This document shows positions 1 through 40,000 of a DNA stretch of 40,000 nt, in pieces. The DNA is from Kordiimonas sediminis (GTDB lineage: Bacteria > Pseudomonadota > Alphaproteobacteria > Sphingomonadales > Kordiimonadaceae). The stretch lies in assembly GCF_014656395.1 (NCBI RefSeq), contig NZ_BNCI01000001.1:925893-965892 (forward strand). Direction: 5' to 3'. The notes under the pieces were generated by a model, which ran no database searches, was not told the origin of the DNA, and was given only the letters and a program-made list of their open reading frames with translations. Positions within the stretch are counted from its first letter, which is position 1. Every line of letters starts with the position of its first letter. Made by a program: the position numbers and the translations under genes.

Positions 1-2
1 TC

Positions 3-1514
3 ATCGAGCTTGCTGAAGTAGCGGCGAAAGATCCATGGGAACTGCCAGAAGAAAAAGACCTGACAGATCTGAAAGCAAAGATTGCTGAGCTGGCTGAAGC
101 TGACCTGCGTGCTGCGTATGAGATCACAACAAAGCAGGATCGCGTTGCTTCTATTAATGCGACAAAAGACAAAGTCTATGCCGCACTGGCGGAGACGCTT
201 GAAGCTGATGAAGAACTGACAGAACAAATGGTCGGTGATCTTCTGAAGAAACTTGAAAGCGACATCGTCCGCGGTAACATTCTGAAAACACGCAAGCGTA
301 TCGACGGTCGTAACCTGGATCAGGTTCGTGCCATCTCCTCTGAGGTTGGTGTTCTGCCGCGTACGCACGGTTCTGCGCTGTTCACACGCGGTGAAACGCA
401 GGGTCTTGTGGTTGCAACACTCGGTACCGCTGATGACGAACAGATGATCGACAGCCTGGAAGGCACATACAAGTCGAACTTCATGCTGCACTATAACTTC
501 CCACCTTTCTCTGTTGGTGAATGTGGCCGTGTTGGCTTTACCGGTCGCCGTGAAATCGGTCACGGTAAACTGGCGTGGCGTGCGGTAAATGCGGTTCTGC
601 CGTCCAAGGAAGATTTCCCTTACACAATTCGTATTGTGTCAGAAATCACAGAATCAAATGGTTCTTCCTCTATGGCGTCGGTTTGTGGTGCATCACTGTC
701 CATGATGGACGCTGGTGTTCCAATCACCCGCCCTGTGTCCGGTATTGCAATGGGCCTGATCAAGGAAGGTGACGAGTTTGCCGTTCTGTCTGATATTCTG
801 GGTGACGAGGATCATCTGGGTGATATGGACTTTAAGGTTGCTGGTACAACAGAAGGTATCACTGCACTGCAGATGGATATCAAGATCACTGGCATTACCC
901 GCGAGATCATGGAAAAAGCATTGGAACAGGCCGGTGGCGGTCGTGCCTACATCCTTGACGAAATGAACAAGGCTCTGACAGGTGCACGGGACGAGCTGTC
1001 TGCGCATGCTCCACGTATTGAAAGCATGTCAATCCCAACGGATAAAATCCGTGAAGTGATTGGTACAGGCGGTAAAGTAATCCGTGAAATCGTTGAAAAG
1101 ACAGGCGCGAAGGTCAATATTGAAGATGACGGCACCGTCAAGATTTCTTCAAGCGACCTGGCTGAGATTGAAGCTGCGAAAGCATGGATCATCGGTATCG
1201 TTGCAGAACCAGAAGTTGGCACAATCTACAAAGGTAAGGTTGTTGGCATTAAGGACTTTGGTGCCTTTGTAAACTTCATGGGCGGCAAAGATGGTCTGGT
1301 TCATATCTCTGAACTGAAAGAAGACCGCGTAGAGAAAGTTACCGACGTTGTGAACGAAGGTGACGAAGTATATGTGAAGTGTCTTGAAGTTGATCCACGT
1401 GGTAAGGTACGTCTGTCCATGCGGGTTGTTAATCAGGAAACTGGCGAAGAAGATCCTGATGCACGCCCGCCAAAGGCGTCTCCGGCACCAAAACGCCGGG
1501 GTGGTCGCGACTAA
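3..1514 (+). CDS. pnp: Polyribonucleotide nucleotidyltransferase (PNPase), 5'-truncated by the window edge
   Basis: The frame is open from nt 3 ([17 protein letters not shown]...), so the listed ATG at 228 is internal. RNase PH-like core, KH ([20 protein letters not shown]) and S1 ([15 protein letters not shown]...GLVHISEL) domains. Stop at 1512-1514. Confidence 0.95.
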
Positions 1515-1632
1515 ACGCACGATCGTGATTCAACAAACAATGACCGGCATGATATAGTCGTGCCGGTTCGGTGTCCTGGTAGAGGGGAAAACCGGGAAGG
1601 GCTAACAGGGGATAACACCCCAGGAGTATAGA

Positions 1633-3027
1633 ATGAGTTTTTCACTTGATTCCATCCGTGTGGGCGGGAAGGAAGTATTACCACTGATTGAAGGTGGTAA
1701 AGGTGTTGCGATATCAACAGCGGATAGCAGCGGGCCTTGGGCTGCTGCTGGCGGTATTGGTACGATTTCAGCGGTTATGGCCGATAGCTATGATGCAGAC
1801 GGCAATAAAATTCCGCACGATTATTTTGGCAAAAACCGTCGTGAACGGCATGAGGAAATGATCCAGTATTCCATTCAGGGTACGATTGATCAGATTAAAA
1901 AGGCCTGGGAGTTGTCTGGCGGTAAGGGCCACATCAATATTAACATGCTTTGGGAGCTCGGCGGCGCGCAGAAGATTCTGCACGGTGTTCTGGAGAAAAC
2001 CAAAGGCATGGTGCACGGGGTAACGTGCGGTGCGGGTATGCCGTTTAAACTAGGCGAATTGTCAGCAAAATACGGTGCACATTATTATCCGATTATTTCA
2101 TCGGGGCGTGCTTTCCGTCTTTTGTGGGCGCGGGCCTATAAAAATTTTGGCGATCTGCTGGGCGGCGTTGTGTATGAAGATCCGTGGCGCGCAGGCGGCC
2201 ATAACGGGCTTTCCAATGCTGAAGACCCGAACGAGCCGGGTGATCCATACCCACGGGTTCTTGAGCTGCGCCAGATTATGCGCAAGCTTGGTCTGGATAA
2301 TGTGCCAATCATCATGGCTGGCGGTGTCTGGAACCTGAAAGAGTGGAAAGACTGGATTGATAACAAAGAACTGGGTCCGGTTATGTTCCAGTTCGGCACG
2401 CGTCCTCTTTTGACCAAAGAAAGCCCGATCTCTGATCGCTGGAAACAGAAGTTGCTGAGCCTTAAGCCAGGTGATGTTCTTTTGCAGACGTTCAGCCCGA
2501 CCGGGTTCTTCTCCAGTGCTGTGAAAAACAGCTTCCTTGGAGAGCTTGTTGACCGGTCAGACCGGCAGGTTACATTTGGTCCAAAGCCGGACGAGGAATT
2601 CAATACGGAATTGACCATTCAGCGTAAGAAATATTTCGTGCGTGGCGAAGATGTTGAAAAGGCGAAAGCCTGGATCGCGGACGGGTATGACACGGTGATG
2701 AAGACACCTGACAATAGCCTGATCTTTGTTACGAACGATAAAGCGTCAGAAATCCGGCAGGACCAGACGGACTGTGTTGGGTGTTTGTCCCAGTGTCGTT
2801 TCTCTAGCTGGGCTGATAATGAAAAGAACAGCACGGGCCGGCTTGCGGATCCACGCAGTTTCTGTATCCAGAAAACGTTGGAAGATGTTGCCCATGACGG
2901 GTCTGTTGAAAAGAATCTGGTGTTTGCAGGGCATAACGCATTTCGTTTTGCCGAAGACCCATTCTATTCGAACGGGTTTATTCCAACGGTGAAACAGCTG
3001 GTGCACCGTATTGTCGAAGGTGACTAA
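1633..3027 (+). CDS. Nitronate monooxygenase / NAD(P)H-dependent flavin oxidoreductase family protein (long form)
   Basis: ATG 1633 is preceded by CAGGAG (1621-1626). The 464-aa product has TIM-barrel flavoprotein-like segments (GGKGVAIS, GVTCGAGMP, IIMAGGVWN). Family recognised from memory, not searched. Confidence 0.7.
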   Translation: MSFSLDSIRVGGKEVLPLIEGGKGVAISTADSSGPWAAAGGIGTISAVMADSYDADGNKIPHDYFGKNRRERHEEMIQYSIQGTIDQIKKAWELSGGKGHININMLWELGGAQKILHGVLEKTKGMVHGVTCGAGMPFKLGELSAKYGAHYYPIISSGRAFRLLWARAYKNFGDLLGGVVYEDPWRAGGHNGLSNAEDPNEPGDPYPRVLELRQIMRKLGLDNVPIIMAGGVWNLKEWKDWIDNKELGPVMFQFGTRPLLTKESPISDRWKQKLLSLKPGDVLLQTFSPTGFFSSAVKNSFLGELVDRSDRQVTFGPKPDEEFNTELTIQRKKYFVRGEDVEKAKAWIADGYDTVMKTPDNSLIFVTNDKASEIRQDQTDCVGCLSQCRFSSWADNEKNSTGRLADPRSFCIQKTLEDVAHDGSVEKNLVFAGHNAFRFAEDPFYSNGFIPTVKQLVHRIVEGD

Positions 3028-3055
3028 AGACAGCACTGGAAATTACAGTGATTTC

Positions 3056-3080
3056 AAGGCCGGTTTTTACCGGCCTTTTT
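3056..3080 (+). terminator. Rho-independent terminator between convergent genes
   Basis: AAGGCCGG-TTTTTA-CCGGCCTT followed by TTT, 29 nt after the stop at 3027. Confidence 0.75.
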
Positions 3081-3097
3081 CATGGTGTGGGTGCTGC

Positions 3098-3772
3098 CTA
3101 TAAAGGGCCGACACTTAGGGCTAAAATACGGGAAATATGGGCGTACGGACGGCCACTTTCCTGGTGCCAGGTGTCAAAGGCAGTCTGTACTTTTCTTAGG
3201 GCGGATTTAGACGTGGGGTTTTTGTCAATGACCCCTTCTCGTATGAGGGCCTTTGTTACATCCCGTGAAAATACCCAGCCGTCTTTCCCGATCGAGCGCA
3301 GGAAATACTGCGCAGACGTGCCGCCAAGCCGTGATCCCCGCTTTTTTAGCATGTCGAGCAGGCCGATAAAGTCCGTCATCGGCCAGTTAGCGATACAGGT
3401 AGCAGCCGACCCGTAAGCGTCTTCAAGATCACAGAGCAAAATGGCATTATCGCGCACGGTGATGATTTTCTGACCATTGCGGACGATCCGGGTATCTTTC
3501 AGAAGGCTGTCCAGATCATCGTCAGACATGAATTTCCAGCGTACTGGTACAAACCCTTCGAAGGCTTCTTCAAAACCGTCCCATTTATTGTCGATAACTT
3601 TCCAGCTGAAGCCTGCCTGGAAAATGGCACGGGTCATCGCAGCCAATATTCGGTCATCCGGCACGGCCTGCAGGGCGTCGGGGGTTTTGATTTGCGGCAT
3701 CAGGGCGTCGATATCTGCACGGCTACCGCGGAAACTGGCCGCCATATCTATCAGTGTGTCTATGGTTTGCAT
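3098..3772 (-). CDS. tag: DNA-3-methyladenine glycosylase I (Tag) family protein
   Basis: ATG 3772 is preceded by AGGGG. The central region aligns by eye to E. coli Tag (IFQAGFSWKVI..., IVRNGQKI, LKKRGSRLGGTSAQYFL). The N-terminus differs from E. coli Tag: no Cys/His zinc motif seen. Confidence 0.7.
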   Translation of the reverse strand: MQTIDTLIDMAASFRGSRADIDALMPQIKTPDALQAVPDDRILAAMTRAIFQAGFSWKVIDNKWDGFEEAFEGFVPVRWKFMSDDDLDSLLKDTRIVRNGQKIITVRDNAILLCDLEDAYGSAATCIANWPMTDFIGLLDMLKKRGSRLGGTSAQYFLRSIGKDGWVFSRDVTKALIREGVIDKNPTSKSALRKVQTAFDTWHQESGRPYAHISRILALSVGPL

Positions 3773-3880
3773 TCATTCGCCCCTTTTTTTGTCGATATGA
3801 TAGTGCTTCACATTGTTTTCAGACAATATTTTTGTTACACGGCGTTGCCTCTATATTGGTAAGTATAATAGATTGTTCAG

Positions 3881-4399
3881 ATGCCCAGTGATCATTTAAA
3901 AAGTTTTGGATTCCCCAGGTGGGGTGAATACGGTCGTGACCGGGACGCTGAACCTGTGCGGATGTGTGATTATACCGGGTGTAGTGAACGGGGCGACCAT
4001 CCGGCGCCCAAATCGCCAAATTCGCCGGAGCGTTGGTATTTCTGCAGGCCCCATGCCGCAGAATATAACAGAAACTGGAATTATTTTCAGGGCATGAGTG
4101 ACGATGAAGTCAAAGAGGCAATGAACGATGGCAGCGAATCAGCCGATGCCTTTGCCCAGGCCCGTACCTTTGAATGGGGCGGCGCGGTGGATGCCGACGG
4201 CAATTCATCCACGGAATTGACGGCCTATGATGTTCTGGAGGTGGATGCAGGATCAAGCGCGGATTTGATCAAAAAGCAGTATCGGAGGCTTGCCAAAATT
4301 TATCATCCGGATTCCAACCCCGGTGATCCGGCTGCGGCAGAACGGTTTCACGAAATCCAGACGGCCTATGATGTCCTGCGCGCCAAGCACGGGTTCTAG
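3881..4399 (+). CDS. J-domain (DnaJ-like) protein
   Basis: C-terminal J domain with HPD (YDVLEV...YRRLAKIYHPDSNPGD...FHEIQTAYDVL). Cys/His-rich N-terminal segment. Confidence 0.8.
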   Translation: MPSDHLKSFGFPRWGEYGRDRDAEPVRMCDYTGCSERGDHPAPKSPNSPERWYFCRPHAAEYNRNWNYFQGMSDDEVKEAMNDGSESADAFAQARTFEWGGAVDADGNSSTELTAYDVLEVDAGSSADLIKKQYRRLAKIYHPDSNPGDPAAAERFHEIQTAYDVLRAKHGF

Positions 4400-4509
4400 C
4401 CTGCACGCTCCGTGTCTATAGGGGGTCGGCTGGCCTCTGACCCCGCATGTTTATGGTGGTTCGCAGGCCCCGCCAGATTATTTTCTCTCCATTTTCTGTC
4501 AGAATGGTC

Positions 4510-4540
4510 TTGACCCTCACGCGGCGTCAGACCCTACACT
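4510..4540 (+). promoter_or_regulatory. Putative MerR-type promoter (TTGACC-19 bp-TACACT) with an imperfect palindrome in the spacer
   Basis: TTGACC 4510-4515, TACACT 4535-4540, spacer exactly 19 bp containing CTcACGCgGCGTcAG (12 of 14 paired positions complementary). The ATG at 4547 lies 7 nt after the -10 box with no SD, suggesting a leaderless transcript. Confidence 0.45.
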
Positions 4541-4546
4541 GTAGGC

Positions 4547-5365
4547 ATGAAGACGAAAAAGACGACATATCAGGTTAAAGAAGTGGCGGCCCTGTCTGGT
4601 GTTACCGTCAGAACGCTCCACCACTATGACAAGATCGGCCTGTTACGTCCGACAGCGAGGACATCGTCGGGGTACCGACTATATTCAGAGGATGCTCTTT
4701 TTCGTCTTCAGCAGATTATCATTGGCCGTGAAATGGGACTTAGTCTTGAAGATATTCGGGCGTCGCTTGATGCACCTGATTTTGACCTGCGGGCGATGTT
4801 GGTGCGGCAGCGTCAGTGTCTTGAGGAGAAAAAAGACAGGACAGAGACCATGCTGAAGGCCATTGATACCGCGCTTGCGTCGATTGACGGCACGGCGCCA
4901 CCACAAAAAACAGGTACGGATAGCGAGGAAAAGATAATGTCACAAAAAGCGAGGCCCGATAAAACAATGTTCAAAGGTTTTTCCCCTGATGCCTACGGCG
5001 CAGAAGCAAAGGAAAAATGGGGGCATACAGAAATGTATGCGGAATCACAGCGGCGTTCTGGGACTTATTCAAAAGATGACTGGGACAGATTGAACGCTGA
5101 GCAGGGTATGATATTTGATGCCCTGGCAACCGAGATGCGTGCTGGTAAGGCGCCTGACGACCCGGTTGTGCAGTCTTTGGTCCAGGATCACCGGGCCTAT
5201 ATTGATCGCTGGTTTTATCCTTGTTCCATGGACATGCATGCAGCTCTGGCTGATATGTACCGTCAGGATGCGCGTTTCCAGCGTACAATTGATACGCACG
5301 GTGACGGCCTGGCCCTATATCTGGCAGATGCCATACAAGCGCAGTCACCTTCGCCGGCATCCTAG
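4547..5365 (+). CDS. MerR family transcriptional regulator with TipAS-like C-terminal domain
   Basis: N-terminal MerR HTH (YQVKEVAALSGVTVRTLHHYDKIGLL...GYRLYSE). C-terminal TipAS-like region (SKDDWDRL...HRAYIDRWFYPCS...LADMY). Confidence 0.85.
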   Translation: MKTKKTTYQVKEVAALSGVTVRTLHHYDKIGLLRPTARTSSGYRLYSEDALFRLQQIIIGREMGLSLEDIRASLDAPDFDLRAMLVRQRQCLEEKKDRTETMLKAIDTALASIDGTAPPQKTGTDSEEKIMSQKARPDKTMFKGFSPDAYGAEAKEKWGHTEMYAESQRRSGTYSKDDWDRLNAEQGMIFDALATEMRAGKAPDDPVVQSLVQDHRAYIDRWFYPCSMDMHAALADMYRQDARFQRTIDTHGDGLALYLADAIQAQSPSPAS

Positions 5366-5676
5366 CGGTTTTGCGGGGCAACTTTCTTAATCGGTGCAGA
5401 AAATTCGGCAAATTCAGCTAAATCTTTTGGCTTGTGATGTCGGTCTTTCTGTGCAGGCTGGTGATGCAGGCTGACACCCGGTCGCCAGCTTGTTTGGGGA
5501 CGTACCGGGCGGGGTGAAAACCCGCCACCGCAGTTAGGGCAGACATTTTCAAAAATTGTTTCTGCGCAGTCTTTGCAGAAGGTGCATTCATAGCTGCAGA
5601 TCATTGTCTGGGTGCTATCTGCCGGCAGGTCGGTATCACAATGTTCGCAATTTGGCCGCATATCCAGCATGGTCAT
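5362..5676 (-). CDS. DUF1272-like zinc-ribbon protein
   Basis: Small Cys-rich protein: MRPNCEHCDTDL...CSYECTFCKDCA...CPNCGGGF. It has a 4-nt convergent overlap with the MerR gene. Confidence 0.65.
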   Translation of the reverse strand: MTMLDMRPNCEHCDTDLPADSTQTMICSYECTFCKDCAETIFENVCPNCGGGFSPRPVRPQTSWRPGVSLHHQPAQKDRHHKPKDLAEFAEFSAPIKKVAPQNR

Positions 5677-5819
5677 TTCCTTAGCACATTGATTCTTTAG
5701 TGTTTTTCAGGGTATAGAGGGGAAAGGCATTGCACAATGGCATTGTGGCTATGTGGCGGGAAACATCTGCAATTTGGCAGATGCGCGGACAGGAGCCATC
5801 CTATGCAAGGAGGTCAGGC

Positions 5820-6569
5820 ATGAAATACCGGCTTTTTCTGACGGGCAGTATCGTAGCCGCAGGGTTTCTGGGCGCGGTTGCAGCAGATACTACATCCGAT
5901 TGGGGGTATGCGGGTGCTACCGGGCCCGATAATTGGGGTACTTTATCGCAAGCATACAGAACGTGCGCGACCGGATCCCTGCAATCACCAATCGATATTG
6001 AAGGTACCGATCCGGTTATCATGCATACGCTGGAACCCCAGTATAGGGTGACAGATCTTGATCTTGTAAATACCGGCAAAACCCTTCGTCAGTCATACGG
6101 GCGGGATAGCTATCTGAATGTTGGTGACAAGCGTTTCACCCTTCAGGGGTTTGAGCTGCGCAGTCCCAGCGAGCATACGGTCATGGGGCAGTCTTTCCCT
6201 ATGGAAATTCAGTTGATGCACACTTCTGACAAGGGCGAGACAGCGATAGTTAGTGTGTTGGTCGAAGAAGGTGCTGAAAATGCGGCCGCAGCCGAGTTCT
6301 GGCAGTATCTGCCGCTTTTGAACGGTCAGTCCTTCCGGTCTGCGGACATCAAGATTAATGCGCGGGATTTGATGCCTTTTTCATTGTCCTACTACCGGTA
6401 CATGGGGTCATTGACCACGCCGCCGTGCACAGAGGGTGTACACTGGTATGTGCTAAAAACACCGATAACGCTGTCCAAGGAACAGATTGACGCCGCGTAC
6501 GGCATCATGGGGCGCAGTGCGCGCCCGGTCCAGCCGCGGTTTCACCGTATGATACTGGATACAAAATAG
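5820..6569 (+). CDS. Alpha-carbonic anhydrase family protein, secreted; zinc-ligand histidines substituted (probably inactive homologue)
   Basis: AAGGAGG (5807-5813) precedes ATG 5820 (the listed start 5730 is less likely). Signal peptide MKYRLFLTGSIVAAGFLGAVAA. Alpha-CA blocks present: DWGYAG..GPDNWG, QSPIDI, SPSEH, GSLTTPPCTEGVHWYV. However QFHFH is replaced by QGFELR and E-x-H-x-x-H by EIQLMH. Confidence 0.85.
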   Translation: MKYRLFLTGSIVAAGFLGAVAADTTSDWGYAGATGPDNWGTLSQAYRTCATGSLQSPIDIEGTDPVIMHTLEPQYRVTDLDLVNTGKTLRQSYGRDSYLNVGDKRFTLQGFELRSPSEHTVMGQSFPMEIQLMHTSDKGETAIVSVLVEEGAENAAAAEFWQYLPLLNGQSFRSADIKINARDLMPFSLSYYRYMGSLTTPPCTEGVHWYVLKTPITLSKEQIDAAYGIMGRSARPVQPRFHRMILDTK

Positions 6570-6579
6570 GGGCTTTTAT

Positions 6580-7458
6580 ATGATCAGCCGTTTTGTGCCA
6601 TCACTGTCTTTGGGGTTTTTGCTGTCGGCGTGTGCTGTCTTTGGTGGCGGGGATGGTGGTAACACTTCGCCTGTGACCAGTGCGGCAGCTGCCGGGTTGG
6701 CCCCGATCCCGCGCGAGAGTTTTTGCCAGGCCGATGACAGGCTTGAGGATATCGCATCAGCCTATGAAGAGGCCTTGTCCAGCACGTCTGCTCCAGAGCA
6801 GGTTTTCTATACCGCACTTTTTTTAGAACGTGCGGGCCATCCCGTTCGGGCACGGTCGCTGTATGCCGGGCTGTTACAACAGGAAGCGGGACCATCAGTT
6901 GATGTGACGTGCGGCGATACCGTCTGGGCCCGTGGCCCGGTGGCGGCAGAGGCCGCAAGACGGCTTGCGCATCTTGCAGCTGAACTTCACAATATGGGTG
7001 TGCGCCGGGAAAGTGCACCGGCACTGCATGCAGGGTTACCGTCGAACGCCCGCCCAGAGGCAAAAGTACGTATGCCAGACGTTGGTAAATCCGGGGGACA
7101 GGCAAAAGCAGTAGCACCGCGGGCTCAGCCGTCGCGTCTAAAAAACGGCAATCAATCTGCTGTCGGGCGGCAGTCAGCATCAGCGGATATTCAAGTACCA
7201 CAAACCGTATCCGCGGACGGGGTTTGGTTTGCACATCTGGCTTCTTATAAAACTGCGGAAAATGCCGTTAGGTACCGCGGGGAGCTTGCGGAGACATATC
7301 CTGCACTTGCGGGGCATATTGTTGAATGGATTGCAGCAAGCAGTACCGGCTCTGTCTGGCGGTTGGGTGTTCGCACAACAGAGTGGCAGGATGCTGACCG
7401 GCTTTGTATTGCCATTCGCAGTTCAGGGGCATATTGCCGGGTAATTGATAGCCGATAA
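6580..7458 (+). CDS. SPOR domain lipoprotein
   Basis: Lipobox LLSAC at the N-terminus. C-terminal SPOR-like domain (VWFAHLASYKTAENAVRYRGEL...WRLGVRT...CRVI). Starts 10 nt after the CA-like gene. Confidence 0.7.
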   Translation: MISRFVPSLSLGFLLSACAVFGGGDGGNTSPVTSAAAAGLAPIPRESFCQADDRLEDIASAYEEALSSTSAPEQVFYTALFLERAGHPVRARSLYAGLLQQEAGPSVDVTCGDTVWARGPVAAEAARRLAHLAAELHNMGVRRESAPALHAGLPSNARPEAKVRMPDVGKSGGQAKAVAPRAQPSRLKNGNQSAVGRQSASADIQVPQTVSADGVWFAHLASYKTAENAVRYRGELAETYPALAGHIVEWIAASSTGSVWRLGVRTTEWQDADRLCIAIRSSGAYCRVIDSR

Positions 7459-7535
7459 AAAACGGTGGATAACTGATATGACTACCCCTATGATGGCCCG
7501 CTAATAATCATAACTTAGTAGGGGAAGCGTTCGTA

Positions 7536-8885
7536 ATGGCTGTTAAACACGAACATTGGTCGTCACGTTGGGCGTTTATGCTGGCTGCGGTAGGGAGTGC
7601 CGTTGGTCTTGGGAATATCTGGAAATTTCCATATGAGGCAGGCTCTGGTGGCGGTGGGGCATTCGTCCTAATCTATTTGTTTTTCATTTTTGTTGTTGGT
7701 GTGCCGGTCATGATGGCTGAGCTATCACTTGGTCGCCGAGGTCAGATGTCGCCAATTGGCTCGATGAAGAAGATCGCAGCCGAGGAAAAACGAAGTCCTT
7801 TGTGGGGACTTGTTGGTTGGGGCGGCGTTGTTGGTGCCTTCATTGTCATTAGCTTTTATTCCGTTATTGGCGGTTGGACGCTTGCCTATGTGGTGAAATC
7901 CGCGATGGGGTTTGCAGGCATGACAGCCGAGCAGGCAGGCGTGGAGTTTGGGGAATTTATTTCTGACCCCTTCTGGCCCATTATCTGCCATGCGGCCTTT
8001 ATGGCTATCACCATCCTGATTGTGAACAAGGGTGTTAAAGGTGGCCTTGAAAAAGCTGTGACCTATCTAATGCCGGCCTTGTTTGTGATGCTGCTAATTC
8101 TGGTTATTTATGCGGCGGTTGCCGGTGACTTTGCCAGCGCAGTTGAATTTCTATTCTATCCCGACTTTTCCAAGGTAACGCCTGATGTGACAATCAATGC
8201 ACTTGGACAGGCGTTCTTCTCGCTGTCGCTCGCGCTTGGATCGATCATGACGTACGGGTCATATCTGTCGAAGGATGTGCATCTCGGTAAATCTGCCTTC
8301 ACCATTGCCAGTGCGGACAGCGCCGTTGCTCTCTTGGCAGGTCTCGCGATCTTCCCGATTGTGTTTGCGTTTAATGTAGACCCTGCGGGCGGTCCTGGCC
8401 TGGTGTTTGTCAGCCTGCCAATTGCTTTTGGTGAAATGCCGTTCGGTGTTGTTGTTGGAACGCTATTCTTCGCCCTTTTGGGTGTGGCTGCGATTACAAG
8501 CTCTATCTCCTTGCTGGAGCCGTCCGTATCGTATCTGGAGCACAGCAAAGGTATCGACCGGAAGAAAGCAACGCTTTGGATTGGTGCTGCGGCCTTTGCG
8601 CTCGGTGTTTTGTCAGCCTATTCGCAAGGCGGGAACTTCCTGTCGGATATCAGGTTCTTCGGGCTCGATATCATGGGCGTGAAAGATTATCTGACCAATA
8701 ATATCATCATGCCGCTTGGTGGTATGTTCACGGCACTGTTTGTTGGCTGGTTTGTCAGCCGTAAAACAATGATGGAAGAACTTGCGCTGACAGATGAAAG
8801 TTTCCGGATCTGGTATTTCCTTGTTCGGTTCATAGCGCCGGTTGCGGTCACATTGGTATTCATCAGCGTAACAATCGGATTTTAA
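7536..8885 (+). CDS. Sodium-dependent transporter, neurotransmitter:sodium symporter (SNF/NSS) family
   Basis: Signature WSSRWAFMLAAVGSAVGLGNIWKFPY; multi-span membrane protein of 449 aa. Confidence 0.9.
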   Translation: MAVKHEHWSSRWAFMLAAVGSAVGLGNIWKFPYEAGSGGGGAFVLIYLFFIFVVGVPVMMAELSLGRRGQMSPIGSMKKIAAEEKRSPLWGLVGWGGVVGAFIVISFYSVIGGWTLAYVVKSAMGFAGMTAEQAGVEFGEFISDPFWPIICHAAFMAITILIVNKGVKGGLEKAVTYLMPALFVMLLILVIYAAVAGDFASAVEFLFYPDFSKVTPDVTINALGQAFFSLSLALGSIMTYGSYLSKDVHLGKSAFTIASADSAVALLAGLAIFPIVFAFNVDPAGGPGLVFVSLPIAFGEMPFGVVVGTLFFALLGVAAITSSISLLEPSVSYLEHSKGIDRKKATLWIGAAAFALGVLSAYSQGGNFLSDIRFFGLDIMGVKDYLTNNIIMPLGGMFTALFVGWFVSRKTMMEELALTDESFRIWYFLVRFIAPVAVTLVFISVTIGF

Positions 8886-8903
8886 ATATCTGATCTAAAC
8901 CGT

Positions 8904-8929
8904 AAAGGCCCCTTGCGAGGGGCCTTTTG
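8904..8929 (+). terminator. Rho-independent terminator
   Basis: AAAGGCCCC-TTGCGA-GGGGCCTTTT, 19 nt after the stop at 8885. Confidence 0.8.
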
Positions 8930-8972
8930 GTATATTGGTGGCATAGAAGCAGTCACTGAGAAGGGGGAAAGT

Positions 8973-10193
8973 GTGAAAAAAGTATCGCCAGAAACTGTTG
9001 GTATGAACGCCGCAGGCCTTGACCGGATCGGGGCTCATTTGCGTAGCCGTTATGTTGATCCGGGCAAAGTGGCAGGTACGGCAACGCTTGTGGCTCGGCG
9101 GGGCCGCATCTGTTATCTGGAAACCGAAGGGGTTCGGGATATGGAACGCCAGACCCCAATGGCACTGGATACTATTTTCCGTATTTATTCCATGACCAAA
9201 CCGATCACCTCAATTGCCCTGATGCAGTTGTTTGAACAGGGAAAAATCTCCCTGACGGATCCGGTTGAAAAATTTATTCCCCGCTTTGCTGGTCTACAGG
9301 TCTGGAAGTCGGGGGCATATCCGCTTTTTGAGACCGTACCGAGTGCCAGACCCATGCAGATACGAGATCTGCTGACCCATATGTCAGGGCTTACATACGA
9401 TTTTATGCAGCAGAATAATGTCGATGCAGCATACGGTAGAAGCCGTATAGCCCATCCGAAGACCGGCTATACACTGGACCAGATGATTGATGAGCTGGCC
9501 GAATTGCCGCTGGTCTTTTCACCAGGGGAGCGCTGGAACTATTCTGTGGCAACGGATGTGGTCGGGCATATCGTCGAAGTGATATCGGGCAAGTCGCTGA
9601 AGGACTATTTCCAGGACCATATACTGGGCCCACTTGGCATGGTCGACACAGCATTTGAGATTGCACCAGACAAGCATGACCGGTTTGCCGCCTGTTACGA
9701 ACGTCGTCCAGACAAAAGTGTCCGTTTGCAGGATGACCCTCACAAAAGCACGTATCAGGATCGGACATTCTGGTCTGGTGGCGGGGGGCTGGTGTCTACG
9801 CTGTCGGATTATTACCGTTTTTGTCAGATGCTTTTAAATGGTGGGACGCAGGACGGTGCGCGGATCATAGGACCGCGAACGCTCTCCTTTATGCGCAAAA
9901 ATCATCTGCCGGGCGGTGTGGACCTGTCGCAGATTGCGGTCGGCAGTTTCAGCGAATCTGTTTATGAGGGCACAGGTTTTGGCCTGGGCTTCGGTGTGAA
10001 GGTCAATCCAGTGCAAAATGGATTGATGGGGTCAGAAGGAATTTACTTCTGGGGCGGCATGGCCAGCACCATTTTCTGGATCGACCCGGTCGAAGACATG
10101 ATCGTGATTTTCATGACTCAGCTTATTCCGTCCGGAACGTATGATTTCCGGGGACAGTTGGAATCGATCATCTACGGTGCGATTGACGACTAG
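8973..10193 (+). CDS. Serine hydrolase, beta-lactamase/esterase (class C-like) family
   Basis: SxxK motif SMTK. The listed start 8913 is a TTG in the loop of the upstream terminator. GTG 8973 is preceded by AAGGGGGA; ATG 9003 is an alternative. Confidence 0.8.
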   Translation: MKKVSPETVGMNAAGLDRIGAHLRSRYVDPGKVAGTATLVARRGRICYLETEGVRDMERQTPMALDTIFRIYSMTKPITSIALMQLFEQGKISLTDPVEKFIPRFAGLQVWKSGAYPLFETVPSARPMQIRDLLTHMSGLTYDFMQQNNVDAAYGRSRIAHPKTGYTLDQMIDELAELPLVFSPGERWNYSVATDVVGHIVEVISGKSLKDYFQDHILGPLGMVDTAFEIAPDKHDRFAACYERRPDKSVRLQDDPHKSTYQDRTFWSGGGGLVSTLSDYYRFCQMLLNGGTQDGARIIGPRTLSFMRKNHLPGGVDLSQIAVGSFSESVYEGTGFGLGFGVKVNPVQNGLMGSEGIYFWGGMASTIFWIDPVEDMIVIFMTQLIPSGTYDFRGQLESIIYGAIDD

Positions 10194-10211
10194 GCTGGCG
10201 GTACAGGGCTG

Positions 10212-10634
10212 TTATGCGGCGTGTTCTGCTGCCACGGTGCGGATACGTTCCAGCATGGAAAACAAGCCATTTGCCCGCATGGGGGACAGGTGCGCAGACA
10301 GGTCAAGCTGACCCAGAATGGCTTTCGCGTCGGTATCCAGAATTTGTTTGGGTGTTTTACCAGAGTGGATCAGGAGCATCAGCGCAACCAGCCCTTTAAC
10401 GATATGGGCGTCACTGTCGCCGCGAAAGCTTAATGTGCCGGCATCATCCAGTTCCGGCACCAGCCAGACCTGGCTTTGGCAACCGCGGACACGGGTTTCT
10501 TCGGTCATTTCACTGGCGTCAAGCGGCGGTAGTTTCCGGCCAAGGTCGATGATAAATCGATATTTGTCTTCCCAGTCGTCGAGAAACTCAAAAGTATCAA
10601 TCACATCGTCGATAGTAGTATCCAGATAATCCAT
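10212..10634 (-). CDS. sufE: Cysteine desulfuration protein SufE
   Basis: FEFLDDWEDKYRFIIDLG... and the active-site context RVRGCQSQVWL. Confidence 0.85.
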   Translation of the reverse strand: MDYLDTTIDDVIDTFEFLDDWEDKYRFIIDLGRKLPPLDASEMTEETRVRGCQSQVWLVPELDDAGTLSFRGDSDAHIVKGLVALMLLIHSGKTPKQILDTDAKAILGQLDLSAHLSPMRANGLFSMLERIRTVAAEHAA

Positions 10635-10717
10635 TGTCAGCGTCCCTGTGTCTTGACATTGCGCGCTTGTCCGTTGCTAATAGCCCGACCAGCCAGGGGC
10701 GTAAAGAGGAAATACAC

Positions 10718-12052
10718 ATGGAAAACCGGACTGATGACTATCCAAGCAAAACCTATGCTTGGTATACAGTCTTTTTATTGTTGGTAGTTTACACATTTTC
10801 GTTCATTGATCGTCAGATTTTGGGGTTACTTGGTCCTGCAATCATTGAAGACTTTGAAATCAGTGACACTCAGTTCGGTATATTAACCGGTTTTGCGTTT
10901 GCGGTGTTTTATACGGCCTTTGGCCTATTGTGTGCGCGCATTGCAGACAGTCGCCCACGTAAGGGGCTGATTGCAGTTGGATTGGCACTGTGGAGTTTGA
11001 TGACAGCCGGGTCTGCGCTCGCGCAAAGTTATCTGCATCTGTTCCTGATGCGTATGGGGGTTGGTGTCGGTGAAGCCACGCTGGCGCCGGGGGCCAATTC
11101 CATCATTGCGGATAGTTTCCCGAAAGAACGACTGGCAACTGCCTTGTCTGTTTATTCCATGGGAATTCCTGTCGGGTCAGCGATTGCCTTCATCATCGGC
11201 GGTAAGGTTCTGGAGATTTCCGAAAGCTTGCCAGATATCACCCTGCCTATGGTTGGGGCATTAAGTGGATGGCAGAAGACATTTCTGATCGTCGGTATCC
11301 CTGGTTTGCTGCTGACGGTTCTGATCCTGTTATTGAAAGAGCCAACGCGCAAAGGACTGACGGGCGATAAGGCGTCTTTACCGGTTAGCGAGGTTGTGGC
11401 GTTCCTGAAAACACGGGCCAGGGCGATGTCTGGTCTTTGTATGGGTGTGTCCCTGAATGCCTGCGTTGGGTTTGGTACGGCGACGTTCCTGACAATCTTC
11501 TTCATGCGGAAGCACGGCATGTCGCCTGCTGATGTGGGTATTACTTTTGGTGTTATGAGCCTGTTTACCGGTTCTCTCGGCCTGCTGGTCGGGGGATGGA
11601 TTGCCGACAAGCTTGTGTTCAAAGGACGAAAAGATGCGCATATTCTGGCGTTGATGGTAGCGCCTTTGGGATATTTTATTCCGTCTGTTCTTTTCCCGCA
11701 GATGTCTGACCTAACGATGGCGTGGATCATTTTGGGGGTGGCTAACTTCTTCATTAACCTGCCGTCCGGTGTTGCCTATGCCGGTCTGCAGATTATCACG
11801 CCGAACCAGATGCGCGGGCAGGTTATTGCGCTCTATGTGTTGACGACCAGTATTGTCGGGTACGGTGGTGGACCGTTCCTGATCGGTTGGATTGTGGATA
11901 ATGTTTTTGGCGATCCGATGCGGATTGATGATGCCATCAGTCTGGTGGTTTTAATCACCACCCCGATTGGTATTGCCTCGTTCCTCTGGTGCAGGAAGGC
12001 TTTTGCCCGTGCGGTTGCCGAGGAGGAGGCCCGGATCGCTGCCGGGGGCTAG
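10718..12052 (+). CDS. MFS transporter
   Basis: ATG 10718 is preceded by AAGAGG (the listed start 10634 is TTG and abuts sufE). About 12 predicted TM segments, with the typical FIDRQILG and loop GxLxDRxxRK-like (ADSRPRKG) motifs. Confidence 0.85.
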   Translation: MENRTDDYPSKTYAWYTVFLLLVVYTFSFIDRQILGLLGPAIIEDFEISDTQFGILTGFAFAVFYTAFGLLCARIADSRPRKGLIAVGLALWSLMTAGSALAQSYLHLFLMRMGVGVGEATLAPGANSIIADSFPKERLATALSVYSMGIPVGSAIAFIIGGKVLEISESLPDITLPMVGALSGWQKTFLIVGIPGLLLTVLILLLKEPTRKGLTGDKASLPVSEVVAFLKTRARAMSGLCMGVSLNACVGFGTATFLTIFFMRKHGMSPADVGITFGVMSLFTGSLGLLVGGWIADKLVFKGRKDAHILALMVAPLGYFIPSVLFPQMSDLTMAWIILGVANFFINLPSGVAYAGLQIITPNQMRGQVIALYVLTTSIVGYGGGPFLIGWIVDNVFGDPMRIDDAISLVVLITTPIGIASFLWCRKAFARAVAEEEARIAAGG

Positions 12053-12077
12053 GTGACCGGCCATCCTATTCCTTAGA

Positions 12078-12106
12078 CAAAAAAATACGGCCCCGATGGG
12101 GCCGTA
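12078..12106 (-). terminator. Rho-independent terminator of the psp operon (minus strand)
   Basis: On the minus strand: TACGGCCCC-ATC-GGGGCCGTA followed by TTTTTTTT. Confidence 0.8.
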
Positions 12107-12148
12107 ATTGGCAGGTACCAGACTTTACCCGGGATGGGCATCCCCTGA

Positions 12149-12538
12149 TCAGTCTTCGAGTGCCCGCAACTCGCGTTCCAGCTTAAATCGTTTGCTGGTC
12201 ATATAGGCTTCCATATCAGACGTCCGACGTTCGATATCGCGAAACCGCTTGCGCATTTCTGCTGCCGAATATTCGGGGGAAGTGCGCGTTTGTTTCCAGA
12301 ACTCTTCCTCGGTTTCGTCTTCGTATAAATCCTCGGGTTTTGGATCAAGCACGAAGCCCAGGATTACATAACCGATGACGAAGAGCCAGATCCCTGTCAT
12401 CAGGGCGCCGATTACTGATAGAACACGAACGGCGGTAACATTTATGTCCAGATAGTCTGCAACACCCGCACATACCCCCATTAGATTCCCCTGTGGGGGG
12501 ATTTTATACAGGCGGGTAGGTCTGTTCTTATAGGTCAT
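12149..12538 (-). CDS. pspC: Envelope stress response membrane protein PspC
   Basis: LYKIPPQGNLMGVCAGVADYLDINVTAVRVL plus a TM helix. ATG 12538 is preceded by GGAGGAG (listed start 12568 is GTG). Overlaps the pspB 3' end by 11 nt. Confidence 0.85.
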   Translation of the reverse strand: MTYKNRPTRLYKIPPQGNLMGVCAGVADYLDINVTAVRVLSVIGALMTGIWLFVIGYVILGFVLDPKPEDLYEDETEEEFWKQTRTSPEYSAAEMRKRFRDIERRTSDMEAYMTSKRFKLERELRALED

Positions 12539-12752
12539 CGGTCCGGCTCCTCCAGTCTGGAACTTCACTGTCTAAGATGCGTTCCATTGTTCTTAGTCTT
12601 TCTTCCAGTTTGTCTGACGATCGTCTGAGGTCAGACAGCGACAGTTCGTCTTCTGCCGAGATGCCTTTCATCTGCTTCCACTTTGTCACATAGTGAAAAA
12701 TGATCCAAAGGGGCACGACGATTGTCAGCATCAATATCATTAAAACTTCCAT
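12528..12752 (-). CDS. pspB: Envelope stress response membrane protein PspB
   Basis: 74 aa with an N-terminal TM helix, then LSLSDLRRSSDKLEERLRTMERILD. Located between pspA and pspC. Confidence 0.85.
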   Translation of the reverse strand: MEVLMILMLTIVVPLWIIFHYVTKWKQMKGISAEDELSLSDLRRSSDKLEERLRTMERILDSEVPDWRSRTDDL

Positions 12753-12776
12753 GGTGGTGTCCTCTCCCTTCGGGCT

Positions 12777-13469
12777 TTATTCAGCGGCCTTCTTTTTTGG
12801 TGAACCACCGTCGTTGGCTGTTTTTGCTTTCAGGGCAGCTAGTTCTTTTTCAATTTCCTCGTTTGATTCAAGGCTGTTGATTTCATCTGCCAGTGTCTGG
12901 CCTTTACCCAGATCAAAGGACTCGGCTTCGGCTTCCATACGGTCAAGACGGGTTTCAACTTTCTCAAACCGGTCAAAAGCATCCTGAATGCGGTTGTCAT
13001 ACAAATTCCTGCGTACGCGAACCTGGTTGGATACGGTTTTGTGCCGTGCCTGCAATGTTGCTTTCTTTGCTTTTGCTTCCCGCAGTTTGGCATCAAGTTT
13101 GATGACATCCTCTTCATGGCGGGAAAGGGCATCGGCAAGATGCTGTAGTTCCTCTTCCATGTGGGCGGCCATATCAGCAACTTTGGCTTTTTCGATCAGG
13201 GCACCCTTGGCAAGGTCATCCCGGCCTTTGGAAATAGCAAGCTCTGCTTTCTTTTCCCATTCAGCCTGGGCTTTTTCTAGCTTCTTCAGACGACGCTCCA
13301 CGTCTTTCTGGTCGGCGATTGCCTTTGCTGCGCTTGACCGAACCTCAATCAGTGTGTCTTCCATTTCCTGAATGACCATACGAATGATTTTGTTCGGATC
13401 TTCAGCTTTTTCCAGAATAGCATTGATGTTGGAGTTAATGATGTCAGTCAGTCTGGTAAAAACACCCAT
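12777..13469 (-). CDS. pspA: Phage shock protein A
   Basis: ATG 13469 (MGVFTRLTDIINSNINAILEKAEDPNKIIRMVIQEMEDTL...) is preceded by AAAGGAAA. Coiled-coil PspA/IM30 family. The listed start 13526 adds 19 unlikely residues. Confidence 0.9.
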   Translation of the reverse strand: MGVFTRLTDIINSNINAILEKAEDPNKIIRMVIQEMEDTLIEVRSSAAKAIADQKDVERRLKKLEKAQAEWEKKAELAISKGRDDLAKGALIEKAKVADMAAHMEEELQHLADALSRHEEDVIKLDAKLREAKAKKATLQARHKTVSNQVRVRRNLYDNRIQDAFDRFEKVETRLDRMEAEAESFDLGKGQTLADEINSLESNEEIEKELAALKAKTANDGGSPKKKAAE

Positions 13470-13632
13470 TGGGATTTCCTTTCTCTTTACTGTCCTCGCA
13501 ATTGTGATCGGGCTTTTGTTGGCCACTTTTTATATTGCTGTCGTTTATTCGTTATTATTTTTTAGTCCGTGGACGCCTCACAAGTCCGTGGGCCTCTCTT
13601 GTTGGGGTTCGGCTTATGCCGAACCCATACCA

Positions 13633-13803
13633 TTAATTAAGACGACGCCGGCGCCGGTTTTCACGACGGGCCCGACGGCATGCATCGGGTACGCGGCTAT
13701 CCGTATGGCGGTGATCGCCAAAGGCAGCCATCAGACCACCCGTTTGCACAACCGTATGGTCGGTGGCTTCTGAGGCCAGGGCTATGTCTATTAGTGTGTT
13801 CAT
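13633..13803 (-). CDS. Unlisted 56-codon ORF in the pspA leader (hypothetical small basic protein)
   Basis: Hand translation: ATG 13803...TAA 13633 gives MNTLIDIALASEATDHTVVQTGGLMAAFGDHRHTDSRVPDACRRARRENRRRRRLN. GAGGAAAG lies 8 nt upstream of the ATG. It sits between the sigma-54 promoter and pspA. No homology recognised. Confidence 0.3.
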   Translation of the reverse strand: MNTLIDIALASEATDHTVVQTGGLMAAFGDHRHTDSRVPDACRRARRENRRRRRLN

Positions 13804-13886
13804 CGTCTTAACTTTCCTCGCTTTTTAAAGTTTCTCGCTTTTTGCTGTCATTCAGCGTCTTGTTGCGCTGATGTGCTCTTACTTTG

Positions 13887-13901
13887 CATCGACCGTGCCA
13901 G
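13887..13901 (-). promoter_or_regulatory. Sigma-54 (-24/-12) promoter for the psp operon
   Basis: The minus strand reads CTGGCACGGTCGATGCA, matching TGGCACG-N4-TTGCW with GG and GC 10 nt apart. An A/T-rich tract and TTGCTAAT repeats (13974-13981, 13994-14001) lie further upstream toward pspF. Confidence 0.65.
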
Positions 13902-14010
13902 TTTTTGAAAAAAATATAAGTACTTGTAAATAAATGACAAAATTTTTCACATAGACGTGCGGTGTGATTTATATTGCTAATGGTTGGTATATTTTGCTAA
14001 TATATAGGAT

Positions 14011-15138
14011 ATGAAAAATAGACAAGATCAGATAATTGGCAGCTCCCCCGCTTTCCTTGACCTGCTGGACCAGATTTCCCGTGCGGCACCGCTGGATCGC
14101 CCTATGTTGGTGATCGGGGAACGCGGCACGGGTAAGGAGCTGATTGCGGCCCGACTGCATTTTCTTTCCAATCGGTGGAATGAAAATTATCAGAAGCTGA
14201 ACTGTGCGGCATTGCCTGACAGTCTGCTGGAAAGTGAACTGTTCGGGTATGAACCCGGTGCGTTCACCGGTGCCACCAAGCGGCGTAAGGGCCGGTTTGA
14301 AGTGTCTGACAAAGGCAGTCTGTTTCTGGATGAAATTGGCACCATGAGCATGAGTGCGCAGGAAAAACTCCTGCGGGTTATTGAATACGGGGAATTTGAG
14401 CGGGTAGGCGGGTCTGAAACCCAGACGGTGGATGTCCGTGTTATTGGGGCCACCAATATTGATCTGCCGTCCGCTGCGGCGGTGGGTGCGTTTCGTCACG
14501 ACCTTCTGGACAGGCTTGCGTTTGATGTTATCACCGTCCCTCCCTTGCGGGAAAGGAAAGAGGATATCCCGGTGCTTGCAGAAACCTTTGGTATGCAGAT
14601 GGCGCGGGAACAGGAGTGGCTTCAATTCCCCGGATATACCAAAGGGGCGATGGATGCGATGCTTGATTATCACTGGCCTGGGAATGTGCGTGAACTGAAG
14701 AATGTGGTGGAACGGGCTGTGTACCGCGCCTGGGACGGCGAAGAGCCAATTGATGACATTGTTTTCGACCCGTTTGCCAGCCCGTTTCGGCCCAAAGGTG
14801 TTGCCGCACAGCCCTTGTCGTCGCCGCCAGGGTACCGGCTGCCTGTTTCTAAAGGCGATACAGTAGCAGTGCCGCCAGCACCAGAAGCAGCCAGTACCGG
14901 CAAGGGGCACGGTAACGGTCTTGGCCAGTCTTTATCGCAGTTACCTGAAGGAGACTTCTGTCTGCGGTCAATGACAGCAGAGTATGAACGGACGTTGCTC
15001 GGAGACGTGTTAAAACGTAATCGCTATAACCAGCGGCAGGCAGCGAAAGAAGCAGGTCTCACATATGACCAATTTCGCCATGCCTTGAAAAAGCATGATA
15101 TTTTATCGGTTGACCCCGAAGCACAACCAGATGTCTAG
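14011..15138 (+). CDS. pspF: Sigma-54-dependent transcriptional activator PspF (no receiver domain)
   Basis: AAA+ domain starts at the N-terminus. Walker A GERGTGKE, GAFTGA motif (YEPGAFTGA), C-terminal HTH (NQRQAAKEAGLTYDQFRHALKKH). Divergent from pspABC. Confidence 0.9.
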   Translation: MKNRQDQIIGSSPAFLDLLDQISRAAPLDRPMLVIGERGTGKELIAARLHFLSNRWNENYQKLNCAALPDSLLESELFGYEPGAFTGATKRRKGRFEVSDKGSLFLDEIGTMSMSAQEKLLRVIEYGEFERVGGSETQTVDVRVIGATNIDLPSAAAVGAFRHDLLDRLAFDVITVPPLRERKEDIPVLAETFGMQMAREQEWLQFPGYTKGAMDAMLDYHWPGNVRELKNVVERAVYRAWDGEEPIDDIVFDPFASPFRPKGVAAQPLSSPPGYRLPVSKGDTVAVPPAPEAASTGKGHGNGLGQSLSQLPEGDFCLRSMTAEYERTLLGDVLKRNRYNQRQAAKEAGLTYDQFRHALKKHDILSVDPEAQPDV

Positions 15139-15259
15139 GCTGATAGCTGTTAATCACAGGTACGCTGCAGAAAAGTATCCAGAGGGAATGCCAGACAGAA
15201 TTAATGTCTGGTGCATTGTCAGGCTTTGACGCGGCTAACCTTTGTGTCATAGTGCCGCC

Positions 15260-15604
15260 ATGTCAGAGAATATTCATATAAAACGACGCCAACGGAAGCG
15301 GAATAAACCGGTCCTTACTACGCGTCATATCATTATCCTGCTTGTTTTGTGCCTTGGGGTTTTCGCCGGATTTCGTATTTGGGTGGGTAATCCGACAGAA
15401 GGCTTATGTGAAGGCGACTGCGAGTCCCTTTATAGTTTGAATGCACTGGTCATCGGTTTTTTTATGATGATCGGTGCTGCAATTGCAGCAGGGGGGCTTG
15501 TGGGGGCCTTTTGGGCTTTCCTGCGTCGCCGGCGACAGGCCGACGGCTTTGAAGCCATGCTGCGTGACGGCAAGGATAAGGATCAGGGGTCTACTGGGAC
15601 ATAA
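15260..15604 (+). CDS. Hypothetical membrane protein (two TM segments)
   Basis: ATG 15260 (listed start 15242 is TTG). Basic N-terminus KRRQRKRNK followed by two hydrophobic helices. Confidence 0.45.
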   Translation: MSENIHIKRRQRKRNKPVLTTRHIIILLVLCLGVFAGFRIWVGNPTEGLCEGDCESLYSLNALVIGFFMMIGAAIAAGGLVGAFWAFLRRRRQADGFEAMLRDGKDKDQGSTGT

Positions 15605-15676
15605 ATAGTATCTGTTTGTGCACCTGAGATCACAGGGATGTACAGCCAGAAGTGTTATCACTGGGGAGAGTAAAAT

Positions 15677-17341
15677 ATGCGGAGCCTGTTATCAGTTGCG
15701 GTTGCAACAGTACTTAGTTTCGGTGCTGCGGCGCAGGACATTGCGGACATGGTTATATGGGGTGGGCCTATCTACACGGCCGACGATCAGCAGCCTACAG
15801 CCGAAGCGGTTGCCATTAAAGATGGCCGGTTTATTTATGTTGGGGCCAGGGCGGGTGCCGAGGCATTGGTGGGGGCACCTACTACAGTATTATCCCTGGA
15901 CGGAGCTGCATTGTTTCCGGGATTTGTTGACGGGCATGCGCACTTGTCGGGTATTGGTGAGCGTGAGCTGACCCTTAACCTTGAAGGCATTGATACGCTG
16001 ACGGGTATTGTGTCTGCCGTTGCGGCCCGCAACGAATCTGAGCCGGATCAGCCTGTGATGGTTGGTAGAGGCTGGATTGAAACGCACTGGCCGGAAAAAC
16101 GGTTCCCGTCGCGTTGGGATCTTGATGCGGTGGTTGCAGATATCCCTGTGATTCTGTGGCGTGCGGACGGCCATGCGCTTGTCGCGAACTCCAAGGCGCT
16201 GGAGCTCGCCGGCATTACGGGCGAGACGGAAGTGCCGTTTGGCGGCGATATCCTGAAAAATGCCCTTGGTGAACCAACGGGCATGTTGATTGATACAGCG
16301 ATGGCGCTTGTCGGCGGGCTGTTGCCGGAAAGCACCCCTGATGTTGCAGCAAAACAGTTGGTGACGGGCGGTACTGTCTATGCTCGATACGGCTGGACAG
16401 GGCTGCATAATATGTCTGTGCCGTGGTCAGAACTAGGGATTATGGAACAATTGTCCGATACGGGCGATCTTGGTATCCGTGTGTATAATTCCGTGGATAT
16501 GGGCGACAGTGCGTCCTTGTTCCAAACGGGTAGCCGGTCCAGTCAGAATGGACGTATCGTTACACGTGCCATTAAAATGTATATGGATGGTGCGCTTGGC
16601 TCGCGCGGGGCTGCGCTTCTTGAAAAATATAGCGATGCTGACACCTCTGGTCTTGTTATGATGAAGCCAGAAGAAACACTGCCGATTATGGAAGAAGCCC
16701 TGCGCCGCGGTATTCAGATTAATACCCATGCGATTGGGGACCGCGGCAACCGTATGGTTCTTGATTGGTATGAACAGACTTTTCCAAAAGTGGCGATTGC
16801 AGACCGCGTCGTTGCGGATCCGATGTGGCGCATCGAGCATTCGCAAATTGTAAACCCGGCAGATATCCCGCGTTTTAAATCGCTGGGTGTTATTCCAAGC
16901 ATGCAGCCAAGCCATGCGATCGGTGATCTGCATTTTGCACCGGCACGACTGGGCGATGCACGGTTGATAGGGGCCTACGCGTGGCAAAGTCTGATAAGTA
17001 GCGGTGTAATCGTTGTAGGTGGGTCTGATGCTCCTGTTGAACGCGGTGATCCCCTTATTGAGTTTTATGCCGCGGTGGCGCGTACCGACCTGAATGGGTA
17101 CCAAGGCGAAAACTGGCATGCAGAAGAAGCCGTCAACCGGGAAAATGCTCTGAAAATGTTCACTCTGTGGCCGGCTGTCGGCTCGTTTGCGGCAGACCGC
17201 CTTGGGTCTATCACTGTTGGCAAGGCGGCAGACCTGACGGCGTTTGATATTGATATTATGACCGTACCTGCTGCGGAAATACCAAAAGGCAAGGCGATCC
17301 TGACGATGGTCGCGGGGGACGTCCTGTTTATGGAAGAATGA
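15677..17341 (+). CDS. Amidohydrolase family protein (Amidohydro_3/YtcJ-like), secreted
   Basis: GGGGAGAG lies upstream of ATG 15677. Signal peptide present. Metal-binding HxH in FPGFVDGHAHL. 554 aa. Confidence 0.85.
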   Translation: MRSLLSVAVATVLSFGAAAQDIADMVIWGGPIYTADDQQPTAEAVAIKDGRFIYVGARAGAEALVGAPTTVLSLDGAALFPGFVDGHAHLSGIGERELTLNLEGIDTLTGIVSAVAARNESEPDQPVMVGRGWIETHWPEKRFPSRWDLDAVVADIPVILWRADGHALVANSKALELAGITGETEVPFGGDILKNALGEPTGMLIDTAMALVGGLLPESTPDVAAKQLVTGGTVYARYGWTGLHNMSVPWSELGIMEQLSDTGDLGIRVYNSVDMGDSASLFQTGSRSSQNGRIVTRAIKMYMDGALGSRGAALLEKYSDADTSGLVMMKPEETLPIMEEALRRGIQINTHAIGDRGNRMVLDWYEQTFPKVAIADRVVADPMWRIEHSQIVNPADIPRFKSLGVIPSMQPSHAIGDLHFAPARLGDARLIGAYAWQSLISSGVIVVGGSDAPVERGDPLIEFYAAVARTDLNGYQGENWHAEEAVNRENALKMFTLWPAVGSFAADRLGSITVGKAADLTAFDIDIMTVPAAEIPKGKAILTMVAGDVLFMEE

Positions 17342-17375
17342 TAGCGGTTGCTATTTGTATGATCTACCAGAATGT

Positions 17376-17401
17376 AAAAAGGGGCCATTTGGCCCCTTTT
17401 T
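17376..17401. terminator. Bidirectional rho-independent terminator
   Basis: AAAAAGGGGCC-ATTT-GGCCCCTTTTT between convergent genes (stops at 17341 and 17428). Confidence 0.85.
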
Positions 17402-17427
17402 CCGTAGTCATATCTGGTTACAAGAGT

Positions 17428-19464
17428 TTATTCAGCGCCCTTATATTTGTCGAACCATGCAAGGATGTTACCGATCTTCTGAACAAGATTGCTTGGTTTT
17501 GCATAGATGCCGTGGCTGGCACCAGGAATGCGAACCATTGCCGTGTCAATCTTGCGAAGTTTCAGGGCTTGGTAATATTGCTCTGTTTCGGACATTGGGG
17601 TTCTATAATCAACCTCGCCTGTCAGTAACATGGTCGGTGTCGATACATTGCCTACAAGTGATAGGGGCGAACGCTTCCAATAATGATCCGGAATATTCCA
17701 CGGCATGTCCGGGAACCAGTATTTGGTGAAATAGGGGGCCCCGTCAGCCGTTAGCGAGAAGCTGGCCCAGTTGATGACGGGTTTGGCCACAACGGCAGCC
17801 CGGAACCTGTCAGTGTTGCCAACAATCCATGCTGTCAGGACACCGCCCCCGGAACCACCTGTGACATACAGCTGATCTTCGTCGATGTAGCCTTTGGCAA
17901 CGACCTGATCGACCGCATCAATCAGATCATTATAATCTTCTGATGGATAATTATGATGGATCAGATTTGCAAACTCTGCACCGTACGATGTACTGCCCCG
18001 CGGGTTCCCGTACACAACTACATACCCTTTTGCGGCATACATTTGCACTTCTGCTGAGAACGTTGGTCCATAAGCGGAATGGGGTCCACCGTGAATTTCC
18101 AACAGCAGGGGATATTTCTTGGACGGGTCAAAGTCAGGCGGAGTGGCAATCCAGAATTGAAGGTCGCGACCATCATGGCTTGATTTGAAAGTAATTTCAC
18201 TTATCGCAGCCATTTTCTTGTGGGCAAAGACATCTTCATTCAGGCTTGTCAGTGGTGTGACACGGCCAATCCGGTCAACCACAGCCAGATCTGCCGGACG
18301 ATCGGTTCTGTTCTGCGTGAAAACGATGCGGCTGTCCCCGGCAACCGTAAAGTCACCGCTTGTATATGGACGCCCAAGCGACGTGCCGCCTACCTGATTG
18401 GTGATGATACGGCTGGACCCTGCGGTTGATGCATAGGCAACCAATGTTTTGCCGTGATCGTCGTAACTATAGTAGATACCGCGGCCATCAAGGCTCCATT
18501 CAATGCCGCTGACGCCTCTGTCCAGATCATCCGTCAGGCTTCGTTTGCTGGACCCGTCTGCATTCATTACATACAGGTTGGCATTCTGGGACGACATTAA
18601 TGTGTCATCAAAGCCAAGATAGGCGATTTTGCTACCGTCTTTTGAAACTATCGGGGCTGCATCCGGGCCTTTACGGTCAGTCAGGGCACGGTAGTCACCG
18701 GTCAGGGTATCAACAGCATAAATCTCGCTGTCGGTTTCATATTCCCAGTCCTCACTGCGGTTTGCAGACAGCACGATTGTTTTATTGTCAGCCAGCCAGC
18801 CAATAGATCCGCGGTGATGGAAATCGCCGGATGTTACCTGGCGCGGTGTGCCGCCGTCAGCCGGGACAACAAATACATGGGAAAAACCAGTGGGTACATA
18901 GCCTGACCCGTCCCGGCGGTAGGTAACGCTGTCAATAACCTTGGCGTTGCCGGCCCATGTTGCACCCTTGGGTTTTGGTGGCAGGGTAAATAGGGATGTT
19001 TGTTTGCCAGGCACGAACATGCTGAAGGCGATATGTCTGCTGTCAGGCGACCAGGACAAAGACGAGGGCGCCATTTGCAAGTCGGTCACGCGTGCTGTTT
19101 GGCCGCTATCAAGCCAGCGAACATATATTTGTGTTTTACCTTCTACCGCAGACACATAGGCCATGCGCGTTCCGTCAGGCGAAAACCGCGGCATTCTGTA
19201 ACTGGCTTTGCCAGACAAAACTGGCGTGTGTTTCGCGCCGTCCAGTGTAACGGACCAGATGTTCGACCGGGTGCTGTCGGTCATAATGTCCATGGAACGC
19301 CGTTCATAGACAACGGACTTTCCATCCGGTGCCAGCTGGGCGCCAGTTGCATATTCAAGATTGAAAATATCCTGATAGTCCATCGTTGCCGTTTCGGCAG
19401 TCGCTGCCGCAGAAAAAGCAATGGTCAGCGCCGTGGCACCTGCAAACAGGTTGCGTTTCACCAT
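17428..19464 (-). CDS. S9 family serine peptidase (beta-propeller + prolyl oligopeptidase/acylaminoacyl-peptidase catalytic domain)
   Basis: ATG 19464 is preceded by GGGGAG and gives the signal peptide MVKRNLFAGATALTIAFSAAATA. TolB-like propeller repeats. Nucleophile motif GGSGGG, later GEVDYRTP and GASHGI. Confidence 0.9.
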   Translation of the reverse strand: MVKRNLFAGATALTIAFSAAATAETATMDYQDIFNLEYATGAQLAPDGKSVVYERRSMDIMTDSTRSNIWSVTLDGAKHTPVLSGKASYRMPRFSPDGTRMAYVSAVEGKTQIYVRWLDSGQTARVTDLQMAPSSLSWSPDSRHIAFSMFVPGKQTSLFTLPPKPKGATWAGNAKVIDSVTYRRDGSGYVPTGFSHVFVVPADGGTPRQVTSGDFHHRGSIGWLADNKTIVLSANRSEDWEYETDSEIYAVDTLTGDYRALTDRKGPDAAPIVSKDGSKIAYLGFDDTLMSSQNANLYVMNADGSSKRSLTDDLDRGVSGIEWSLDGRGIYYSYDDHGKTLVAYASTAGSSRIITNQVGGTSLGRPYTSGDFTVAGDSRIVFTQNRTDRPADLAVVDRIGRVTPLTSLNEDVFAHKKMAAISEITFKSSHDGRDLQFWIATPPDFDPSKKYPLLLEIHGGPHSAYGPTFSAEVQMYAAKGYVVVYGNPRGSTSYGAEFANLIHHNYPSEDYNDLIDAVDQVVAKGYIDEDQLYVTGGSGGGVLTAWIVGNTDRFRAAVVAKPVINWASFSLTADGAPYFTKYWFPDMPWNIPDHYWKRSPLSLVGNVSTPTMLLTGEVDYRTPMSETEQYYQALKLRKIDTAMVRIPGASHGIYAKPSNLVQKIGNILAWFDKYKGAE

Positions 19465-19621
19465 TTGTCTCCCCATGTAATTATTGTTTGAAGCCGTAAC
19501 CCTACTCAATCGCGGTCTGAAATGCCAGTTCTATGAACCAGATAAATGCGAATGAAAGTCCTGTGAATACTATTTGAAAATCGCTATACAGGGGCGCACG
19601 TAAATATAGGAATGCCACAGA

Positions 19622-19837
19622 ATGCCACTGCCTTATTCAATTCTTTGTCTTGTCCTGACTTTATCCGCCGGGGGTTGGGCCTGGTACCGTGACCGGAACT
19701 ATCAGCCGGGTAATCCGTCTTTGGTTTCACCAAGTTTCGTTCTGACCATGGCCACTATTATTTCTGTTGTATTGATTGCTCAGATTTTTTCACAGCTTAC
19801 AGGGATAACGTGGGATTCGCCCTATATGCGCAGATAA
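19622..19837 (+). CDS. Hypothetical small membrane protein
   Basis: 71-aa ORF with two hydrophobic segments. No homology recognised. Confidence 0.3.
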   Translation: MPLPYSILCLVLTLSAGGWAWYRDRNYQPGNPSLVSPSFVLTMATIISVVLIAQIFSQLTGITWDSPYMRR

Positions 19838-20076
19838 GATAGCTCCGTGCATCTCTGACATGCGGTTGCGCGCTTTCTAAATCTCGGTGGAACTTATGGT
19901 TATTTGAATTTTGTGAGGGGGGGCGGAACCGCAGAATGGGGGGGGAGGTCTACGGTTCCGCTGTGATACAGTTAGATCAAGGGAGCTAATTTGCTGTATC
20001 TGGAATCACTTATACCTTACCCCATCTTAATAATGGGTAAACGGCATGGTTAAATTCAGGACGGTTGTCCAACTTT

Positions 20077-21387
20077 TTAAAACTGATAGGTTTTTTCCCG
20101 AATCCATTTGGATGCAAGCCATTTAACACCCCCGGTGACAGGGCATCCTTCATGCAGAGATTGCTCGTCAATGGTGCCGTCGTCGAGGACATTGTCAAAG
20201 ACAATTGCATCCCCTGTTTCGCCCTTATACTGATACTCGCTGCGGACAAACCGGGTTTCACCACCGTCGTATTCCTGATTTAGATATACCAGAACGGTTC
20301 GTGGGCGTTGGCCGCTGCGTTCCAGTTCGGGATTTTTGCCTTCTGCATCAGGGATCAGGCAGTCATAATGGGCCCCGTACTGCATGCCGGGTTCATAGGC
20401 AAGAATAGAGGTCATTTCGCCGTGGTCAGATGGCGCATCCCCTGCCGCGCACATAATGGCACCAGCGGCAAAGAGCACAATATCCATATCTACGGGCCAC
20501 AGGGTAACAGTGTAGGATTTTCTGTATGGGTCTTCACGCAGCGCCCCTGTTTGCGGATCGATAATGCGTGCCGGTGCAAGGCGGGGTGCCGACTGCGCGA
20601 TCAAATAGTTACAAATTTCGCGCGGGAACAGGCCCTTGATGGTCTTCACCCGTGGTCGGTCAAGTACATAGGTGGCGTCCGGTACTGGCAAACTGTCAGG
20701 TTCTGCCAGCAAGGCTTTTATGTCATCTGTTGTAATGTCGGGAATGTCGGTTACCGCAACTTCGGAAAAGTCGGGCTCCGCACTGATTTGTGGTTCGAAC
20801 TGGAAAGCAAGGGGGTGGCCCATTTGCTTGGCGTGGGCACACCATGCTTTCGCTAGGCCCGGTGTTAGCAATGTTTCACCGTGAAGAAACCGTTCAACCA
20901 AAATCATCGCGGAAATAATATCCTTACGGCTGGCAGCGGCCATAAGGAGTTGCAAAGACAGGTCATCCTGCGTCCGGTATAAGATCAGCAGAAGCGCCAG
21001 ATCGCGACACGCGCCCGCATGTCCTTCCTGAACGGTCGTCATAACGTTATTGATGGCAGCAGGCCAATTTTTTTCGCAACCGTGCCCCATCGCCTGCAAA
21101 ACGGCGTAAAGCCGGGCAGAGGCTAAATGACCTTTCGCGGCTGTGGGGGCCAGAATATTGGCGGCATGTTCAGGATTTCTGGGCACATTCAAGCCCAGCA
21201 GCGTTGATGTTGCCAGCGTATAGCGGGCATCGGCATGCCCGTTTGCGGCGGCTTTCTTCAGCAAGGCTACCGATTGCTCCCGGTGCCCTTCACCGGATAA
21301 AATGGCGGCCATTTTATACTGGGCATCGGGGTCCCCGGCTTTGGCCGCTGTGGCCAAAGCCTGCATGTCGACAGCTTGCTGTTCCAT
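20077..21387 (-). CDS. Sel1-repeat / 2OG-Fe(II) oxygenase (prolyl 4-hydroxylase-like) fusion protein
   Basis: ATG 21387 is preceded by AAGGAG (listed start 21390 is TTG). N-terminal Sel1/TPR-like repeats (AAKAGDPDAQYKMAAIL...AANGHADARYTLA). C-terminal P4H core with HxD (AHYDC), distal His (SLHEGCPV) and Lys (KWLASKW). Confidence 0.8.
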   Translation of the reverse strand: MEQQAVDMQALATAAKAGDPDAQYKMAAILSGEGHREQSVALLKKAAANGHADARYTLATSTLLGLNVPRNPEHAANILAPTAAKGHLASARLYAVLQAMGHGCEKNWPAAINNVMTTVQEGHAGACRDLALLLILYRTQDDLSLQLLMAAASRKDIISAMILVERFLHGETLLTPGLAKAWCAHAKQMGHPLAFQFEPQISAEPDFSEVAVTDIPDITTDDIKALLAEPDSLPVPDATYVLDRPRVKTIKGLFPREICNYLIAQSAPRLAPARIIDPQTGALREDPYRKSYTVTLWPVDMDIVLFAAGAIMCAAGDAPSDHGEMTSILAYEPGMQYGAHYDCLIPDAEGKNPELERSGQRPRTVLVYLNQEYDGGETRFVRSEYQYKGETGDAIVFDNVLDDGTIDEQSLHEGCPVTGGVKWLASKWIREKTYQF

Positions 21388-21414
21388 CAAATCTCCTTAA
21401 TCGGATCAGTCCTG

Positions 21415-23217
21415 TTAGACTTCGCGCATTTTCAGGGCTGCGATGAAGGCATTGTGGGGGATTTCCACCTTACCGTACATGCGCATTTTGGCTTTACCCT
21501 TCTTCTGCTTTTCCAAAAGCTTCTTCTTACGCGTTACGTCACCACCATAACATTTAGCTGTAACATCCTTACGCATGGCAGAAATTGTCTCACGTGCGAC
21601 CACCTTGCCGCCGATGGCAGCCTGAATAGGAATTTTAAAGAGCTGTCTTGGGATCAGGTCTTTAAGCCGCTCACACAGTGCCCGGCCGCGGCTTTCTGCC
21701 TGTGAACGGTGTACCAGCATTGATAACGCATCGACGGGCTCAGCGTTCACCAGAATAGACAGTTTCACCAGATCAGACTTTTCGTAGCCTGCCAGTTCAT
21801 AGTCAAAGCTCGCATACCCGCGCGAGACAGATTTCAAGCGGTCATAAAAATCATAAACCACTTCGTTGAGAGGCAGTTTATATTTCAGCATGGCACGGTT
21901 GCCGACATAGGTCATATCCTGCTGCACGCCGCGTTTGTCTTCGCACAGTTTCAGAACGGCGCCCAAATGCTCGTCTGGTACCAATATGGTCGAATCGATC
22001 CAAGGTTCTTCGATATAGTTGATTTTCACGACATCAGGCATGTCGGCCGGGTTGTGTAATTCAAGAAGCGTACCGTCTGTCATGTGAATTTTGTAAATCA
22101 CGCTTGGGCTTGTTGTGATCAGTTCCAGATCAAACTCGCGGCTCAGACGTTCCTGAATAATCTCTAGGTGCAACATGCCAAGGAAGCCGCAGCGGAAACC
22201 AAACCCAAGAGCTGCTGAGTTCTCTACTTCGAATTCAAAGCTGGCATCATTGAGACGCAGTTTGGGCAGAGCGTCCCGCAAAACTTCATATTCAGAGGTG
22301 TCGGCAGGGAACAGACCACAGAAAACAACAGACTGACTTGGCTTAAAGCCCGGTAGGGCCTGGGCACAAGGACGTTTCACTTCTGTGATGGTGTCACCAA
22401 CCTGTGTGTCGGCTACTTCCTTGATCGAGGCTGTGATAAACCCAACTTCACCTGGCCCCAATGACGGCACCATTACACCTTTAGGCGTGAACACGCCAAC
22501 ACGGTCAATCTGATGGGTGCTGTCTGCGGCCATCATTTTCACTTGCTGGCCTTTTGTCAGCGTACCATCAATGATGCGAACAAGAACAACAACACCCAGA
22601 TAACTGTCATACCAGCTGTCGACGAGCATGGCTTTCAGCGGCGCATTTGGGTCGCCCTCTGGTGCGGGCAGTCTGGTTACAATTGCTTCCAGTGTTTCCT
22701 TGATGCCGATACCAGACTTGGCAGAACAGGCAATTGCCTCTGATGCATCAATGCCGATTACATCCTCGATCTGGGTGCGGACACGTTCAGGGTCTGCGGC
22801 GGGCAGGTCAATTTTATTCAGAACCGGTACAATTTCGTGGTTATTGTCAATGGCCTGATAGACGTTTGCCAGTGTTTGTGCTTCTACACCCTGTGAGGCA
22901 TCCACAACAAGTAGCGACCCTTCACAGGCAGCAAGGCAGCGGCTGACTTCGTAGGCAAAATCAACGTGTCCGGGGGTGTCCATCAGGTTCAGCACATAAC
23001 TTTGACCGTCATCGGCCTTATACTCCAGGCGCACCGTCTGGGCCTTGATGGTGATACCGCGTTCCCGCTCAATATCCATGCTGTCAAGAACCTGGCTTTT
23101 CATTTCCCGGTCAGACAGGGCACCGGTGTTTTGAATAAGCCGGTCAGCCAGTGTGGATTTGCCGTGGTCAATGTGGGCAATGATGGAAAAGTTTCTAATA
23201 TTTTTTTGGTCGGTCAT
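21415..23217 (-). CDS. lepA: Elongation factor 4 (LepA)
   Basis: [34 protein letters not shown] GTPase motifs. 600 aa with the typical LepA C-terminus. Confidence 0.97.
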
Positions 23218-23291
23218 AGCCGTAATTTCAAACTACATAATAGGGTTATGATAGGGGTGCCGTACTGTTGGTTCGGCTGATTTGTTCGGTG

Positions 23292-24284
23292 CTAAAGCGG
23301 CAATACCCGGTCAGGTGGCCTGTGGCCATCGGTGTAGGCGCGAATATTGATCAACACTTTTTCACCCATGGCTTTTCTGGCCTCAATCGTTGCAGAGCCC
23401 ATGTGCGGCAAAAGAACAACATTATCCAGTTCCAGTAGTTTTGGATTAATGGTTGGTTCTTCTTCGAACACATCAAGCCCGGCCCCGGCCAGACGTCCAA
23501 CCTCAATGAGGTCGGCAAGTGCTTCTTCGTCGATAATTTCACCCCGTGCCGTATTGATGATAATAGCGTGGGGCTGCATTTTCTTTAGCCGGTCCCGGTT
23601 CAGAAGGTGATGGGTTTCTGCCGTCAGGGGACAGTTTATGGATACAAAGTCCATCCGCGACAGCATCTGGTCCAGATCATCCCAGTATGTTGCCTCCAGT
23701 TCGGCTTCTACTTTGGCCGGCAGTCGTGACCGGTTGTGATAATGAACCGAGATGTTGAAAGCCTTTGCCCGGCGGGCGATAGACTGGCCAATACGGCCCA
23801 TGCCTACAATCCCCAGACGTTTGCCCTGAATGCGGTGCCCCATCAGGAATGTCGGAGTCCAGCCGGTCCACTCGCCGCCTCGCAGGATTTTCTCACCCTC
23901 GAAAATACGGCGCGGAACTGACAGCAACAGTGCCATCGCAAGATCGGCGGTGTCTTCGGTCAGAACGCCCGGTGTATTGGTGACGGTTATGTTCTTTTCC
24001 CGTGCGGTTTTCAGGTCAATATGGTCAACGCCCGCGCCAAAGTTGGCGATCAGTTTCAACTGCTCTCCGGCCTCGGCAAGAACATCGGCATCCAGTGTAT
24101 CTGTAACCGTTGGCACCAGCACGTCAGCGATCTTCACAGCTGCGACCATTTCTTCTTTTGTGAAGGGCTCGTCTTTAAGATTAAGGGTCACATTAAAAAG
24201 TTCAGCCATGCGGGTTTCAACATCATCCGGCAGCTTGCGGGTGACGATGACTTTCGGCCGATTTGAAATTCCTGTTTGACTCAT
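23292..24284 (-). CDS. D-isomer-specific 2-hydroxyacid dehydrogenase (glyoxylate/hydroxypyruvate reductase-like)
   Basis: NAD-binding GIVGMGRIGQSIARR. Catalytic-region blocks INTARG and LPHMGSAT. 330 aa. Confidence 0.9.
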   Translation of the reverse strand: MSQTGISNRPKVIVTRKLPDDVETRMAELFNVTLNLKDEPFTKEEMVAAVKIADVLVPTVTDTLDADVLAEAGEQLKLIANFGAGVDHIDLKTAREKNITVTNTPGVLTEDTADLAMALLLSVPRRIFEGEKILRGGEWTGWTPTFLMGHRIQGKRLGIVGMGRIGQSIARRAKAFNISVHYHNRSRLPAKVEAELEATYWDDLDQMLSRMDFVSINCPLTAETHHLLNRDRLKKMQPHAIIINTARGEIIDEEALADLIEVGRLAGAGLDVFEEEPTINPKLLELDNVVLLPHMGSATIEARKAMGEKVLINIRAYTDGHRPPDRVLPL

Positions 24285-24412
24285 GCTTTAAAATAACCTT
24301 TTCTGACGGGCAATGATAGGTCGCCTGCCCATATTTATCCGCTTCTCTAGCAGATGGGCGCGTCTGTTTCAAATGTCTAATGATACGGATATCTGCGGGA
24401 TTGTAAGCGACA

Positions 24413-24904
24413 ATGCTGAAATCACTCACAACAATATTTACACTTTTGCTTTTTAGCTCCTCTGGGCTGTTGGCACAGGAGATCGGCGCCAGCGGAAATC
24501 CGATACCGCGCTTCGTGTCCCTGAAGGCAGAAAAAGCCTACATGCGAACAGGGCCTGGGCGTCAGTTTCCTATTGAATGGACATATAAGCGTAGCGGCTT
24601 ACCCCTTGAAGTTGTTGGGGAAAACGGGCCGTGGCGGAACGTACGAGATCACGAAGGTTCGACGGGCTGGATGCATCTGCGGTTACTGTCAAGTGCCCGT
24701 ACCGCCATGATTCGTGGTGGTGCTGCCCGGCTGTATGCAGACCCGAATCCAACAGAGCGGGTGACGATTCTTGCCGATGAAGGAGTTATCGGTGACATAT
24801 TGGAATGCGAAGCAAATTGGTGTGAACTGGAAATCGCAGGTGAACACGGCTGGATACAGCGGGGGCGTTTGTGGGGCGTGTACCCCGGTGAAGTGATTGA
24901 CTAG
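24413..24904 (+). CDS. Bacterial SH3 domain protein (secreted)
   Basis: Signal peptide, then PRFVSLKAEKAYMRTGPGRQFPIEWTYKRSGLPLEVVGENGPWRNVRDHEGSTGWMH and a second SH3-like half. Confidence 0.7.
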   Translation: MLKSLTTIFTLLLFSSSGLLAQEIGASGNPIPRFVSLKAEKAYMRTGPGRQFPIEWTYKRSGLPLEVVGENGPWRNVRDHEGSTGWMHLRLLSSARTAMIRGGAARLYADPNPTERVTILADEGVIGDILECEANWCELEIAGEHGWIQRGRLWGVYPGEVID

Positions 24905-24908
24905 TAGC

Positions 24909-25850
24909 ATGACAGATATTCCCGGTTTTGAGTTTATCCCGTATCAGAGCGCGTACCGTTCCGATTTCGCCCGGCTGAACATTGATTGGCTGGAAGAGTT
25001 TTTTGTCGTCGAACCCATTGATGAATTGGTGCTTCATAACCCGGAGGACTATATCCTCAACAAAGGGGGCGATATTTTCTTCGCGCTTAAAGACGGCCAA
25101 GCAGTTGGCACTGTTGCGATGAAGGCGACAGACCGTACAGGAGTGTTTGAACTTACCAAGCTTGGTGTGGACAAAAGCTGTCAGGGTGCCGGCGTTGGCG
25201 AGGCTCTGTGCCAGATGGTGTTCGACCGGTTTATAGAGGTCGGCGGCGCGCTTCTGTTTTTGGAGACCAATACCAAACTGCAACCGGCTATTCGGCTTTA
25301 TAAACGGTTGGACTTCGTCGAAAAACCTCTTCCTTCTGACACCCCTTACGAGCGGGCAAACTATTATATGGAATGGCAGGGTGCGGGGCTTACAATCCAT
25401 TCGGCAACATCGCGCCGGGATATTGCCATTGTGCGGGACTTCTTTCAGGAATACGCCCACTGGCTGGAGGCGGAAACGGGCCTGTCTCTGGCTTTTCAAG
25501 GGTTTGAGGAGGAAATGGCCGGGTTTCCAAGCAAGTATGAAACCCTGTTGCTGGCAAAATATAACAGCAGGCCTGTCGGGGCGGTTGCTCTATTGAAGCA
25601 TGATGATGCTGTGTGCGAAATGAAACGCTTGTTTGTGACACCGTCCGGGTGGGGCAAGTCTGTTGGCAAGCATCTTAGTGTTGCGGTGATGGAAGAAGCC
25701 CGCCAGCGGGGGTTCACTGTGATGTTGCTGGATAGCCTGCGCCGCCTTGAGAATGCGGTGGCGTTATACCGCGCGCTTGGGTTCGAGGAAACGGACCCCT
25801 ATAACGAAAACCCGGAAGCCGATGTGGTCTATATGAAGCGGGATTTATAG
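24909..25850 (+). CDS. Tandem GNAT-domain N-acetyltransferase
   Basis: ATG 24909 (listed start 24897 is TTG). Two acetyl-CoA-binding-like blocks: QGAGVGEAL and WGKSVGKHL. Confidence 0.8.
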   Translation: MTDIPGFEFIPYQSAYRSDFARLNIDWLEEFFVVEPIDELVLHNPEDYILNKGGDIFFALKDGQAVGTVAMKATDRTGVFELTKLGVDKSCQGAGVGEALCQMVFDRFIEVGGALLFLETNTKLQPAIRLYKRLDFVEKPLPSDTPYERANYYMEWQGAGLTIHSATSRRDIAIVRDFFQEYAHWLEAETGLSLAFQGFEEEMAGFPSKYETLLLAKYNSRPVGAVALLKHDDAVCEMKRLFVTPSGWGKSVGKHLSVAVMEEARQRGFTVMLLDSLRRLENAVALYRALGFEETDPYNENPEADVVYMKRDL

Positions 25851-25886
25851 GAACAGTACCGGCAGCGTCTGTAGACACAAAAAAGC

Positions 25887-25903
25887 CCCCGCTAGTGCAG
25901 GGG
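25887..25903. repeat. Left copy of target-site duplication CCCCGCTAGTGCAGGGG
   Basis: Identical 17-mer at 35687-35703. The unambiguous core is GCTAGTGCAGGGG; the limits are blurred by adjacent C/G runs. Confidence 0.75.
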
Positions 25904-25932
25904 GGGGTATAGTGATATCTCACAAAAAATAA
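25904..25932. repeat. Left terminal inverted repeat
   Basis: GGGGTATAGTGATATCTCACAAAAAATAA. The reverse complement of 35658-35686 is GGGGTATAGTGATATCTTACAAAAAATAA (28/29 identical). Confidence 0.85.
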
Positions 25933-25956
25933 TTCAACGTGCATCACTGTAAGATT

Positions 25957-25989
25957 AAAGCCGCTTCTCTGAAATGGAGGCGGCTTTTT
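25957..25989 (-). terminator. Hairpin/terminator downstream of the Cas1-membrane protein operon
   Basis: AAAGCCGCTTC...GGAGGCGGCTTT stem (with G-U pairs) flanked by A/T runs, ~30 nt after the stop at 26017. Confidence 0.45.
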
Positions 25990-26016
25990 CTAGTCGGAAC
26001 GAATTAGATAACAGCT

Positions 26017-26691
26017 TTACTTACGATTTGCGAACGCAGACTGTTGCAGTACTGAGCGATATTCTTTTGCCAGTTTTTCCTTCATTTCTGCCTTCAGCCG
26101 TTTTGTGATTAACCTTTTGTATTTCCACCTTTTGAGCCAGTTTATCCCGTACCCACGCAAGAACATTGAAGCTTCACCTCTTGCGGCATTTAGCAGATCA
26201 CTTGGAGCACAATTCACTTCTAGTAATTGTTCTCGTACATGCCATGCCTCCATTTTATGTGGATTGGGGGGAGAGCAAAGGTGGTTCACTATTCTTAGTC
26301 GCCATTTTACGCTGTCGTCAAAAGCAATGACAGCGGCCCTTAGTGCATCAAGTTCAGCCTTGGCAGCATTCAATTTACTTATAAATGGTTTTAAACCGCT
26401 AATAATTTCCTCAAGCAATTTAACAAGTTCATTTTCAAGCTGTTGATCATAAGGTTTGCCTGATGTGTATAGACTGACAAGTTCATCCCCCAACTTTTTC
26501 GACATAGAGATCGATAGTATTGTCTTATCTTTAACATCAGTGTCCAAATACTCAAAAACCGCTGTTGCCAAATCAATTGACGCTTGGCCTCGGTTTTTAA
26601 ATAACCAGTAGTCTTTAATCCAAACAATCCAGATTAATATTATACCTCCAATTATTGAGGCTATAATTGCGCCTATCGTTAAGCCTTCCAT
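26017..26691 (-). CDS. Hypothetical membrane-anchored coiled-coil protein (element cargo)
   Basis: Best start is ATG 26691 (GAGGG 5 nt upstream), giving MEGLTIGAIIASIIGGIILIWIVWI (TM). The listed start 26733 is TTG and overlaps cas1. AT-rich. No family recognised. Confidence 0.5.
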   Translation of the reverse strand: MEGLTIGAIIASIIGGIILIWIVWIKDYWLFKNRGQASIDLATAVFEYLDTDVKDKTILSISMSKKLGDELVSLYTSGKPYDQQLENELVKLLEEIISGLKPFISKLNAAKAELDALRAAVIAFDDSVKWRLRIVNHLCSPPNPHKMEAWHVREQLLEVNCAPSDLLNAARGEASMFLRGYGINWLKRWKYKRLITKRLKAEMKEKLAKEYRSVLQQSAFANRK

Positions 26692-26719
26692 TTGCACCCT
26701 CATCCCAATTAGATCAAGT

Positions 26720-27811
26720 TTAACTCTGAGCAATCAATCTTGCCAACTCAGGTCCAAGTCTGCAAACACCATCTTCCTGCAAGATAAAGTCTGCCCCTGA
26801 GAAGGTTTCTTCCTGAACCAGCTTTAATATAGCCCTGTCAGCTATTGGCCGCTTGGGTTCCATCAGGTCGTAAATAAACGAATGCCGTTCAGCCACCATC
26901 CGGTCGTGCATGATACCAATTGAGGGGTCATAGCCATCTGCGATTGCTTCGATCCTGACACTACTTTCCAGCATCGTATAAGCATAATTCAGCATGGCAT
27001 TCACAGGATGTGTTGCATTGCGGTTTGACGGGGTTGTGAGTACGGCTAACGATGACCGTGAGAAGAAACGCTTCCATTCATCAGGGATAGGATATTTCCC
27101 CTGAGCCTTCCATTTAATATCTAGTGCGCGCCAAGCGAAAAAATAGCCCTGCGCGACCTGTCCTTCATACGCGAGAAGCTTAGATATATCCTGCGGCGGT
27201 TCTTCCTTGAGAAGCTTCAAGGTCGAATGTGCCTGATCAATGGCCTTGTCCCGCGAATGGGAAGCGGGGAGAATGTTTTCGAGATTGTAGAGCGTTTCCT
27301 TGATCTTGCCTTCAATGAGGGGTTTTGCAAACTTCAGCCTGTTTTCCTCGTTGGCCCGTGTCGCAATCTGCCACGTTACTTTCTGACGGTCAGCGGCATA
27401 GCCTGATGCACAGTGAACGGAAGCAATACGTCCATCCCACCGGAGCCTGATAAGGTCAACCTTCTGTTCGCTGAGCCAATCAAGGGCATCAAGGGTGATA
27501 TTGCCAGACCCGTCAACGAGGACAATGCGCGACGGTAAGGACAAATCTCCTTTGAAGAACTGGAACTCCCTGACCTGTTGAGGGAAGTGGGTAAAGCCAC
27601 CACGGACTATCAAGGTTCCTCTATCCACATGTAGGGAAACACCGTTCCCGGTCAGCACTAGGGGGGTCTGTTGTCTCTGCCTTCTTTTGCGTTTGGGGAT
27701 GCCAGCTTCACAGGCGGCAATCCAGTATTGGCAGCGTTCAGACCATTCATCAATCTGAGCTTCAGAGTCGCTTTTTTGAGATAACTGGTTCAATATGCCC
27801 CCTACATTCAA
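26720..27811 (-). CDS. cas1: Cas1 homologue (putative casposase)
   Basis: N-terminal beta domain (LVLTGNGVSLHVDRGTLIVRGG; RIVLVDGSGNITLDALDWL). Helical domain with E216 (LLAYEGQVAQGYF), NAMLNYAYTML, H302 (GIMHD), D315 (IYDLMEPKRPIAD). Start uncertain: TTG 27811, TTG 27793 or GTG 27658. Confidence 0.85.
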   Translation of the reverse strand: MNVGGILNQLSQKSDSEAQIDEWSERCQYWIAACEAGIPKRKRRQRQQTPLVLTGNGVSLHVDRGTLIVRGGFTHFPQQVREFQFFKGDLSLPSRIVLVDGSGNITLDALDWLSEQKVDLIRLRWDGRIASVHCASGYAADRQKVTWQIATRANEENRLKFAKPLIEGKIKETLYNLENILPASHSRDKAIDQAHSTLKLLKEEPPQDISKLLAYEGQVAQGYFFAWRALDIKWKAQGKYPIPDEWKRFFSRSSLAVLTTPSNRNATHPVNAMLNYAYTMLESSVRIEAIADGYDPSIGIMHDRMVAERHSFIYDLMEPKRPIADRAILKLVQEETFSGADFILQEDGVCRLGPELARLIAQS

Positions 27812-27845
27812 ATACTAATAATATCATATTGGATTCTAGCAAAAG

Positions 27846-28487
27846 ATGCAGATTAAGCCACGGAAAATATGGGAAAAAGGCACTGATTTAAATAAGGCTT
27901 GGCTGGAATATGCAACTGAAAATGAGCGTCAGAAGTATCTGGAATTAAATAACCATAAAATGGAATTTGGTAACGATATTGGTCGTAATATTCAGTTAGT
28001 TGGCAACCTTCTTAATAGGCCAAATCAAATTGAGAATTTAAAAGATGAATTACGCAATTCCCTAATTCAGAAATTGAAGAAAGGTGATTTACTTGCATTT
28101 GGGTATTCGATTTATCCCACTCTTGCGGGTGTGGCATCCCGAATAGAGAATGAATTCTGGATGCTGGCTACATGCAAATGGGAAAATGATGAAGCCCATA
28201 GCCGCTTTAAAGCATACCACCGAATTAAAATTATAAATCCAGACCTATTTCCAGATTTGGATTTAATTCCTGAAATTGGCCGACCATCCAAAGCGGCTAT
28301 TAGGGAAAAAGCAATATTGAGATGTATTGATAAAATTCCTGAATTTGAATTATTAACACATAAAGAAAAAGCCGAATTAATTCGTGCGGAAATAAAAGAA
28401 GAAAATCCAGACATAGACCCTTATGGTCCAGGGTATGGGGATGACGTTATTAAAAAGCAGGTAAATAAAATTCTGAAATCAATTTAA
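27846..28487 (+). CDS. Hypothetical protein (element cargo, AT-rich)
   Basis: 213-aa ORF from ATG 27846, divergent from cas1 with only a 34-nt gap. Contains an IGRPSKAAIREKAI segment. No family recognised. Confidence 0.5.
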   Translation: MQIKPRKIWEKGTDLNKAWLEYATENERQKYLELNNHKMEFGNDIGRNIQLVGNLLNRPNQIENLKDELRNSLIQKLKKGDLLAFGYSIYPTLAGVASRIENEFWMLATCKWENDEAHSRFKAYHRIKIINPDLFPDLDLIPEIGRPSKAAIREKAILRCIDKIPEFELLTHKEKAELIRAEIKEENPDIDPYGPGYGDDVIKKQVNKILKSI

Positions 28488-28643
28488 TTGAATTAATTAA
28501 TTTTAATTGGAATTAAGATCAGGAAATCATTTTCAAATAAGTAATTAGAATCAAATAGTTTTTCCCTTTATCCCGACTCCACAGCAACGCAAATTCGCGC
28601 AACGCTTCCTTCAAGTGACGAATCATTTTGAAAGGACGTTAGC

Positions 28644-29222
28644 GTGTCTAAGAAACGCGATTACAAAGCAGAATACAGGAGACGCATTGAGCGTGGCTTA
28701 GCCAGAGGGTTAAGCCGGTCTCAGGCCAGAGGCCACCCCAAAGCTGGGGAGCGTGGCATCACCTCGGGCGTAACAAAACCCACAAGCACCCCGGAGCTTG
28801 AAACAGCCCTGATGCATTTACGCGATGGGCAAACCCAAAAAGATGCTGCCAACAAGGCTGGGGTCTCCACTGACAAGTTCCGGCGGTTTCTTTACGGTAA
28901 TAAGTTGGCTACCCACCAAGGTCGTAAATGGATACTCACAGATGACAGACCAAGACGGGTGGCGGCAATTACAGATGGCCGCATTAAGGCTGTGACTGTC
29001 CCGAACTATTCGGAAGCTGAAAAAGCTGGGTCATTTTACCATGCTGTCAGCAAATTCATTAGTACCAATCAACCAGCCTACCTTCTTCCTTTTCTTGAGG
29101 ATGGTGTCAACGACATTAAGGGCAATTTTATTCCCTTTGAAACTAACCCCAATGAACTCCACCGCATCGCGTCGATGGACACCCCAGACTTTGCTGAAAT
29201 TTATCAAATTATTTCCAATTAA
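28644..29222 (+). CDS. HTH DNA-binding protein with strongly basic N-terminus
   Basis: GTG 28644 is preceded by AAAGGA. N-terminus YKAEYRRRIERGLARGLSRSQARGHPKAGE. Putative HTH QKDAANKAGVSTDKFRRFLYG. First gene of the HTH-HNH-polB cluster. Confidence 0.6.
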   Translation: MSKKRDYKAEYRRRIERGLARGLSRSQARGHPKAGERGITSGVTKPTSTPELETALMHLRDGQTQKDAANKAGVSTDKFRRFLYGNKLATHQGRKWILTDDRPRRVAAITDGRIKAVTVPNYSEAEKAGSFYHAVSKFISTNQPAYLLPFLEDGVNDIKGNFIPFETNPNELHRIASMDTPDFAEIYQIISN

Positions 29223-29233
29223 GGACTTTACCC

Positions 29234-29596
29234 ATGACCAAATACAAACCTGATGCTGAAGACCGCAGAGAACAAAGAATTAGACGACTAGGCTTTGATG
29301 ATCCCATGTGCGTTATCTGCGGAGAAGATTATGTTCTCTGCCTAGAGAAGCACCATGTAGCGGGGCGGAAGTATGATGATACAGAGGTTCCCGTCTGCTG
29401 CAACTGTCACCGCAAGCTTAGTGATAACCAGCTTGATTATCCTGACAGCAACCCCAATCAGGACCGTAACCTTCTGACTATCGGATATTTCCTGATGGGC
29501 CTCTCTGATCTATTTAAACTGCTTGCCGAGAAACTTATGGAGTTTGGCAATCACCTGATCGTCAATGCACACAGTCAGGAGCAGATTGATGAATAG
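29234..29596 (+). CDS. HNH endonuclease
   Basis: CVICG...LEKHHV...VPVCCNCHRKLS (CxxC / HH / CxxCH arrangement). The stop overlaps the polB start. Confidence 0.8.
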   Translation: MTKYKPDAEDRREQRIRRLGFDDPMCVICGEDYVLCLEKHHVAGRKYDDTEVPVCCNCHRKLSDNQLDYPDSNPNQDRNLLTIGYFLMGLSDLFKLLAEKLMEFGNHLIVNAHSQEQIDE

Positions 29597-32294
29597 TCAC
29601 GATATTCAGGAGATTGCAGTTCGTGCCTATACGGAGACACCGGACAGGCAACCCCTTGGCACCAAACCCCGAACGCGAGAGCAACGACCATCTGCCTACT
29701 CCCTCATCTTTGACTGTGAAACAACGGTTGATGCAGCACAGTCACTCAAGGTCGGCTTTTATCAAATCAGGAACAAAACAAGGCTGGCTGAGGAAGGACT
29801 ATTTTATGCGGCAGAGGCGTTAAGCTGCCGTGAAGTTGATCTTCTGGAAGCCTATGCAGAAAGGCATAGCCTACCCCTCAAAACCATTGAGGAGTTCAGA
29901 ACGCGGGTTTTCCTCAAGCATGCCTATTTCCGCAGGGCTTGTGTCGTGGGCTTCAACCTGCCTTTTGATATCTCCCGCATTGCCCTTGGCCACGGTGCCG
30001 CCAGAGGATCGTTCCGGGGTGGCTTTACGTTTAAGCTTTCTGAATACAAAAGTGATCCCTTTGTCCGGGTCAAGCATCTGAGTGCCAGAGCCGCCCTGAT
30101 GGATTTTGCTAGACCCGCCAAGCAGGAAACCACCCGCGGCATGCGGAAGAAAGGTCAAAAGACGCCAGCCTTCCGGGGCTATTTCACCGACCTGAAAACC
30201 TTGGCCGCAGCTCTCACGAGCCGGTCCTTCAGCCTTGATACGCTCGGCAAATATTTAGGCGTCAAAACTGGGAAAATGGAAACCGCAGAACACGGCCAGG
30301 AAATCACTACTGACTATCTCGACTATGCCCGGACAGACGTTCAGACAACATGGGAATGTTACGAGAAGCTGTTAGATATGTATGCAGCGCACAATCTGGA
30401 AACCCCAGCCCATAAAATCCTCAGTGAAGCGAGCCTTGGCAAAGCCTATTTGCAGCTTATGAATATCAAGCCGCTTTTGGCCTCAAACCCCGACTTGGAC
30501 AGGTCCATCTTCGGCACCATTATGTCGAGCTATTACGGGGGCCGAGCCGAGATCAGGATAAGGAAGGAAATCCGGCAGGTTCTCTATGCTGACTTCAAAT
30601 CCATGTATCCAACGGTTAGTGCCCTGATGGGGCTTTGGGCCTTTGTGACCGGGGATGACCTGACTTGGAAAACGTCAACCGACGAAACAAGAAACTTCCT
30701 AAAGACTGTCATCCTTGATGACCTCAAAACAAGAGAGACATGGAAGAAGCTGACAACCCTTGTTCGGGTCAAGCCGGCTGATGATATTTATCCGGTCCGG
30801 GCCAAATACAATAGCCGCGTTCACACCATTGGCTTGAACAAGTTAAGCACAGACCATTCCTTGTGGATGACCCTTGCTGACTGTATTGCCTCGAAAATCC
30901 TTTCTGGCAAAACCCCGGAGATTATTGAGGCCATCAGCTTTGAGCCGGGACAGCCACAACAGGATATGGAGCCGATATGCCTGTTTGGGTCAAATGAGTT
31001 TGCGGTTGATCCATACAGAGATGATGTCTTCACCAAACTGATTGATTTGAGGGACAGGGCCAAGGCTGACAGAAACCCTCTAGAGAAGGCCATCAAGATT
31101 GTCGCCAATTCCACTGGCTACGGCATCTTCATTGAAATTAACCGGGATGACGCCCCAAAGCCCGAACCCGTTAAGGTGTATGATCAGTTTGGCAGCGCAA
31201 GCCTTCAGGACATGAAAGCAATTGAGGAACCCGGCAAATATTTTCATCCGCTTATGGGGACGCTGATCACGGGAGCCGCACGGCTAATGCTGGCCCTAGC
31301 GGAACAGCTAACGCTCAATGAAGGACTTGGTTGGGTATTCTGTGACACTGACAGCATTGCTATGGCCAAGCCAAAGACGATGGCACAGGATGCATTTATC
31401 ACCAAAGCCGAAAGGGTCATCAAATGGTTTGAAAGCCTGAATCCCTACCAGAAGCCCGGATCAATCCTGCAAATGGAAGATACCAACTTTGATAAGGTGA
31501 CAGGAAAACACCTACCTCTTTACTGTCTCGCTATCTCAGCCAAACGCTATGCCCTGTTTAATCGGGACGGTAAAGGCAACCCTGTTCTCAGGAAAGCATC
31601 AGCCCACGGACTAGGGCACTTGAGGCCCCCATACCGCAATGAGGACACTTCAGACGCTGTTCCAGCCCCAACAGTCCCTTTAGGTGAGATTGGGGTGCAA
31701 CGCTGGCAGCATGACCTATGGTACAAGATTATTGAAGCGCATCTGTCAGGCCATCCCAATCAGGTGGCTCTCAATTGGCACCCGACTTTCGACAAGCCCG
31801 CTGTTAGCCGCTACGGAGCCACAAGCCCCCACATGCTTAAATGGATGGACCACTGGAATGCAGGACGGGAATACCCGCAGCAGGTAAGGCCCTTTGGCTT
31901 TATGGTATCCTTCTCAGCCAAGACCGGACCGTTTGCACCACCCCCAGAGGTTAGTCTTGTTGATCCTTCCAAGCGGGGCCGTCCCACAAAGGCTGAGACA
32001 CCCAAGCCGATTGCTCCTTTTGCCAGTGACCACAATGAAGCTGTTGCCAATGCCTTTGACCGCATAAGTGGGGAAGCGGTTGAACAATGCCAGCTTAAAA
32101 CCTACCGCGAAGCCCTGTGCCAGTATCACCTATCAACAGAGGATAAGTTTGATAATGGTGATTTCTGCGACTTCGGGGAGACGACACGACGGCATATCAC
32201 TGCAACCTCAATCAGGCTCGTCGGCAAGGAAGCAAACAAGGTGGGAGAGAGTGGGGAACTGCATCCATTAGCGAGAACTGCGGAGTTTTTCTAA
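29589..32294 (+). CDS. polB: Family B DNA polymerase (casposon-type; protein-primed-like layout)
   Basis: AGGAG 29577-29581 precedes ATG 29589 (ATG 29565 is an alternative). Motifs: ExoI FDCET, ExoII NLPFD, ExoIII YARTD, motif A DFKSMYPT, motif B KIVANSTGYG, motif C FCDTDS, KxY-like SAKRYAL. Confidence 0.9.
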   Translation: MNSHDIQEIAVRAYTETPDRQPLGTKPRTREQRPSAYSLIFDCETTVDAAQSLKVGFYQIRNKTRLAEEGLFYAAEALSCREVDLLEAYAERHSLPLKTIEEFRTRVFLKHAYFRRACVVGFNLPFDISRIALGHGAARGSFRGGFTFKLSEYKSDPFVRVKHLSARAALMDFARPAKQETTRGMRKKGQKTPAFRGYFTDLKTLAAALTSRSFSLDTLGKYLGVKTGKMETAEHGQEITTDYLDYARTDVQTTWECYEKLLDMYAAHNLETPAHKILSEASLGKAYLQLMNIKPLLASNPDLDRSIFGTIMSSYYGGRAEIRIRKEIRQVLYADFKSMYPTVSALMGLWAFVTGDDLTWKTSTDETRNFLKTVILDDLKTRETWKKLTTLVRVKPADDIYPVRAKYNSRVHTIGLNKLSTDHSLWMTLADCIASKILSGKTPEIIEAISFEPGQPQQDMEPICLFGSNEFAVDPYRDDVFTKLIDLRDRAKADRNPLEKAIKIVANSTGYGIFIEINRDDAPKPEPVKVYDQFGSASLQDMKAIEEPGKYFHPLMGTLITGAARLMLALAEQLTLNEGLGWVFCDTDSIAMAKPKTMAQDAFITKAERVIKWFESLNPYQKPGSILQMEDTNFDKVTGKHLPLYCLAISAKRYALFNRDGKGNPVLRKASAHGLGHLRPPYRNEDTSDAVPAPTVPLGEIGVQRWQHDLWYKIIEAHLSGHPNQVALNWHPTFDKPAVSRYGATSPHMLKWMDHWNAGREYPQQVRPFGFMVSFSAKTGPFAPPPEVSLVDPSKRGRPTKAETPKPIAPFASDHNEAVANAFDRISGEAVEQCQLKTYREALCQYHLSTEDKFDNGDFCDFGETTRRHITATSIRLVGKEANKVGESGELHPLARTAEFF

Positions 32295-32387
32295 CTCAGC
32301 TTTGGTCCTTCTATGACGTTTTCTGGATGGAGGTTTATACCTAATGCTACATACTGTTGTATTGGTTCTCTGTTAGCAAATAAATCC

Positions 32388-35138
32388 TTAGGGTTTTTCA
32401 ATCAATTTAATATCTTCTGTCGTTAATCCGTACAGCTCATAAACCATTTTGTCGATTTCACAATCAGTCTGATCAATCTCACTTTTAATATCTAGCACTC
32501 TAGCCTTTTCCTTTTCAAAATACTCCATCCATTCAGACTTTTGAGAAAGCGATAGCTTTGCAGGCTTTATAGACTTTTCAAGTTCCGCTATAAAATCGAA
32601 GAAAGACAATTCGTACCAGATTTCTAGCTTCTTGGACATTCTATCTATTCTGAACTCAGATTTAATCAAACGTCCTAGTTTCTCTCTTGTAGAATTTAAC
32701 ATCTCATTATTTTTTATGATCGAATTTGCTTTATTTACAAATTTTGTCTGTCTTTTTATATCAGTTCTAGGAATGGGATAATTATTTACGTCTTTAATAA
32801 CAGCTTTAGGAAACATGCTGCGATTTCCTTTTACTGCTCTTCTGGAATGGTAAAAACCCATCAAACTAGAATTTAATATGCAAAGCACAAACTTCAACAA
32901 GTAGTCGTTATCCAGAGCAAGAATATTAATAATACTTTTGTTGTTTAAAAATGTGCCCTCAACATATGTAGCTTGTAATAGCTTTGGATATTTCCCAGTT
33001 ATCTCTCGTATTAAAACTCTTGGCCCAGAAAACATAGAAATATCTCGAGGTTGAGATAACCACTTTCCGTATCTTAACCACTTTCCAGACCAGCTTACAT
33101 CATACCTAAGTACATCTTTTCCTTCTAAATATTTAAAAGTATCTTCATCGTATTTATGGTCATAATCATAAATGTGGTCTTTGACGTCTCGGGCAGTTTG
33201 TTTAGGCGTTCCCTTACCTTTCTCGTAAGCCTGCAAGCCAGCTTTTACTTCATAAAAGTTTGATAGTGGCGCATGCGCTTCAATTTTTTTTATTGTCTCT
33301 AACTCTGCACCTGAACTCTGGAGGTCGAAGATATAAGATTCAATTTTCTTCCATTCCTCCTGAGGAGCAGACAAGCATGGTGTTTCCAGTTCTGTAGCCG
33401 AATAGATATTTTTGAAGTTAACTATATTTTTTTTGTTAATTGTGTTTGATGCGCAAAAAATAGCAGCCTCAACATTAGCCCCATCAAATGTATTTCCTAA
33501 TAAATTCAGCACTGTATTTAAAGATACTTTTTCCAAGAGAAATTCTCTGGTCAGCATAGCTGAATCTGTTCCTAAGACAGAATTAGGTACAATATATGAT
33601 AAGTAGCCTTTATCTTTTAATAGAGAAAACCCTAGCTCGATAAAAAGGATGTAGAGATTAATTTTATCCCTCACTAAAGAATAGTTAGCTCCTACATAAT
33701 CCTTAAAATTGTCAAATATATTATCTCTTGACAAAACATATGGAGGATTTCCAACAATTACATCGAATTTACCAGTTTGTATGATTTCGGAGAATTCTGA
33801 GCTCCAATTAAACGCTAAATCTCCGGCAATTTTGTGGTCGTCAATTAGCGAGTTTCCAACTTTGATGTTATCTTCTAAATATGTGAGTTTTTCCTGTCTG
33901 TTAGCTGTTTTAAGCCACAATGATAGCTTCGTTATTTCCACGGATTCGCTATTCAAATCCACTCCATAAATATTATTCGCTAGTATGTGTGTGTCCCAAC
34001 GAAAGAGCGAGATTTGTTCATTCTTCAAATAGGCTAGCTGACTGTTTACCGCTTCACCTTCTTTTTTTAGATAATCAAAAACCTCATTCAAAAATGCCCC
34101 AGAACCACAGGCCGGATCGAGAACCCTTATTTTTGAAAGCGTATTTTTATATGCTTCCCAGAAGTCAATATGTCGCCTAACTTTCTTGGCAATCTGTTGC
34201 CGCTTTGTTTTAAATTCTTGCGTAGTTTTTTTTGTGAAACTTTTGCTTTTAGTATCGACACGGTGAAGATCGAATTCTTCTTCTGTTATCTCAGGTAAGC
34301 TATCCCCGGCGAGTTCTTTCTTCCGGTCATTTAACCAACCACCTACAGCCAGCTCTACAATGTAGCGGGTTATGTATGGAGGAGTATAAAAAACACCGTC
34401 CTTTTTCTTTTTACTTTTTTTCTTGTCTAAAGGTTCTTCTATACCCTCTGCTTTTGCCTTGATCTCTTCAAGGTCGCTAATTGACTGTTCGAAAATATGA
34501 CCAAGAATATTAACGCTTACATCACTCTCAAAATCGTAATCCCCAATCCTCTTGAAGCCCTGACAGAGTTCATCACTAATATTTAGGGTGTCTAGTTCAA
34601 GGGTTTGTTTAAAGAGACCACCATTATATGCAGGAATATTGAGTTCAGAATTGCCTTTATCAATCGCGTGAAACAGGCCTTTAAAATTTTCCCATATCGG
34701 CTGTGGATTATAAGGGTTTTTCGTCGCATAAGCTTGTTTTAAAGTGTCTTTAGGTAATAGCCCTTTGTCTTCTGCAAAAGCGATAAAAAGAACACGATCT
34801 AAGATGGTTTGGGCAAATTGGACTACCTCAATTGGTTCTTGATGAGGATTATCGTCTCCAATTTTTTTGATCAGGTTTGCTCTCAGGTCTTTGTAATCTG
34901 AATATAACTGGTCGGTAATTTCTTTATCAATTTTTTCACTTTCTTTGAGCAAATCATATGTCGTACCCCCCAATAGATTTTTTGCGGAAAGTAATAAAAT
35001 AAAACGCGCATAATCTTTTGGATTGCTTAAGTTGGATAAATCAAAGACCTCATAATCTTTCCGGCCATAACCTACGGCATATAGTCTGAGTTCGCGGTAA
35101 TTGGAGACGCAAACCCATCGTGCACCTTTTGCGTCCAT
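32388..35138 (-). CDS. Type IIG restriction-modification enzyme, large fragment (N6-adenine methyltransferase + specificity domains)
   Basis: Motif I VLDPACGSGAFL, motif IV VGNPPYV, C-terminal tail VYELYGLTTEDIKLIE typical of Eco57I/MmeI-like fused enzymes. AT-rich. Confidence 0.85.
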   Translation of the reverse strand: MDAKGARWVCVSNYRELRLYAVGYGRKDYEVFDLSNLSNPKDYARFILLLSAKNLLGGTTYDLLKESEKIDKEITDQLYSDYKDLRANLIKKIGDDNPHQEPIEVVQFAQTILDRVLFIAFAEDKGLLPKDTLKQAYATKNPYNPQPIWENFKGLFHAIDKGNSELNIPAYNGGLFKQTLELDTLNISDELCQGFKRIGDYDFESDVSVNILGHIFEQSISDLEEIKAKAEGIEEPLDKKKSKKKKDGVFYTPPYITRYIVELAVGGWLNDRKKELAGDSLPEITEEEFDLHRVDTKSKSFTKKTTQEFKTKRQQIAKKVRRHIDFWEAYKNTLSKIRVLDPACGSGAFLNEVFDYLKKEGEAVNSQLAYLKNEQISLFRWDTHILANNIYGVDLNSESVEITKLSLWLKTANRQEKLTYLEDNIKVGNSLIDDHKIAGDLAFNWSSEFSEIIQTGKFDVIVGNPPYVLSRDNIFDNFKDYVGANYSLVRDKINLYILFIELGFSLLKDKGYLSYIVPNSVLGTDSAMLTREFLLEKVSLNTVLNLLGNTFDGANVEAAIFCASNTINKKNIVNFKNIYSATELETPCLSAPQEEWKKIESYIFDLQSSGAELETIKKIEAHAPLSNFYEVKAGLQAYEKGKGTPKQTARDVKDHIYDYDHKYDEDTFKYLEGKDVLRYDVSWSGKWLRYGKWLSQPRDISMFSGPRVLIREITGKYPKLLQATYVEGTFLNNKSIINILALDNDYLLKFVLCILNSSLMGFYHSRRAVKGNRSMFPKAVIKDVNNYPIPRTDIKRQTKFVNKANSIIKNNEMLNSTREKLGRLIKSEFRIDRMSKKLEIWYELSFFDFIAELEKSIKPAKLSLSQKSEWMEYFEKEKARVLDIKSEIDQTDCEIDKMVYELYGLTTEDIKLIEKP

Positions 35139-35153
35139 TGCATATTCCCATGC

Positions 35154-35525
35154 TTATTGGACTGGTGTTTTATAGCGACCCGGCATTATACTATCGAGGT
35201 CTTTTGTCTTGGCACCTTTTAATTCGAATGGTACTTGAATTTTTGTCTCAGTTTCGCTGAACTCCCCTAATGCAACGTCTACATTTCCGCGTCCAACAGG
35301 TTGGTTTTTGGCTACGGTCCAACTATGAGTATCGCTACTTCTTGTATACCCTAAAACCTCAACGAGAATTCGCTGTATGAATACGTCATCGTTCTGAATT
35401 TCACTATCGTATCTTCCAAGTGATAAATTAGTAGCCCACGCCTTAAGTATCTCAGCATGGTTTTCAGGCACTTCATTAATATGTTGTGCGTGTTTCTCAA
35501 CAATTCTTGGATGGAGTAATGCCAT
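35154..35525 (-). CDS. Type IIG enzyme, N-terminal fragment carrying the PD-(D/E)xK nuclease motif
   Basis: GNVDVAL...(19 aa)...PFELKGAK (D...ExK). Ends at TAA 35154-35156, in the same frame as the 32388..35138 ORF. Confidence 0.7.
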   Translation of the reverse strand: MALLHPRIVEKHAQHINEVPENHAEILKAWATNLSLGRYDSEIQNDDVFIQRILVEVLGYTRSSDTHSWTVAKNQPVGRGNVDVALGEFSETETKIQVPFELKGAKTKDLDSIMPGRYKTPVQ

Positions 35526-35657
35526 AAAGAAAATTCAACCAATACTATTGATGGATTTTATTGATTGAACGGTAGCCTACAACATTAATGTTCTCAACTC
35601 TTAATGGATATTATAATTCTAAGACGAAAAGCTCCCCCAACGTTTTAGGAGAGCCAT

Positions 35658-35686
35658 TTATTTTTTGTAAGATATCACTATACCCC
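35658..35686. repeat. Right terminal inverted repeat
   Basis: TTATTTTTTGTAAGATATCACTATACCCC, the inverted partner of 25904-25932. Confidence 0.85.
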
Positions 35687-35703
35687 CCCCGCTAGTGCAG
35701 GGG
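35687..35703. repeat. Right copy of target-site duplication CCCCGCTAGTGCAGGGG
   Basis: Identical to 25887-25903. Confidence 0.75.
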
Positions 35704-35727
35704 CTTTTCTTAATTCTGGAGATCAGA

Positions 35728-37359
35728 CTAGCCGAGTTTTTTCGGCGCAGTCGCTTTTACCGAATCGTCAACATGTGATTCGAACTTTTCAAAGTTCGCA
35801 ACAAACAGTCCAGCCAGGTGATCTGCTTTTGCGTCGTATGCATCTTTGTCCGCCCATGTTTCGCGCGGCGTCAGAATTGCAGAATCAACACCGGCGATCG
35901 CTGTTGGTACTTCAAAGCCGAATCGCTCATCAACACGCATGGATACGTCATTCAGGCTACCGTCCAGCGCAGCATGAAGCATCGCGCGGGTCTGCTTGAT
36001 AGGCATCCGGTGTCCTGTGCCGTACTCGCCGCCGGTCCAGCCAGTGTTAACAAGCCAGCATCTTACGTTACCTTCTGCGATTTTCTTGCGCAGCAGGTCA
36101 CCGTAAACAGCAGGGTGGCGCGGCATGAACGGGCCGCCAAAACATGCAGAGAAAGTCGCCTGCGGCTCTTTCACGCCAATCTCGGTACCCGCAACCTTGG
36201 CCGTGTAACCAGACAGGAAGTGATACATTGCCTGTTCCGGAGAAAGGCGGGAGATTGGAGGCAGGACACCAAAGGCATCAGCGGTAAGCATGATGATGTT
36301 TGTTGGCTTGCCGCCGCGGTTTTCCTCGGACGTGTTAGGAATAGACGTCAATGGATAGGCCGCGCGCGTGTTTTCTGCCAAACTATTGTCAAACAGGTCC
36401 AGTTCGCGGGTTGCTTCGTCCATCACCACATTTTCTACAACTGTCCCGAACATGTGGGTCGTTGCATAAATTTCCGGTTCTGCTTCGGCGCTGAGGTTGA
36501 TCAGCTTGGCGTAACAGCCGCCTTCGAAGTTGAAGACACTGTCATCAGACCAGCCGTGCTCGTCATCACCGATCAGGGTACGGCTGCTGTCCGCGGACAG
36601 GGTTGTCTTCCCGGTGCCAGACAGGCCAAAGAAGATCGCTACATCACCGTCCGGGCCGATGTTGGCGGAACAGTGCATTGGCATGACACCCTTTGGTGGC
36701 AGCAGATAATTGAGGATGGAGAAGACAGACTTCTTATTTTCACCGGCATATTCAGTGCCGCCGATAAGAACCAGTCCTTTGGAGAAGTTCACCGCGATAA
36801 TTGTTTCAGAACGGCAACCCATTGTTTCAGGATCAGCGCGGAAACTTGGCAGGTTAATGATTGTGAACTGCGGTGCCATATCCGCCATTTCACCGGCTTC
36901 CGGTTCGATCAGCATAGTCCGGCAAAACAGGCTGTGCCATGCATATTCGCCGACTGTCCGTACCGCAATACGGTGGGTAGGATCGCTACCGCCCCAAAGG
37001 TCCTGAATGAACAGTTCCTTGTCTTTCATATGATCCTGGAAAGCAGTGTAGATACGGTCAAAGTTTTCCGGTGTCATTGGGCGGTTAACATCGCCCCACC
37101 ATACAGTATCTTCAGTGGTTTCATCCCGAACTGTAAATTTGTCATTCGCAGAGCGACCGGTATGCTTGCCTGTTTTTACAACAAGTGGACCGTCTTTTGC
37201 GAGAGAGCCTTCGCCGCGGCGGATGGCTTCTTCATACAGTTGTTCGGTGGTCAAGTTCCAATATTGGTTGCCAGTCTTCGTGATGCCCTGAGCATCCAAG
37301 TCGACTTTACTATGGCGGGAGCCGTATACTTGCACGGTAATTGTCTCCGTTGCTATCAC
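35728..37359 (-). CDS. pckA: Phosphoenolpyruvate carboxykinase (ATP)
   Basis: [14 protein letters not shown], the kinase-1a loop [11 protein letters not shown], and overall PckA length. The start is GTG 37359, or GTG 37335 (GGAGA upstream). Confidence 0.95.
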
Positions 37360-37650
37360 GCTACTGGAGCGTGGTTAGTGGATAAATTCTGTGTTCCGGG
37401 GGGCGACGCGCGTTCCCGGTGTTTGTCCCTTTCTGGGGAATGGTATTATTGCCAGCCTTCAGACAGGTGGCTTAAAATTGCTGAATTTAATTTGAAAATC
37501 AACCTGTTTCTGGTCATGGGTGGGGACAATTGGTATTATGCCATTTCATGGTCGTGTCTCTGTCACTTTTTTGTCGTATTCTTTTTTCAATCTCATTTGT
37601 GGTAAGCTACACATATTACTGAATTAATTGATGTATCAGCGAGGAATTTC

Positions 37651-38373
37651 ATGACAGCAACTATTGCCCTGGTAGACGACGACAGAAATATTCTGACGTC
37701 TGTGACAATCGCGCTTGAAGCAGAAGGGTACCTTGTTCGGACTTACCCGGACGGCCAGAAGGCATGGGATGCATTAAGCAAAAAACCCGCTGATCTGGCA
37801 GTGCTGGACATTAAAATGCCGCGCATGGACGGTATGGAATTGTTGCGTCGCCTTCGGGAGCAAAGCGATATGCCAGTTATTTTCCTGACGTCAAAAGACG
37901 AGGAAATTGACCAGTTGCTGGGGCTTCGCATGGGGGCGGATGACTATATTGGCAAGCCTTTCTCCCAGCGATTGTTGATCGAGCGAATCAGAGCGCTCTT
38001 GCGCCGGGTGGAGATGTCCAAGGCCCGCGATGAAGGTCCGCAGGAAGTGGCCGAAGAAGATGAGGTGATGATTCGCGGTCATCTGCAGCTTGATCCTGTG
38101 CGTCATACAGTTACCTGGAAAGGTAAGGATGTGACACTAACGGTGACGGAATTTTTGATATTGCAAACACTTGCACAGCACCCTGGCCACGTGAAAAGCC
38201 GTGATCAGTTAATGGATGCCGCTTATTCAGATGATGTTTATGTGGACGACAGAACCATAGACAGCCATATTAAACGCCTGCGCCGTAAATTCAGAAGCGC
38301 GGATGATGATTTTGCTGCAATTGAAACACTTTACGGTGTTGGGTATCGCTACAGAGACATGGGTGGTGACTGA
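37651..38373 (+). CDS. chvI: OmpR-family response regulator ChvI
   Basis: Receiver domain (ALVDDD...[13 protein letters not shown]) plus a winged-helix output ([12 protein letters not shown]...LYGVGYRY). Divergent from pckA and followed by a sensor kinase, the ChvI-ChvG arrangement known in Alphaproteobacteria. Confidence 0.85.
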
Positions 38374-39997
38374 GACGTCAAAGAGCACACGCGGATATGA
38401 TGAAGGGGCAAGACAGGCTCCCTTGAGACTATTGTCCCCTTTGATGTTCCGAATATTGGCTGTGAATGCCATGGCGCTCCTGATTTTGGTCGGGGGCGTT
38501 TTATATCTTGGACAGTTCCGGGATAACCTTATTGCGCAGCGGGTCGAATCGTTACAGGTGCAGGCAGAAATCATTGCCGGTGCACTTGGGGAAACCACAC
38601 CCGAGGGGCCCGAGGCAACGGATATTGATATTGCGCTGGCCCGGCCCATTATTACCCGTCTGGTCGGGCCTACGGAAAATCGTGCCCGCCTTTTCTCGGT
38701 CAGTGGCACCATGGTCGCAGACAGCAGATTGTTGGCAGGGCATAAACGTGTTGTAGCAGAACCACTGCAGACTCCTATGTCAGAACGCCCCTTTGGCGAA
38801 CAAATCCAGAATTATATCTACGAGTTTCTGGATATGTTTACCCGGCGCCCTGAAATGCCGCCAAATGTGGACAAACCTGGCATGCGGGCTGTTGATTTTC
38901 TCGAAGTGGCCACTGCGCTTGAAGGCGAGGCTATGACCCAATTACGCGTGCGGGATGACGGTCGGGCGGTTATCAATGTCGCTGTACCCATCCAGCGGTT
39001 TCGCCGTGTATTGGGTGCTTTGTTGCTGACGGCCCAGACCGAAGATATTGAAGCGGTTGTCCGTGCCGAGCAAATGTCGACAGTGAAGATCTTTGCGGCG
39101 GCGATGGCGGTGACCATGCTCCTGTCTTTCTTTCTTGGCAGAACTATTGTGCGGCCGATTGGTATTCTTGCGCGGGCAGCAGAGCGTGTCCGGCGCGGTA
39201 TCGGGCGCGAGGAAAGCCTGCCAGAATTCTCGGAACGTAATGACGAGATCGGCGATTTGTCCCGGTCTTTGTCGGAGATGACGACGGCACTTTATAATCA
39301 GATCGATGCTGTGGAACGATTTGCCGCCGATGTTGCGCACGAACTGAAAAACCCGTTATCGAGCATGCGCAGTGCTCTGGAGACCTTGCAGAATAGCGAC
39401 AGGCAGGATGTTCGGGATAAATTGATGCCAATTCTGGTTGAGGATGTGAAACGATTGGACCGGTTGATCACGGATATCTCGGATGCATCAAGACTGGATG
39501 CTGAATTGACCCGCGGTCAGATGGACCCCATTGATCTTGGTATTATGATTGCCATGCTGGTGGACGGCTACAAAACGATTGATCTACCAGAGGGCCGTTC
39601 TGTGACGTGTGAAGACTTTGAAGCCGGTGTATATATGGTGCAGGGGATTGACGGCCGTCTGGGACAGGTCTGGCGAAATTTGATTGATAACGCGCTCAGT
39701 TTCAGCCCGCAGAACGGAACAGTAACTATCACGCTTGCTAAAGACGGCAAATATATTGTGACGGAAGTCACAGATCAGGGCATTGGTATTCCTGAAGGTG
39801 CCGAAGAGAAAATATTCAGACGCTTTTATTCGGAAAGACCGGAACAGGAAGCTTTTGGCGGTCACTCTGGTCTTGGTCTCGCTATTTCCAAGCAGGTTGT
39901 GGAGGCCCACGGCGGGTCTGTTACGGCCAGTAACGTCCTGAATGATGATGGCGCGGTCTGCGGGGCATGTTTCCGAGTTCGCTTGCCGGCGCTTTAG
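38363..39997 (+). CDS. chvG: Sensor histidine kinase ChvG/ExoS
   Basis: Two TM segments flank a periplasmic region. HAMP domain, H-box [15 protein letters not shown], ATPase boxes DNALSF and [16 protein letters not shown]. The start is uncertain (GTG 38363/38366 overlaps the chvI stop; the listed start 38303 lies inside chvI). Confidence 0.85.
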
Positions 39998-40000
39998 GGG

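What the first reader, a model, noticed from the sequence alone, without database searches (positions are those of the whole stretch)
25871..25932. Insertion lies exactly inside a two-way terminator hairpin; deleting the element regenerates it
Joining 25860-25903 to 35704-35750 gives ...ACACAAAAAAGCCCCCGCTAGTGCAGGGGCTTTTCTTAATTC... This is a 9-bp stem (AAAAGCCCC/GGGGCTTTT) with an A-run before and a T-run after. It is the same style of terminator seen at 3056-3080, 8904-8929, 12078-12106 and 17376-17401. It sits between the convergent GNAT gene (stop 25850) and pckA (stop 35728).

The duplicated segment is the loop plus both G/C half-stems. The element ends (GGGG.../...CCCC) are identical to the adjoining target bases. 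This creates G8 (25900-25907) and C8 (35683-35690) runs, so the true TSD length is ambiguous between 13 and 18 bp.

After insertion both host genes keep a GC hairpin but lose their U-tract, so read-through into the element from both sides is plausible. Characterised casposons use tRNA or EF-2 gene 3' ends as targets, so a terminator stem-loop target would be a different site choice. The right junction is at 35658-35720.
Basis: partly seen in the sequence, partly recalled or inferred. Interest (0 to 1): 0.65.

Follow-up and report, generated by a model that had tools for sequence, protein, structure and literature searches.

The report
Casposon inserted in a terminator hairpin
A 9.8-kb self-replicating transposon that uses a Cas1 enzyme (a casposon) sits exactly inside the two-way terminator hairpin between two bacterial genes, and nearly all its relatives in other bacteria also sit inside such GC-rich hairpins, a target preference not described in the casposon papers I could search.

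Summary
A perfect 18-nt direct repeat (25886-25903 and 35686-35703) flanks 28/29-nt terminal inverted repeats. Together they bound a 9.8-kb element that encodes Cas1, a family B DNA polymerase, an HNH protein and a type IIG restriction-modification cargo gene. Removing the element and one repeat copy rebuilds an A-run/GC-hairpin/T-run terminator between the convergent GNAT and pckA genes.

The element is a bacterial family-3 casposon. Its closest named relative is HypCY54-C1 (Cas1 about 60% identical, same core gene order).

I recovered 80 related loci. In 63 of the 72 loci with recognisable element ends, a conserved GGGGTATAG end abuts a GC-rich hairpin. These hairpins are either intrinsic terminators or REP-like dispersed palindromes. 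The inferred duplication is 14-17 bp and is centred on the hairpin dyad.

For HypCY54-C1 I predicted the empty site and found it exactly in a metagenome contig: left flank, one repeat copy, right flank. No empty site exists for the window itself, because the host has no close relative in the databases.

Hairpin targeting by casposons appears unreported. Published papers say only "intergenic".

The parts
24897..25850 (+). Host gene: double-GNAT N-acetyltransferase. Its stop codon lies 35 nt before the hairpin.
   Evidence: ORF. Pfam Acetyltransf_1 at 3.8e-28, two domains. The upstream synteny lepA / 2-hydroxyacid dehydrogenase / SH3 / GNAT is kept in Temperatibacter marinus.
25879..25885 (.). 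A-run plus G. This is the outer 5' half of the original terminator stem, and on the - strand it is the T-run of pckA's terminator.
   Evidence: Direct reading. The - strand terminator-like site 25903..25886 followed by CTTTTTTGTG is flagged.
25886..25903 (.). Left copy of the target-site duplication (maximal direct repeat of 18 nt; the likeliest true TSD is 25887-25903, 17 nt).
   Evidence: (family D14).
25904..25932 (+). Left terminal inverted repeat, GGGGTATAGTGATATCTCACAAAAAATAA.
   Evidence: The end motif GGGGTATAG is conserved in relatives.
25958..25989 (+). Subterminal terminator-like hairpin plus T-run inside the left end. It faces incoming GNAT transcription and also lies downstream of the cas1 operon on the - strand.
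   Evidence: Fold of -20.8 kcal/mol, z = -3.25.
26017..26733 (-). 238-aa ORF downstream of cas1, with no family match. It is a variable accessory gene.
   Evidence: It is not conserved in relatives.
26720..27811 (-). Casposase (Cas1 homologue, 363 aa).
   Evidence: Pfam Cas_Cas1 at 3.2e-36. Best PDB hit is 6OPM, the M. mazei casposase, at 5.5e-24. It is 60-61% identical to the HypCY54-C1 casposase. E216, H302, D315 and E318, which I take to be the catalytic residues (my assignment), are invariant in the alignment.
27846..28487 (+). 213-aa ORF, weakly conserved in some relatives.
   Evidence: tblastn hits in L009, L024 and L012.
28644..29222 (+). 192-aa core protein of unknown function, conserved and syntenic in relatives.
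   Evidence: 46-58% identity in L085, L003, L007, L009 and L013.
29234..29596 (+). HNH-type small nuclease (120 aa) with CxxC...HH...CxxCH motifs.
   Evidence: Sequence. It is syntenic with homologues in relatives. An HNH protein is reported in all family 2 and 3 casposons (PMC4046053).
29565..32294 (+). Family B DNA polymerase (909 aa).
   Evidence: Pfam DNA_pol_B_2 at 6e-9. It is 51% identical over 889 aa to the HypCY54-C1 PolB and about 60% identical to those of L003, L007, L009 and L013.
32388..35525 (-). Cargo: a type IIG restriction-modification enzyme. One in-frame stop codon (35151-35153) splits it into a 123-aa N-terminal part and a 916-aa methylase/specificity part. GC content is 35-39%, against about 50% elsewhere.
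   Evidence: Pfam Eco57I, N6_Mtase, MmeI_Mtase and TaqI_C. PADLOC REase_MTase_IIG at 2e-126, matching profile positions 126-677. Translation across the stop codon. Composition.
35630..35655 (-). Subterminal terminator-like hairpin plus T-run inside the right end, facing incoming pckA transcription.
   Evidence: Fold of -16.1 kcal/mol, z = -3.84.
35658..35685 (-). Right terminal inverted repeat (reverse complement GGGTATAGTGATATCTTACAAAAAATAA).
35686..35703 (.). Right copy of the target-site duplication.
35704..35711 (.). CTTTTCTT. This is the outer 3' half of the original terminator stem and the T-run for GNAT-sense transcription.
   Evidence: Direct reading. Fold of the rebuilt site.
35728..37359 (-). 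Host gene pckA (ATP-dependent PEP carboxykinase). Its stop codon lies 24 nt from the hairpin.
   Evidence: Pfam PEPCK_ATP at 7e-219.

Best explanation
The segment 25904-35685 is a family-3 (bacterial) casposon. Its Cas1-type integrase joined the two 3' ends of the element (...CTATACCCC-3') to the two strands of the GNAT/pckA intergenic terminator. The joins were made at staggered positions about 17 bp apart (family range 14-17), on the 5' side of the C-run on each strand. Gap repair then duplicated the GC part of the hairpin.

This site choice is not an accident. This clade of casposases homes to GC-rich palindromic hairpins of the form 5'-CCC...GGG-3', which are either intrinsic terminators or REP-like dispersed palindromes. 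The duplicated segment is centred on the dyad.

Inferred: a two-fold symmetric casposase complex holding both element ends docks on the two-fold symmetric target and measures about 7-8 bp from the dyad to each cut. Whether it reads the palindrome as duplex DNA or as an extruded hairpin or cruciform is not resolved.

Consequences, read from the sequence: each host gene keeps a hairpin but loses its U-tract. Complete hairpin-plus-T-run terminators now face outward from both ends of the element. The element supplies its own inward-facing terminators 31-55 nt inside each end. The insertion is therefore transcriptionally insulated and disrupts no gene.

Shown: the anatomy, the family-wide pattern, and an exact empty site for a sister element. 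Inferred: casposase catalysis, the recognition mode and the effects on termination.
For: Anatomy of the window element:
- An 18-nt perfect direct repeat flanks 28/29-nt TIRs. The repeat is unique in the window, with 0.03 matches expected by chance.
- Cas1, PolB and HNH are present, and no other recombinase match was found.
- Cas1 is closest to the solved M. mazei casposase and about 60% identical to the named family-3 casposon HypCY54-C1, with the same gene order 192 aa / HNH / PolB.
- The rebuilt site is a strong bidirectional terminator, like four others in the window.

Family pattern:
- 265 genome hits gave 80 loci.
- 40 complete relatives plus the window have a direct repeat and a TIR with the conserved end G3-5TATAG (or GGGATAAGG). 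Their direct repeats are mostly C-run...G-run hairpins.
- 24 of 41 direct repeats contain at least 5 consecutive Watson-Crick pairs. The figure is 6% for shuffled repeats and 16% for host CCC..GGG windows.
- 99 of 123 candidate end junctions (63 of 72 loci) abut a hairpin, against 24.5% of control GGGG sites.
- With fixed element ends, the inferred TSD is 14 bp (15 elements), 15 bp (15), 16 bp (5) or 17 bp (5). It is centred within 1 nt of the dyad in 26 of 31 palindromic targets.
- C is present at positions -2, -1 and +1 of the inferred cut in 69%, 68% and 91% of half-sites.
- Several genomes hold two or three copies at different sites, most of them hairpins: L001/L002/L005, L019/L021, L031/L059.
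- Adjacent elements share a single hairpin copy in L002, L024 and L090.

Empty site: the predicted HypCY54-C1 empty site GAACCCCGGCCCCGGAAAGGCCGGGGTTTT has one exact metagenome hit. Its flanks align at 99.7% and 99.3% to the two sides of the element and overlap by exactly the 23-nt direct repeat. The hairpin starts about 25 nt after the folE stop codon.

No tRNA or tmRNA lies at the junctions.
Against: - No empty site could be found for the window's own locus, so its pre-insertion state is a reconstruction.
- The exact TSD length depends on assuming that the element ends carry a fixed number of G residues.
- A minority of relatives sit in non-palindromic 14-bp sites (L040, L045, L058, L077; also weak palindromes in L001, L038, L066), so the hairpin is not an absolute requirement.
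- The cuts lie inside the longer terminator stem rather than at its base. This argues against simple recognition of the cruciform junction.
- Selection against insertions into genes could contribute to the enrichment.
- No biochemical data exist for any family-3 casposase, as far as the papers held here show.
- My gene-context classification for relatives was unreliable. Proper gene calls were used only for L085 and L092.
Confidence: 0.88

Rival explanations
1. Structure-specific targeting. The casposase recognises an extruded cruciform, or a single-stranded hairpin on the lagging-strand template or in a transcription bubble, rather than duplex sequence symmetry. This would be a variant of the best explanation, not a contradiction of it.
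For: Stem sequences vary widely while pairing is kept. Near-perfect stems are far commoner at junctions than in host CCC..GGG windows. Both unique terminators and REP-like palindromes are used.
Against: The inferred cuts lie about 7-8 bp from the dyad whatever the stem length, and they lie inside longer stems (the window, L003, L007) rather than at the base of the stem. Non-hairpin 14-bp targets exist. The C-run at the cut points to sequence read-out.
Confidence: 0.3
2. Loose specificity plus survivorship. The casposase needs only C-rich half-sites about 14 bp apart. Insertions inside genes are purged, so the surviving copies are seen mostly in intergenic hairpins.
For: C at the cut is the strongest signal. 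Some targets are not hairpins. Intergenic CCC...GGG sites are often terminators.
Against: Survivorship predicts scattered intergenic positions. It does not predict a TSD centred within 1 nt of the hairpin dyad in 26 of 31 cases, and it does not predict repeated use of the regenerated hairpin by adjacent elements. The enrichment is 80% against 24.5% at control G-run sites, and those controls include intergenic sites.
Confidence: 0.08
3. The hairpins belong to the element as terminal palindromes within the TIRs, as drawn for HenMar-C1 in 2014. They are not a duplicated target.
For: A palindromic TSD reads as an extension of the TIR: one search reports a 65-nt inverted repeat, I1. Krupovic 2014 lists the HenMar-C1 TIR as CCCCCTCTCCCGGATCGGGAGGGGATAAGGG... 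with a direct repeat of 1 nt.
Against: The two copies are direct repeats, including the asymmetric loop and the C/A mismatch. Hairpin sequences differ between elements that have near-identical TIRs. The empty site of HypCY54-C1 holds exactly one hairpin in a normal terminator position. An orthologous folE locus has its own, different terminator there.
Confidence: 0.02
4. The repeat is a chance match, or the island was inserted by another recombinase (tyrosine or serine integrase, or an IS transposase).
For: Some relatives carry serine recombinases or IS elements as cargo.
Against: The chance expectation is 0.03. No Pfam or NCBIfam recombinase match was found in the window element other than Cas1. 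The conserved core in relatives is Cas1, the 192-aa protein, HNH and PolB; IS and serine recombinase genes are only variable cargo. A 14-17-bp TSD with TIRs is the published casposase signature (PMC4046053, PMC5137440).
Confidence: 0.02

Closest known systems
Family-3 bacterial casposons (HypCY54-C1, HenMar-C1/C2, CitBat-C1, NitAL212-C1; Krupovic et al. 2014, 2016)
   Same: Cas1 is about 60% identical to that of HypCY54-C1, and PolB is 51% identical. The order of the 192-aa, HNH and PolB genes is the same. There is no C-terminal HTH on Cas1. The NitAL212-C1 TIR also starts GGGGTAT and has a 14-nt TSD. The hosts are bacteria and the cargo is variable.
   Different: This is a new member in a Kordiimonadales-like host, with a type IIG restriction-modification cargo. 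Published descriptions say only 'intergenic regions' (PMC4779613, PMC6614799). The hairpin/terminator target rule, the dyad-centred TSD and the subterminal terminators are not described in the papers I could read.
Family-2 archaeal casposons (A. boonei, M. mazei) and family-1 casposons (N. koreensis): biochemically characterised casposases
   Same: The TSD is 14-15 bp. Only the few terminal nucleotides of the TIR matter for integration. A. boonei requires a CC dinucleotide immediately after the upstream cut (PMC6614799), and here C occupies position +1 in 91% of half-sites. Tandem insertions re-use the regenerated site (PMC4779613).
   Different: Those casposons use one asymmetric site: a tRNA 3' end or the EF-2 3' end, with a 'leader' determinant upstream of the TSD. 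Here the duplicated segment is itself the palindrome, the site is symmetric, and many different hairpins per genome can be used.
CRISPR Cas1-Cas2 spacer integration into (often palindromic) repeats
   Same: The enzyme is homologous. The attacks at the two ends of a short, often palindromic segment are staggered, and that segment is duplicated. The product is palindrome / insert / palindrome (PMC5137440).
   Different: There is no Cas2, no leader and no array. The insert is a 10-kb transposon. The TSD is 14-17 bp rather than a 25-35 bp repeat.
Mobile elements that home to extragenic hairpins: REP-targeting insertion sequences (IS1397/ISKpn1 type) and class C group II introns that insert next to intrinsic terminators (from my own knowledge, not checked here)
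   Same: They use abundant, gene-free, structurally defined palindromes as safe landing sites. Both terminators and REP-like repeats serve as targets.
   Different: The enzymes are unrelated (DDE transposase; ribozyme/reverse transcriptase). Those elements insert in the loop or beside the hairpin and do not duplicate the whole stem-loop.

Membership tests
Casposon superfamily | Encodes a Cas1-family integrase (casposase) with no CRISPR array and no cas2 | tested here: met
   Pfam Cas_Cas1 at 3.2e-36. Best PDB hit is the casposase 6OPM at 5.5e-24, against 5e-13 for the best CRISPR Cas1. No Cas2 match was found among the eight main ORFs of the element. No dedicated CRISPR-array or tandem-repeat scan was run. 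The repeat search of 25500-36100 listed no spaced repeat array among its 20 largest direct-repeat families.
Casposon superfamily | Encodes a family B DNA polymerase | tested here: met
   Pfam DNA_pol_B_2 at 6e-9. 51% identical to the PolB of HypCY54-C1 over 889 aa.
Casposon superfamily | Terminal inverted repeats flanked by a target-site duplication of about 14-15 bp | tested here: met
   TIR of 28/29 nt with one mismatch. Direct repeat of 18 nt, inferred TSD of 17 nt.
Casposon superfamily | Integration catalysed by the casposase | not testable with these tools
   Inferred from the absence of any other recombinase match and from the conserved E216, H302, D315 and E318.
Casposon family 3 (bacterial) | Cas1 clusters with named family-3 casposases | tested here: met
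   60-61% identity to the Cas1 of Hyphomonas sp. CY54-11-8 (P0041 = HypCY54-C1). No tree was built.
Casposon family 3 (bacterial) | HNH nuclease present, and no C-terminal HTH on Cas1 (the HTH is a family-2 trait) | tested here: met
   120-aa protein with HNH motifs, syntenic in relatives. Cas1 ends where the 6OPM core ends (query 50-361 against chain 20-307 of 431). The family description is in PMC4046053 and PMC6614799.
Casposon family 3 (bacterial) | Inserted in an intergenic region of a bacterial genome | tested here: met
   The element lies between the GNAT and pckA stop codons.
Rho-independent (intrinsic) bidirectional terminator, as the target | GC-rich stem-loop followed by a T-run on both strands, just downstream of convergent genes | tested here: met
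   The rebuilt site has a 9+2-bp stem, an A6 run upstream and TTTTCTT downstream. It lies 35 and 24 nt from the two stop codons.
Rho-independent (intrinsic) bidirectional terminator, as the target | Actually terminates transcription | not testable with these tools
   This needs 3'-end mapping (Term-seq).
REP-like dispersed palindromes (targets of many relatives, not of the window element) | The same palindrome recurs at several extragenic places in a genome | tested here: inconclusive
   Extra copies occur in the roughly 10-kb host flanks of L030, L034, L035, L039, L043, L046, L019, L025, L075 and L080. The motif CCCCGGACTTGATCCGGGG is shared across sphingomonad species. Whole-genome counts were not possible. 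The window's 18-mer is not repeated elsewhere.

The most novel reading that the evidence does not exclude
Bacterial family-3 casposases are dyad-guided integrases that home to any suitable GC-rich palindromic hairpin (terminator or REP) and duplicate it. This creates palindrome / insert / palindrome units, and through re-use of the regenerated hairpin it creates short arrays. That would be the missing natural intermediate for the origin of palindromic CRISPR repeats: the repeat would descend from a duplicated terminator-like target rather than from the transposon's TIR. The junction 'GC hairpin + GGGGATAAGG' in some members (L010, L074) resembles the type I-E repeat '...CCCCGCGCCAGCGGGGATAAACCG'. 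I quote that repeat from memory and did not verify it here.
Probability: 0.3. Interest if true: 0.85.

Novelty: new variant of a known kind. Interest (0 to 1): 0.68.

Why it matters
Casposons are the presumed ancestors of the CRISPR adaptation machinery. Target choice has been studied only for archaeal casposases, which use one asymmetric tRNA or EF-2 site with a leader-like determinant.

Here a large bacterial clade duplicates a short, GC-rich, palindromic segment centred on its dyad. The evidence is 265 genome hits and more than 670 homologous proteins. This gives a concrete natural parallel to repeat duplication at palindromic CRISPR repeats. It also makes testable the question of whether CRISPR repeats came from the target or from the TIR.

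The pattern also explains how these elements can spread across many alphaproteobacterial orders without a conserved attachment gene: every genome offers terminator hairpins. It shows a tidy 'safe harbour' design, with outward terminators retained and inward terminators supplied by the element. Finally, it nominates a hairpin-homing integrase that carries defence cargo (type IIG restriction-modification, Lamassu-like genes, SIR2).

Tried and rejected
1. Empty site for the window. The window's Cas1 and its shorter database version are not on record for context look-up. The best GNAT relative is only 51% identical; in Temperatibacter marinus the upstream synteny is kept but pckA is not adjacent. 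An exact scan of metagenomes for the predicted empty site gave 0 hits. This remains unresolved rather than negative.

2. tRNA, tmRNA or T-arm-like targets. The sphingomonad hairpin CCCCGGATCAAGTCCGGGG looks like a T-arm, but ARAGORN found no tRNA or tmRNA at any junction in 18 loci. Rejected.

3. An Rfam scan of several loci failed because the request exceeded the size limit. I did not repeat it.

4. Gene-context classification of relatives with a home-made ORF picker mis-called even the pckA side of the window. I discarded it, except for distances to the nearest 3' ends. Proper gene calls were obtained only for L085 and L092.

5. Re-reading the published HenMar-C1 'TIR' as hairpin TSD plus TIR. 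The two published arms are inverted, not direct (loop GAT against CAT), so the re-reading is not supported by the printed sequences. I keep it only as a lead.

6. The closest Cas1 relatives on long contigs (L082, L083) turned out to be decayed elements full of IS copies and gave no clean ends.

7. Checking the E. coli I-E repeat failed because the query was below the 30-nt minimum.

8. The 2017 casposon review (PMC5665730) is not held in the library, so I cannot exclude that it mentions this target preference.
Full report
**1. The observation**

The window holds a perfect 18-nt direct repeat, CCCCCGCTAGTGCAGGGG, at 25886-25903 and 35686-35703. With up to three mismatches allowed it occurs nowhere else in the 40 kb, and shuffles predict 0.03 matches.

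Directly inside the two copies lie the inverted repeats GGG(G)TATAGTGATATCT[C/T]ACAAAAAATAA, at 25904-25932 and 35658-35685. The G-run of each element end abuts the G or C run of the repeat.

Joining the left flank, one repeat copy and the right flank gives ACAAAAAAGCCCCCGCTAGTGCAGGGGCTTTTCTTAA. This folds on both strands into a stem of 9+2 pairs flanked by an A-run and a T-run. The energies are -25.1 and -27.3 kcal/mol, z = -4.1 and -4.9, and none of 200 shuffles folds as well.

The site lies 35 nt after the stop codon of a double-GNAT acetyltransferase gene (+ strand) and 24 nt after the stop codon of pckA (- strand). Four other bidirectional terminators of the same build are present in the window.

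**2. What the inserted DNA is**

The 9.8-kb insert encodes the following:
- a Cas1 homologue (26720-27811, - strand; Pfam Cas_Cas1 3e-36);
- a 909-aa family B DNA polymerase (29565-32294);
- a 120-aa HNH-motif protein;
- a conserved 192-aa protein;
- two poorly conserved ORFs of 238 and 213 aa;
- a low-GC type IIG restriction-modification gene.

No other recombinase was found.

Among solved structures, the Cas1 is closest to the Methanosarcina mazei casposase 6OPM (5.5e-24). The best CRISPR Cas1 scores 5e-13. The window's Cas1 lacks the C-terminal HTH of family-2 casposases. Instead it has a 49-residue N-terminal extension with invariant W23, R26, W30 and a PKRKRR patch.

It is about 60% identical to the casposase of Hyphomonas sp. 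CY54-11-8. That element was named HypCY54-C1 and assigned to family 3 by Krupovic et al. 2016 (PMC4779613). The PolB is 51% identical, and the 192-aa / HNH / PolB module is syntenic.

The element is therefore a new member of the bacterial family-3 casposons. Judged by its best protein hits, the host is a Kordiimonadales-like alphaproteobacterium with no close sequenced relative.

**3. Is the hairpin target a one-off?**

It is not. The casposase has more than 670 homologues. A scan of one genome per species found 265 encoding loci, of which 80 were fetched.

A script looked for direct repeats that span cas1 and are backed by inverted repeats. It delimited 40 complete relatives. Their ends are conserved: G3-5TATAG(T/A/C)(G/T)AT, or in a sub-group GGGATAAGG or GGGATATAG. 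Their flanking repeats are overwhelmingly C-run...G-run hairpins. Examples:
- L007: aaaagg CCCGGTGCAAATACCGGG cctttttt
- L008: CCCCGGCCCCGGAAAGGCCGGGG tttttt
- L009: aaagg CCGCCCGTTCGGGCGG ccttttc
- L010: CCCCGCCTTTTGAGGCGGGG tttttt
- L074: aaaag CCCCGCCGAAGCGGGG ctttttt

Two target classes appear:
- Classical A-run/hairpin/T-run terminators: the window, L003, L007-L011, L013, L074, L092.
- GC hairpins without T-runs. These recur elsewhere in the host flanks and across species (CCCCGGACTTGATCCGGGG, CCCCGTGCTTGACACGGGG, CCCTCTCCC..GGGAGAGGG). They look like REP-type dispersed palindromes.

The quantitative results are:
- 24 of 41 repeats contain at least 5 consecutive Watson-Crick pairs. The figure is 6% for shuffled repeats and 16% for CCC..GGG windows in the host flanks.
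- 99 of 123 candidate element-end junctions (63 of 72 loci) abut a hairpin. At control G-run sites in the same loci the figure is 24.5%.
- No tRNA or tmRNA lies at the junctions.
- Several genomes carry two or three copies at different sites, most of them hairpins (L001/L002/L005, L019/L021, L031/L059).
- In L002, L024 and L090, two elements or an element and a remnant sit side by side and share a single hairpin copy. The regenerated hairpin is therefore re-used.

**4. Geometry of the duplication**

The element ends start with G's and the targets end with G's, so the raw repeat (12-27 nt) overestimates the duplication.

Unambiguous non-G/C targets give 14 nt: L058, L077, L040 and L045, plus the published 14-nt repeat of NitAL212-C1. 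Fixing the element end at GGGGTATAG (GGG for the ATAAGG and ATATAG types) gives inferred duplications of 14 bp (15 elements), 15 bp (15), 16 bp (5) and 17 bp (5). The window's value is 17 bp, CCCCGCTAGTGCAGGGG.

In 26 of 31 palindromic targets the duplicated segment is centred within 1 nt of the hairpin dyad. Around the inferred cut, C occupies position -2 in 69% of half-sites, -1 in 68% and +1 in 91%. This recalls the CC dinucleotide that the A. boonei casposase needs just after its upstream cut (PMC6614799).

The cuts lie about 7-8 bp from the dyad even when the stem continues further, as in the window, where the AAAAG/CTTTT part stays outside the duplication. This fits a symmetric integrase complex that measures from the centre of a symmetric site better than it fits cleavage at the base of a cruciform. 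However, pairing is enriched beyond the C and G runs. Recognition of an extruded hairpin therefore remains a live alternative, and selection against insertions in genes may add to the pattern.

**5. Empty-site test**

The window's own empty site could not be found.

For HypCY54-C1 I predicted the empty site from the two junctions and scanned the metagenome collection for the 30-mer GAACCCCGGCCCCGGAAAGGCCGGGGTTTT. One exact hit came back, on a 1.75-Mb contig.

Its sequence aligns at 99.7% to the folE side and at 99.3% to the far side of the element. The two alignments overlap by exactly the 23-nt repeat. So left flank + one repeat copy + right flank is a real, uninterrupted terminator whose hairpin starts about 25 nt after the folE stop codon.

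A more distant folE locus carries a different intact bidirectional terminator at the same place. Another related contig carries a casposon end at a hairpin right after folE.

It was applied to a sister element, and it passed.

**6. Consequences for transcription (read from sequence; function inferred)**

After insertion, GNAT and pckA each run into a GC hairpin followed by GGGGTATAGTG rather than a U-tract.

The complete hairpin-plus-T-run units now face outward. The left copy with CTTTTTTGTG on the - strand is flagged. The right copy with CTTTTCTT lies on the + strand. Transcription leaving the element would therefore be stopped at both ends.

In addition, the element carries terminator-like hairpins with U-tracts just inside each end, oriented against incoming transcription:
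- 25958-25986, followed by UUUUUC (-20.8 kcal/mol, z = -3.25);
- 35655-35630, followed by UUUUCGUCUU (-16.1 kcal/mol, z = -3.84).

Similar subterminal terminators occur at both ends of L003, L007 and L013 and at one end of L001, L002 and L009.

**7. Comparison with what is known, and novelty**

Casposons, their TIRs, their 14-15-bp duplications, tandem insertions and family 3 itself are all known (PMC4046053, PMC4779613, PMC5137440, PMC6614799, PMC6977970). In that respect this element is simply a new member.

[quoted passage not shown] The 2016 paper contains none of the words palindrome, hairpin or stem-loop. Full-text searches for casposon with terminator or palindromic, and for all casposon and casposase papers since 2021, returned nothing on this point. 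The 2017 review could not be read.

I therefore rate the target rule as a new variant of a known kind. It differs from the characterised archaeal systems, which use one asymmetric tRNA or EF-2 site with a leader-like determinant. In outcome, though not in enzymology, it resembles REP-homing insertion sequences and terminator-homing group IIC introns (this comparison rests on my own knowledge).

Its main interest is the parallel with CRISPR. A Cas1-family enzyme duplicates a short GC-rich palindrome around an insert and re-uses the regenerated palindrome.

**8. Verdict**

My confidence is about 0.88 that this is a casposase-made insertion into a terminator hairpin and that hairpin homing is a property of the clade. 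The mode of recognition (duplex symmetry or extruded structure) is open.

Noticed in passing
window 35100-35540 (- strand); stop codon at 35151-35153: The type IIG restriction-modification cargo gene is split by a single in-frame stop codon into a 123-aa N-terminal part and a 916-aa methylase/specificity part. The N-terminal part is presumably the nuclease domain, because PADLOC profile positions 1-125 are missing from the large ORF. The gene may be a nuclease-dead methylase or a recent pseudogene.
   Followed up: partly
window 25958-25989 (+) and 35630-35655 (-): The element carries terminator-like hairpins with U-tracts just inside both TIRs, facing inward. The same feature is seen in L003, L007 and L013 (both ends) and in L001, L002 and L009 (one end). 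Together with the outward-facing halves of the split host terminator, they insulate the element on both sides.
   Followed up: partly
window 25876-25884 versus 25921-25929 and 35661-35669: The 9-mer CACAAAAAA in the left host flank is also present inside the left TIR (the right TIR has TACAAAAAA). This may be coincidence between a terminator A-run and the A-rich tract conserved 18-26 nt from the ends of related TIRs (...CAGAAAAAT).
   Followed up: no
L002 3352/3372; L012 3860/3879; L024 14133/14153; L025 5262/5283; L045 14669/14688; L090 5116/5134: Two element ends sit back to back, separated by a single hairpin copy (CTATA-C4-hairpin-G4-TATAG, 22-24 nt). L090 has two full cas1 genes. L002 has a second PolB fragment and L024 a second Cas1 fragment. 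The other loci may be solo TIRs or remnants. These are short 'palindrome / insert / palindrome / insert' arrays.
   Followed up: partly
L085 11731-15349; L083 11870-14350; L091 13982-18105; L090 5513-7746; window 32388-35525: The cargo of these casposons is often defence-related: Lamassu-like genes (LmuB_C, MC3, CTD7) in HypCY54-C1, SIR2/nSTAND or SIR2 genes, an ApaLI-type restriction-modification pair, and a type IIG restriction-modification gene in the window.
   Followed up: no
L082 and L083 (closest Cas1 relatives on long contigs): These casposon copies are riddled with IS110, IS21, IS3, Mutator and DDE transposase genes, and their ends are not recognisable. They are decaying elements in IS-rich regions.
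   Followed up: no
L088 1128-1180: In a strain with a 91%-identical FolE, a different hairpin (CCGGCCCGCGAGGCCGG) right after folE is followed by a casposon TIR (GGGTATAGTCATATCCAGCGATAATCAT). The folE terminator locus has therefore been hit in a second lineage, or carries a variant or solo end. The contig is too short to tell.
   Followed up: no
Supplement of PMC4046053 (HenMar-C1); compare L059 3355-3390 and L075 4520-4570: The published 37-nt 'TIR' of HenMar-C1 (CCCCCTCTCCCGGATCGGGAGGGGATAAGGGAAAGCA, direct repeat = 1 nt) consists of a REP-like hairpin followed by the GGGGATAAGGGAAA end. In L059 the end GGGATAAGGGAAAC follows a hairpin that is a true direct repeat. In L075, where only one junction is held, GGATAAGGGAAAGC follows a similar hairpin. 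The printed HenMar arms are inverted rather than direct, so the case needs the original sequence.
   Followed up: partly
L040, L045, L058, L077 (TSDs CTAAGAACCACTGG, AGATCAGCCGGAAT, AACGAGAACAAAAA, CAAAAGCGCTTGAC): A minority of more distant relatives have clean 14-bp duplications that are not hairpins. This suggests sub-clades with a different, possibly site-specific, target.
   Followed up: no
window 32000-35500: GC content falls to 35-39% over the restriction-modification cargo, against 47-52% in the casposon core and about 50-54% in the host flanks. The cargo was probably acquired from a different source than the core.
   Followed up: no

Follow-up and report, generated by a model that had tools for sequence, protein, structure and literature searches.

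The window analysed here is a 40-kb stretch of the Kordiimonas sediminis chromosome, and sequence comparison along it delimits a 9,783-bp element at 25904-35686 (Table 1). The host is a named marine bacterial species. The element is intergenic, lying between the stop codons of two convergent genes, a GNAT gene (24897-25850, plus strand) and pckA (35728-37359, minus strand), and the large flanking ORFs are all ordinary housekeeping genes. In the public annotation the element is unflagged, the Cas1 is truncated, and the HNH, HTH and orf213 products are labelled 'hypothetical'. No tandem or CRISPR-like repeat, CRISPR array or tRNA was found in the 40 kb, and profile searches recovered no cas2, CRISPR effector gene, tyrosine or serine recombinase or DDE transposase from the element or the window, in agreement with the absences (array, cas2, recombinase, transposase) listed in a preliminary description of this DNA.

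Table 1. Features of the Kordiimonas element and its target site (window positions; counts out of 80 refer to the related loci kept for comparison)
Feature	Coordinates	Strand	Remarks
Left target-site duplication copy	25887..25903	.	CCCCGCTAGTGCAGGGG; stem-loop of the putative former bidirectional terminator; 17/17 vs 35687-35703
Left terminal inverted repeat	25904..25932	+	begins GGGGTATAG; 28/29 complementary to 35658-35686
Subterminal hairpin followed by TTTTT, inward-reading from left end	25957..25990	+	read from sequence
orf238, element-specific cargo ORF with N-terminal hydrophobic segment	26017..26733	-	overlaps cas1 stop by 14 nt
Putative casposase, Cas1 homologue without extra C-terminal domain, 363 aa	26720..27811	-	PF01867 E 3.2e-36
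orf213, accessory ORF divergent from cas1	27846..28487	+	same position in 13/80 loci
Conserved core protein with central helix-turn-helix, 192 aa	28644..29222	+	syntenic in 72/80 loci
HNH nuclease, 120 aa	29234..29596	+	syntenic in 66/80 loci; PHROG HNH families 1e-4
Family-B DNA polymerase with 3'-5' exonuclease domain, 909 aa	29565..32294	+	PF03175 E 6.2e-9
Methyltransferase and specificity part of type IIG (MmeI/Eco57I-like) R-M enzyme, 916 aa	32388..35138	-	Eco57I E 2.1e-40
N-terminal (nuclease) part of the same type IIG gene	35154..35525	-	severed by in-frame TAA 35154-35156
Terminator-like hairpin with T-rich tail, inward-reading, just inside right end	35630..35655	-	two terminator scans
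Right terminal inverted repeat	35658..35686	-	inverted match of left end
Right target-site duplication copy	35687..35703	.	17/17 vs left copy

The 29-nt terminal inverted repeats, GGGGTATAGTGATATCT(C/T)ACAAAAAATAA, are identical between the two ends at 28 of 29 positions, and the direct repeat immediately outside them, CCCCGCTAGTGCAGGGG, matches at 17/17 positions, or at 18/18 when the C at 25886/35686 is counted, but at the right end this C is also the final base of the inverted repeat. Because the inverted repeat opens with a G-run and the duplication has the form C...G, the border of the element slides symmetrically, so that the abutting duplication can be drawn as 17, 15 or 13 bp; published casposon target-site duplications have a median of about 15 bp. 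Both repeats had been proposed from the letters alone and both were recovered at the same positions. A match to the initial 17 nt of the inverted repeat exists at the two ends and nowhere else, even with three mismatches allowed (0.03 expected by chance), and exact copies of the direct repeat lie only at its two flanking positions (0.05 expected by chance). The first 9 nt of the terminal repeat are common to 70 element ends in other genera, a sharing that is partly forced by the search anchor.

The insertion lies in a predicted bidirectional intrinsic terminator that separates the GNAT gene from pckA. When the empty site is reconstructed, its sequence, AAAAAAGCCCCCGCTAGTGCAGGGGCTTTTC, has a folding energy of -10.6 kcal/mol (z -4.2), and the left copy of the duplication together with its T-run is terminator-like in a terminator scan. 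The reconstructed target site reads GACACAAAAAAGCCCCCGCTAGTGCAGGGGCTTTTCTTAATTC and the empty-site junction AAGCCCCCGCTAGTGCAGGGGCTTTTC; the defined terminator target is 31 bp long. The subterminal hairpins of the element could halt read-through from the GNAT gene on the left, where the hairpin is unlisted by the terminator scanner because its loop is 9 nt, and from pckA on the right. Replacement terminators inside both ends were considered as a rule of the family and rejected, since comparable inward terminators occur at just 4 left and 6 right ends of 38 related elements, as against 1.4% of internal windows.

The Cas1 homologue aligns with PF01867 over residues 52-360 of 363 and matches TIGR00287 at E 3.4e-32. 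Its residues E216, H302, D315 and E318, the catalytic E/H/D/E set, are invariant in 24 homologues, so that both the Cas1 assignment and the presence of the active site, as first claimed, withstood alignment. The protein does not carry the C-terminal HTH that marks family 2, and its homologues stop at the same point. The closest solved structure is 6OPM (E 5.5e-24), which we take to be the M. mazei casposase; the best CRISPR Cas1 follows at 5e-13. An exact-protein look-up with the ORF gave no match, because the NCBI start is shorter and yields 274 aa.

The HTH protein and the HNH nuclease of the window have no Pfam match at 0.01 (HTH_29 E 0.023 for the former; only the PHROG HNH families, at 1e-4, for the latter). 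Several HTH orthologues match HTH_28, HTH_29 or HTH_23, down to 4e-5, and 5/19 HNH orthologues match PF01844. The HNH alignment carries an invariant CxxC..HH..CxNCH pattern, in which C26, C29, H41, C55, C58 and H59 are invariant and N57 is near-invariant. Both labels, given in the preliminary description to the same two ORFs, are weakly supported by the window proteins alone but are right, as orthologue profiles and alignment bear them out at the level of the family.

The family-B polymerase of about 900 aa, earlier placed at 29589-32294, was likewise recovered, in an ORF that opens at 29565; 29589 is the start given by NCBI. It scores 35.7 bits against PF03175 (cut-off 25.8), its only Pfam match, and matches a PHROG DNA polymerase family at 1.7e-14. 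No variation is seen in Exo I-III or in polymerase motifs A-C, with D50/E52, N131/D135, Y254/D258, D343/Y348, K511/Y519/G520 and D594/T595/D596. Searches of PDB sequences with the single sequence and with a 20-sequence profile returned nothing significant, and the question was settled by structure prediction and fold search: the AlphaFold model (pLDDT 86.3) has phi29 polymerase as its top Foldseek match (6.7e-14), followed closely by Pol alpha and Pol II (~1e-12; range 1e-13 to 1e-11). The signals for the type of polymerase differ, as PF03175 and the top fold match indicate the protein-primed (phi29) type, but family-3 polymerases have been published as RNA-primed and branching from those of family 2 (PMC4046053, PMC4779613). 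The Kordiimonas PolB is nevertheless an orthologue of the one at the Hyphomonas sp. CY54-11-8 locus. No primase or terminal protein was recognised in the element. Cas1 had no match when searched against plasmids and the polymerase none against phages, and nothing thus points to carriage by a plasmid or a phage.

The remaining genes are probably passengers, namely an interrupted type IIG restriction-modification gene and two ORFs of no assigned family. For orf238 there was no family match in Pfam, NCBIfam, PHROGs or PADLOC and no tblastn match in the 80 related loci; orf213 had no family match in the profile searches, and its counterparts in 13 of these loci are 25-37% identical. The 916-aa ORF also matches N6_Mtase, MmeI_Mtase and TaqI_C, as well as the PADLOC model REase_MTase_IIG (E 2.2e-126) from profile position 126 on. 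It shares one frame with the N-terminal part, a single stop lying between them, and residues 41-563 of the read-through protein align unbroken to profile positions 45-534. The GC content of this region is 0.36-0.38, which bears out the AT-rich cargo first described. The element had also been called intact; this holds for the core genes, which are full-length with their catalytic motifs, but not for the cargo restriction gene with its nonsense codon, and the broken type IIG gene implies some decay since acquisition.

Among the species representatives of GTDB the search brought up at least 273 relatives, so that the family is far larger than the handful in the literature, and 80 loci were kept for comparison. 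A Cas1 gene divergent from HTH-HNH-PolB forms a syntenic core in 66-72 of the 80. The related elements measure 7.5-16.4 kb, a range that includes the 9.8 kb of the Kordiimonas element. The nearest named Cas1 matches are from Hyphomonas, Henriciella and Citromicrobium. A locus of Hyphomonas sp. CY54-11-8 has the same gene order, with Cas1 60% identical over 357 aa and PolB 51% over 904 aa. The family-3 casposon HypCY54-C1 was published from that genome (PMC4779613), and the locus may correspond to it. The Kordiimonas element is thus assigned, by orthology and synteny and not by a formal tree, to the described bacterial casposon family 3, known since 2014 (Krupovic et al. 2014, PMC4046053; 2016, PMC4779613), and the synteny with the Hyphomonas locus makes it a new member rather than a new lineage. 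Like the published members (HypCY54-C1, HenMar-C1/C2, CitBat-C1, NitAL212-C1), it has a core of Cas1, HTH, HNH and a PolB of about 900 aa and an intergenic insertion. Its Cas1 is without extra domains, as in HenMar-C1, and its terminal repeat opens with GGGGTAT, as in NitAL212-C1. It differs from them in its host order, since 'casposon' and Kordiimonadales do not co-occur in the literature searched, and in its cargo of an interrupted type IIG gene, orf238 and orf213.

With a solo Cas1 that keeps its catalytic residues, a PolB, inverted repeats, an abutting duplication and no other recombinase or CRISPR module in the 40 kb, the casposon interpretation of the preliminary description is supported, and we consider it very likely that 25904-35686 is a family-3 casposon of K. 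sediminis inserted at the GNAT-pckA terminator. Whether it still moves is a separate matter. A casposon by descent that has since lost its mobility, either as a relic or as a domesticated island retained for its cargo or polymerase, would explain the nonsense codon in the type IIG gene and the single copy in the window, and neither an empty site nor a second copy of the element's end was found. A search through the flanking GNAT gene gave no empty site in other Kordiimonadales, where the nearest GNAT orthologues (Temperatibacter, K. gwangyangensis, K. aestuarii) are just ~50% identical; no orthologous empty site exists in these three because their GNAT gene precedes MarR/NMO/PNPase and not pckA. 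Metagenome scans likewise returned 0 matches to the reconstructed empty site and 0 to the terminal repeat. Against such a relic stand the perfect 17/17 duplication, terminal repeats that still agree at 28/29 positions, and Cas1, HNH, HTH and PolB that are full-length relative to their homologues with all catalytic residues present. Relatives also occupy differing sites and are found in tandem and as multiple copies in one genome, a distribution that implies an active family. The four copies in one Rhodospirillaceae MAG, mosaic and just 90-97% identical in cas1, do not testify to very recent bursts. On balance we regard a relic as unlikely, and the element as probably capable of activity and mobility, judging from these traits of its family.

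It is highly improbable that the element is instead another self-replicating island, pipolin-like or with a different recombinase, in which the Cas1 gene is a passenger. The sole Pfam match of its polymerase is to the protein-primed PolB family, a type to which the PolBs of pipolins, themselves primer-independent, are related. Pipolins are also integrated elements of bacteria with their own divergent family-B polymerase and with defence cargo such as restriction-modification genes, a cargo typical of them (PMC11551731). Pipolins rely on tyrosine recombinases, and the direct att repeats on either side of them are frequently located at tRNA genes (PMC5695915, PMC11551731). The Kordiimonas element, by contrast, encodes Cas1 and ends in inverted terminal repeats next to a short duplication; neither the element nor the window holds a tyrosine or serine recombinase or a DDE transposase, and over the 80 loci no other partner of HTH-HNH-PolB is as conserved as Cas1. 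A remnant of a CRISPR-Cas adaptation module can be practically discounted: the NCBI name 'CRISPR-associated protein Cas1' and a TIGR00287 equivalog score above the cut-off would suit it, but the subtype-specific Cas1 models all score far below theirs, the best solved relative is presumably a casposase, the 40 kb hold no array, cas2 or effector gene, and cas1 adjoins PolB within an element bounded by inverted repeats.

The casposon of K. sediminis can be compared with the characterised family-2 casposases of Aciduliprofundum boonei and Methanosarcina mazei (PMC5137440, PMC6614799, PMC6977970). Shared with these archaeal systems are a Cas1-family integrase (nearest structure 6OPM), HNH and HTH accessory genes, a duplication of ~14-15 bp and tandem insertions that re-use the target; in A. 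boonei the target contains a palindrome, and a CC motif lies where the attack occurs (PMC5137440, PMC6614799, PMC6977970). The Kordiimonas element differs in its Cas1 without a C-terminal HTH and in its bacterial host, and whereas family-2 targets are tRNA 3' ends, those of its own family are free-standing GC-rich hairpins or terminators. CRISPR Cas1-Cas2 shares the Cas1 fold, the E/H/D/E active site and staggered attacks that flank a short, often palindromic, duplicated sequence, the repeat in one case and the target-site duplication in the other. In contrast to that system the element has no Cas2, leader or array, and is a 9.8-kb autonomous unit with defined ends rather than a ~30-bp spacer.

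Targets were compared across the 38 members of the family for which both ends are available. What is duplicated in this set is a GC-rich palindrome, cc|C...G|gg, with C first in 35/38 and G last in 34/38. A direct repeat of 14-17 nt abuts 35/39 inverted-repeat pairs and is clearly direct, not inverted, in 33 of the 35. In 29/38 the centres of the duplication and of a hairpin of at least 6 bp are no more than 1 nt apart, as compared with 11% of 2,218 random host 41-mers, and perfect stems of at least 5 bp occur at the duplication in 23/38, as compared with 1.9% of random host positions. Five of the 38 (L049, L063, L067, L071, and L044 with a weak, interrupted one) have no hairpin within 2 nt of the centre. 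A stop-to-stop ORF test for targets at gene 3' ends was dropped because it is too noisy in GC-rich DNA, and it even mis-assigned the pckA side of the window. These genomic figures indicate that hairpin targeting is a property of the casposon family and not an accident of the Kordiimonas site.

We see an even chance that the casposases of family 3 are specific for GC-rich palindromic hairpins, 5'-cc|C-stem-loop-stem-G|gg-3', attacked symmetrically at the stem base. Under such a specificity the targets may often be intrinsic terminators or REP-like hairpins, and the duplicated target may itself be a short palindrome. A largely non-specific casposase, with only harmless insertions at terminators or REP-like hairpins surviving selection, could also produce the association: these are typical safe havens, five sites have no close hairpin, and a T-run is found at only ~11/38. 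Selection for safe regions would, however, leave the base-pair registration of hairpin and duplication centres unexplained, as well as the cuts at conserved cc|C and G|gg in ~90% of elements and the renewed use of the regenerated hairpin by tandem elements, and we hold it to be distinctly unlikely. Survival of harmless insertions could still account for part of the hairpin preference. The hairpin rule is absent from the literature searched, which gives 'intergenic' only; the 2017 review PMC5665730 lies outside that search. In the published tables HenMar-C1 is listed with a duplication of 1 nt and a repeat of 37 nt that has a palindrome inside it (PMC4046053, PMC4779613), the palindrome being filed under the terminal repeat, whereas in the Kordiimonas element the palindrome is demonstrably the duplicated target. 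The ends published for HenMar-C1 agree better with an inverted palindrome than with a direct one, which counts against the main reading.

No biochemistry of any family-3 casposase was found in the literature searched, and for this reason the reaction steps proposed here are borrowed from archaeal families 1 and 2, drawing on work with archaeal casposases and Cas1-Cas2. The Cas1 homologue would bind both element ends, with 3' termini ...TATACCCC-OH, and would join them to the two target strands with a stagger of ~14-17 bp flanking the GC-rich palindrome 5'-cc|C...G|gg-3'; gap filling would then duplicate the palindrome. The element-encoded family-B polymerase may copy the element or fill gaps, and the HNH nuclease and HTH protein may help to process the ends and to recognise DNA.

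The CRISPR adaptation machinery is presumed to descend from casposons. To our knowledge the biochemically studied casposases are archaeal only (families 1 and 2), and bacterial family 3 is known from genome comparison alone. With its full-length core, near-perfect ends and reconstructable target, the Kordiimonas element is therefore a practical candidate for the first biochemistry of a bacterial casposase, and if the hairpin reading is true, its ends and the 31-bp terminator target would be ready test substrates. Whether the CRISPR repeat derives from a casposon end or from a duplicated casposon target is explicitly open (PMC6452270), and a family that duplicates GC-rich palindromes bears directly on this question. 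If true, the hairpin reading would provide a natural counterpart of Cas1 duplicating a palindromic CRISPR repeat and would favour descent of the repeat from a duplicated casposon target (PMC6452270).

Our results place the element at 25904-35686 (9,783 bp) among the casposons, and both the identification and its interpretation in the preliminary description are correct. That description had left open whether it belonged to a described family; by homology and synteny it is a new member of the known bacterial family 3 and not a new lineage. One genome per species was scanned for relatives, which gave 273 loci, and the 80 kept are nearly all from Alphaproteobacteria (Hyphomonadaceae, Rhodospirillaceae, Rhodobacterales, Sphingomonadales and Caulobacterales). 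In the same order, cas1 is adjoined by the genes for the HTH protein in 72, the HNH protein in 66 and the family-B polymerase (PolB) in 67 of these 80 loci (tblastn), and the loci without detected synteny are mostly truncated contigs. The published family-3 casposon HypCY54-C1 comes from the genome of Hyphomonas sp. CY54-11-8 (PMC4779613), where our locus L008, linked to it by genome and not by coordinates, encodes a Cas1 60% identical and a PolB 51% identical over 904 aa; family membership follows from this synteny and these identities. Kordiimonas sediminis (Kordiimonadales) is a new host order for family 3, and the terms casposon and Kordiimonas did not co-occur in the searchable literature. 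One Rhodospirillaceae MAG, CBDHFR01, holds four cas1 copies of the family (L001, L002, L005, L036) that are 90-97% identical in elements otherwise mosaic, and near them lies a ~915-bp sequence of 99% identity, probably an IS.

Features of the casposon and its borders (window positions)
Feature	Position	Strand	Remarks
Direct repeat, left	25887-25903		17/17 identical to right copy
Terminal inverted repeat (TIR), left	25904-25932		28/29 identical to right copy
Inward hairpin and T-run	25957-25990	+	just inside left end
orf238	26017-26733		no homologue in the 80 loci (tblastn)
Cas1	26720-27811	-	PF01867 E 3.2e-36, residues 52-360 of 363; TIGR00287 E 3.4e-32
HTH protein	28644-29222		E 0.023 for the window protein (weak)
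HNH protein	29234-29596		PHROG HNH families at 1e-4
PolB	29565-32294	+	PF03175 35.7 bits, cut-off 25.8; PHROG DNA polymerase family 1.7e-14
Type IIG (Eco57I/MmeI-like) methyltransferase and specificity part	32388-35138	-	916 aa
N-terminal nuclease part of type IIG gene	35154-35525	-	123 aa; D...ELK motif visible
Inward hairpin and T-run	35630-35655	-	just inside right end
TIR, right (inverted)	35658-35686
Direct repeat, right	35687-35703

The Cas1 identity, with its catalytic residues, was upheld by both profiles and by an alignment with 23 homologues in which E216, H302, D315 and E318 are invariant; E/H/D/E is the Cas1 catalytic set. All CRISPR-subtype Cas1 models scored far under their cut-offs, and the nearest solved structure by sequence was 6OPM (E 5.5e-24; best CRISPR Cas1 5e-13), which we take to be the Methanosarcina mazei casposase. 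Family-3 Cas1 proteins have a common N-terminal extension (residues ~20-48 here) before the region that aligns to solved structures, with invariant W23, R26, W30, R41, R43 and R44 in a PKRKRRERQ-like basic motif, and this extension may be a DNA-binding arm. The NCBI Cas1 has 274 aa and misses ~89 N-terminal residues, though these are conserved in homologues; because NCBI names PolB only 'DNA polymerase' and the HNH, HTH and orf213 proteins (the last an accessory product recurring in 13 of the 80 loci) hypothetical, the element is not flagged publicly.

The family-B polymerase, previously placed at 29589-32294, stood in profiles, motifs and fold. Its Exo I-III and polymerase motifs A-C are invariant in two alignments, of 20 and 30 homologues. 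Sequence searches of the PDB gave no match, and the AlphaFold model (30-sequence alignment; pLDDT 86.3, pTM 0.85) matched phi29 polymerase best (6.7e-14, target TM 0.51-0.56), followed by Pol alpha, E. coli Pol II and archaeal PolBs (1e-12 to 1e-10), so that on this model the family-B fold is certain. The sole Pfam match and the top fold matches lean to the protein-primed (phi29) type, ~220 C-terminal residues extend past the phi29-like core, and neither a primase nor a terminal protein was recognised; family-3 PolBs have been termed 'RNA-primed type' (PMC4779613, PMC4046053). The HNH label gained from orthologues, among which CxxC...HH...CxNCH is invariant and 5 of 19 match PF01844. The HTH label is weak for the window protein alone and is carried by orthologues, which match HTH_28/29/23 down to 4e-5.

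The TIRs, GGGGTATAGTGATATCT(C/T)ACAAAAAATAA, and the direct repeat abutting them, CCCCGCTAGTGCAGGGG, lie where they were first described. The repeat finder reported 18 nt for the latter, one C being common to the end of the right TIR. The first 17 nt of the TIR (up to 3 mismatches; 0.03 expected) and the exact direct repeat (0.05 expected) each occur twice in the window, only at the element's ends. Because the TIR opens on a G-run and the duplication has C as its first base and G as its last, the border slides symmetrically, for a length of 17, 15 or 13 bp. No tandem repeats, CRISPR-like repeats or tRNA were found in the 40-kb window, in agreement with the reported lack of a CRISPR array. The lack of another recombinase or DDE transposase was borne out for the element by profile searches, which found no recombinase or transposase encoded within it, and the 20 largest ORFs in the flanks all correspond to ordinary genes, among them those for PNPase, an amidohydrolase, LepA, a 2-hydroxyacid dehydrogenase, PEP carboxykinase and a two-component system. 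With these ends, duplication, gene set and motifs, the element is an apparently intact casposon in an alphaproteobacterial chromosome, as first proposed. The flanks have a GC content of ~0.52, against 0.42-0.48 for parts of the element and 0.36-0.38 at 32-35 kb, and what had been described as AT-rich cargo is there an interrupted type IIG gene. Its two ORFs are in the same frame with a single TAA between them (35154-35156, minus strand), and the read-through protein gives one continuous alignment over the stop to the type IIG profile, so that, as read from the sequence, the cargo is a single gene in which a nonsense codon cuts the nuclease domain off from the remainder. The stop could leave an orphan methylase, and the cargo is of ordinary defence type. 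No exact match to the orf238 protein was found in the protein collection searched.

The reconstructed empty site (element and one repeat copy removed), AAAAAAGCCCCCGCTAGTGCAGGGGCTTTTC, is a hairpin with an A-run on one side and a T-run on the other, located where the convergent GNAT gene and pckA end, between their stop codons. Its folding energy is -10.6 kcal/mol (z -4.2), a stability that none of 200 shuffled sequences reached, and by this reading the target is a bidirectional terminator. Both ends could be placed in 38 elements of 7.5-16.4 kb, namely the one in the window and 37 of its relatives, and their TIRs start GGGGTATAG or, in a minor type shared with the published HenMar-C1, GGGGATAAGG. 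With no duplication required, 35 of 39 inverted-repeat pairs had an abutting 14-17-nt direct repeat with at most 1 mismatch; in the other four it was shifted by G-run slippage or by the minor repeat type. The length of the duplication is unambiguous in L063 (14 bp) and in L049 (15 bp). Since 33 of the 35 repeats are clearly direct, not inverted, the palindromes are the duplicated target and not part of the TIR. The first base of the duplication is C in 35/38 elements and the last is G in 34/38, and outside it lie CC and GG. Perfect stems of 5 bp or more share its centre in 23/38 (1.9% of 7,400 random host positions), and by DNA folding 29/38 have a hairpin of 6 bp or more whose centre falls within 1 nt of that of the duplication (11% of 2,218 random 41-mers), with four further sites off-centre by 1.5-2 nt. 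T-runs like the window's occur at ~11/38 sites, and others look like REP-type hairpins, e.g. ccctCTCCC...GGGAGaggg. Family-wide, the duplicated target is a GC-rich palindrome of the form cc|C...G|gg that shares its centre with the duplication (29/38 by folding). A second TIR abuts the shared hairpin in L002 (~3346-3384), L012 (~13082-13174), L026 (~14127-14159) and L049 (~14663-14694), which points to tandem casposons or solo ends re-using the regenerated target.

The ends, duplication, gene set, intact motifs, family-wide synteny and registration of the duplication on the palindrome are read directly from sequence; the reaction steps are modelled on archaeal casposases and Cas1-Cas2. The casposase would join the 3' ends (...TATACCCC-OH) to both target strands at the hairpin base, repair would then duplicate the hairpin, PolB would copy the element or fill gaps, and the HNH and HTH proteins would assist. 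Insertion parts the hairpin from the T-run for both flanking genes, and the inner hairpins could stop read-through, replacing the split terminator; only a minority of relatives have comparable inward hairpins (of 38, 4 at the left end and 6 at the right), mostly the closest ones (L001, L003, L007, L013). The proposed search for an empty site found neither one nor a second copy of the element in metagenome scans, and searches among plasmids and phages yielded no relatives. Other Kordiimonadales (L081, L083, L084) are distant and rearranged at the GNAT locus, with the order lepA, 2-hydroxyacid dehydrogenase, SH3, GNAT, (MarR), NMO, PNPase; the window differs in that pckA follows GNAT and that PNPase and NMO are found ~22 kb off on the other side (228-3027 against 21415-25850), which puts the casposon at a synteny breakpoint.

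In E. coli, the type I-E repeat consists of a GC hairpin with ATAA after it, and may resemble the junction of target hairpin and minor repeat type. Whether CRISPR repeats came from terminal repeats or from the duplicated target was left undecided in a 2019 review (PMC6452270). Family-3 insertion sites have been given as intergenic only (PMC4046053, PMC4779613), and the 2014 supplement (PMC4046053) gives HenMar-C1 a duplication of 1 nt and a repeat of 37 nt that contains a palindrome. A palindromic-target rule was not found in the accessible casposon literature, and for family 3 it may be previously undescribed. The Kordiimonas element led us to this family-wide rule; above all, it offers a clean substrate with which a bacterial casposase could be studied biochemically for the first time.

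Follow-up and report, generated by a model that had tools for sequence, protein, structure and literature searches.

We analyzed a 40-kb stretch of Kordiimonas sediminis DNA, referred to here as the window. Within it lies a 9,782-bp element (25904-35685) of low GC content, with values of 0.36 to 0.48 inside the element versus 0.51 to 0.55 outside. Like members of the casposon superfamily, the element is bounded by terminal inverted repeats (TIRs) and flanked by a target site duplication (TSD). Its features are as follows.

25886..25903, no strand: left TSD copy, CCCCCGCTAGTGCAGGGG; a GC-rich hairpin with an A-run before it
25904..25932, + strand: left TIR, proximal to cas1, GGGGTATAGTGATATCTCACAAAAAATAA
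26017..26703, - strand: cargo gene with one N-terminal transmembrane (TM) helix; ATG 26703 or 26691 (ORF list)
26720..27793, - strand: casposase (Cas1 homolog), 357 aa from TTG 27793 (probable start)
26720..27811, - strand: maximal cas1 ORF, 363 aa from TTG 27811
27846..28487, + strand: variable gene, occupying the place of the first (MerR-like) HTH gene in HenMar-C1
28644..29222, + strand: conserved casposon HTH protein, 192 aa; HTH at about residues 49-96
29234..29596, + strand: HNH / C4 zinc-binding endonuclease, 120 aa; CxxC..HH..CxxCH
29565..32294, + strand: family B DNA polymerase (PolB), 909 aa; Pfam PF03175 (E = 6e-9)
32388..35138, - strand: type IIG restriction enzyme-methyltransferase, cargo; Eco57I/MmeI-like with a TaqI_C specificity domain (Pfam)
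35154..35525, - strand: small ORF, cargo, 123 aa; directly upstream of the type IIG gene
35658..35685, - strand: right TIR, distal to polB; reverse complement = GGGTATAGTGATATCTTACAAAAAATAA
35686..35703, no strand: right TSD copy, CCCCCGCTAGTGCAGGGG, then CTTTTC

The ORF at 26720-27811 on the - strand encodes a real and intact Cas1-family integrase. A first-pass annotation, made from the sequence without database searches, had recognized Cas1 across the ORF, with an intact E216/H302/D315 triad and an NAxLNYxY helix, and each of these features was borne out. Residues 52-360 matched the Pfam family Cas_Cas1 (E = 3.2e-36), and the NCBIfam model TIGR00287 scored 111.8 bits against a cutoff of 71.7. 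When the protein was aligned with 19 homologs that are 48 to 66% identical to it, residues E216, H302, D315, and E318 were invariant, as was the NAMLNY helix (N271-Y276). The catalytic residues and the helix also aligned with the equivalent motifs of 6OPM, the casposase of Methanosarcina mazei. This structure was the best match by sequence in the PDB (E = 5.5e-24, versus 5.2e-13 for the best CRISPR Cas1). It was also the top Foldseek match (E = 2.5e-18, TM 0.68) of an AF2 model of the ORF (pLDDT 80), so that the structural comparison suggested by the annotation as a check returned the Cas1 fold. By sequence E values and top Foldseek match, the window Cas1 is nearer to casposases than to CRISPR Cas1. 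It is a casposase-type (Cas1-solo group 2) homolog with conserved catalytic residues, in which a conserved N-terminal helix and KRKRR stretch precede the Cas1 N-terminal beta domain and the catalytic alpha domain.

The gene has a non-ATG start, as had been proposed: there is no in-frame ATG, and candidate TTG codons are present at 27811 and 27793. Translation most likely begins at TTG 27793, because the Met starts of homologs align with the corresponding residue (L7) in the 19-homolog alignment and because a GGGGG stretch ends 4 nt before this codon. A third candidate, GTG 27658, was ruled out since the invariant residues W23-R44 are encoded upstream of it. The same alignment supports the basic N-terminal extension that the annotation had pointed out, which we put at ~45 aa. 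It is real coding sequence: W23, R26, W30, and R41-K42-R43-R44 are invariant among homologs. AF2 confidence was low in this region (pLDDT 35 to 58). The NCBI annotation of Cas1 (product P0001) is truncated, beginning at L90 and comprising 274 aa. At the other end of the protein, the alignment with 6OPM stops at residue 307 of the 431-residue chain, and the window Cas1 terminates 2 residues past that point, where 6OPM continues into its C-terminal HTH. The ORF therefore lacks the fused C-terminal HTH of family-2 casposases, as the annotation had stated. However, this absence, which it had listed among the unusual points, is not unusual in the lineage: the Cas1 proteins of HenMar-C1 and StrAlb-C1 have no additional domains (Krupovic et al. 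2014, PMC4046053), and the HTH is also absent from family-1 casposases (PMC8464041).

The neighbors of cas1 are arranged as first described, with a membrane-protein gene (ATG 26691, one N-terminal TM helix) 28 nt after the cas1 stop on the same strand, and a divergent ORF that begins at 27846, 34 nt away when the gap is counted from TTG 27811. Both are variable or cargo genes of the casposon. The membrane-protein gene had no match in Pfam, NCBIfam, PHROG, or PADLOC and no homolog in 80 related loci. The divergent ORF had no family match in those four databases; weak homologs (22 to 37% identity) occupy the same position in 16 of the 80 loci. The assignment of the next two genes rests on weak profile matches together with motifs. 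For the HTH protein, which is in fixed synteny in 70/80 loci and has its counterpart in the HenMar-C1 'HTH' gene F550_08000, the weak matches were to KorA, HTH_28, HTH_29, and HTH_23, and its N-terminus carries an invariant RDYKAEYRRRI..G..RGLSRSQARGH. For the HNH gene, syntenic in 63/80 loci and equivalent to F550_08005 ('HNH, ZBD (C4)') of HenMar-C1, they were to PHROG HNH families (E = 1e-4). The type IIG gene was identified by PADLOC as REase_MTase_IIG (E = 2e-126). It is not conserved in the relatives (80 loci), and its GC content (0.36 to 0.38) is the lowest in the window. The small ORF next to it had no match in Pfam, NCBIfam, PHROG, or PADLOC. Among the eight ORFs of the element, none matched a tyrosine or serine recombinase or a DDE transposase in Pfam, PHROG, or NCBIfam.

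The family B polymerase is present in 65 of the 80 loci and retains intact exonuclease and polymerase motifs. These comprise ExoI (FDCETT), ExoII (NLPFD), ExoIII (YARTD), motif A (DFKSMYP), motif B (KIVANSTGYG), motif C (FCDTDS), and KxY (KRY), all invariant in the alignment. From motif C and the literature, we provisionally assign it to the casposon 'PolB_CDTDS' type, a cluster described previously (PMC7544198). Comparison with PolBs from phi29, PRD1, His2, and E. coli (Pol II), using hhalign and hmmsearch, gave weak and mixed similarities (His2, 26 bits; PRD1, 14; Pol II, 13). A search of the PDB with the PolB profile returned Pol II matches only, which were nonsignificant. We rejected a pipolin-type piPolB, as KxY is kept as KRY (K660-Y662) rather than KTRG and a Y-integrase is absent. 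Database homologs of the polymerase bear no informative name.

The two TSD copies form a perfect direct repeat of 18 nt at maximum. The TIR and the hairpin meet in adjoining G-runs, which makes the length of the TSD ambiguous (15 to 18 nt): with 4 to 5 of the G's assigned to the TIR, it is 15 to 17 nt. The asymmetry of the hairpin loop identifies the flanking repeat as direct rather than inverted. The left copy was scored as a terminator on the - strand, and this terminator hairpin sits between a GNAT gene and pckA; the right copy lies 24 nt downstream of the pckA stop (35728). The TIRs are 28 and 29 nt long and, when anchored, identical at 28 of 30 positions. The left TIR fits the consensus of 66 ends (GGGGGTATAGtnATnTCC..AAAAATA), and the reconstructed target site is AAAAAAGCCCCCGCTAGTGCAGGGGCTTTTC. 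We did not find an empty site via the GNAT orthologs of three relatives (K. gwangyangensis, K. aestuarii, and Temperatibacter marinus). At these loci left synteny is kept and the right-hand genes differ, so they are not informative on this point. An exact search of metagenome contigs recovered neither the reconstructed empty site nor the window's TIR. The case for insertion thus rests on the TIRs, the TSD, and composition.

The first-pass annotation had described Cas1 as stand-alone. This description did not hold, because the gene is surrounded by TIRs, a TSD, HTH and HNH genes, and a polB gene 1.7 kb away. With high confidence, we identify the ORF as the casposase of a complete, apparently intact 9,782-bp family-3 casposon belonging to the lineage of HenMar-C1, HypCY54-C1, and CitBat-C1. 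This kind of element has already been described, and the one in K. sediminis is a further family-3 casposon. Its Cas1 is 45% identical to that of HenMar-C1 (E = 6e-103; sequence from the paper's supplement) and 60% identical to that of locus L008. We equate L008 with HypCY54-C1 because it has the RepB/ParB and the serine recombinase described for that published element. Judged by pairwise identity, the window Cas1 groups with bacterial casposon Cas1s. Gene order is the same as that given for HenMar-C1 (its Table S2), and the synteny of cas1 with HTH-HNH-PolB is kept in 63 to 70 of the 80 related loci.

The published elements (Krupovic et al. 2014, 2016) resemble ours in having a Cas1 without a fused HTH or zinc domain, which in the alphaproteobacterial members begins ~50 aa ahead of the Cas1 core. 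They also share the core order (Cas1, then HTH, HNH(C4), and PolB), intergenic insertion, variable cargo, and a marine alphaproteobacterial host. In contrast, K. sediminis represents a new host order (Kordiimonadales), the cargo consists of a type IIG restriction-modification gene and a TM protein, and the element is smaller (9.8 kb versus 14.8 to 16.3 kb). Furthermore, in the published description of HenMar-C1 the direct repeat is 1 nt and the hairpin is included in the TIR, whereas the hairpin is the direct repeat, i.e., the TSD, here and in 32 relatives. All 33 delimited elements have in common the terminus GGGGGTATAG and a flanking direct repeat, and GC-rich palindromes are their preferred insertion target, duplicated on insertion. 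In these comparative data, the lineage prefers GC-rich hairpins downstream of genes.

Family-2 casposases (M. mazei 6OPM and Aciduliprofundum boonei) share the same fold over ~310 residues with the catalytic E/H/D aligned, and their elements have in common with ours TIRs, the logic of a 14-15-bp TSD, HNH and HTH genes, and, on our provisional assignment, a CDTDS-type PolB gene. The K. sediminis enzyme differs in bearing a conserved basic N-terminal extension in place of the C-terminal HTH, its host is bacterial, and it targets a palindromic hairpin, not the 3' end of a tRNA. The family-1 casposase of "Ca. Nitrosopumilus koreensis AR1" likewise lacks an HTH and, at 347 aa, is similar in size, and it integrates sequence specifically with a 13-bp TSD (PMC8464041). 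However, this thaumarchaeal enzyme targets the aEF-2 gene and is accompanied by a protein-primed PolB.

The lineage is represented by 181 loci in species-representative genomes and by hundreds of protein clusters, and defense cargo is frequent. One metagenome-assembled genome (MAG) contains four Cas1 loci (L001, L002, L005, and L036), with at least two complete elements at different sites. Together with insertion sites that vary between genomes, this indicates that the lineage is mobile. Homolog contigs of 8 to 12 kb were considered as free linear or circular forms. We rejected this, as such short contigs look like assembly breaks rather than excised forms. Among the three examined, the contigs of L085 and L087 each carry a complete element together with TSDs and short stretches of host flank, and that of L086 has no recognizable end.

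It is conceivable that the K. sediminis element inserted in the past and is now static, with Cas1 or cargo retained for a host function such as type IIG defense. Such domestication would fit the single copy in the window, the lack of an empty site or a second TIR copy in the metagenomes, the weak TTG start codon, and a defense gene for which the host could select. Yet TIRs that match at 28/30 positions and a TSD that is perfect over 18 nt speak against it, as do the full length of all four core ORFs, their invariant catalytic motifs, the MAG with four Cas1 loci, and the variation in sites between genomes. Overall, we regard this scenario as unlikely.

The CRISPR Cas1-Cas2 integrase has the same Cas1 fold and active site and also duplicates a short, often palindromic repeat on integration. 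The casposon, by contrast, has neither Cas2 nor an array, and the DNA that becomes integrated is its own 9.8 kb. Given that generic Cas1 models match the ORF and that its NCBI name is 'CRISPR-associated protein Cas1', the protein might be an orphan of CRISPR adaptation, either the relic of a degraded CRISPR-Cas locus or the partner of a distant array. However, the 40-kb window contains no cas2, CRISPR array, tRNA, or Rfam match, and all subtype-specific NCBIfam Cas1 models fell far below their cutoffs. Moreover, the nearest relative with a solved structure is a casposase, and in 63 to 70 of 80 loci cas1 occurs together with PolB, HNH, and TIRs. An origin in CRISPR adaptation is therefore extremely improbable. 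We likewise rejected, as having next to no likelihood, a Cas1-encoding provirus. In its favor are the precedent of Toil-like tectiviral prophages in Streptomyces, originally named family-3 casposons (PMC5894146), and the weak similarity of PolB to viral protein-primed PolBs (PF03175; His2, E = 2e-3). Against it, eight ORFs account for all of the 9.8 kb, and none of them matched a capsid protein or a packaging ATPase when compared with PHROGs and Pfam; in addition, 2.9 million IMG/VR contigs contained no relative of the window Cas1.

For the family-3 casposon that we favor, a mechanism can be proposed. Published casposase biochemistry comes from families other than family 3 (PMC8464041), so every step is drawn by analogy. 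Extrapolating from family-1 and family-2 casposases, an oligomer of the enzyme would bind both GGGGGTATAG termini. The terminal 3'-OH ends would be used for two staggered transesterifications, ~13 to 17 bp apart, that flank a GC-rich palindrome, in this case the putative bidirectional terminator that separates the GNAT gene from pckA. Repair of the gaps would then copy the hairpin, generating the TSD, and the element's own PolB (CDTDS type) presumably replicates it. Because the casposase does not have the C-terminal HTH fusion on which family 2 depends, the DNA ends or the target are probably recognized via the conserved basic N-terminal extension, the separate conserved HTH protein (28644-29222), or both, which is a more speculative part of the scheme.

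A broader and tentative idea, which we think somewhat doubtful, is that the alphaproteobacterial lineage recognizes DNA palindromes as its target, through a lineage-specific basic N-terminal arm, the trans-encoded HTH protein, or both. The targets would be GC hairpins with the form CCCC..GGGG, of the intrinsic-terminator or REP-like kind. The palindrome is duplicated in full, giving the arrangement TIR-palindrome-flank and, in some genomes, TIR-palindrome-TIR.

As one more family-3 casposon, the K. sediminis element alone changes little. Its analysis corrects a database annotation in which Cas1 is truncated to 274 aa, and it shows that the lineage is far commoner than the few published elements suggest. 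For biochemical work, a bacterial casposase that is small, lacks the HTH, and has a clearly defined end and target would be convenient. If palindrome recognition proves true, the lineage would provide a natural bacterial model for the origin of palindromic CRISPR repeats and leader-proximal integration from casposon target sites.

The open reading frame at 26720-27811 on the minus strand, which the first-pass annotation had read as a stand-alone Cas1, does encode a Cas1 homolog (363 aa counted from the TTG). Residues 52 to 360 matched the Pfam family Cas_Cas1 (E = 3.2e-36), and the generic cas1 model of NCBIfam scored 111.8 bits against a cutoff of 71.7; none of the NCBIfam models for CRISPR-subtype Cas1 came near its own cutoff. 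Among solved structures, the top match by sequence was the Methanosarcina mazei family 2 casposase 6OPM (E = 5.5e-24; query residues 50 to 361 against 20 to 307 of the 431-residue chain), with the best CRISPR Cas1 ranking behind it (E = 5.2e-13). We also built an AlphaFold2 model from 19 homologs (pLDDT 80, pTM 0.76). A Foldseek comparison with the PDB returned 6OPM chains first (E = 2.5e-18, TM 0.68) and many CRISPR Cas1s behind, so that profile and structure comparison both place the protein in the Cas1 fold. The proposed catalytic residues E216, H302, and D315 and the NAMLNY helix were invariant across homologs 48 to 66% identical to the window protein, as was E318. [quoted passage not shown]

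The reading frame contains no in-frame ATG, in agreement with the first-pass annotation. Residues invariant in homologs (W23, R26, W30, and R41-K42-R43-R44) show that the N-terminal extension is coding and under selection. The methionine starts of homologs line up with L7, which corresponds to the TTG at 27793, 4 nt downstream of a GGGGG. Because of this alignment and the conserved extension, the alternative GTG start at 27658 was ruled out. The NCBI product for this gene in Kordiimonas sediminis (P0001, 274 aa) begins at an internal TTG (L90, residue 90 of the reading frame) and thereby lacks 89 N-terminal residues and, with them, half of the N-terminal domain.

The description of the gene as stand-alone did not hold. 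It sits in an element (25904-35685) that is bounded by inverted repeats and a direct repeat and that carries PolB, HNH, and HTH genes. The GC content of this element is 0.36 to 0.48, compared with 0.51 to 0.55 on either side. Its features are as follows:

Features of the element and its flanking repeats
25886-25903 and 35686-35703, perfect 18-nt direct repeat CCCCCGCTAGTGCAGGGG, directly outside the inverted repeats
Left end, inverted repeat GGGGTATAGTGATATCTCACAAAAAATAA
Right end, inverted repeat, reverse complement GGGTATAGTGATATCTTACAAAAAATAA
26017-26703, minus, protein with one transmembrane helix
26720-27793, minus, cas1
27846-28487, plus, 213-aa ORF with no assigned function
28644-29222, plus, 192-aa HTH protein
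29234-29596, plus, 120-aa HNH/C4 protein (PHROG HNH, E = 1e-4)
29565-32294, plus, 909-aa family B DNA polymerase (PF03175, E = 6e-9), every Exo and Pol motif intact
32388-35138, minus, type IIG restriction-methylase (PADLOC, E = 2e-126)
35154-35525, minus, 123-aa ORF with no assigned function

This anatomy is that of a casposon. No CRISPR-like repeats, tRNA, or Rfam families were found in the 40-kb window. The PADLOC match to the type IIG enzyme begins at profile position 126. The 123-aa ORF, for which no homology was detected, shares the strand of the enzyme gene and ends 15 nt before it, so the N-terminal part of the enzyme may be split or encoded separately. In an alignment of the 192-aa HTH protein with its homologs, the N-terminal motif RDYKAEYRRRI..G..RGLSRSQARGH is invariant, including Tyr11, and a priming role for this protein is pure speculation. 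The matches in the protein collection included no 100%-identical PolB product, and the polymerase may be unannotated or called differently in the source genome.

The asymmetric loop of CCCCCGCTAGTGCAGGGG indicates that its two copies are direct rather than inverted. The reconstructed empty site, AAAAAAG-CCCCCGCTAGTGCAGGGG-CTTTTC, is a hairpin resembling a bidirectional intrinsic terminator, 35 nt past the stop of a GNAT gene (plus strand) and 24 nt past that of pckA (minus strand). Scored on the minus strand, the direction in which transcripts from cas1 would exit the element, the left copy is still called as a terminator. An empty site was not found: metagenome searches were negative, and the genes to the right of GNAT differ in related species, so that synteny is broken exactly where the casposon sits. 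The order lepA, 2-hydroxyacid dehydrogenase, SH3, GNAT is common to the window (24897-25850 / 35728-37359) and to Kordiimonas gwangyangensis, K. aestuarii, and Temperatibacter marinus; it is followed by NMO-pnp-rpsO-truB in those three species and by pckA-chvI-chvG in the window. A viral nature is argued against by the absence of relatives of the window Cas1 from IMG/VR.

On sequence grounds, the element belongs to a published lineage of family 3, defined as bacterial casposons by Krupovic et al. in 2014 (PMC4046053). The core of HenMar-C1 from Henriciella marina (Cas1, MerR-like HTH, HTH, HNH/ZBD, PolB; Table S2 of PMC4046053) has the same gene order, and its Cas1, taken from the supplement, is 45% identical to ours (E = 6e-103). 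The Cas1 alignment in that paper begins at HenMar-C1 residue 56, which implies the same N-terminal extension. HypCY54-C1 and CitBat-C1 were added in 2016 (PMC4779613), where all bacterial casposons are described as intergenic. We recovered an element with two RepB/ParB genes and a serine recombinase in Hyphomonas sp. CY54-11-8, matching the description of HypCY54-C1; it shares 60% identity with the window in Cas1 and 51% in PolB. In the window PolB, motif C is an invariant FCDTDS, the KxY motif is normal, and similarities are weak and mixed (PF03175 and His2 virus PolB, similar hhalign probabilities for PRD1 and Escherichia coli Pol II, and Pol II motifs in a profile comparison with the PDB). 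This mixture fits the PolB_CDTDS cluster, which has a casposon polymerase among its members and is akin to both the main and the protein-primed PolB groups (Kazlauskas et al. 2020, PMC7544198). The missing HTH, which the first-pass annotation listed among the unusual points, is on record for this lineage and for family 1 (PMC8464041). The first-pass observation stands and its interpretation is supported in part; the element itself is an ordinary, apparently intact family 3 casposon.

Homologs of Cas1 formed 670 protein clusters (E ≤ 1e-5), almost all of 355 to 370 aa, and those of PolB formed 2,693 (E ≤ 0.001), for which "hypothetical protein" was the only name given by any source. Scanning one genome per species gave 181 loci, chiefly in Alphaproteobacteria (Hyphomonadaceae, Sphingomonadales, Rhodobacterales, and Rhodospirillaceae) with a few in other Proteobacteria; a single metagenome-assembled genome held four Cas1 loci. 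Among the best 80 of the 181, the HTH-HNH-PolB genes adjoin cas1 divergently in 63 to 70, and the 213-aa ORF was found again in 16. The transmembrane protein, the 123-aa ORF, and the type IIG enzyme did not recur in these 80 and are therefore cargo. Anti-phage defense cargo is frequent: besides the type IIG enzyme of the window (32388-35138), we observed an ABC-3C system in HypCY54-C1 (L008, 11743-15361), GmrSD with an AAA_21 ATPase (locus L085, 8566-11213), and an AAA_15/21 ATPase (locus L086, 85-1853). Many homolog-bearing metagenome contigs are 8 to 12 kb long, about the size of an element. Two of three short contigs checked held a whole element between very short stretches of host DNA, and the third (L086) had no recognizable end. 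The short contigs are probably due to assemblies breaking at insertion sites that vary, rather than to free forms of the element.

We delimited 33 elements of 7.5 to 15.9 kb, including that of the window and two on metagenome contigs. Their ends read nGGGGGTATAGtnATnTCCgnnnAAAAATA, in which the core GGGTATAG served as the search anchor, so that only positions beyond it are independent evidence of conservation; a similar terminus is on record for NitAL212-C1 (GGGGTATG...). All 33 are flanked by a direct repeat with a maximal length of 12 to 25 nt (mode 18). The true target-site duplication is shorter, because the G-run of the terminal inverted repeat (TIR) abuts that of the repeat: assigning four or five G's to the TIR gives a mode of 15 or 13 nt (17 or 15 in the window), within the range measured for family 1 and family 2 casposases (PMC8464041). 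The duplicated target is mostly palindromic and GC-rich, with the form CCCC..GGGG: 79% of targets fold with dG ≤ -5 kcal/mol, whereas GC-matched control sequences taken from these loci do so in 27% of cases. An A-run precedes the repeat in 11 of 33 elements, including the window's, and a T-run follows it in 11 of 33; the window's element and several more have both runs, which is the layout of a bidirectional terminator. By a crude ORF-based check, at least one long flanking ORF pointing at the element ends within 150 nt in 24 of 33 (on both sides in 12). In the literature searched, no description of casposons targeting hairpins or terminators was found.

In three loci, a second TIR, in inverted orientation, abuts the duplicated hairpin of the element (L002, ~3330-3390; L012, ~3840-3900; L026, cas1 side, ~14120-14190). 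This TIR-palindrome-TIR arrangement, comparable to one reported for Methanosarcina casposons, points to a single target having received tandem insertions or retained solo TIRs. In the published ends of HenMar-C1, the hairpin is drawn as part of the TIR and the direct repeat measures 1 nt (Fig. S2 of the 2014 supplement, PMC4046053), whereas in five Henriciella and Hyphomonas relatives (L011, L018, L035, L038, and L062) it is a 16- to 23-nt direct repeat. In the delimited set, the loops indicate that the hairpins are in direct orientation, at odds with the HenMar-C1 drawing.

The fold, active site, element ends, duplicated target, and gene set are established directly. By analogy with family 1 and family 2 casposases (PMC6977970, PMC8464041), the casposase would attach the two TIR ends, through their 3'-OH groups, at staggered positions flanking the palindrome, which subsequent repair would duplicate; the two-fold symmetry of such a target would suit a symmetric Cas1 oligomer. 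The fused HTH is reported to be indispensable in family 2 (PMC8464041). More speculatively, its role may have been taken over by the basic N-terminal extension, modeled as a low-confidence helix (residues 22 to 36) followed by disordered KRKRRQRQQ, and/or by the conserved 192-aa HTH protein. By inserting at a bidirectional terminator, the element breaks no gene, and it leaves an outward-facing hairpin and T-run at the cas1 end. Several results on the lineage are modestly new and merit proper study: how widespread it is, the conservation of its terminus and of its N-terminal arm, the preference for palindromes as targets, and the frequent defense cargo. These results do not turn the window Cas1 itself into a surprise for a specialist.

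Follow-up and report, generated by a model that had tools for sequence, protein, structure and literature searches.

Family 3 casposons and their family-B DNA polymerases (PolBs) were described between 2014 and 2016 (Krupovic et al. 2014, 2016). An HNH gene is a hallmark of casposon families 2 and 3, and the 2014 tree joins the PolBs of family 3 casposons to those of family 2. Published BLASTP and phylogenetic analyses place the PolBs of both families beside archaeal PolB3, and the casposon literature labels the family 3 enzymes RNA-primed, a label that goes back to the archaeal PolB-like sequence of their fingers and palm. Bona fide protein-primed PolBs (pPolBs) are present in family 1 casposons.

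We analysed a window of 40,000 nucleotides from the chromosome of Kordiimonas sediminis, to whose first letter all positions below refer. The polymerase encoded in it is very probably the replicative, proofreading family-B polymerase of an intact family 3 (HenMar-C1/HypCY54-C1-like) casposon inserted in a terminator hairpin. The element type is already known; what is new is the K. sediminis member, together with the phi29-like layout predicted for its polymerase, which is set against the RNA-primed label in the literature.

The casposon and its relatives

The casposon covers about 9.8 kb, from about 25904 to 35686. It is bounded by 29-nt terminal inverted repeats (TIRs), the left one at 25904-25932 on the plus strand (GGGGTATAGTGATATCTCACAAAAAATAA, starting GGGGTATAG) and the right one at 35658-35686 on the minus strand (reverse complement GGGGTATAGTGATATCTTACAAAAAATAA), with a single mismatch between the left TIR and the reverse complement of the right. 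Over 25 related elements end in the conserved motif G(4-8)TATAG(T/A)GATA. The K. sediminis TIR resembles those of NitAL212-C1 and MetMaz-C1, beginning with GGGGTAT as in NitAL212-C1, and the GGGG terminus is common to casposon families 2 and 3. Directly outside the TIRs lie the two copies of the target-site duplication, identical direct repeats of CCCCGCTAGTGCAGGGG at 25887-25903 and 35687-35703; the duplication is 17 nt long if the termini are symmetric, its length being ambiguous (14-18 nt) because C and G runs flank it. When the empty site is rebuilt (AAAAAAGCCCCC-GCTAGTGCA-GGGGCTTTT), it folds into a hairpin resembling a terminator (-18.7 kcal/mol). This hairpin lies between a GNAT gene and pckA and is predicted to act as a bidirectional terminator. 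The insertion is intergenic, as in the published family 3 casposons. No empty insertion site was found in a sister genome.

The core of the casposon consists of Cas1, two small proteins, HNH and PolB, to which type IIG restriction-modification cargo is added. The casposase (Cas1-solo, 363 aa, minus strand, 26720-27811) matches Pfam Cas_Cas1 (3e-36) and TIGR00287, and it has neither a CRISPR array nor further cas genes beside it. With the published casposase of HenMar-C1 (family 3) it shares 45% identity (BLASTP, E 4e-102), and with the other published casposases only 25-31%; likewise, all 68 casposases from the related loci match HenMar-C1 best. Over residues 3-901, the PolB shares 51% identity with that of one related locus (L017), which is the published HypCY54-C1, with the same strain and the same resolvase and ParB cargo, and it is 48% identical to the PolB of a Henriciella locus. 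The casposase identity to HenMar-C1 and the PolB identity to HypCY54-C1 make the element a new member of family 3. The original prediction had regarded such a polymerase as notable for a bacterial element, a view that does not hold, because the enzyme is a standard family 3 casposon PolB.

The gene order Cas1-HTH-HTH-HNH-PolB agrees with that of HenMar-C1, and synteny around PolB is kept in 69-76 of the 79 related loci, the casposase gene adjoining PolB in 69. With HenMar-C1, HypCY54-C1, CitBat-C1 and NitAL212-C1 the K. sediminis casposon shares full-length PolB orthology and the same core order. Unlike the published family 3 casposons, it comes from a new host order, Kordiimonadales, and carries type IIG restriction-modification cargo, and its PolB lacks the C-terminal HTH fusion of the NitAL212-C1 PolB. 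In addition, several genomes contain more than one copy of the element, which suggests ongoing mobility.

Upstream of PolB, on the same strand, a 213-aa ORF (27846-28487) stands where HenMar-C1 has its MerR-like HTH gene; it has no family match and is poorly conserved (found by tblastn in 12 of 79 loci). It is followed by a 192-aa core protein (28644-29222) with a basic N-terminus and a weak HTH_29 match (E 0.023), which is conserved in 76 of the 79 loci at 30-62% identity. Its gene is the positional equivalent of the HTH gene in HenMar-C1 and NitAL212-C1, and the product is probably an HTH DNA-binding protein. Next comes a predicted HNH/zinc-binding nuclease of 120 aa (29234-29596), which matches PHROG HNH endonuclease families (1e-4), carries the pattern CxxC...HH...CxxH, and is encoded directly 5' of PolB in 75 of the 79 loci.

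The remaining genes lie on the minus strand. The main cargo is an MmeI/Eco57I-like type IIG restriction enzyme-methyltransferase (916 aa, 32388-35138; PADLOC REase_MTase_IIG 2e-126), with Pfam matches to Eco57I, N6_Mtase, MmeI_Mtase and TaqI_C. The GC content of this gene is 0.36-0.38, compared with about 0.52 in the host, and it occurs in only one of the 79 related loci. A 123-aa ORF beside it (35154-35525) is likewise cargo and has no match in any library searched. Meanwhile, a 238-aa ORF (26017-26733) has no Pfam, NCBIfam, PHROG or PADLOC match; it is probably cargo as well, because it is not conserved in the related elements (0 of 79 loci). No primase gene is present in the casposon, and none is conserved across the 79 loci.

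The polymerase gene and its motifs

The PolB reading frame can be opened at ATG 29565 (29565-32294, plus strand, 909 aa) or at ATG 29589 (29589-32294, 901 aa), and the latter, at which the range given in the original prediction also begins, is likely the native start. An AGGAG Shine-Dalgarno sequence lies 7 nt 5' of ATG 29589, this start fits the N-termini of PolB homologues (M-x7-IAVRAY), and the gene read from it shares 8 nt with the HNH gene upstream. Residue numbers in this text are counted, as in the original prediction, from ATG 29565; the motif positions given there are exact in that numbering and 8 too high if the native start is ATG 29589, from which ExoI would lie still nearer to the N-terminus (D42/E44).

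The complete family-B motif set that had been predicted was recovered, all seven strings at the expected residues: ExoI FDCET (49-53), ExoII NLPFD (131-135), ExoIII YARTD (254-258), motif A DFKSMYPT (343-350), motif B KIVANSTGYG (511-520), motif C FCDTDS (592-597) and the KxY motif SAKRYAL (658-664). These assignments hold in alignments of 33 and 25 homologues, with identity down to 32%, and also when phi29, PRD1 and E. coli Pol II are aligned by profile. In these profile alignments, ExoII, ExoIII and motifs A, B and C match the phi29 motifs, the KxY motif aligns with KLY of PRD1, and KRYA is identical in Pol II. Conservation was scored in the homologue alignments, where the exonuclease residues D50, E52, N131, D135, Y254 and D258 and the polymerase residues D343, K511, Y519, G520, D594, D596, K660 and Y662 are invariant or at least 90% conserved; within motif C, C593 is at least 90% conserved and D594, T595 and D596 are invariant. 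The retention of all exonuclease and polymerase catalytic residues across the family predicts an active, proofreading enzyme.

The motif spacing is long, as had been claimed, with 168 aa from A to B and 83 aa from B to C, compared with 134 and 73 in phi29, about 120 and 88 in PRD1, and 74 and 52 in E. coli Pol II. The C-terminal region of about 220 aa (thumb and extension, 31635-32291, plus strand), in which no motif had been recognised at the outset, matches neither a Pfam family nor a known fold (Foldseek best E 1.5). It is strongly conserved across homologues, with many invariant W, H, R and G residues, and closes with the conserved motif LIGKEAN.VGE.GE. No beta-clamp-binding motif or clamp-binding tail was found in the polymerase. 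This absence, the 8-nt HNH-PolB overlap and the adjacency of the two genes in 75 of 79 loci may be hints to the mechanism.

Domain layout and sequence affinities

The AlphaFold2 model of the PolB is confident (pLDDT 89, pTM 0.88). It comprises an exonuclease domain (aa ~45-300), a palm segment with motif A (325-362), a TPR1-like insertion between the motif A helix and the fingers (~363-487, plus-strand codons 30651-31025), the fingers with motif B (488-523), a TPR2-like beta-hairpin between motif B and the palm helix before motif C (525-556, plus-strand codons 31137-31232), a palm segment with motif C and KxY (557-690), and the thumb/C-terminal region (691-909). About 45 aa precede ExoI in the model, and therefore no rPolB-type N-terminal domain is present, in agreement with the early position of ExoI noted beforehand: residue 50 (42 from the native start), compared with 9-17 in phi29/PRD1 and 156 in Pol II.

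Compared with E. coli Pol II, the K. sediminis PolB has about 89 extra residues between motif A and the fingers and 30 extra residues directly after motif B. The two extra stretches align with residues 267-351 and 392-425 of phi29 (RefSeq numbering; canonical = +3), and in canonical phi29 numbering TPR1 is 261-358 and TPR2 is 398-420. The TPR1-position insertion of about 125 aa is modelled as a mixed alpha/beta subdomain and aligns in part with phi29 TPR1, in a phi29 profile alignment of only 15% probability; the region is some 30-40 aa longer than in pPolBs, and 139 aa separate motif A from the fingers, compared with 40 in Thermococcus PolB. The 32-aa hairpin at the TPR2 position is modelled as strands E525-539 and E545-556. 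Its alignment to phi29 392-425 has almost no gaps, and Pol II and archaeal PolB lack the hairpin; motif B and the palm helix are 38 aa apart here and 8 aa apart in archaeal PolB. The equivalence to TPR1 and TPR2 is based on position, gap pattern and secondary structure, not on residue-level superposition. Of the two subdomains that the original prediction suggested looking for by structure prediction, TPR2 is represented by the modelled hairpin, and TPR1 by an insertion at the right position with a low-confidence alignment.

Foldseek against PDB returned phi29 as the best structural neighbour, with Pol II and Pol alpha within about 1 log of E-value. Against BFVD, His1, a tectivirus, GA-1, SEV1 and adenovirus lead, and the first three rank 3-6 logs above viral rPolBs; global TM-scores are low to every solved PolB (0.3-0.5). 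The model makes it probable that the PolB has a protein-primed-type architecture, in which the N-terminal domain is lacking and the TPR1 and TPR2 positions are taken by a subdomain and a beta-hairpin, respectively. In phi29, the TPR2 beta-hairpin gives clamp-independent processivity and strand displacement. Such a layout differs from what the RNA-primed label of family 3 PolBs would imply, and sets the enzyme apart from E. coli Pol II and archaeal PolB1/PolB3 by the missing N-terminal domain, the ~89 + 30 extra residues and the lack of a clamp tail. The K. sediminis PolB resembles pPolBs (phi29 gp2, PRD1 P1, His1/His2, GA-1, adenovirus) in its YCDTDS-type motif C and in belonging to an element with TIRs. 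However, it exceeds phi29 DNAP in length by about 330 aa and has the conserved ~220-aa C-terminal region, its sequence identity to pPolBs is only 12-15%, and it is encoded by a chromosomal transposon that a casposase mobilises.

By sequence, the PolB family sits between pPolBs and archaeal PolB/rPolB, equidistant from both. Pfam assigns the K. sediminis enzyme to DNA_pol_B_2, above the gathering threshold, and 13 of 25 family members match DNA_pol_B. A profile of the family searched against PDB chains matches archaeal PolB and Pol alpha (E 2e-7 to 1e-6) and gives no phi29 match; the matches run through fingers/motif B and palm/motif C. In hhalign, Pol II scores as high as PRD1 and His2. The sole tblastn matches among phages and archaeal viruses are His2-type pPolBs, and the family was not found among 2.9 million viral contigs or 72,556 plasmids. 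The phi29-type reading of the original prediction stands for the architecture (insertions, neighbours, DNA_pol_B_2) and not for the sequence. Kazlauskas et al. (2020, NAR) described the PolB_CDTDS cluster, of which the A. boonei casposon PolB is the named member, as 'related to both' and kept it apart from PolBmain. Like that cluster, the K. sediminis PolB is casposon-encoded, has a CDTDS motif C and shows kinship of similar strength to pPolB and main-group PolBs. Its orthology to family 3 PolBs suggests that it belongs to this casposon-specific lineage; the motif alone is not diagnostic, because phi29 and PRD1 carry CDTDS too.

Priming of casposon replication

We propose tentatively, at somewhat less than even confidence, that the locus as a whole is best explained by a family 3 casposon PolB of protein-primed-type layout that carries out self-synthesis from a DNA 3'-OH. 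The priming step itself, which is purely what we infer, is slightly less secure still. The casposase acts through the terminal 3'-OH and makes direct contact with the terminal CCC. In the proposed scheme, the casposase and/or the co-translated HNH nuclease would expose 3'-OH ends at the GGGG...CCCC termini, and the casposase would join these ends to the target hairpin, leaving gaps as long as the target duplication. A 3'-OH derived from the target flank or from a nick would then serve as the primer, and from this pre-existing DNA end the PolB may copy the casposon by processive strand displacement, needing no clamp, helicase or host primase. The product would be a new casposon copy, hence 'self-synthesis'.

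Protein priming comes next, although we consider it unlikely. A casposon terminal protein would provide the hydroxyl of a Ser, Thr or Tyr as primer, and the PolB would start opposite 3'-CCCC, slide back and copy the excised linear element as phi29 and PRD1 do. The top structural neighbours in PDB and BFVD, all of them protein-primed PolBs, are consistent with such a mode, as are the DNA_pol_B_2 assignment, the His2-type tblastn matches and the occurrence of genuine pPolBs in family 1 casposons. The missing N-terminal domain and the TPR1/TPR2-position subdomains point the same way, but piPolBs have both TPRs and need no terminal protein, so the layout does not prove the protein priming with which the original prediction associated it. 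The terminal G4 of the TIRs, which recalls the GGGG start of the PRD1 ITR, had been read, as a speculation, as possibly suiting sliding-back; families 2 and 3 both conserve terminal GGG/CCC, and casposase contacts account for it, which makes that explanation unneeded. Conserved small genes do lie just 5' of polB, the usual place of terminal-protein genes, and the 192-aa protein (28644-29222) would be the candidate, the HNH protein being less probable; yet the conserved upstream proteins are HTH-like and HNH-like and common to family 2, and no terminal protein is recognisable with Pfam, NCBIfam or PHROG, although such proteins are very divergent and its absence is unproven. In addition, the fingers and palm are closer in sequence to archaeal PolB, and the family is absent from the viral and plasmid collections, whereas pPolBs are typically known from linear viruses or plasmids. 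With no recognisable terminal protein, a G-run explained by the casposase and no viral or plasmid relatives, protein priming is unproven.

RNA priming, the mode implied by the literature label, appears rather improbable. According to this explanation, a PolB3-like offshoot would extend RNA primers of the host primase on the excised single- or double-stranded casposon. The profile matches to archaeal PolB and Pol alpha (best 2e-7), the DNA_pol_B matches in 13 of 25 members, the hhalign scores that rate Pol II level with PRD1 and His2, and the published placement of family 2 and 3 PolBs beside archaeal PolB3 all argue for it. However, the enzyme lacks the rPolB N-terminal domain and a clamp-binding motif, has large insertions at exactly the two positions that separate pPolB/piPolB from rPolB, and finds pPolBs at the head of its structural neighbours. 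The element encodes no primase, nor is one conserved in the 79 loci, and Kazlauskas et al. separated the PolB_CDTDS cluster from PolBmain.

De novo initiation on the casposon template, as by the piPolB of pipolins, is very improbable: the two systems share a bacterial integrative, self-replicating element without primase or recognisable terminal protein and a compact TPR1/TPR2-type PolB, but the K. sediminis enzyme has canonical DTD and KxY motifs (DTDS, not TTDG; KRY, not KTRG; no KH-x8-KTRG), and the casposon uses a casposase, not a tyrosine integrase. What probability remains falls to modes other than DNA 3'-OH, protein, host RNA or de novo priming.

Beyond priming from a DNA 3'-OH in this one element, there is a minor chance that the PolB lineage of family 2 and 3 casposons (PolB_CDTDS) consists of pPolB-architecture enzymes that start synthesis without the host primase, be it by protein priming (for example with the 192-aa protein) or by another self-contained route. 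This lineage has been treated as 'RNA-primed' for a decade. If the broader reading is true, most casposons, beyond the thaumarchaeal family 1, would be genuinely self-priming replicons, and the PolB_CDTDS lineage would stand midway in structure between the protein-primed and the RNA-primed PolBs.

Organization and insertion site of the casposon

The gene for the family-B polymerase (PolB) lies within a low-GC island (0.36-0.48 versus approximately 0.52 in the flanks) and belongs to a casposon of about 9.8 kb. The element is bounded by 29-nt terminal inverted repeats (TIRs) at 25904-25932 and 35658-35686, which differ at one site (GGGGTATAGTGATATCT(C/T)ACAAAAAATAA). Outside the TIRs, a direct duplication, CCCCGCTAGTGCAGGGG, is found at 25887-25903 and 35687-35703, and its length is ambiguous (14-18 nt) because homopolymer runs flank it. 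The element encodes an unknown ORF (26017-26733, -), the Cas1 casposase (26720-27811, -; Pfam, 3e-36), two small ORFs (27846-28487 and 28644-29222), an HNH/zinc-binding nuclease (29234-29596) directly upstream of PolB, and a type IIG restriction-modification enzyme (32388-35138, -; PADLOC, 2e-126). The casposon is intact: its ends are conserved, and its core of casposase, HNH and PolB is complete. The type IIG enzyme and a 123-aa unknown ORF form a very low-GC (0.36-0.38) defence cargo module at 32388-35525, which is present in only one of 79 related elements.

Excision of the element in silico restores AAAAAAGCCCCC-GCTAGTGCA-GGGGCTTTT, a bidirectional terminator-like hairpin (-18.7 kcal/mol) between two convergent host genes, those for a GNAT acetyltransferase and pckA. 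The element sits in this GC-rich hairpin (25870-25903 and 35687-35725), of which the loop and part of the stem are duplicated. Many of the related loci (L001-L075) likewise show an A-run, a GC stem, a loop, a GC stem running into the TIR G-run, and a T-run, and this recurring pattern points to a preference of family 3 casposases for hairpin or terminator targets. A palindrome, once duplicated, resembles an inverted repeat, which inflates automatic TIR calls (e.g., the 65-nt 'I1'). A tRNA gene as the integration target was ruled out, since the window contains none. An empty site was not found in the LepA-anchored loci of Kordiimonas lipolytica and K. pumila, where the GNAT-pckA junction is not conserved. 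A ChvI/ChvG-like pair adjoins pckA, consistent with an alphaproteobacterium. In addition, a 595-aa ORF without a family match (35818-37605, +) runs antisense to pckA (35728-37359; Pfam, 7e-219) and is almost certainly a spurious shadow ORF.

When compared with the published casposases (supplement of PMC4046053), the window casposase shows 45% identity to that of HenMar-C1 (E 4e-102) and 25-31% to the others; HenMar-C1 is also the best match for all 68 casposases of the related loci. HenMar-C1 is a founding family 3 casposon, its gene table comprises Cas1, HTH (MerR-like), HTH, HNH/ZBD and PolB, and its gene order is the same as that of the window element, which is likewise a family 3 casposon. 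Among other published elements, the TIR is GGGGTATGTTAAC... in NitAL212-C1, which shows a 14-bp duplication, and GGGATATAGGTAAC... in MetMaz-C1 of family 2. One related locus, in Hyphomonas sp. CY54-11-8, carries serine recombinase and ParB/RepB genes between its TIRs, the same cargo as that of HypCY54-C1 in the 2016 survey, and its PolB and that of the window share 51% identity over residues 3-901, indicating at the sequence level that the window polymerase is orthologous over its full length to the PolB of a published family 3 casposon. Next to Cas1, HypCY54-C1 also carries an ABC-three-component (ABC-3C) cargo (positions 2615-6233 of its locus; CTD7, MC3 and DUF3732/AAA proteins), which is another defence-type payload. 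The casposon PolB of A. boonei was placed in a separate small cluster, PolB_CDTDS, which is named for motif C and is related to the main PolB group and the protein-primed PolB (pPolB) group alike (Kazlauskas et al. 2020); motif C of the window protein is FCDTDS. The original prediction considered a bacterial element with such a polymerase notable; however, both the element type and the polymerase lineage have already been described, and the present finding refines that knowledge rather than being a discovery.

Motifs and predicted structure of the polymerase

The PolB ORF (29565-32294, +) is uninterrupted and encodes 909 aa. The seven motif strings first read from the DNA were all recovered at exactly the same positions, and the motif calls survive proper alignment: in profile alignments, ExoII, ExoIII, A, B and C match phi29, KxY matches PRD1, and the motifs of Pol II match as well. 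Alignments of 33 close and 25 divergent homologues (down to 32% identity) show all catalytic residues to be unchanged or conserved at 90% or more, namely D50 and E52 (ExoI), N131 and D135 (ExoII), Y254 and D258 (ExoIII), D343 (motif A), K511, Y519 and G520 (motif B), D594 and D596 (motif C), and K660 and Y662 (KxY); PolB is under purifying selection at all of these sites. Identity as a primer-independent polymerase (piPolB) was rejected, the window protein having DTD and KRY versus TTD and KTRG in piPolB. These residue numbers are counted from ATG 29565 and are probably 8 too high, because three features favour ATG 29589, and thus a native protein of 901 aa: an AGGAG Shine-Dalgarno sequence 7 nt upstream, an 8-nt overlap with the stop of the HNH gene, and a homologue-like N-terminus (M-x7-IAVRAY). 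HNH and polB are translationally coupled.

By sequence, the family is equidistant between the protein-primed and RNA-primed (rPolB) types. In hhalign, it scores 61-64 against PRD1, His2 and Pol II and 36 against phi29; DNA_pol_B_2 and DNA_pol_B are matched by 15 and 13 of 25 members, respectively, and in the PDB, the family profile finds archaeal PolB and Pol alpha, not phi29. The window PolB itself falls in DNA_pol_B_2 above threshold. A single-sequence phmmer search against PDB sequences gave no match, and tblastn against 50,697 phage and archaeal-virus records gave only weak matches, to His2-type pPolBs (His2/Hardyhisp2).

The AlphaFold2 model (33 sequences; pLDDT 89, pTM 0.88) has only about 45 residues before ExoI, in agreement with the original reading that this motif lies close to the N-terminus; ExoI is at residue 50, compared with 9-17 in phi29 and PRD1 and 156 in Pol II. 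At the position of the phi29-type insertion TPR1, a mixed alpha/beta subdomain of about 125 aa is modelled between the motif A helix and the fingers helices (H488-501 and H507-516), and at that of TPR2, a 32-aa beta-hairpin (E525-539/E545-556) between motif B and the palm helix preceding motif C. The distance from motif A to the fingers is 139 aa in the family profile and 40 aa in archaeal PolB, and that from motif B to the palm helix is 38 and 8 aa, respectively; relative to E. coli Pol II, the query-only insertions in hhalign total about 89 aa within 367-493 and 30 aa within 523-554. The two stretches align in blocks to residues 267-351 and 392-425 of phi29 in RefSeq numbering; as the canonical numbering is RefSeq +3 (TPR1, 261-358; TPR2, 398-420), the blocks fall inside TPR1 and across TPR2. 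In Foldseek searches of the PDB, phi29 DNA polymerase ranked first (E 5e-13, TM on target 0.52), followed by Pol II, Pol alpha and archaeal PolBs (5e-12 to 1e-10, TM 0.3-0.4). Against viral models, the top matches were all protein-primed (His1, 5e-17; tectivirus, 5e-16; GA-1, 2e-14; then SEV1 and adenovirus), and RNA-primed PolBs began near 1e-11. Motif C is YCDTDS in phi29 and PRD1 and GDTDS in Pol II. On the basis of the model, the proposed phi29-type layout is largely right. No report of TPR subdomains in family 2 or 3 casposon PolBs was found in the casposon literature searched. Compared with phi29, the exonuclease domain contains an additional basic loop of lower confidence, PAKQETTRGMRKKGQKTPAFRG (aa ~182-205; window 29745-30180; query-only 190-209 by hhalign; pLDDT ~71).

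The C-terminal ~220 aa, for which the original prediction recognised no motif after KxY, have no Pfam match at E <= 5 and, when modelled separately (pLDDT 74), no structural neighbour in the PDB (Foldseek, best E 1.5). Conservation here is among the highest in the protein, with W714, W719, N765, P776, E859, K861 and G887-K888-E889 (within LIGKEAN) invariant down to 32% identity, and the region probably comprises the thumb and a lineage-specific extension. HTH or zinc-ribbon tails are appended in more distant members, echoing the published PolB-HTH fusions. A beta-clamp-binding tail was sought in PolB and not found.

Distribution and mobility in bacteria

When one genome per GTDB species was scanned, relatives of the window PolB turned up in at least 467 species-level genomes, mostly of Alphaproteobacteria, and also of Nitrosomonas, Gammaproteobacteria, Bdellovibrionales, Chthoniobacteraceae, Binataceae and an Actinomycetes MAG; a representative search yielded 4,045 clusters at 50% identity, 1,214 of them at E <= 1e-30. 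The distribution of the casposon PolB family thus extends far beyond the 'handful of bacterial genomes' of the 2016 survey. Among the 79 loci kept, Cas1 is found in 69, the 192-aa protein (28644-29222, +, in the window) in 76 and HNH, adjoining polB, in 75; their order is constant, and loci without one of them are on contigs ending just upstream of PolB. No primase gene is conserved among these loci. More than one casposon copy was found in Marinicauda salina, a Sphingobium MAG, Sphingomonas antarctica and an Acetobacteraceae MAG, and the core occurs twice in several genomes or contigs (L008/L010, L019/L027, L029/L055 and L036/L042), consistent with recent transposition in bacteria. In a locus of an uncultured alphaproteobacterium (L023), the inverted terminal repeats are some 2.4 kb long (168-2562 and 17641-20035, starting GGGGTAAAGAGATC), compared with the usual 30-60 nt. 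The host LepA is 100% identical to that of Kordiimonas sediminis in a collection of 5.8 billion proteins, yet the best match of the window PolB there is only 61%; either PolB is uncalled or undeposited there, or the assembly that was deposited lacks the casposon.

Priming and casposon replication

PolB may copy the casposon from a DNA 3'-OH, which would be made at the element ends by HNH or the casposase, or alternatively be the target 3'-OH flanking the integration gaps, as in replicative transposition. The hairpin at the TPR2 position would confer clamp-independent processivity and strand displacement, as in phi29. We tentatively favour such a DNA-primed strand-displacement route. Protein priming, which the original prediction drew from the phi29-type layout, remains speculative and is rather unlikely: the family is equidistant in sequence from both types, piPolBs have TPR1 and TPR2 and yet use no terminal protein, and no terminal protein is recognisable here, the conserved upstream genes being HTH- and HNH-like and common to family 2. 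Moreover, classical pPolB elements are linear viruses and plasmids, whereas no relatives of PolB were found in 2.9 million viral contigs (scan) or 72,556 plasmids (tblastn). The GGGG termini had been thought to suit a sliding-back initiation. However, more than 25 related elements share the G-run, as do families 2 and 3 in general, and its conservation needs no sliding-back, because the M. mazei casposase grips three terminal 3'-C residues in its DNA complex (Hickman et al. 2020); for the same reason, the GGGG at the start of the PRD1 ITR, which would favour protein priming, is evidence at the level of coincidence. Priming by host RNA appears improbable, and the modelled phi29-like layout is at odds with the 'RNA-primed' label of the casposon papers. 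De novo priming is very improbable.

Casposons are proposed ancestors of the CRISPR adaptation module. How their transposition-competent ends arise has been called 'a mystery' (Hickman et al. 2020). The window locus is an intact bacterial casposon, and the high-confidence model of its PolB shows a compact phi29-like enzyme. This leads to a concrete hypothesis, clamp-independent strand displacement, with protein, 3'-OH and RNA priming as alternatives. Its value lies in a sharpened hypothesis on casposon replication, together with a much wider distribution of these elements in bacteria.
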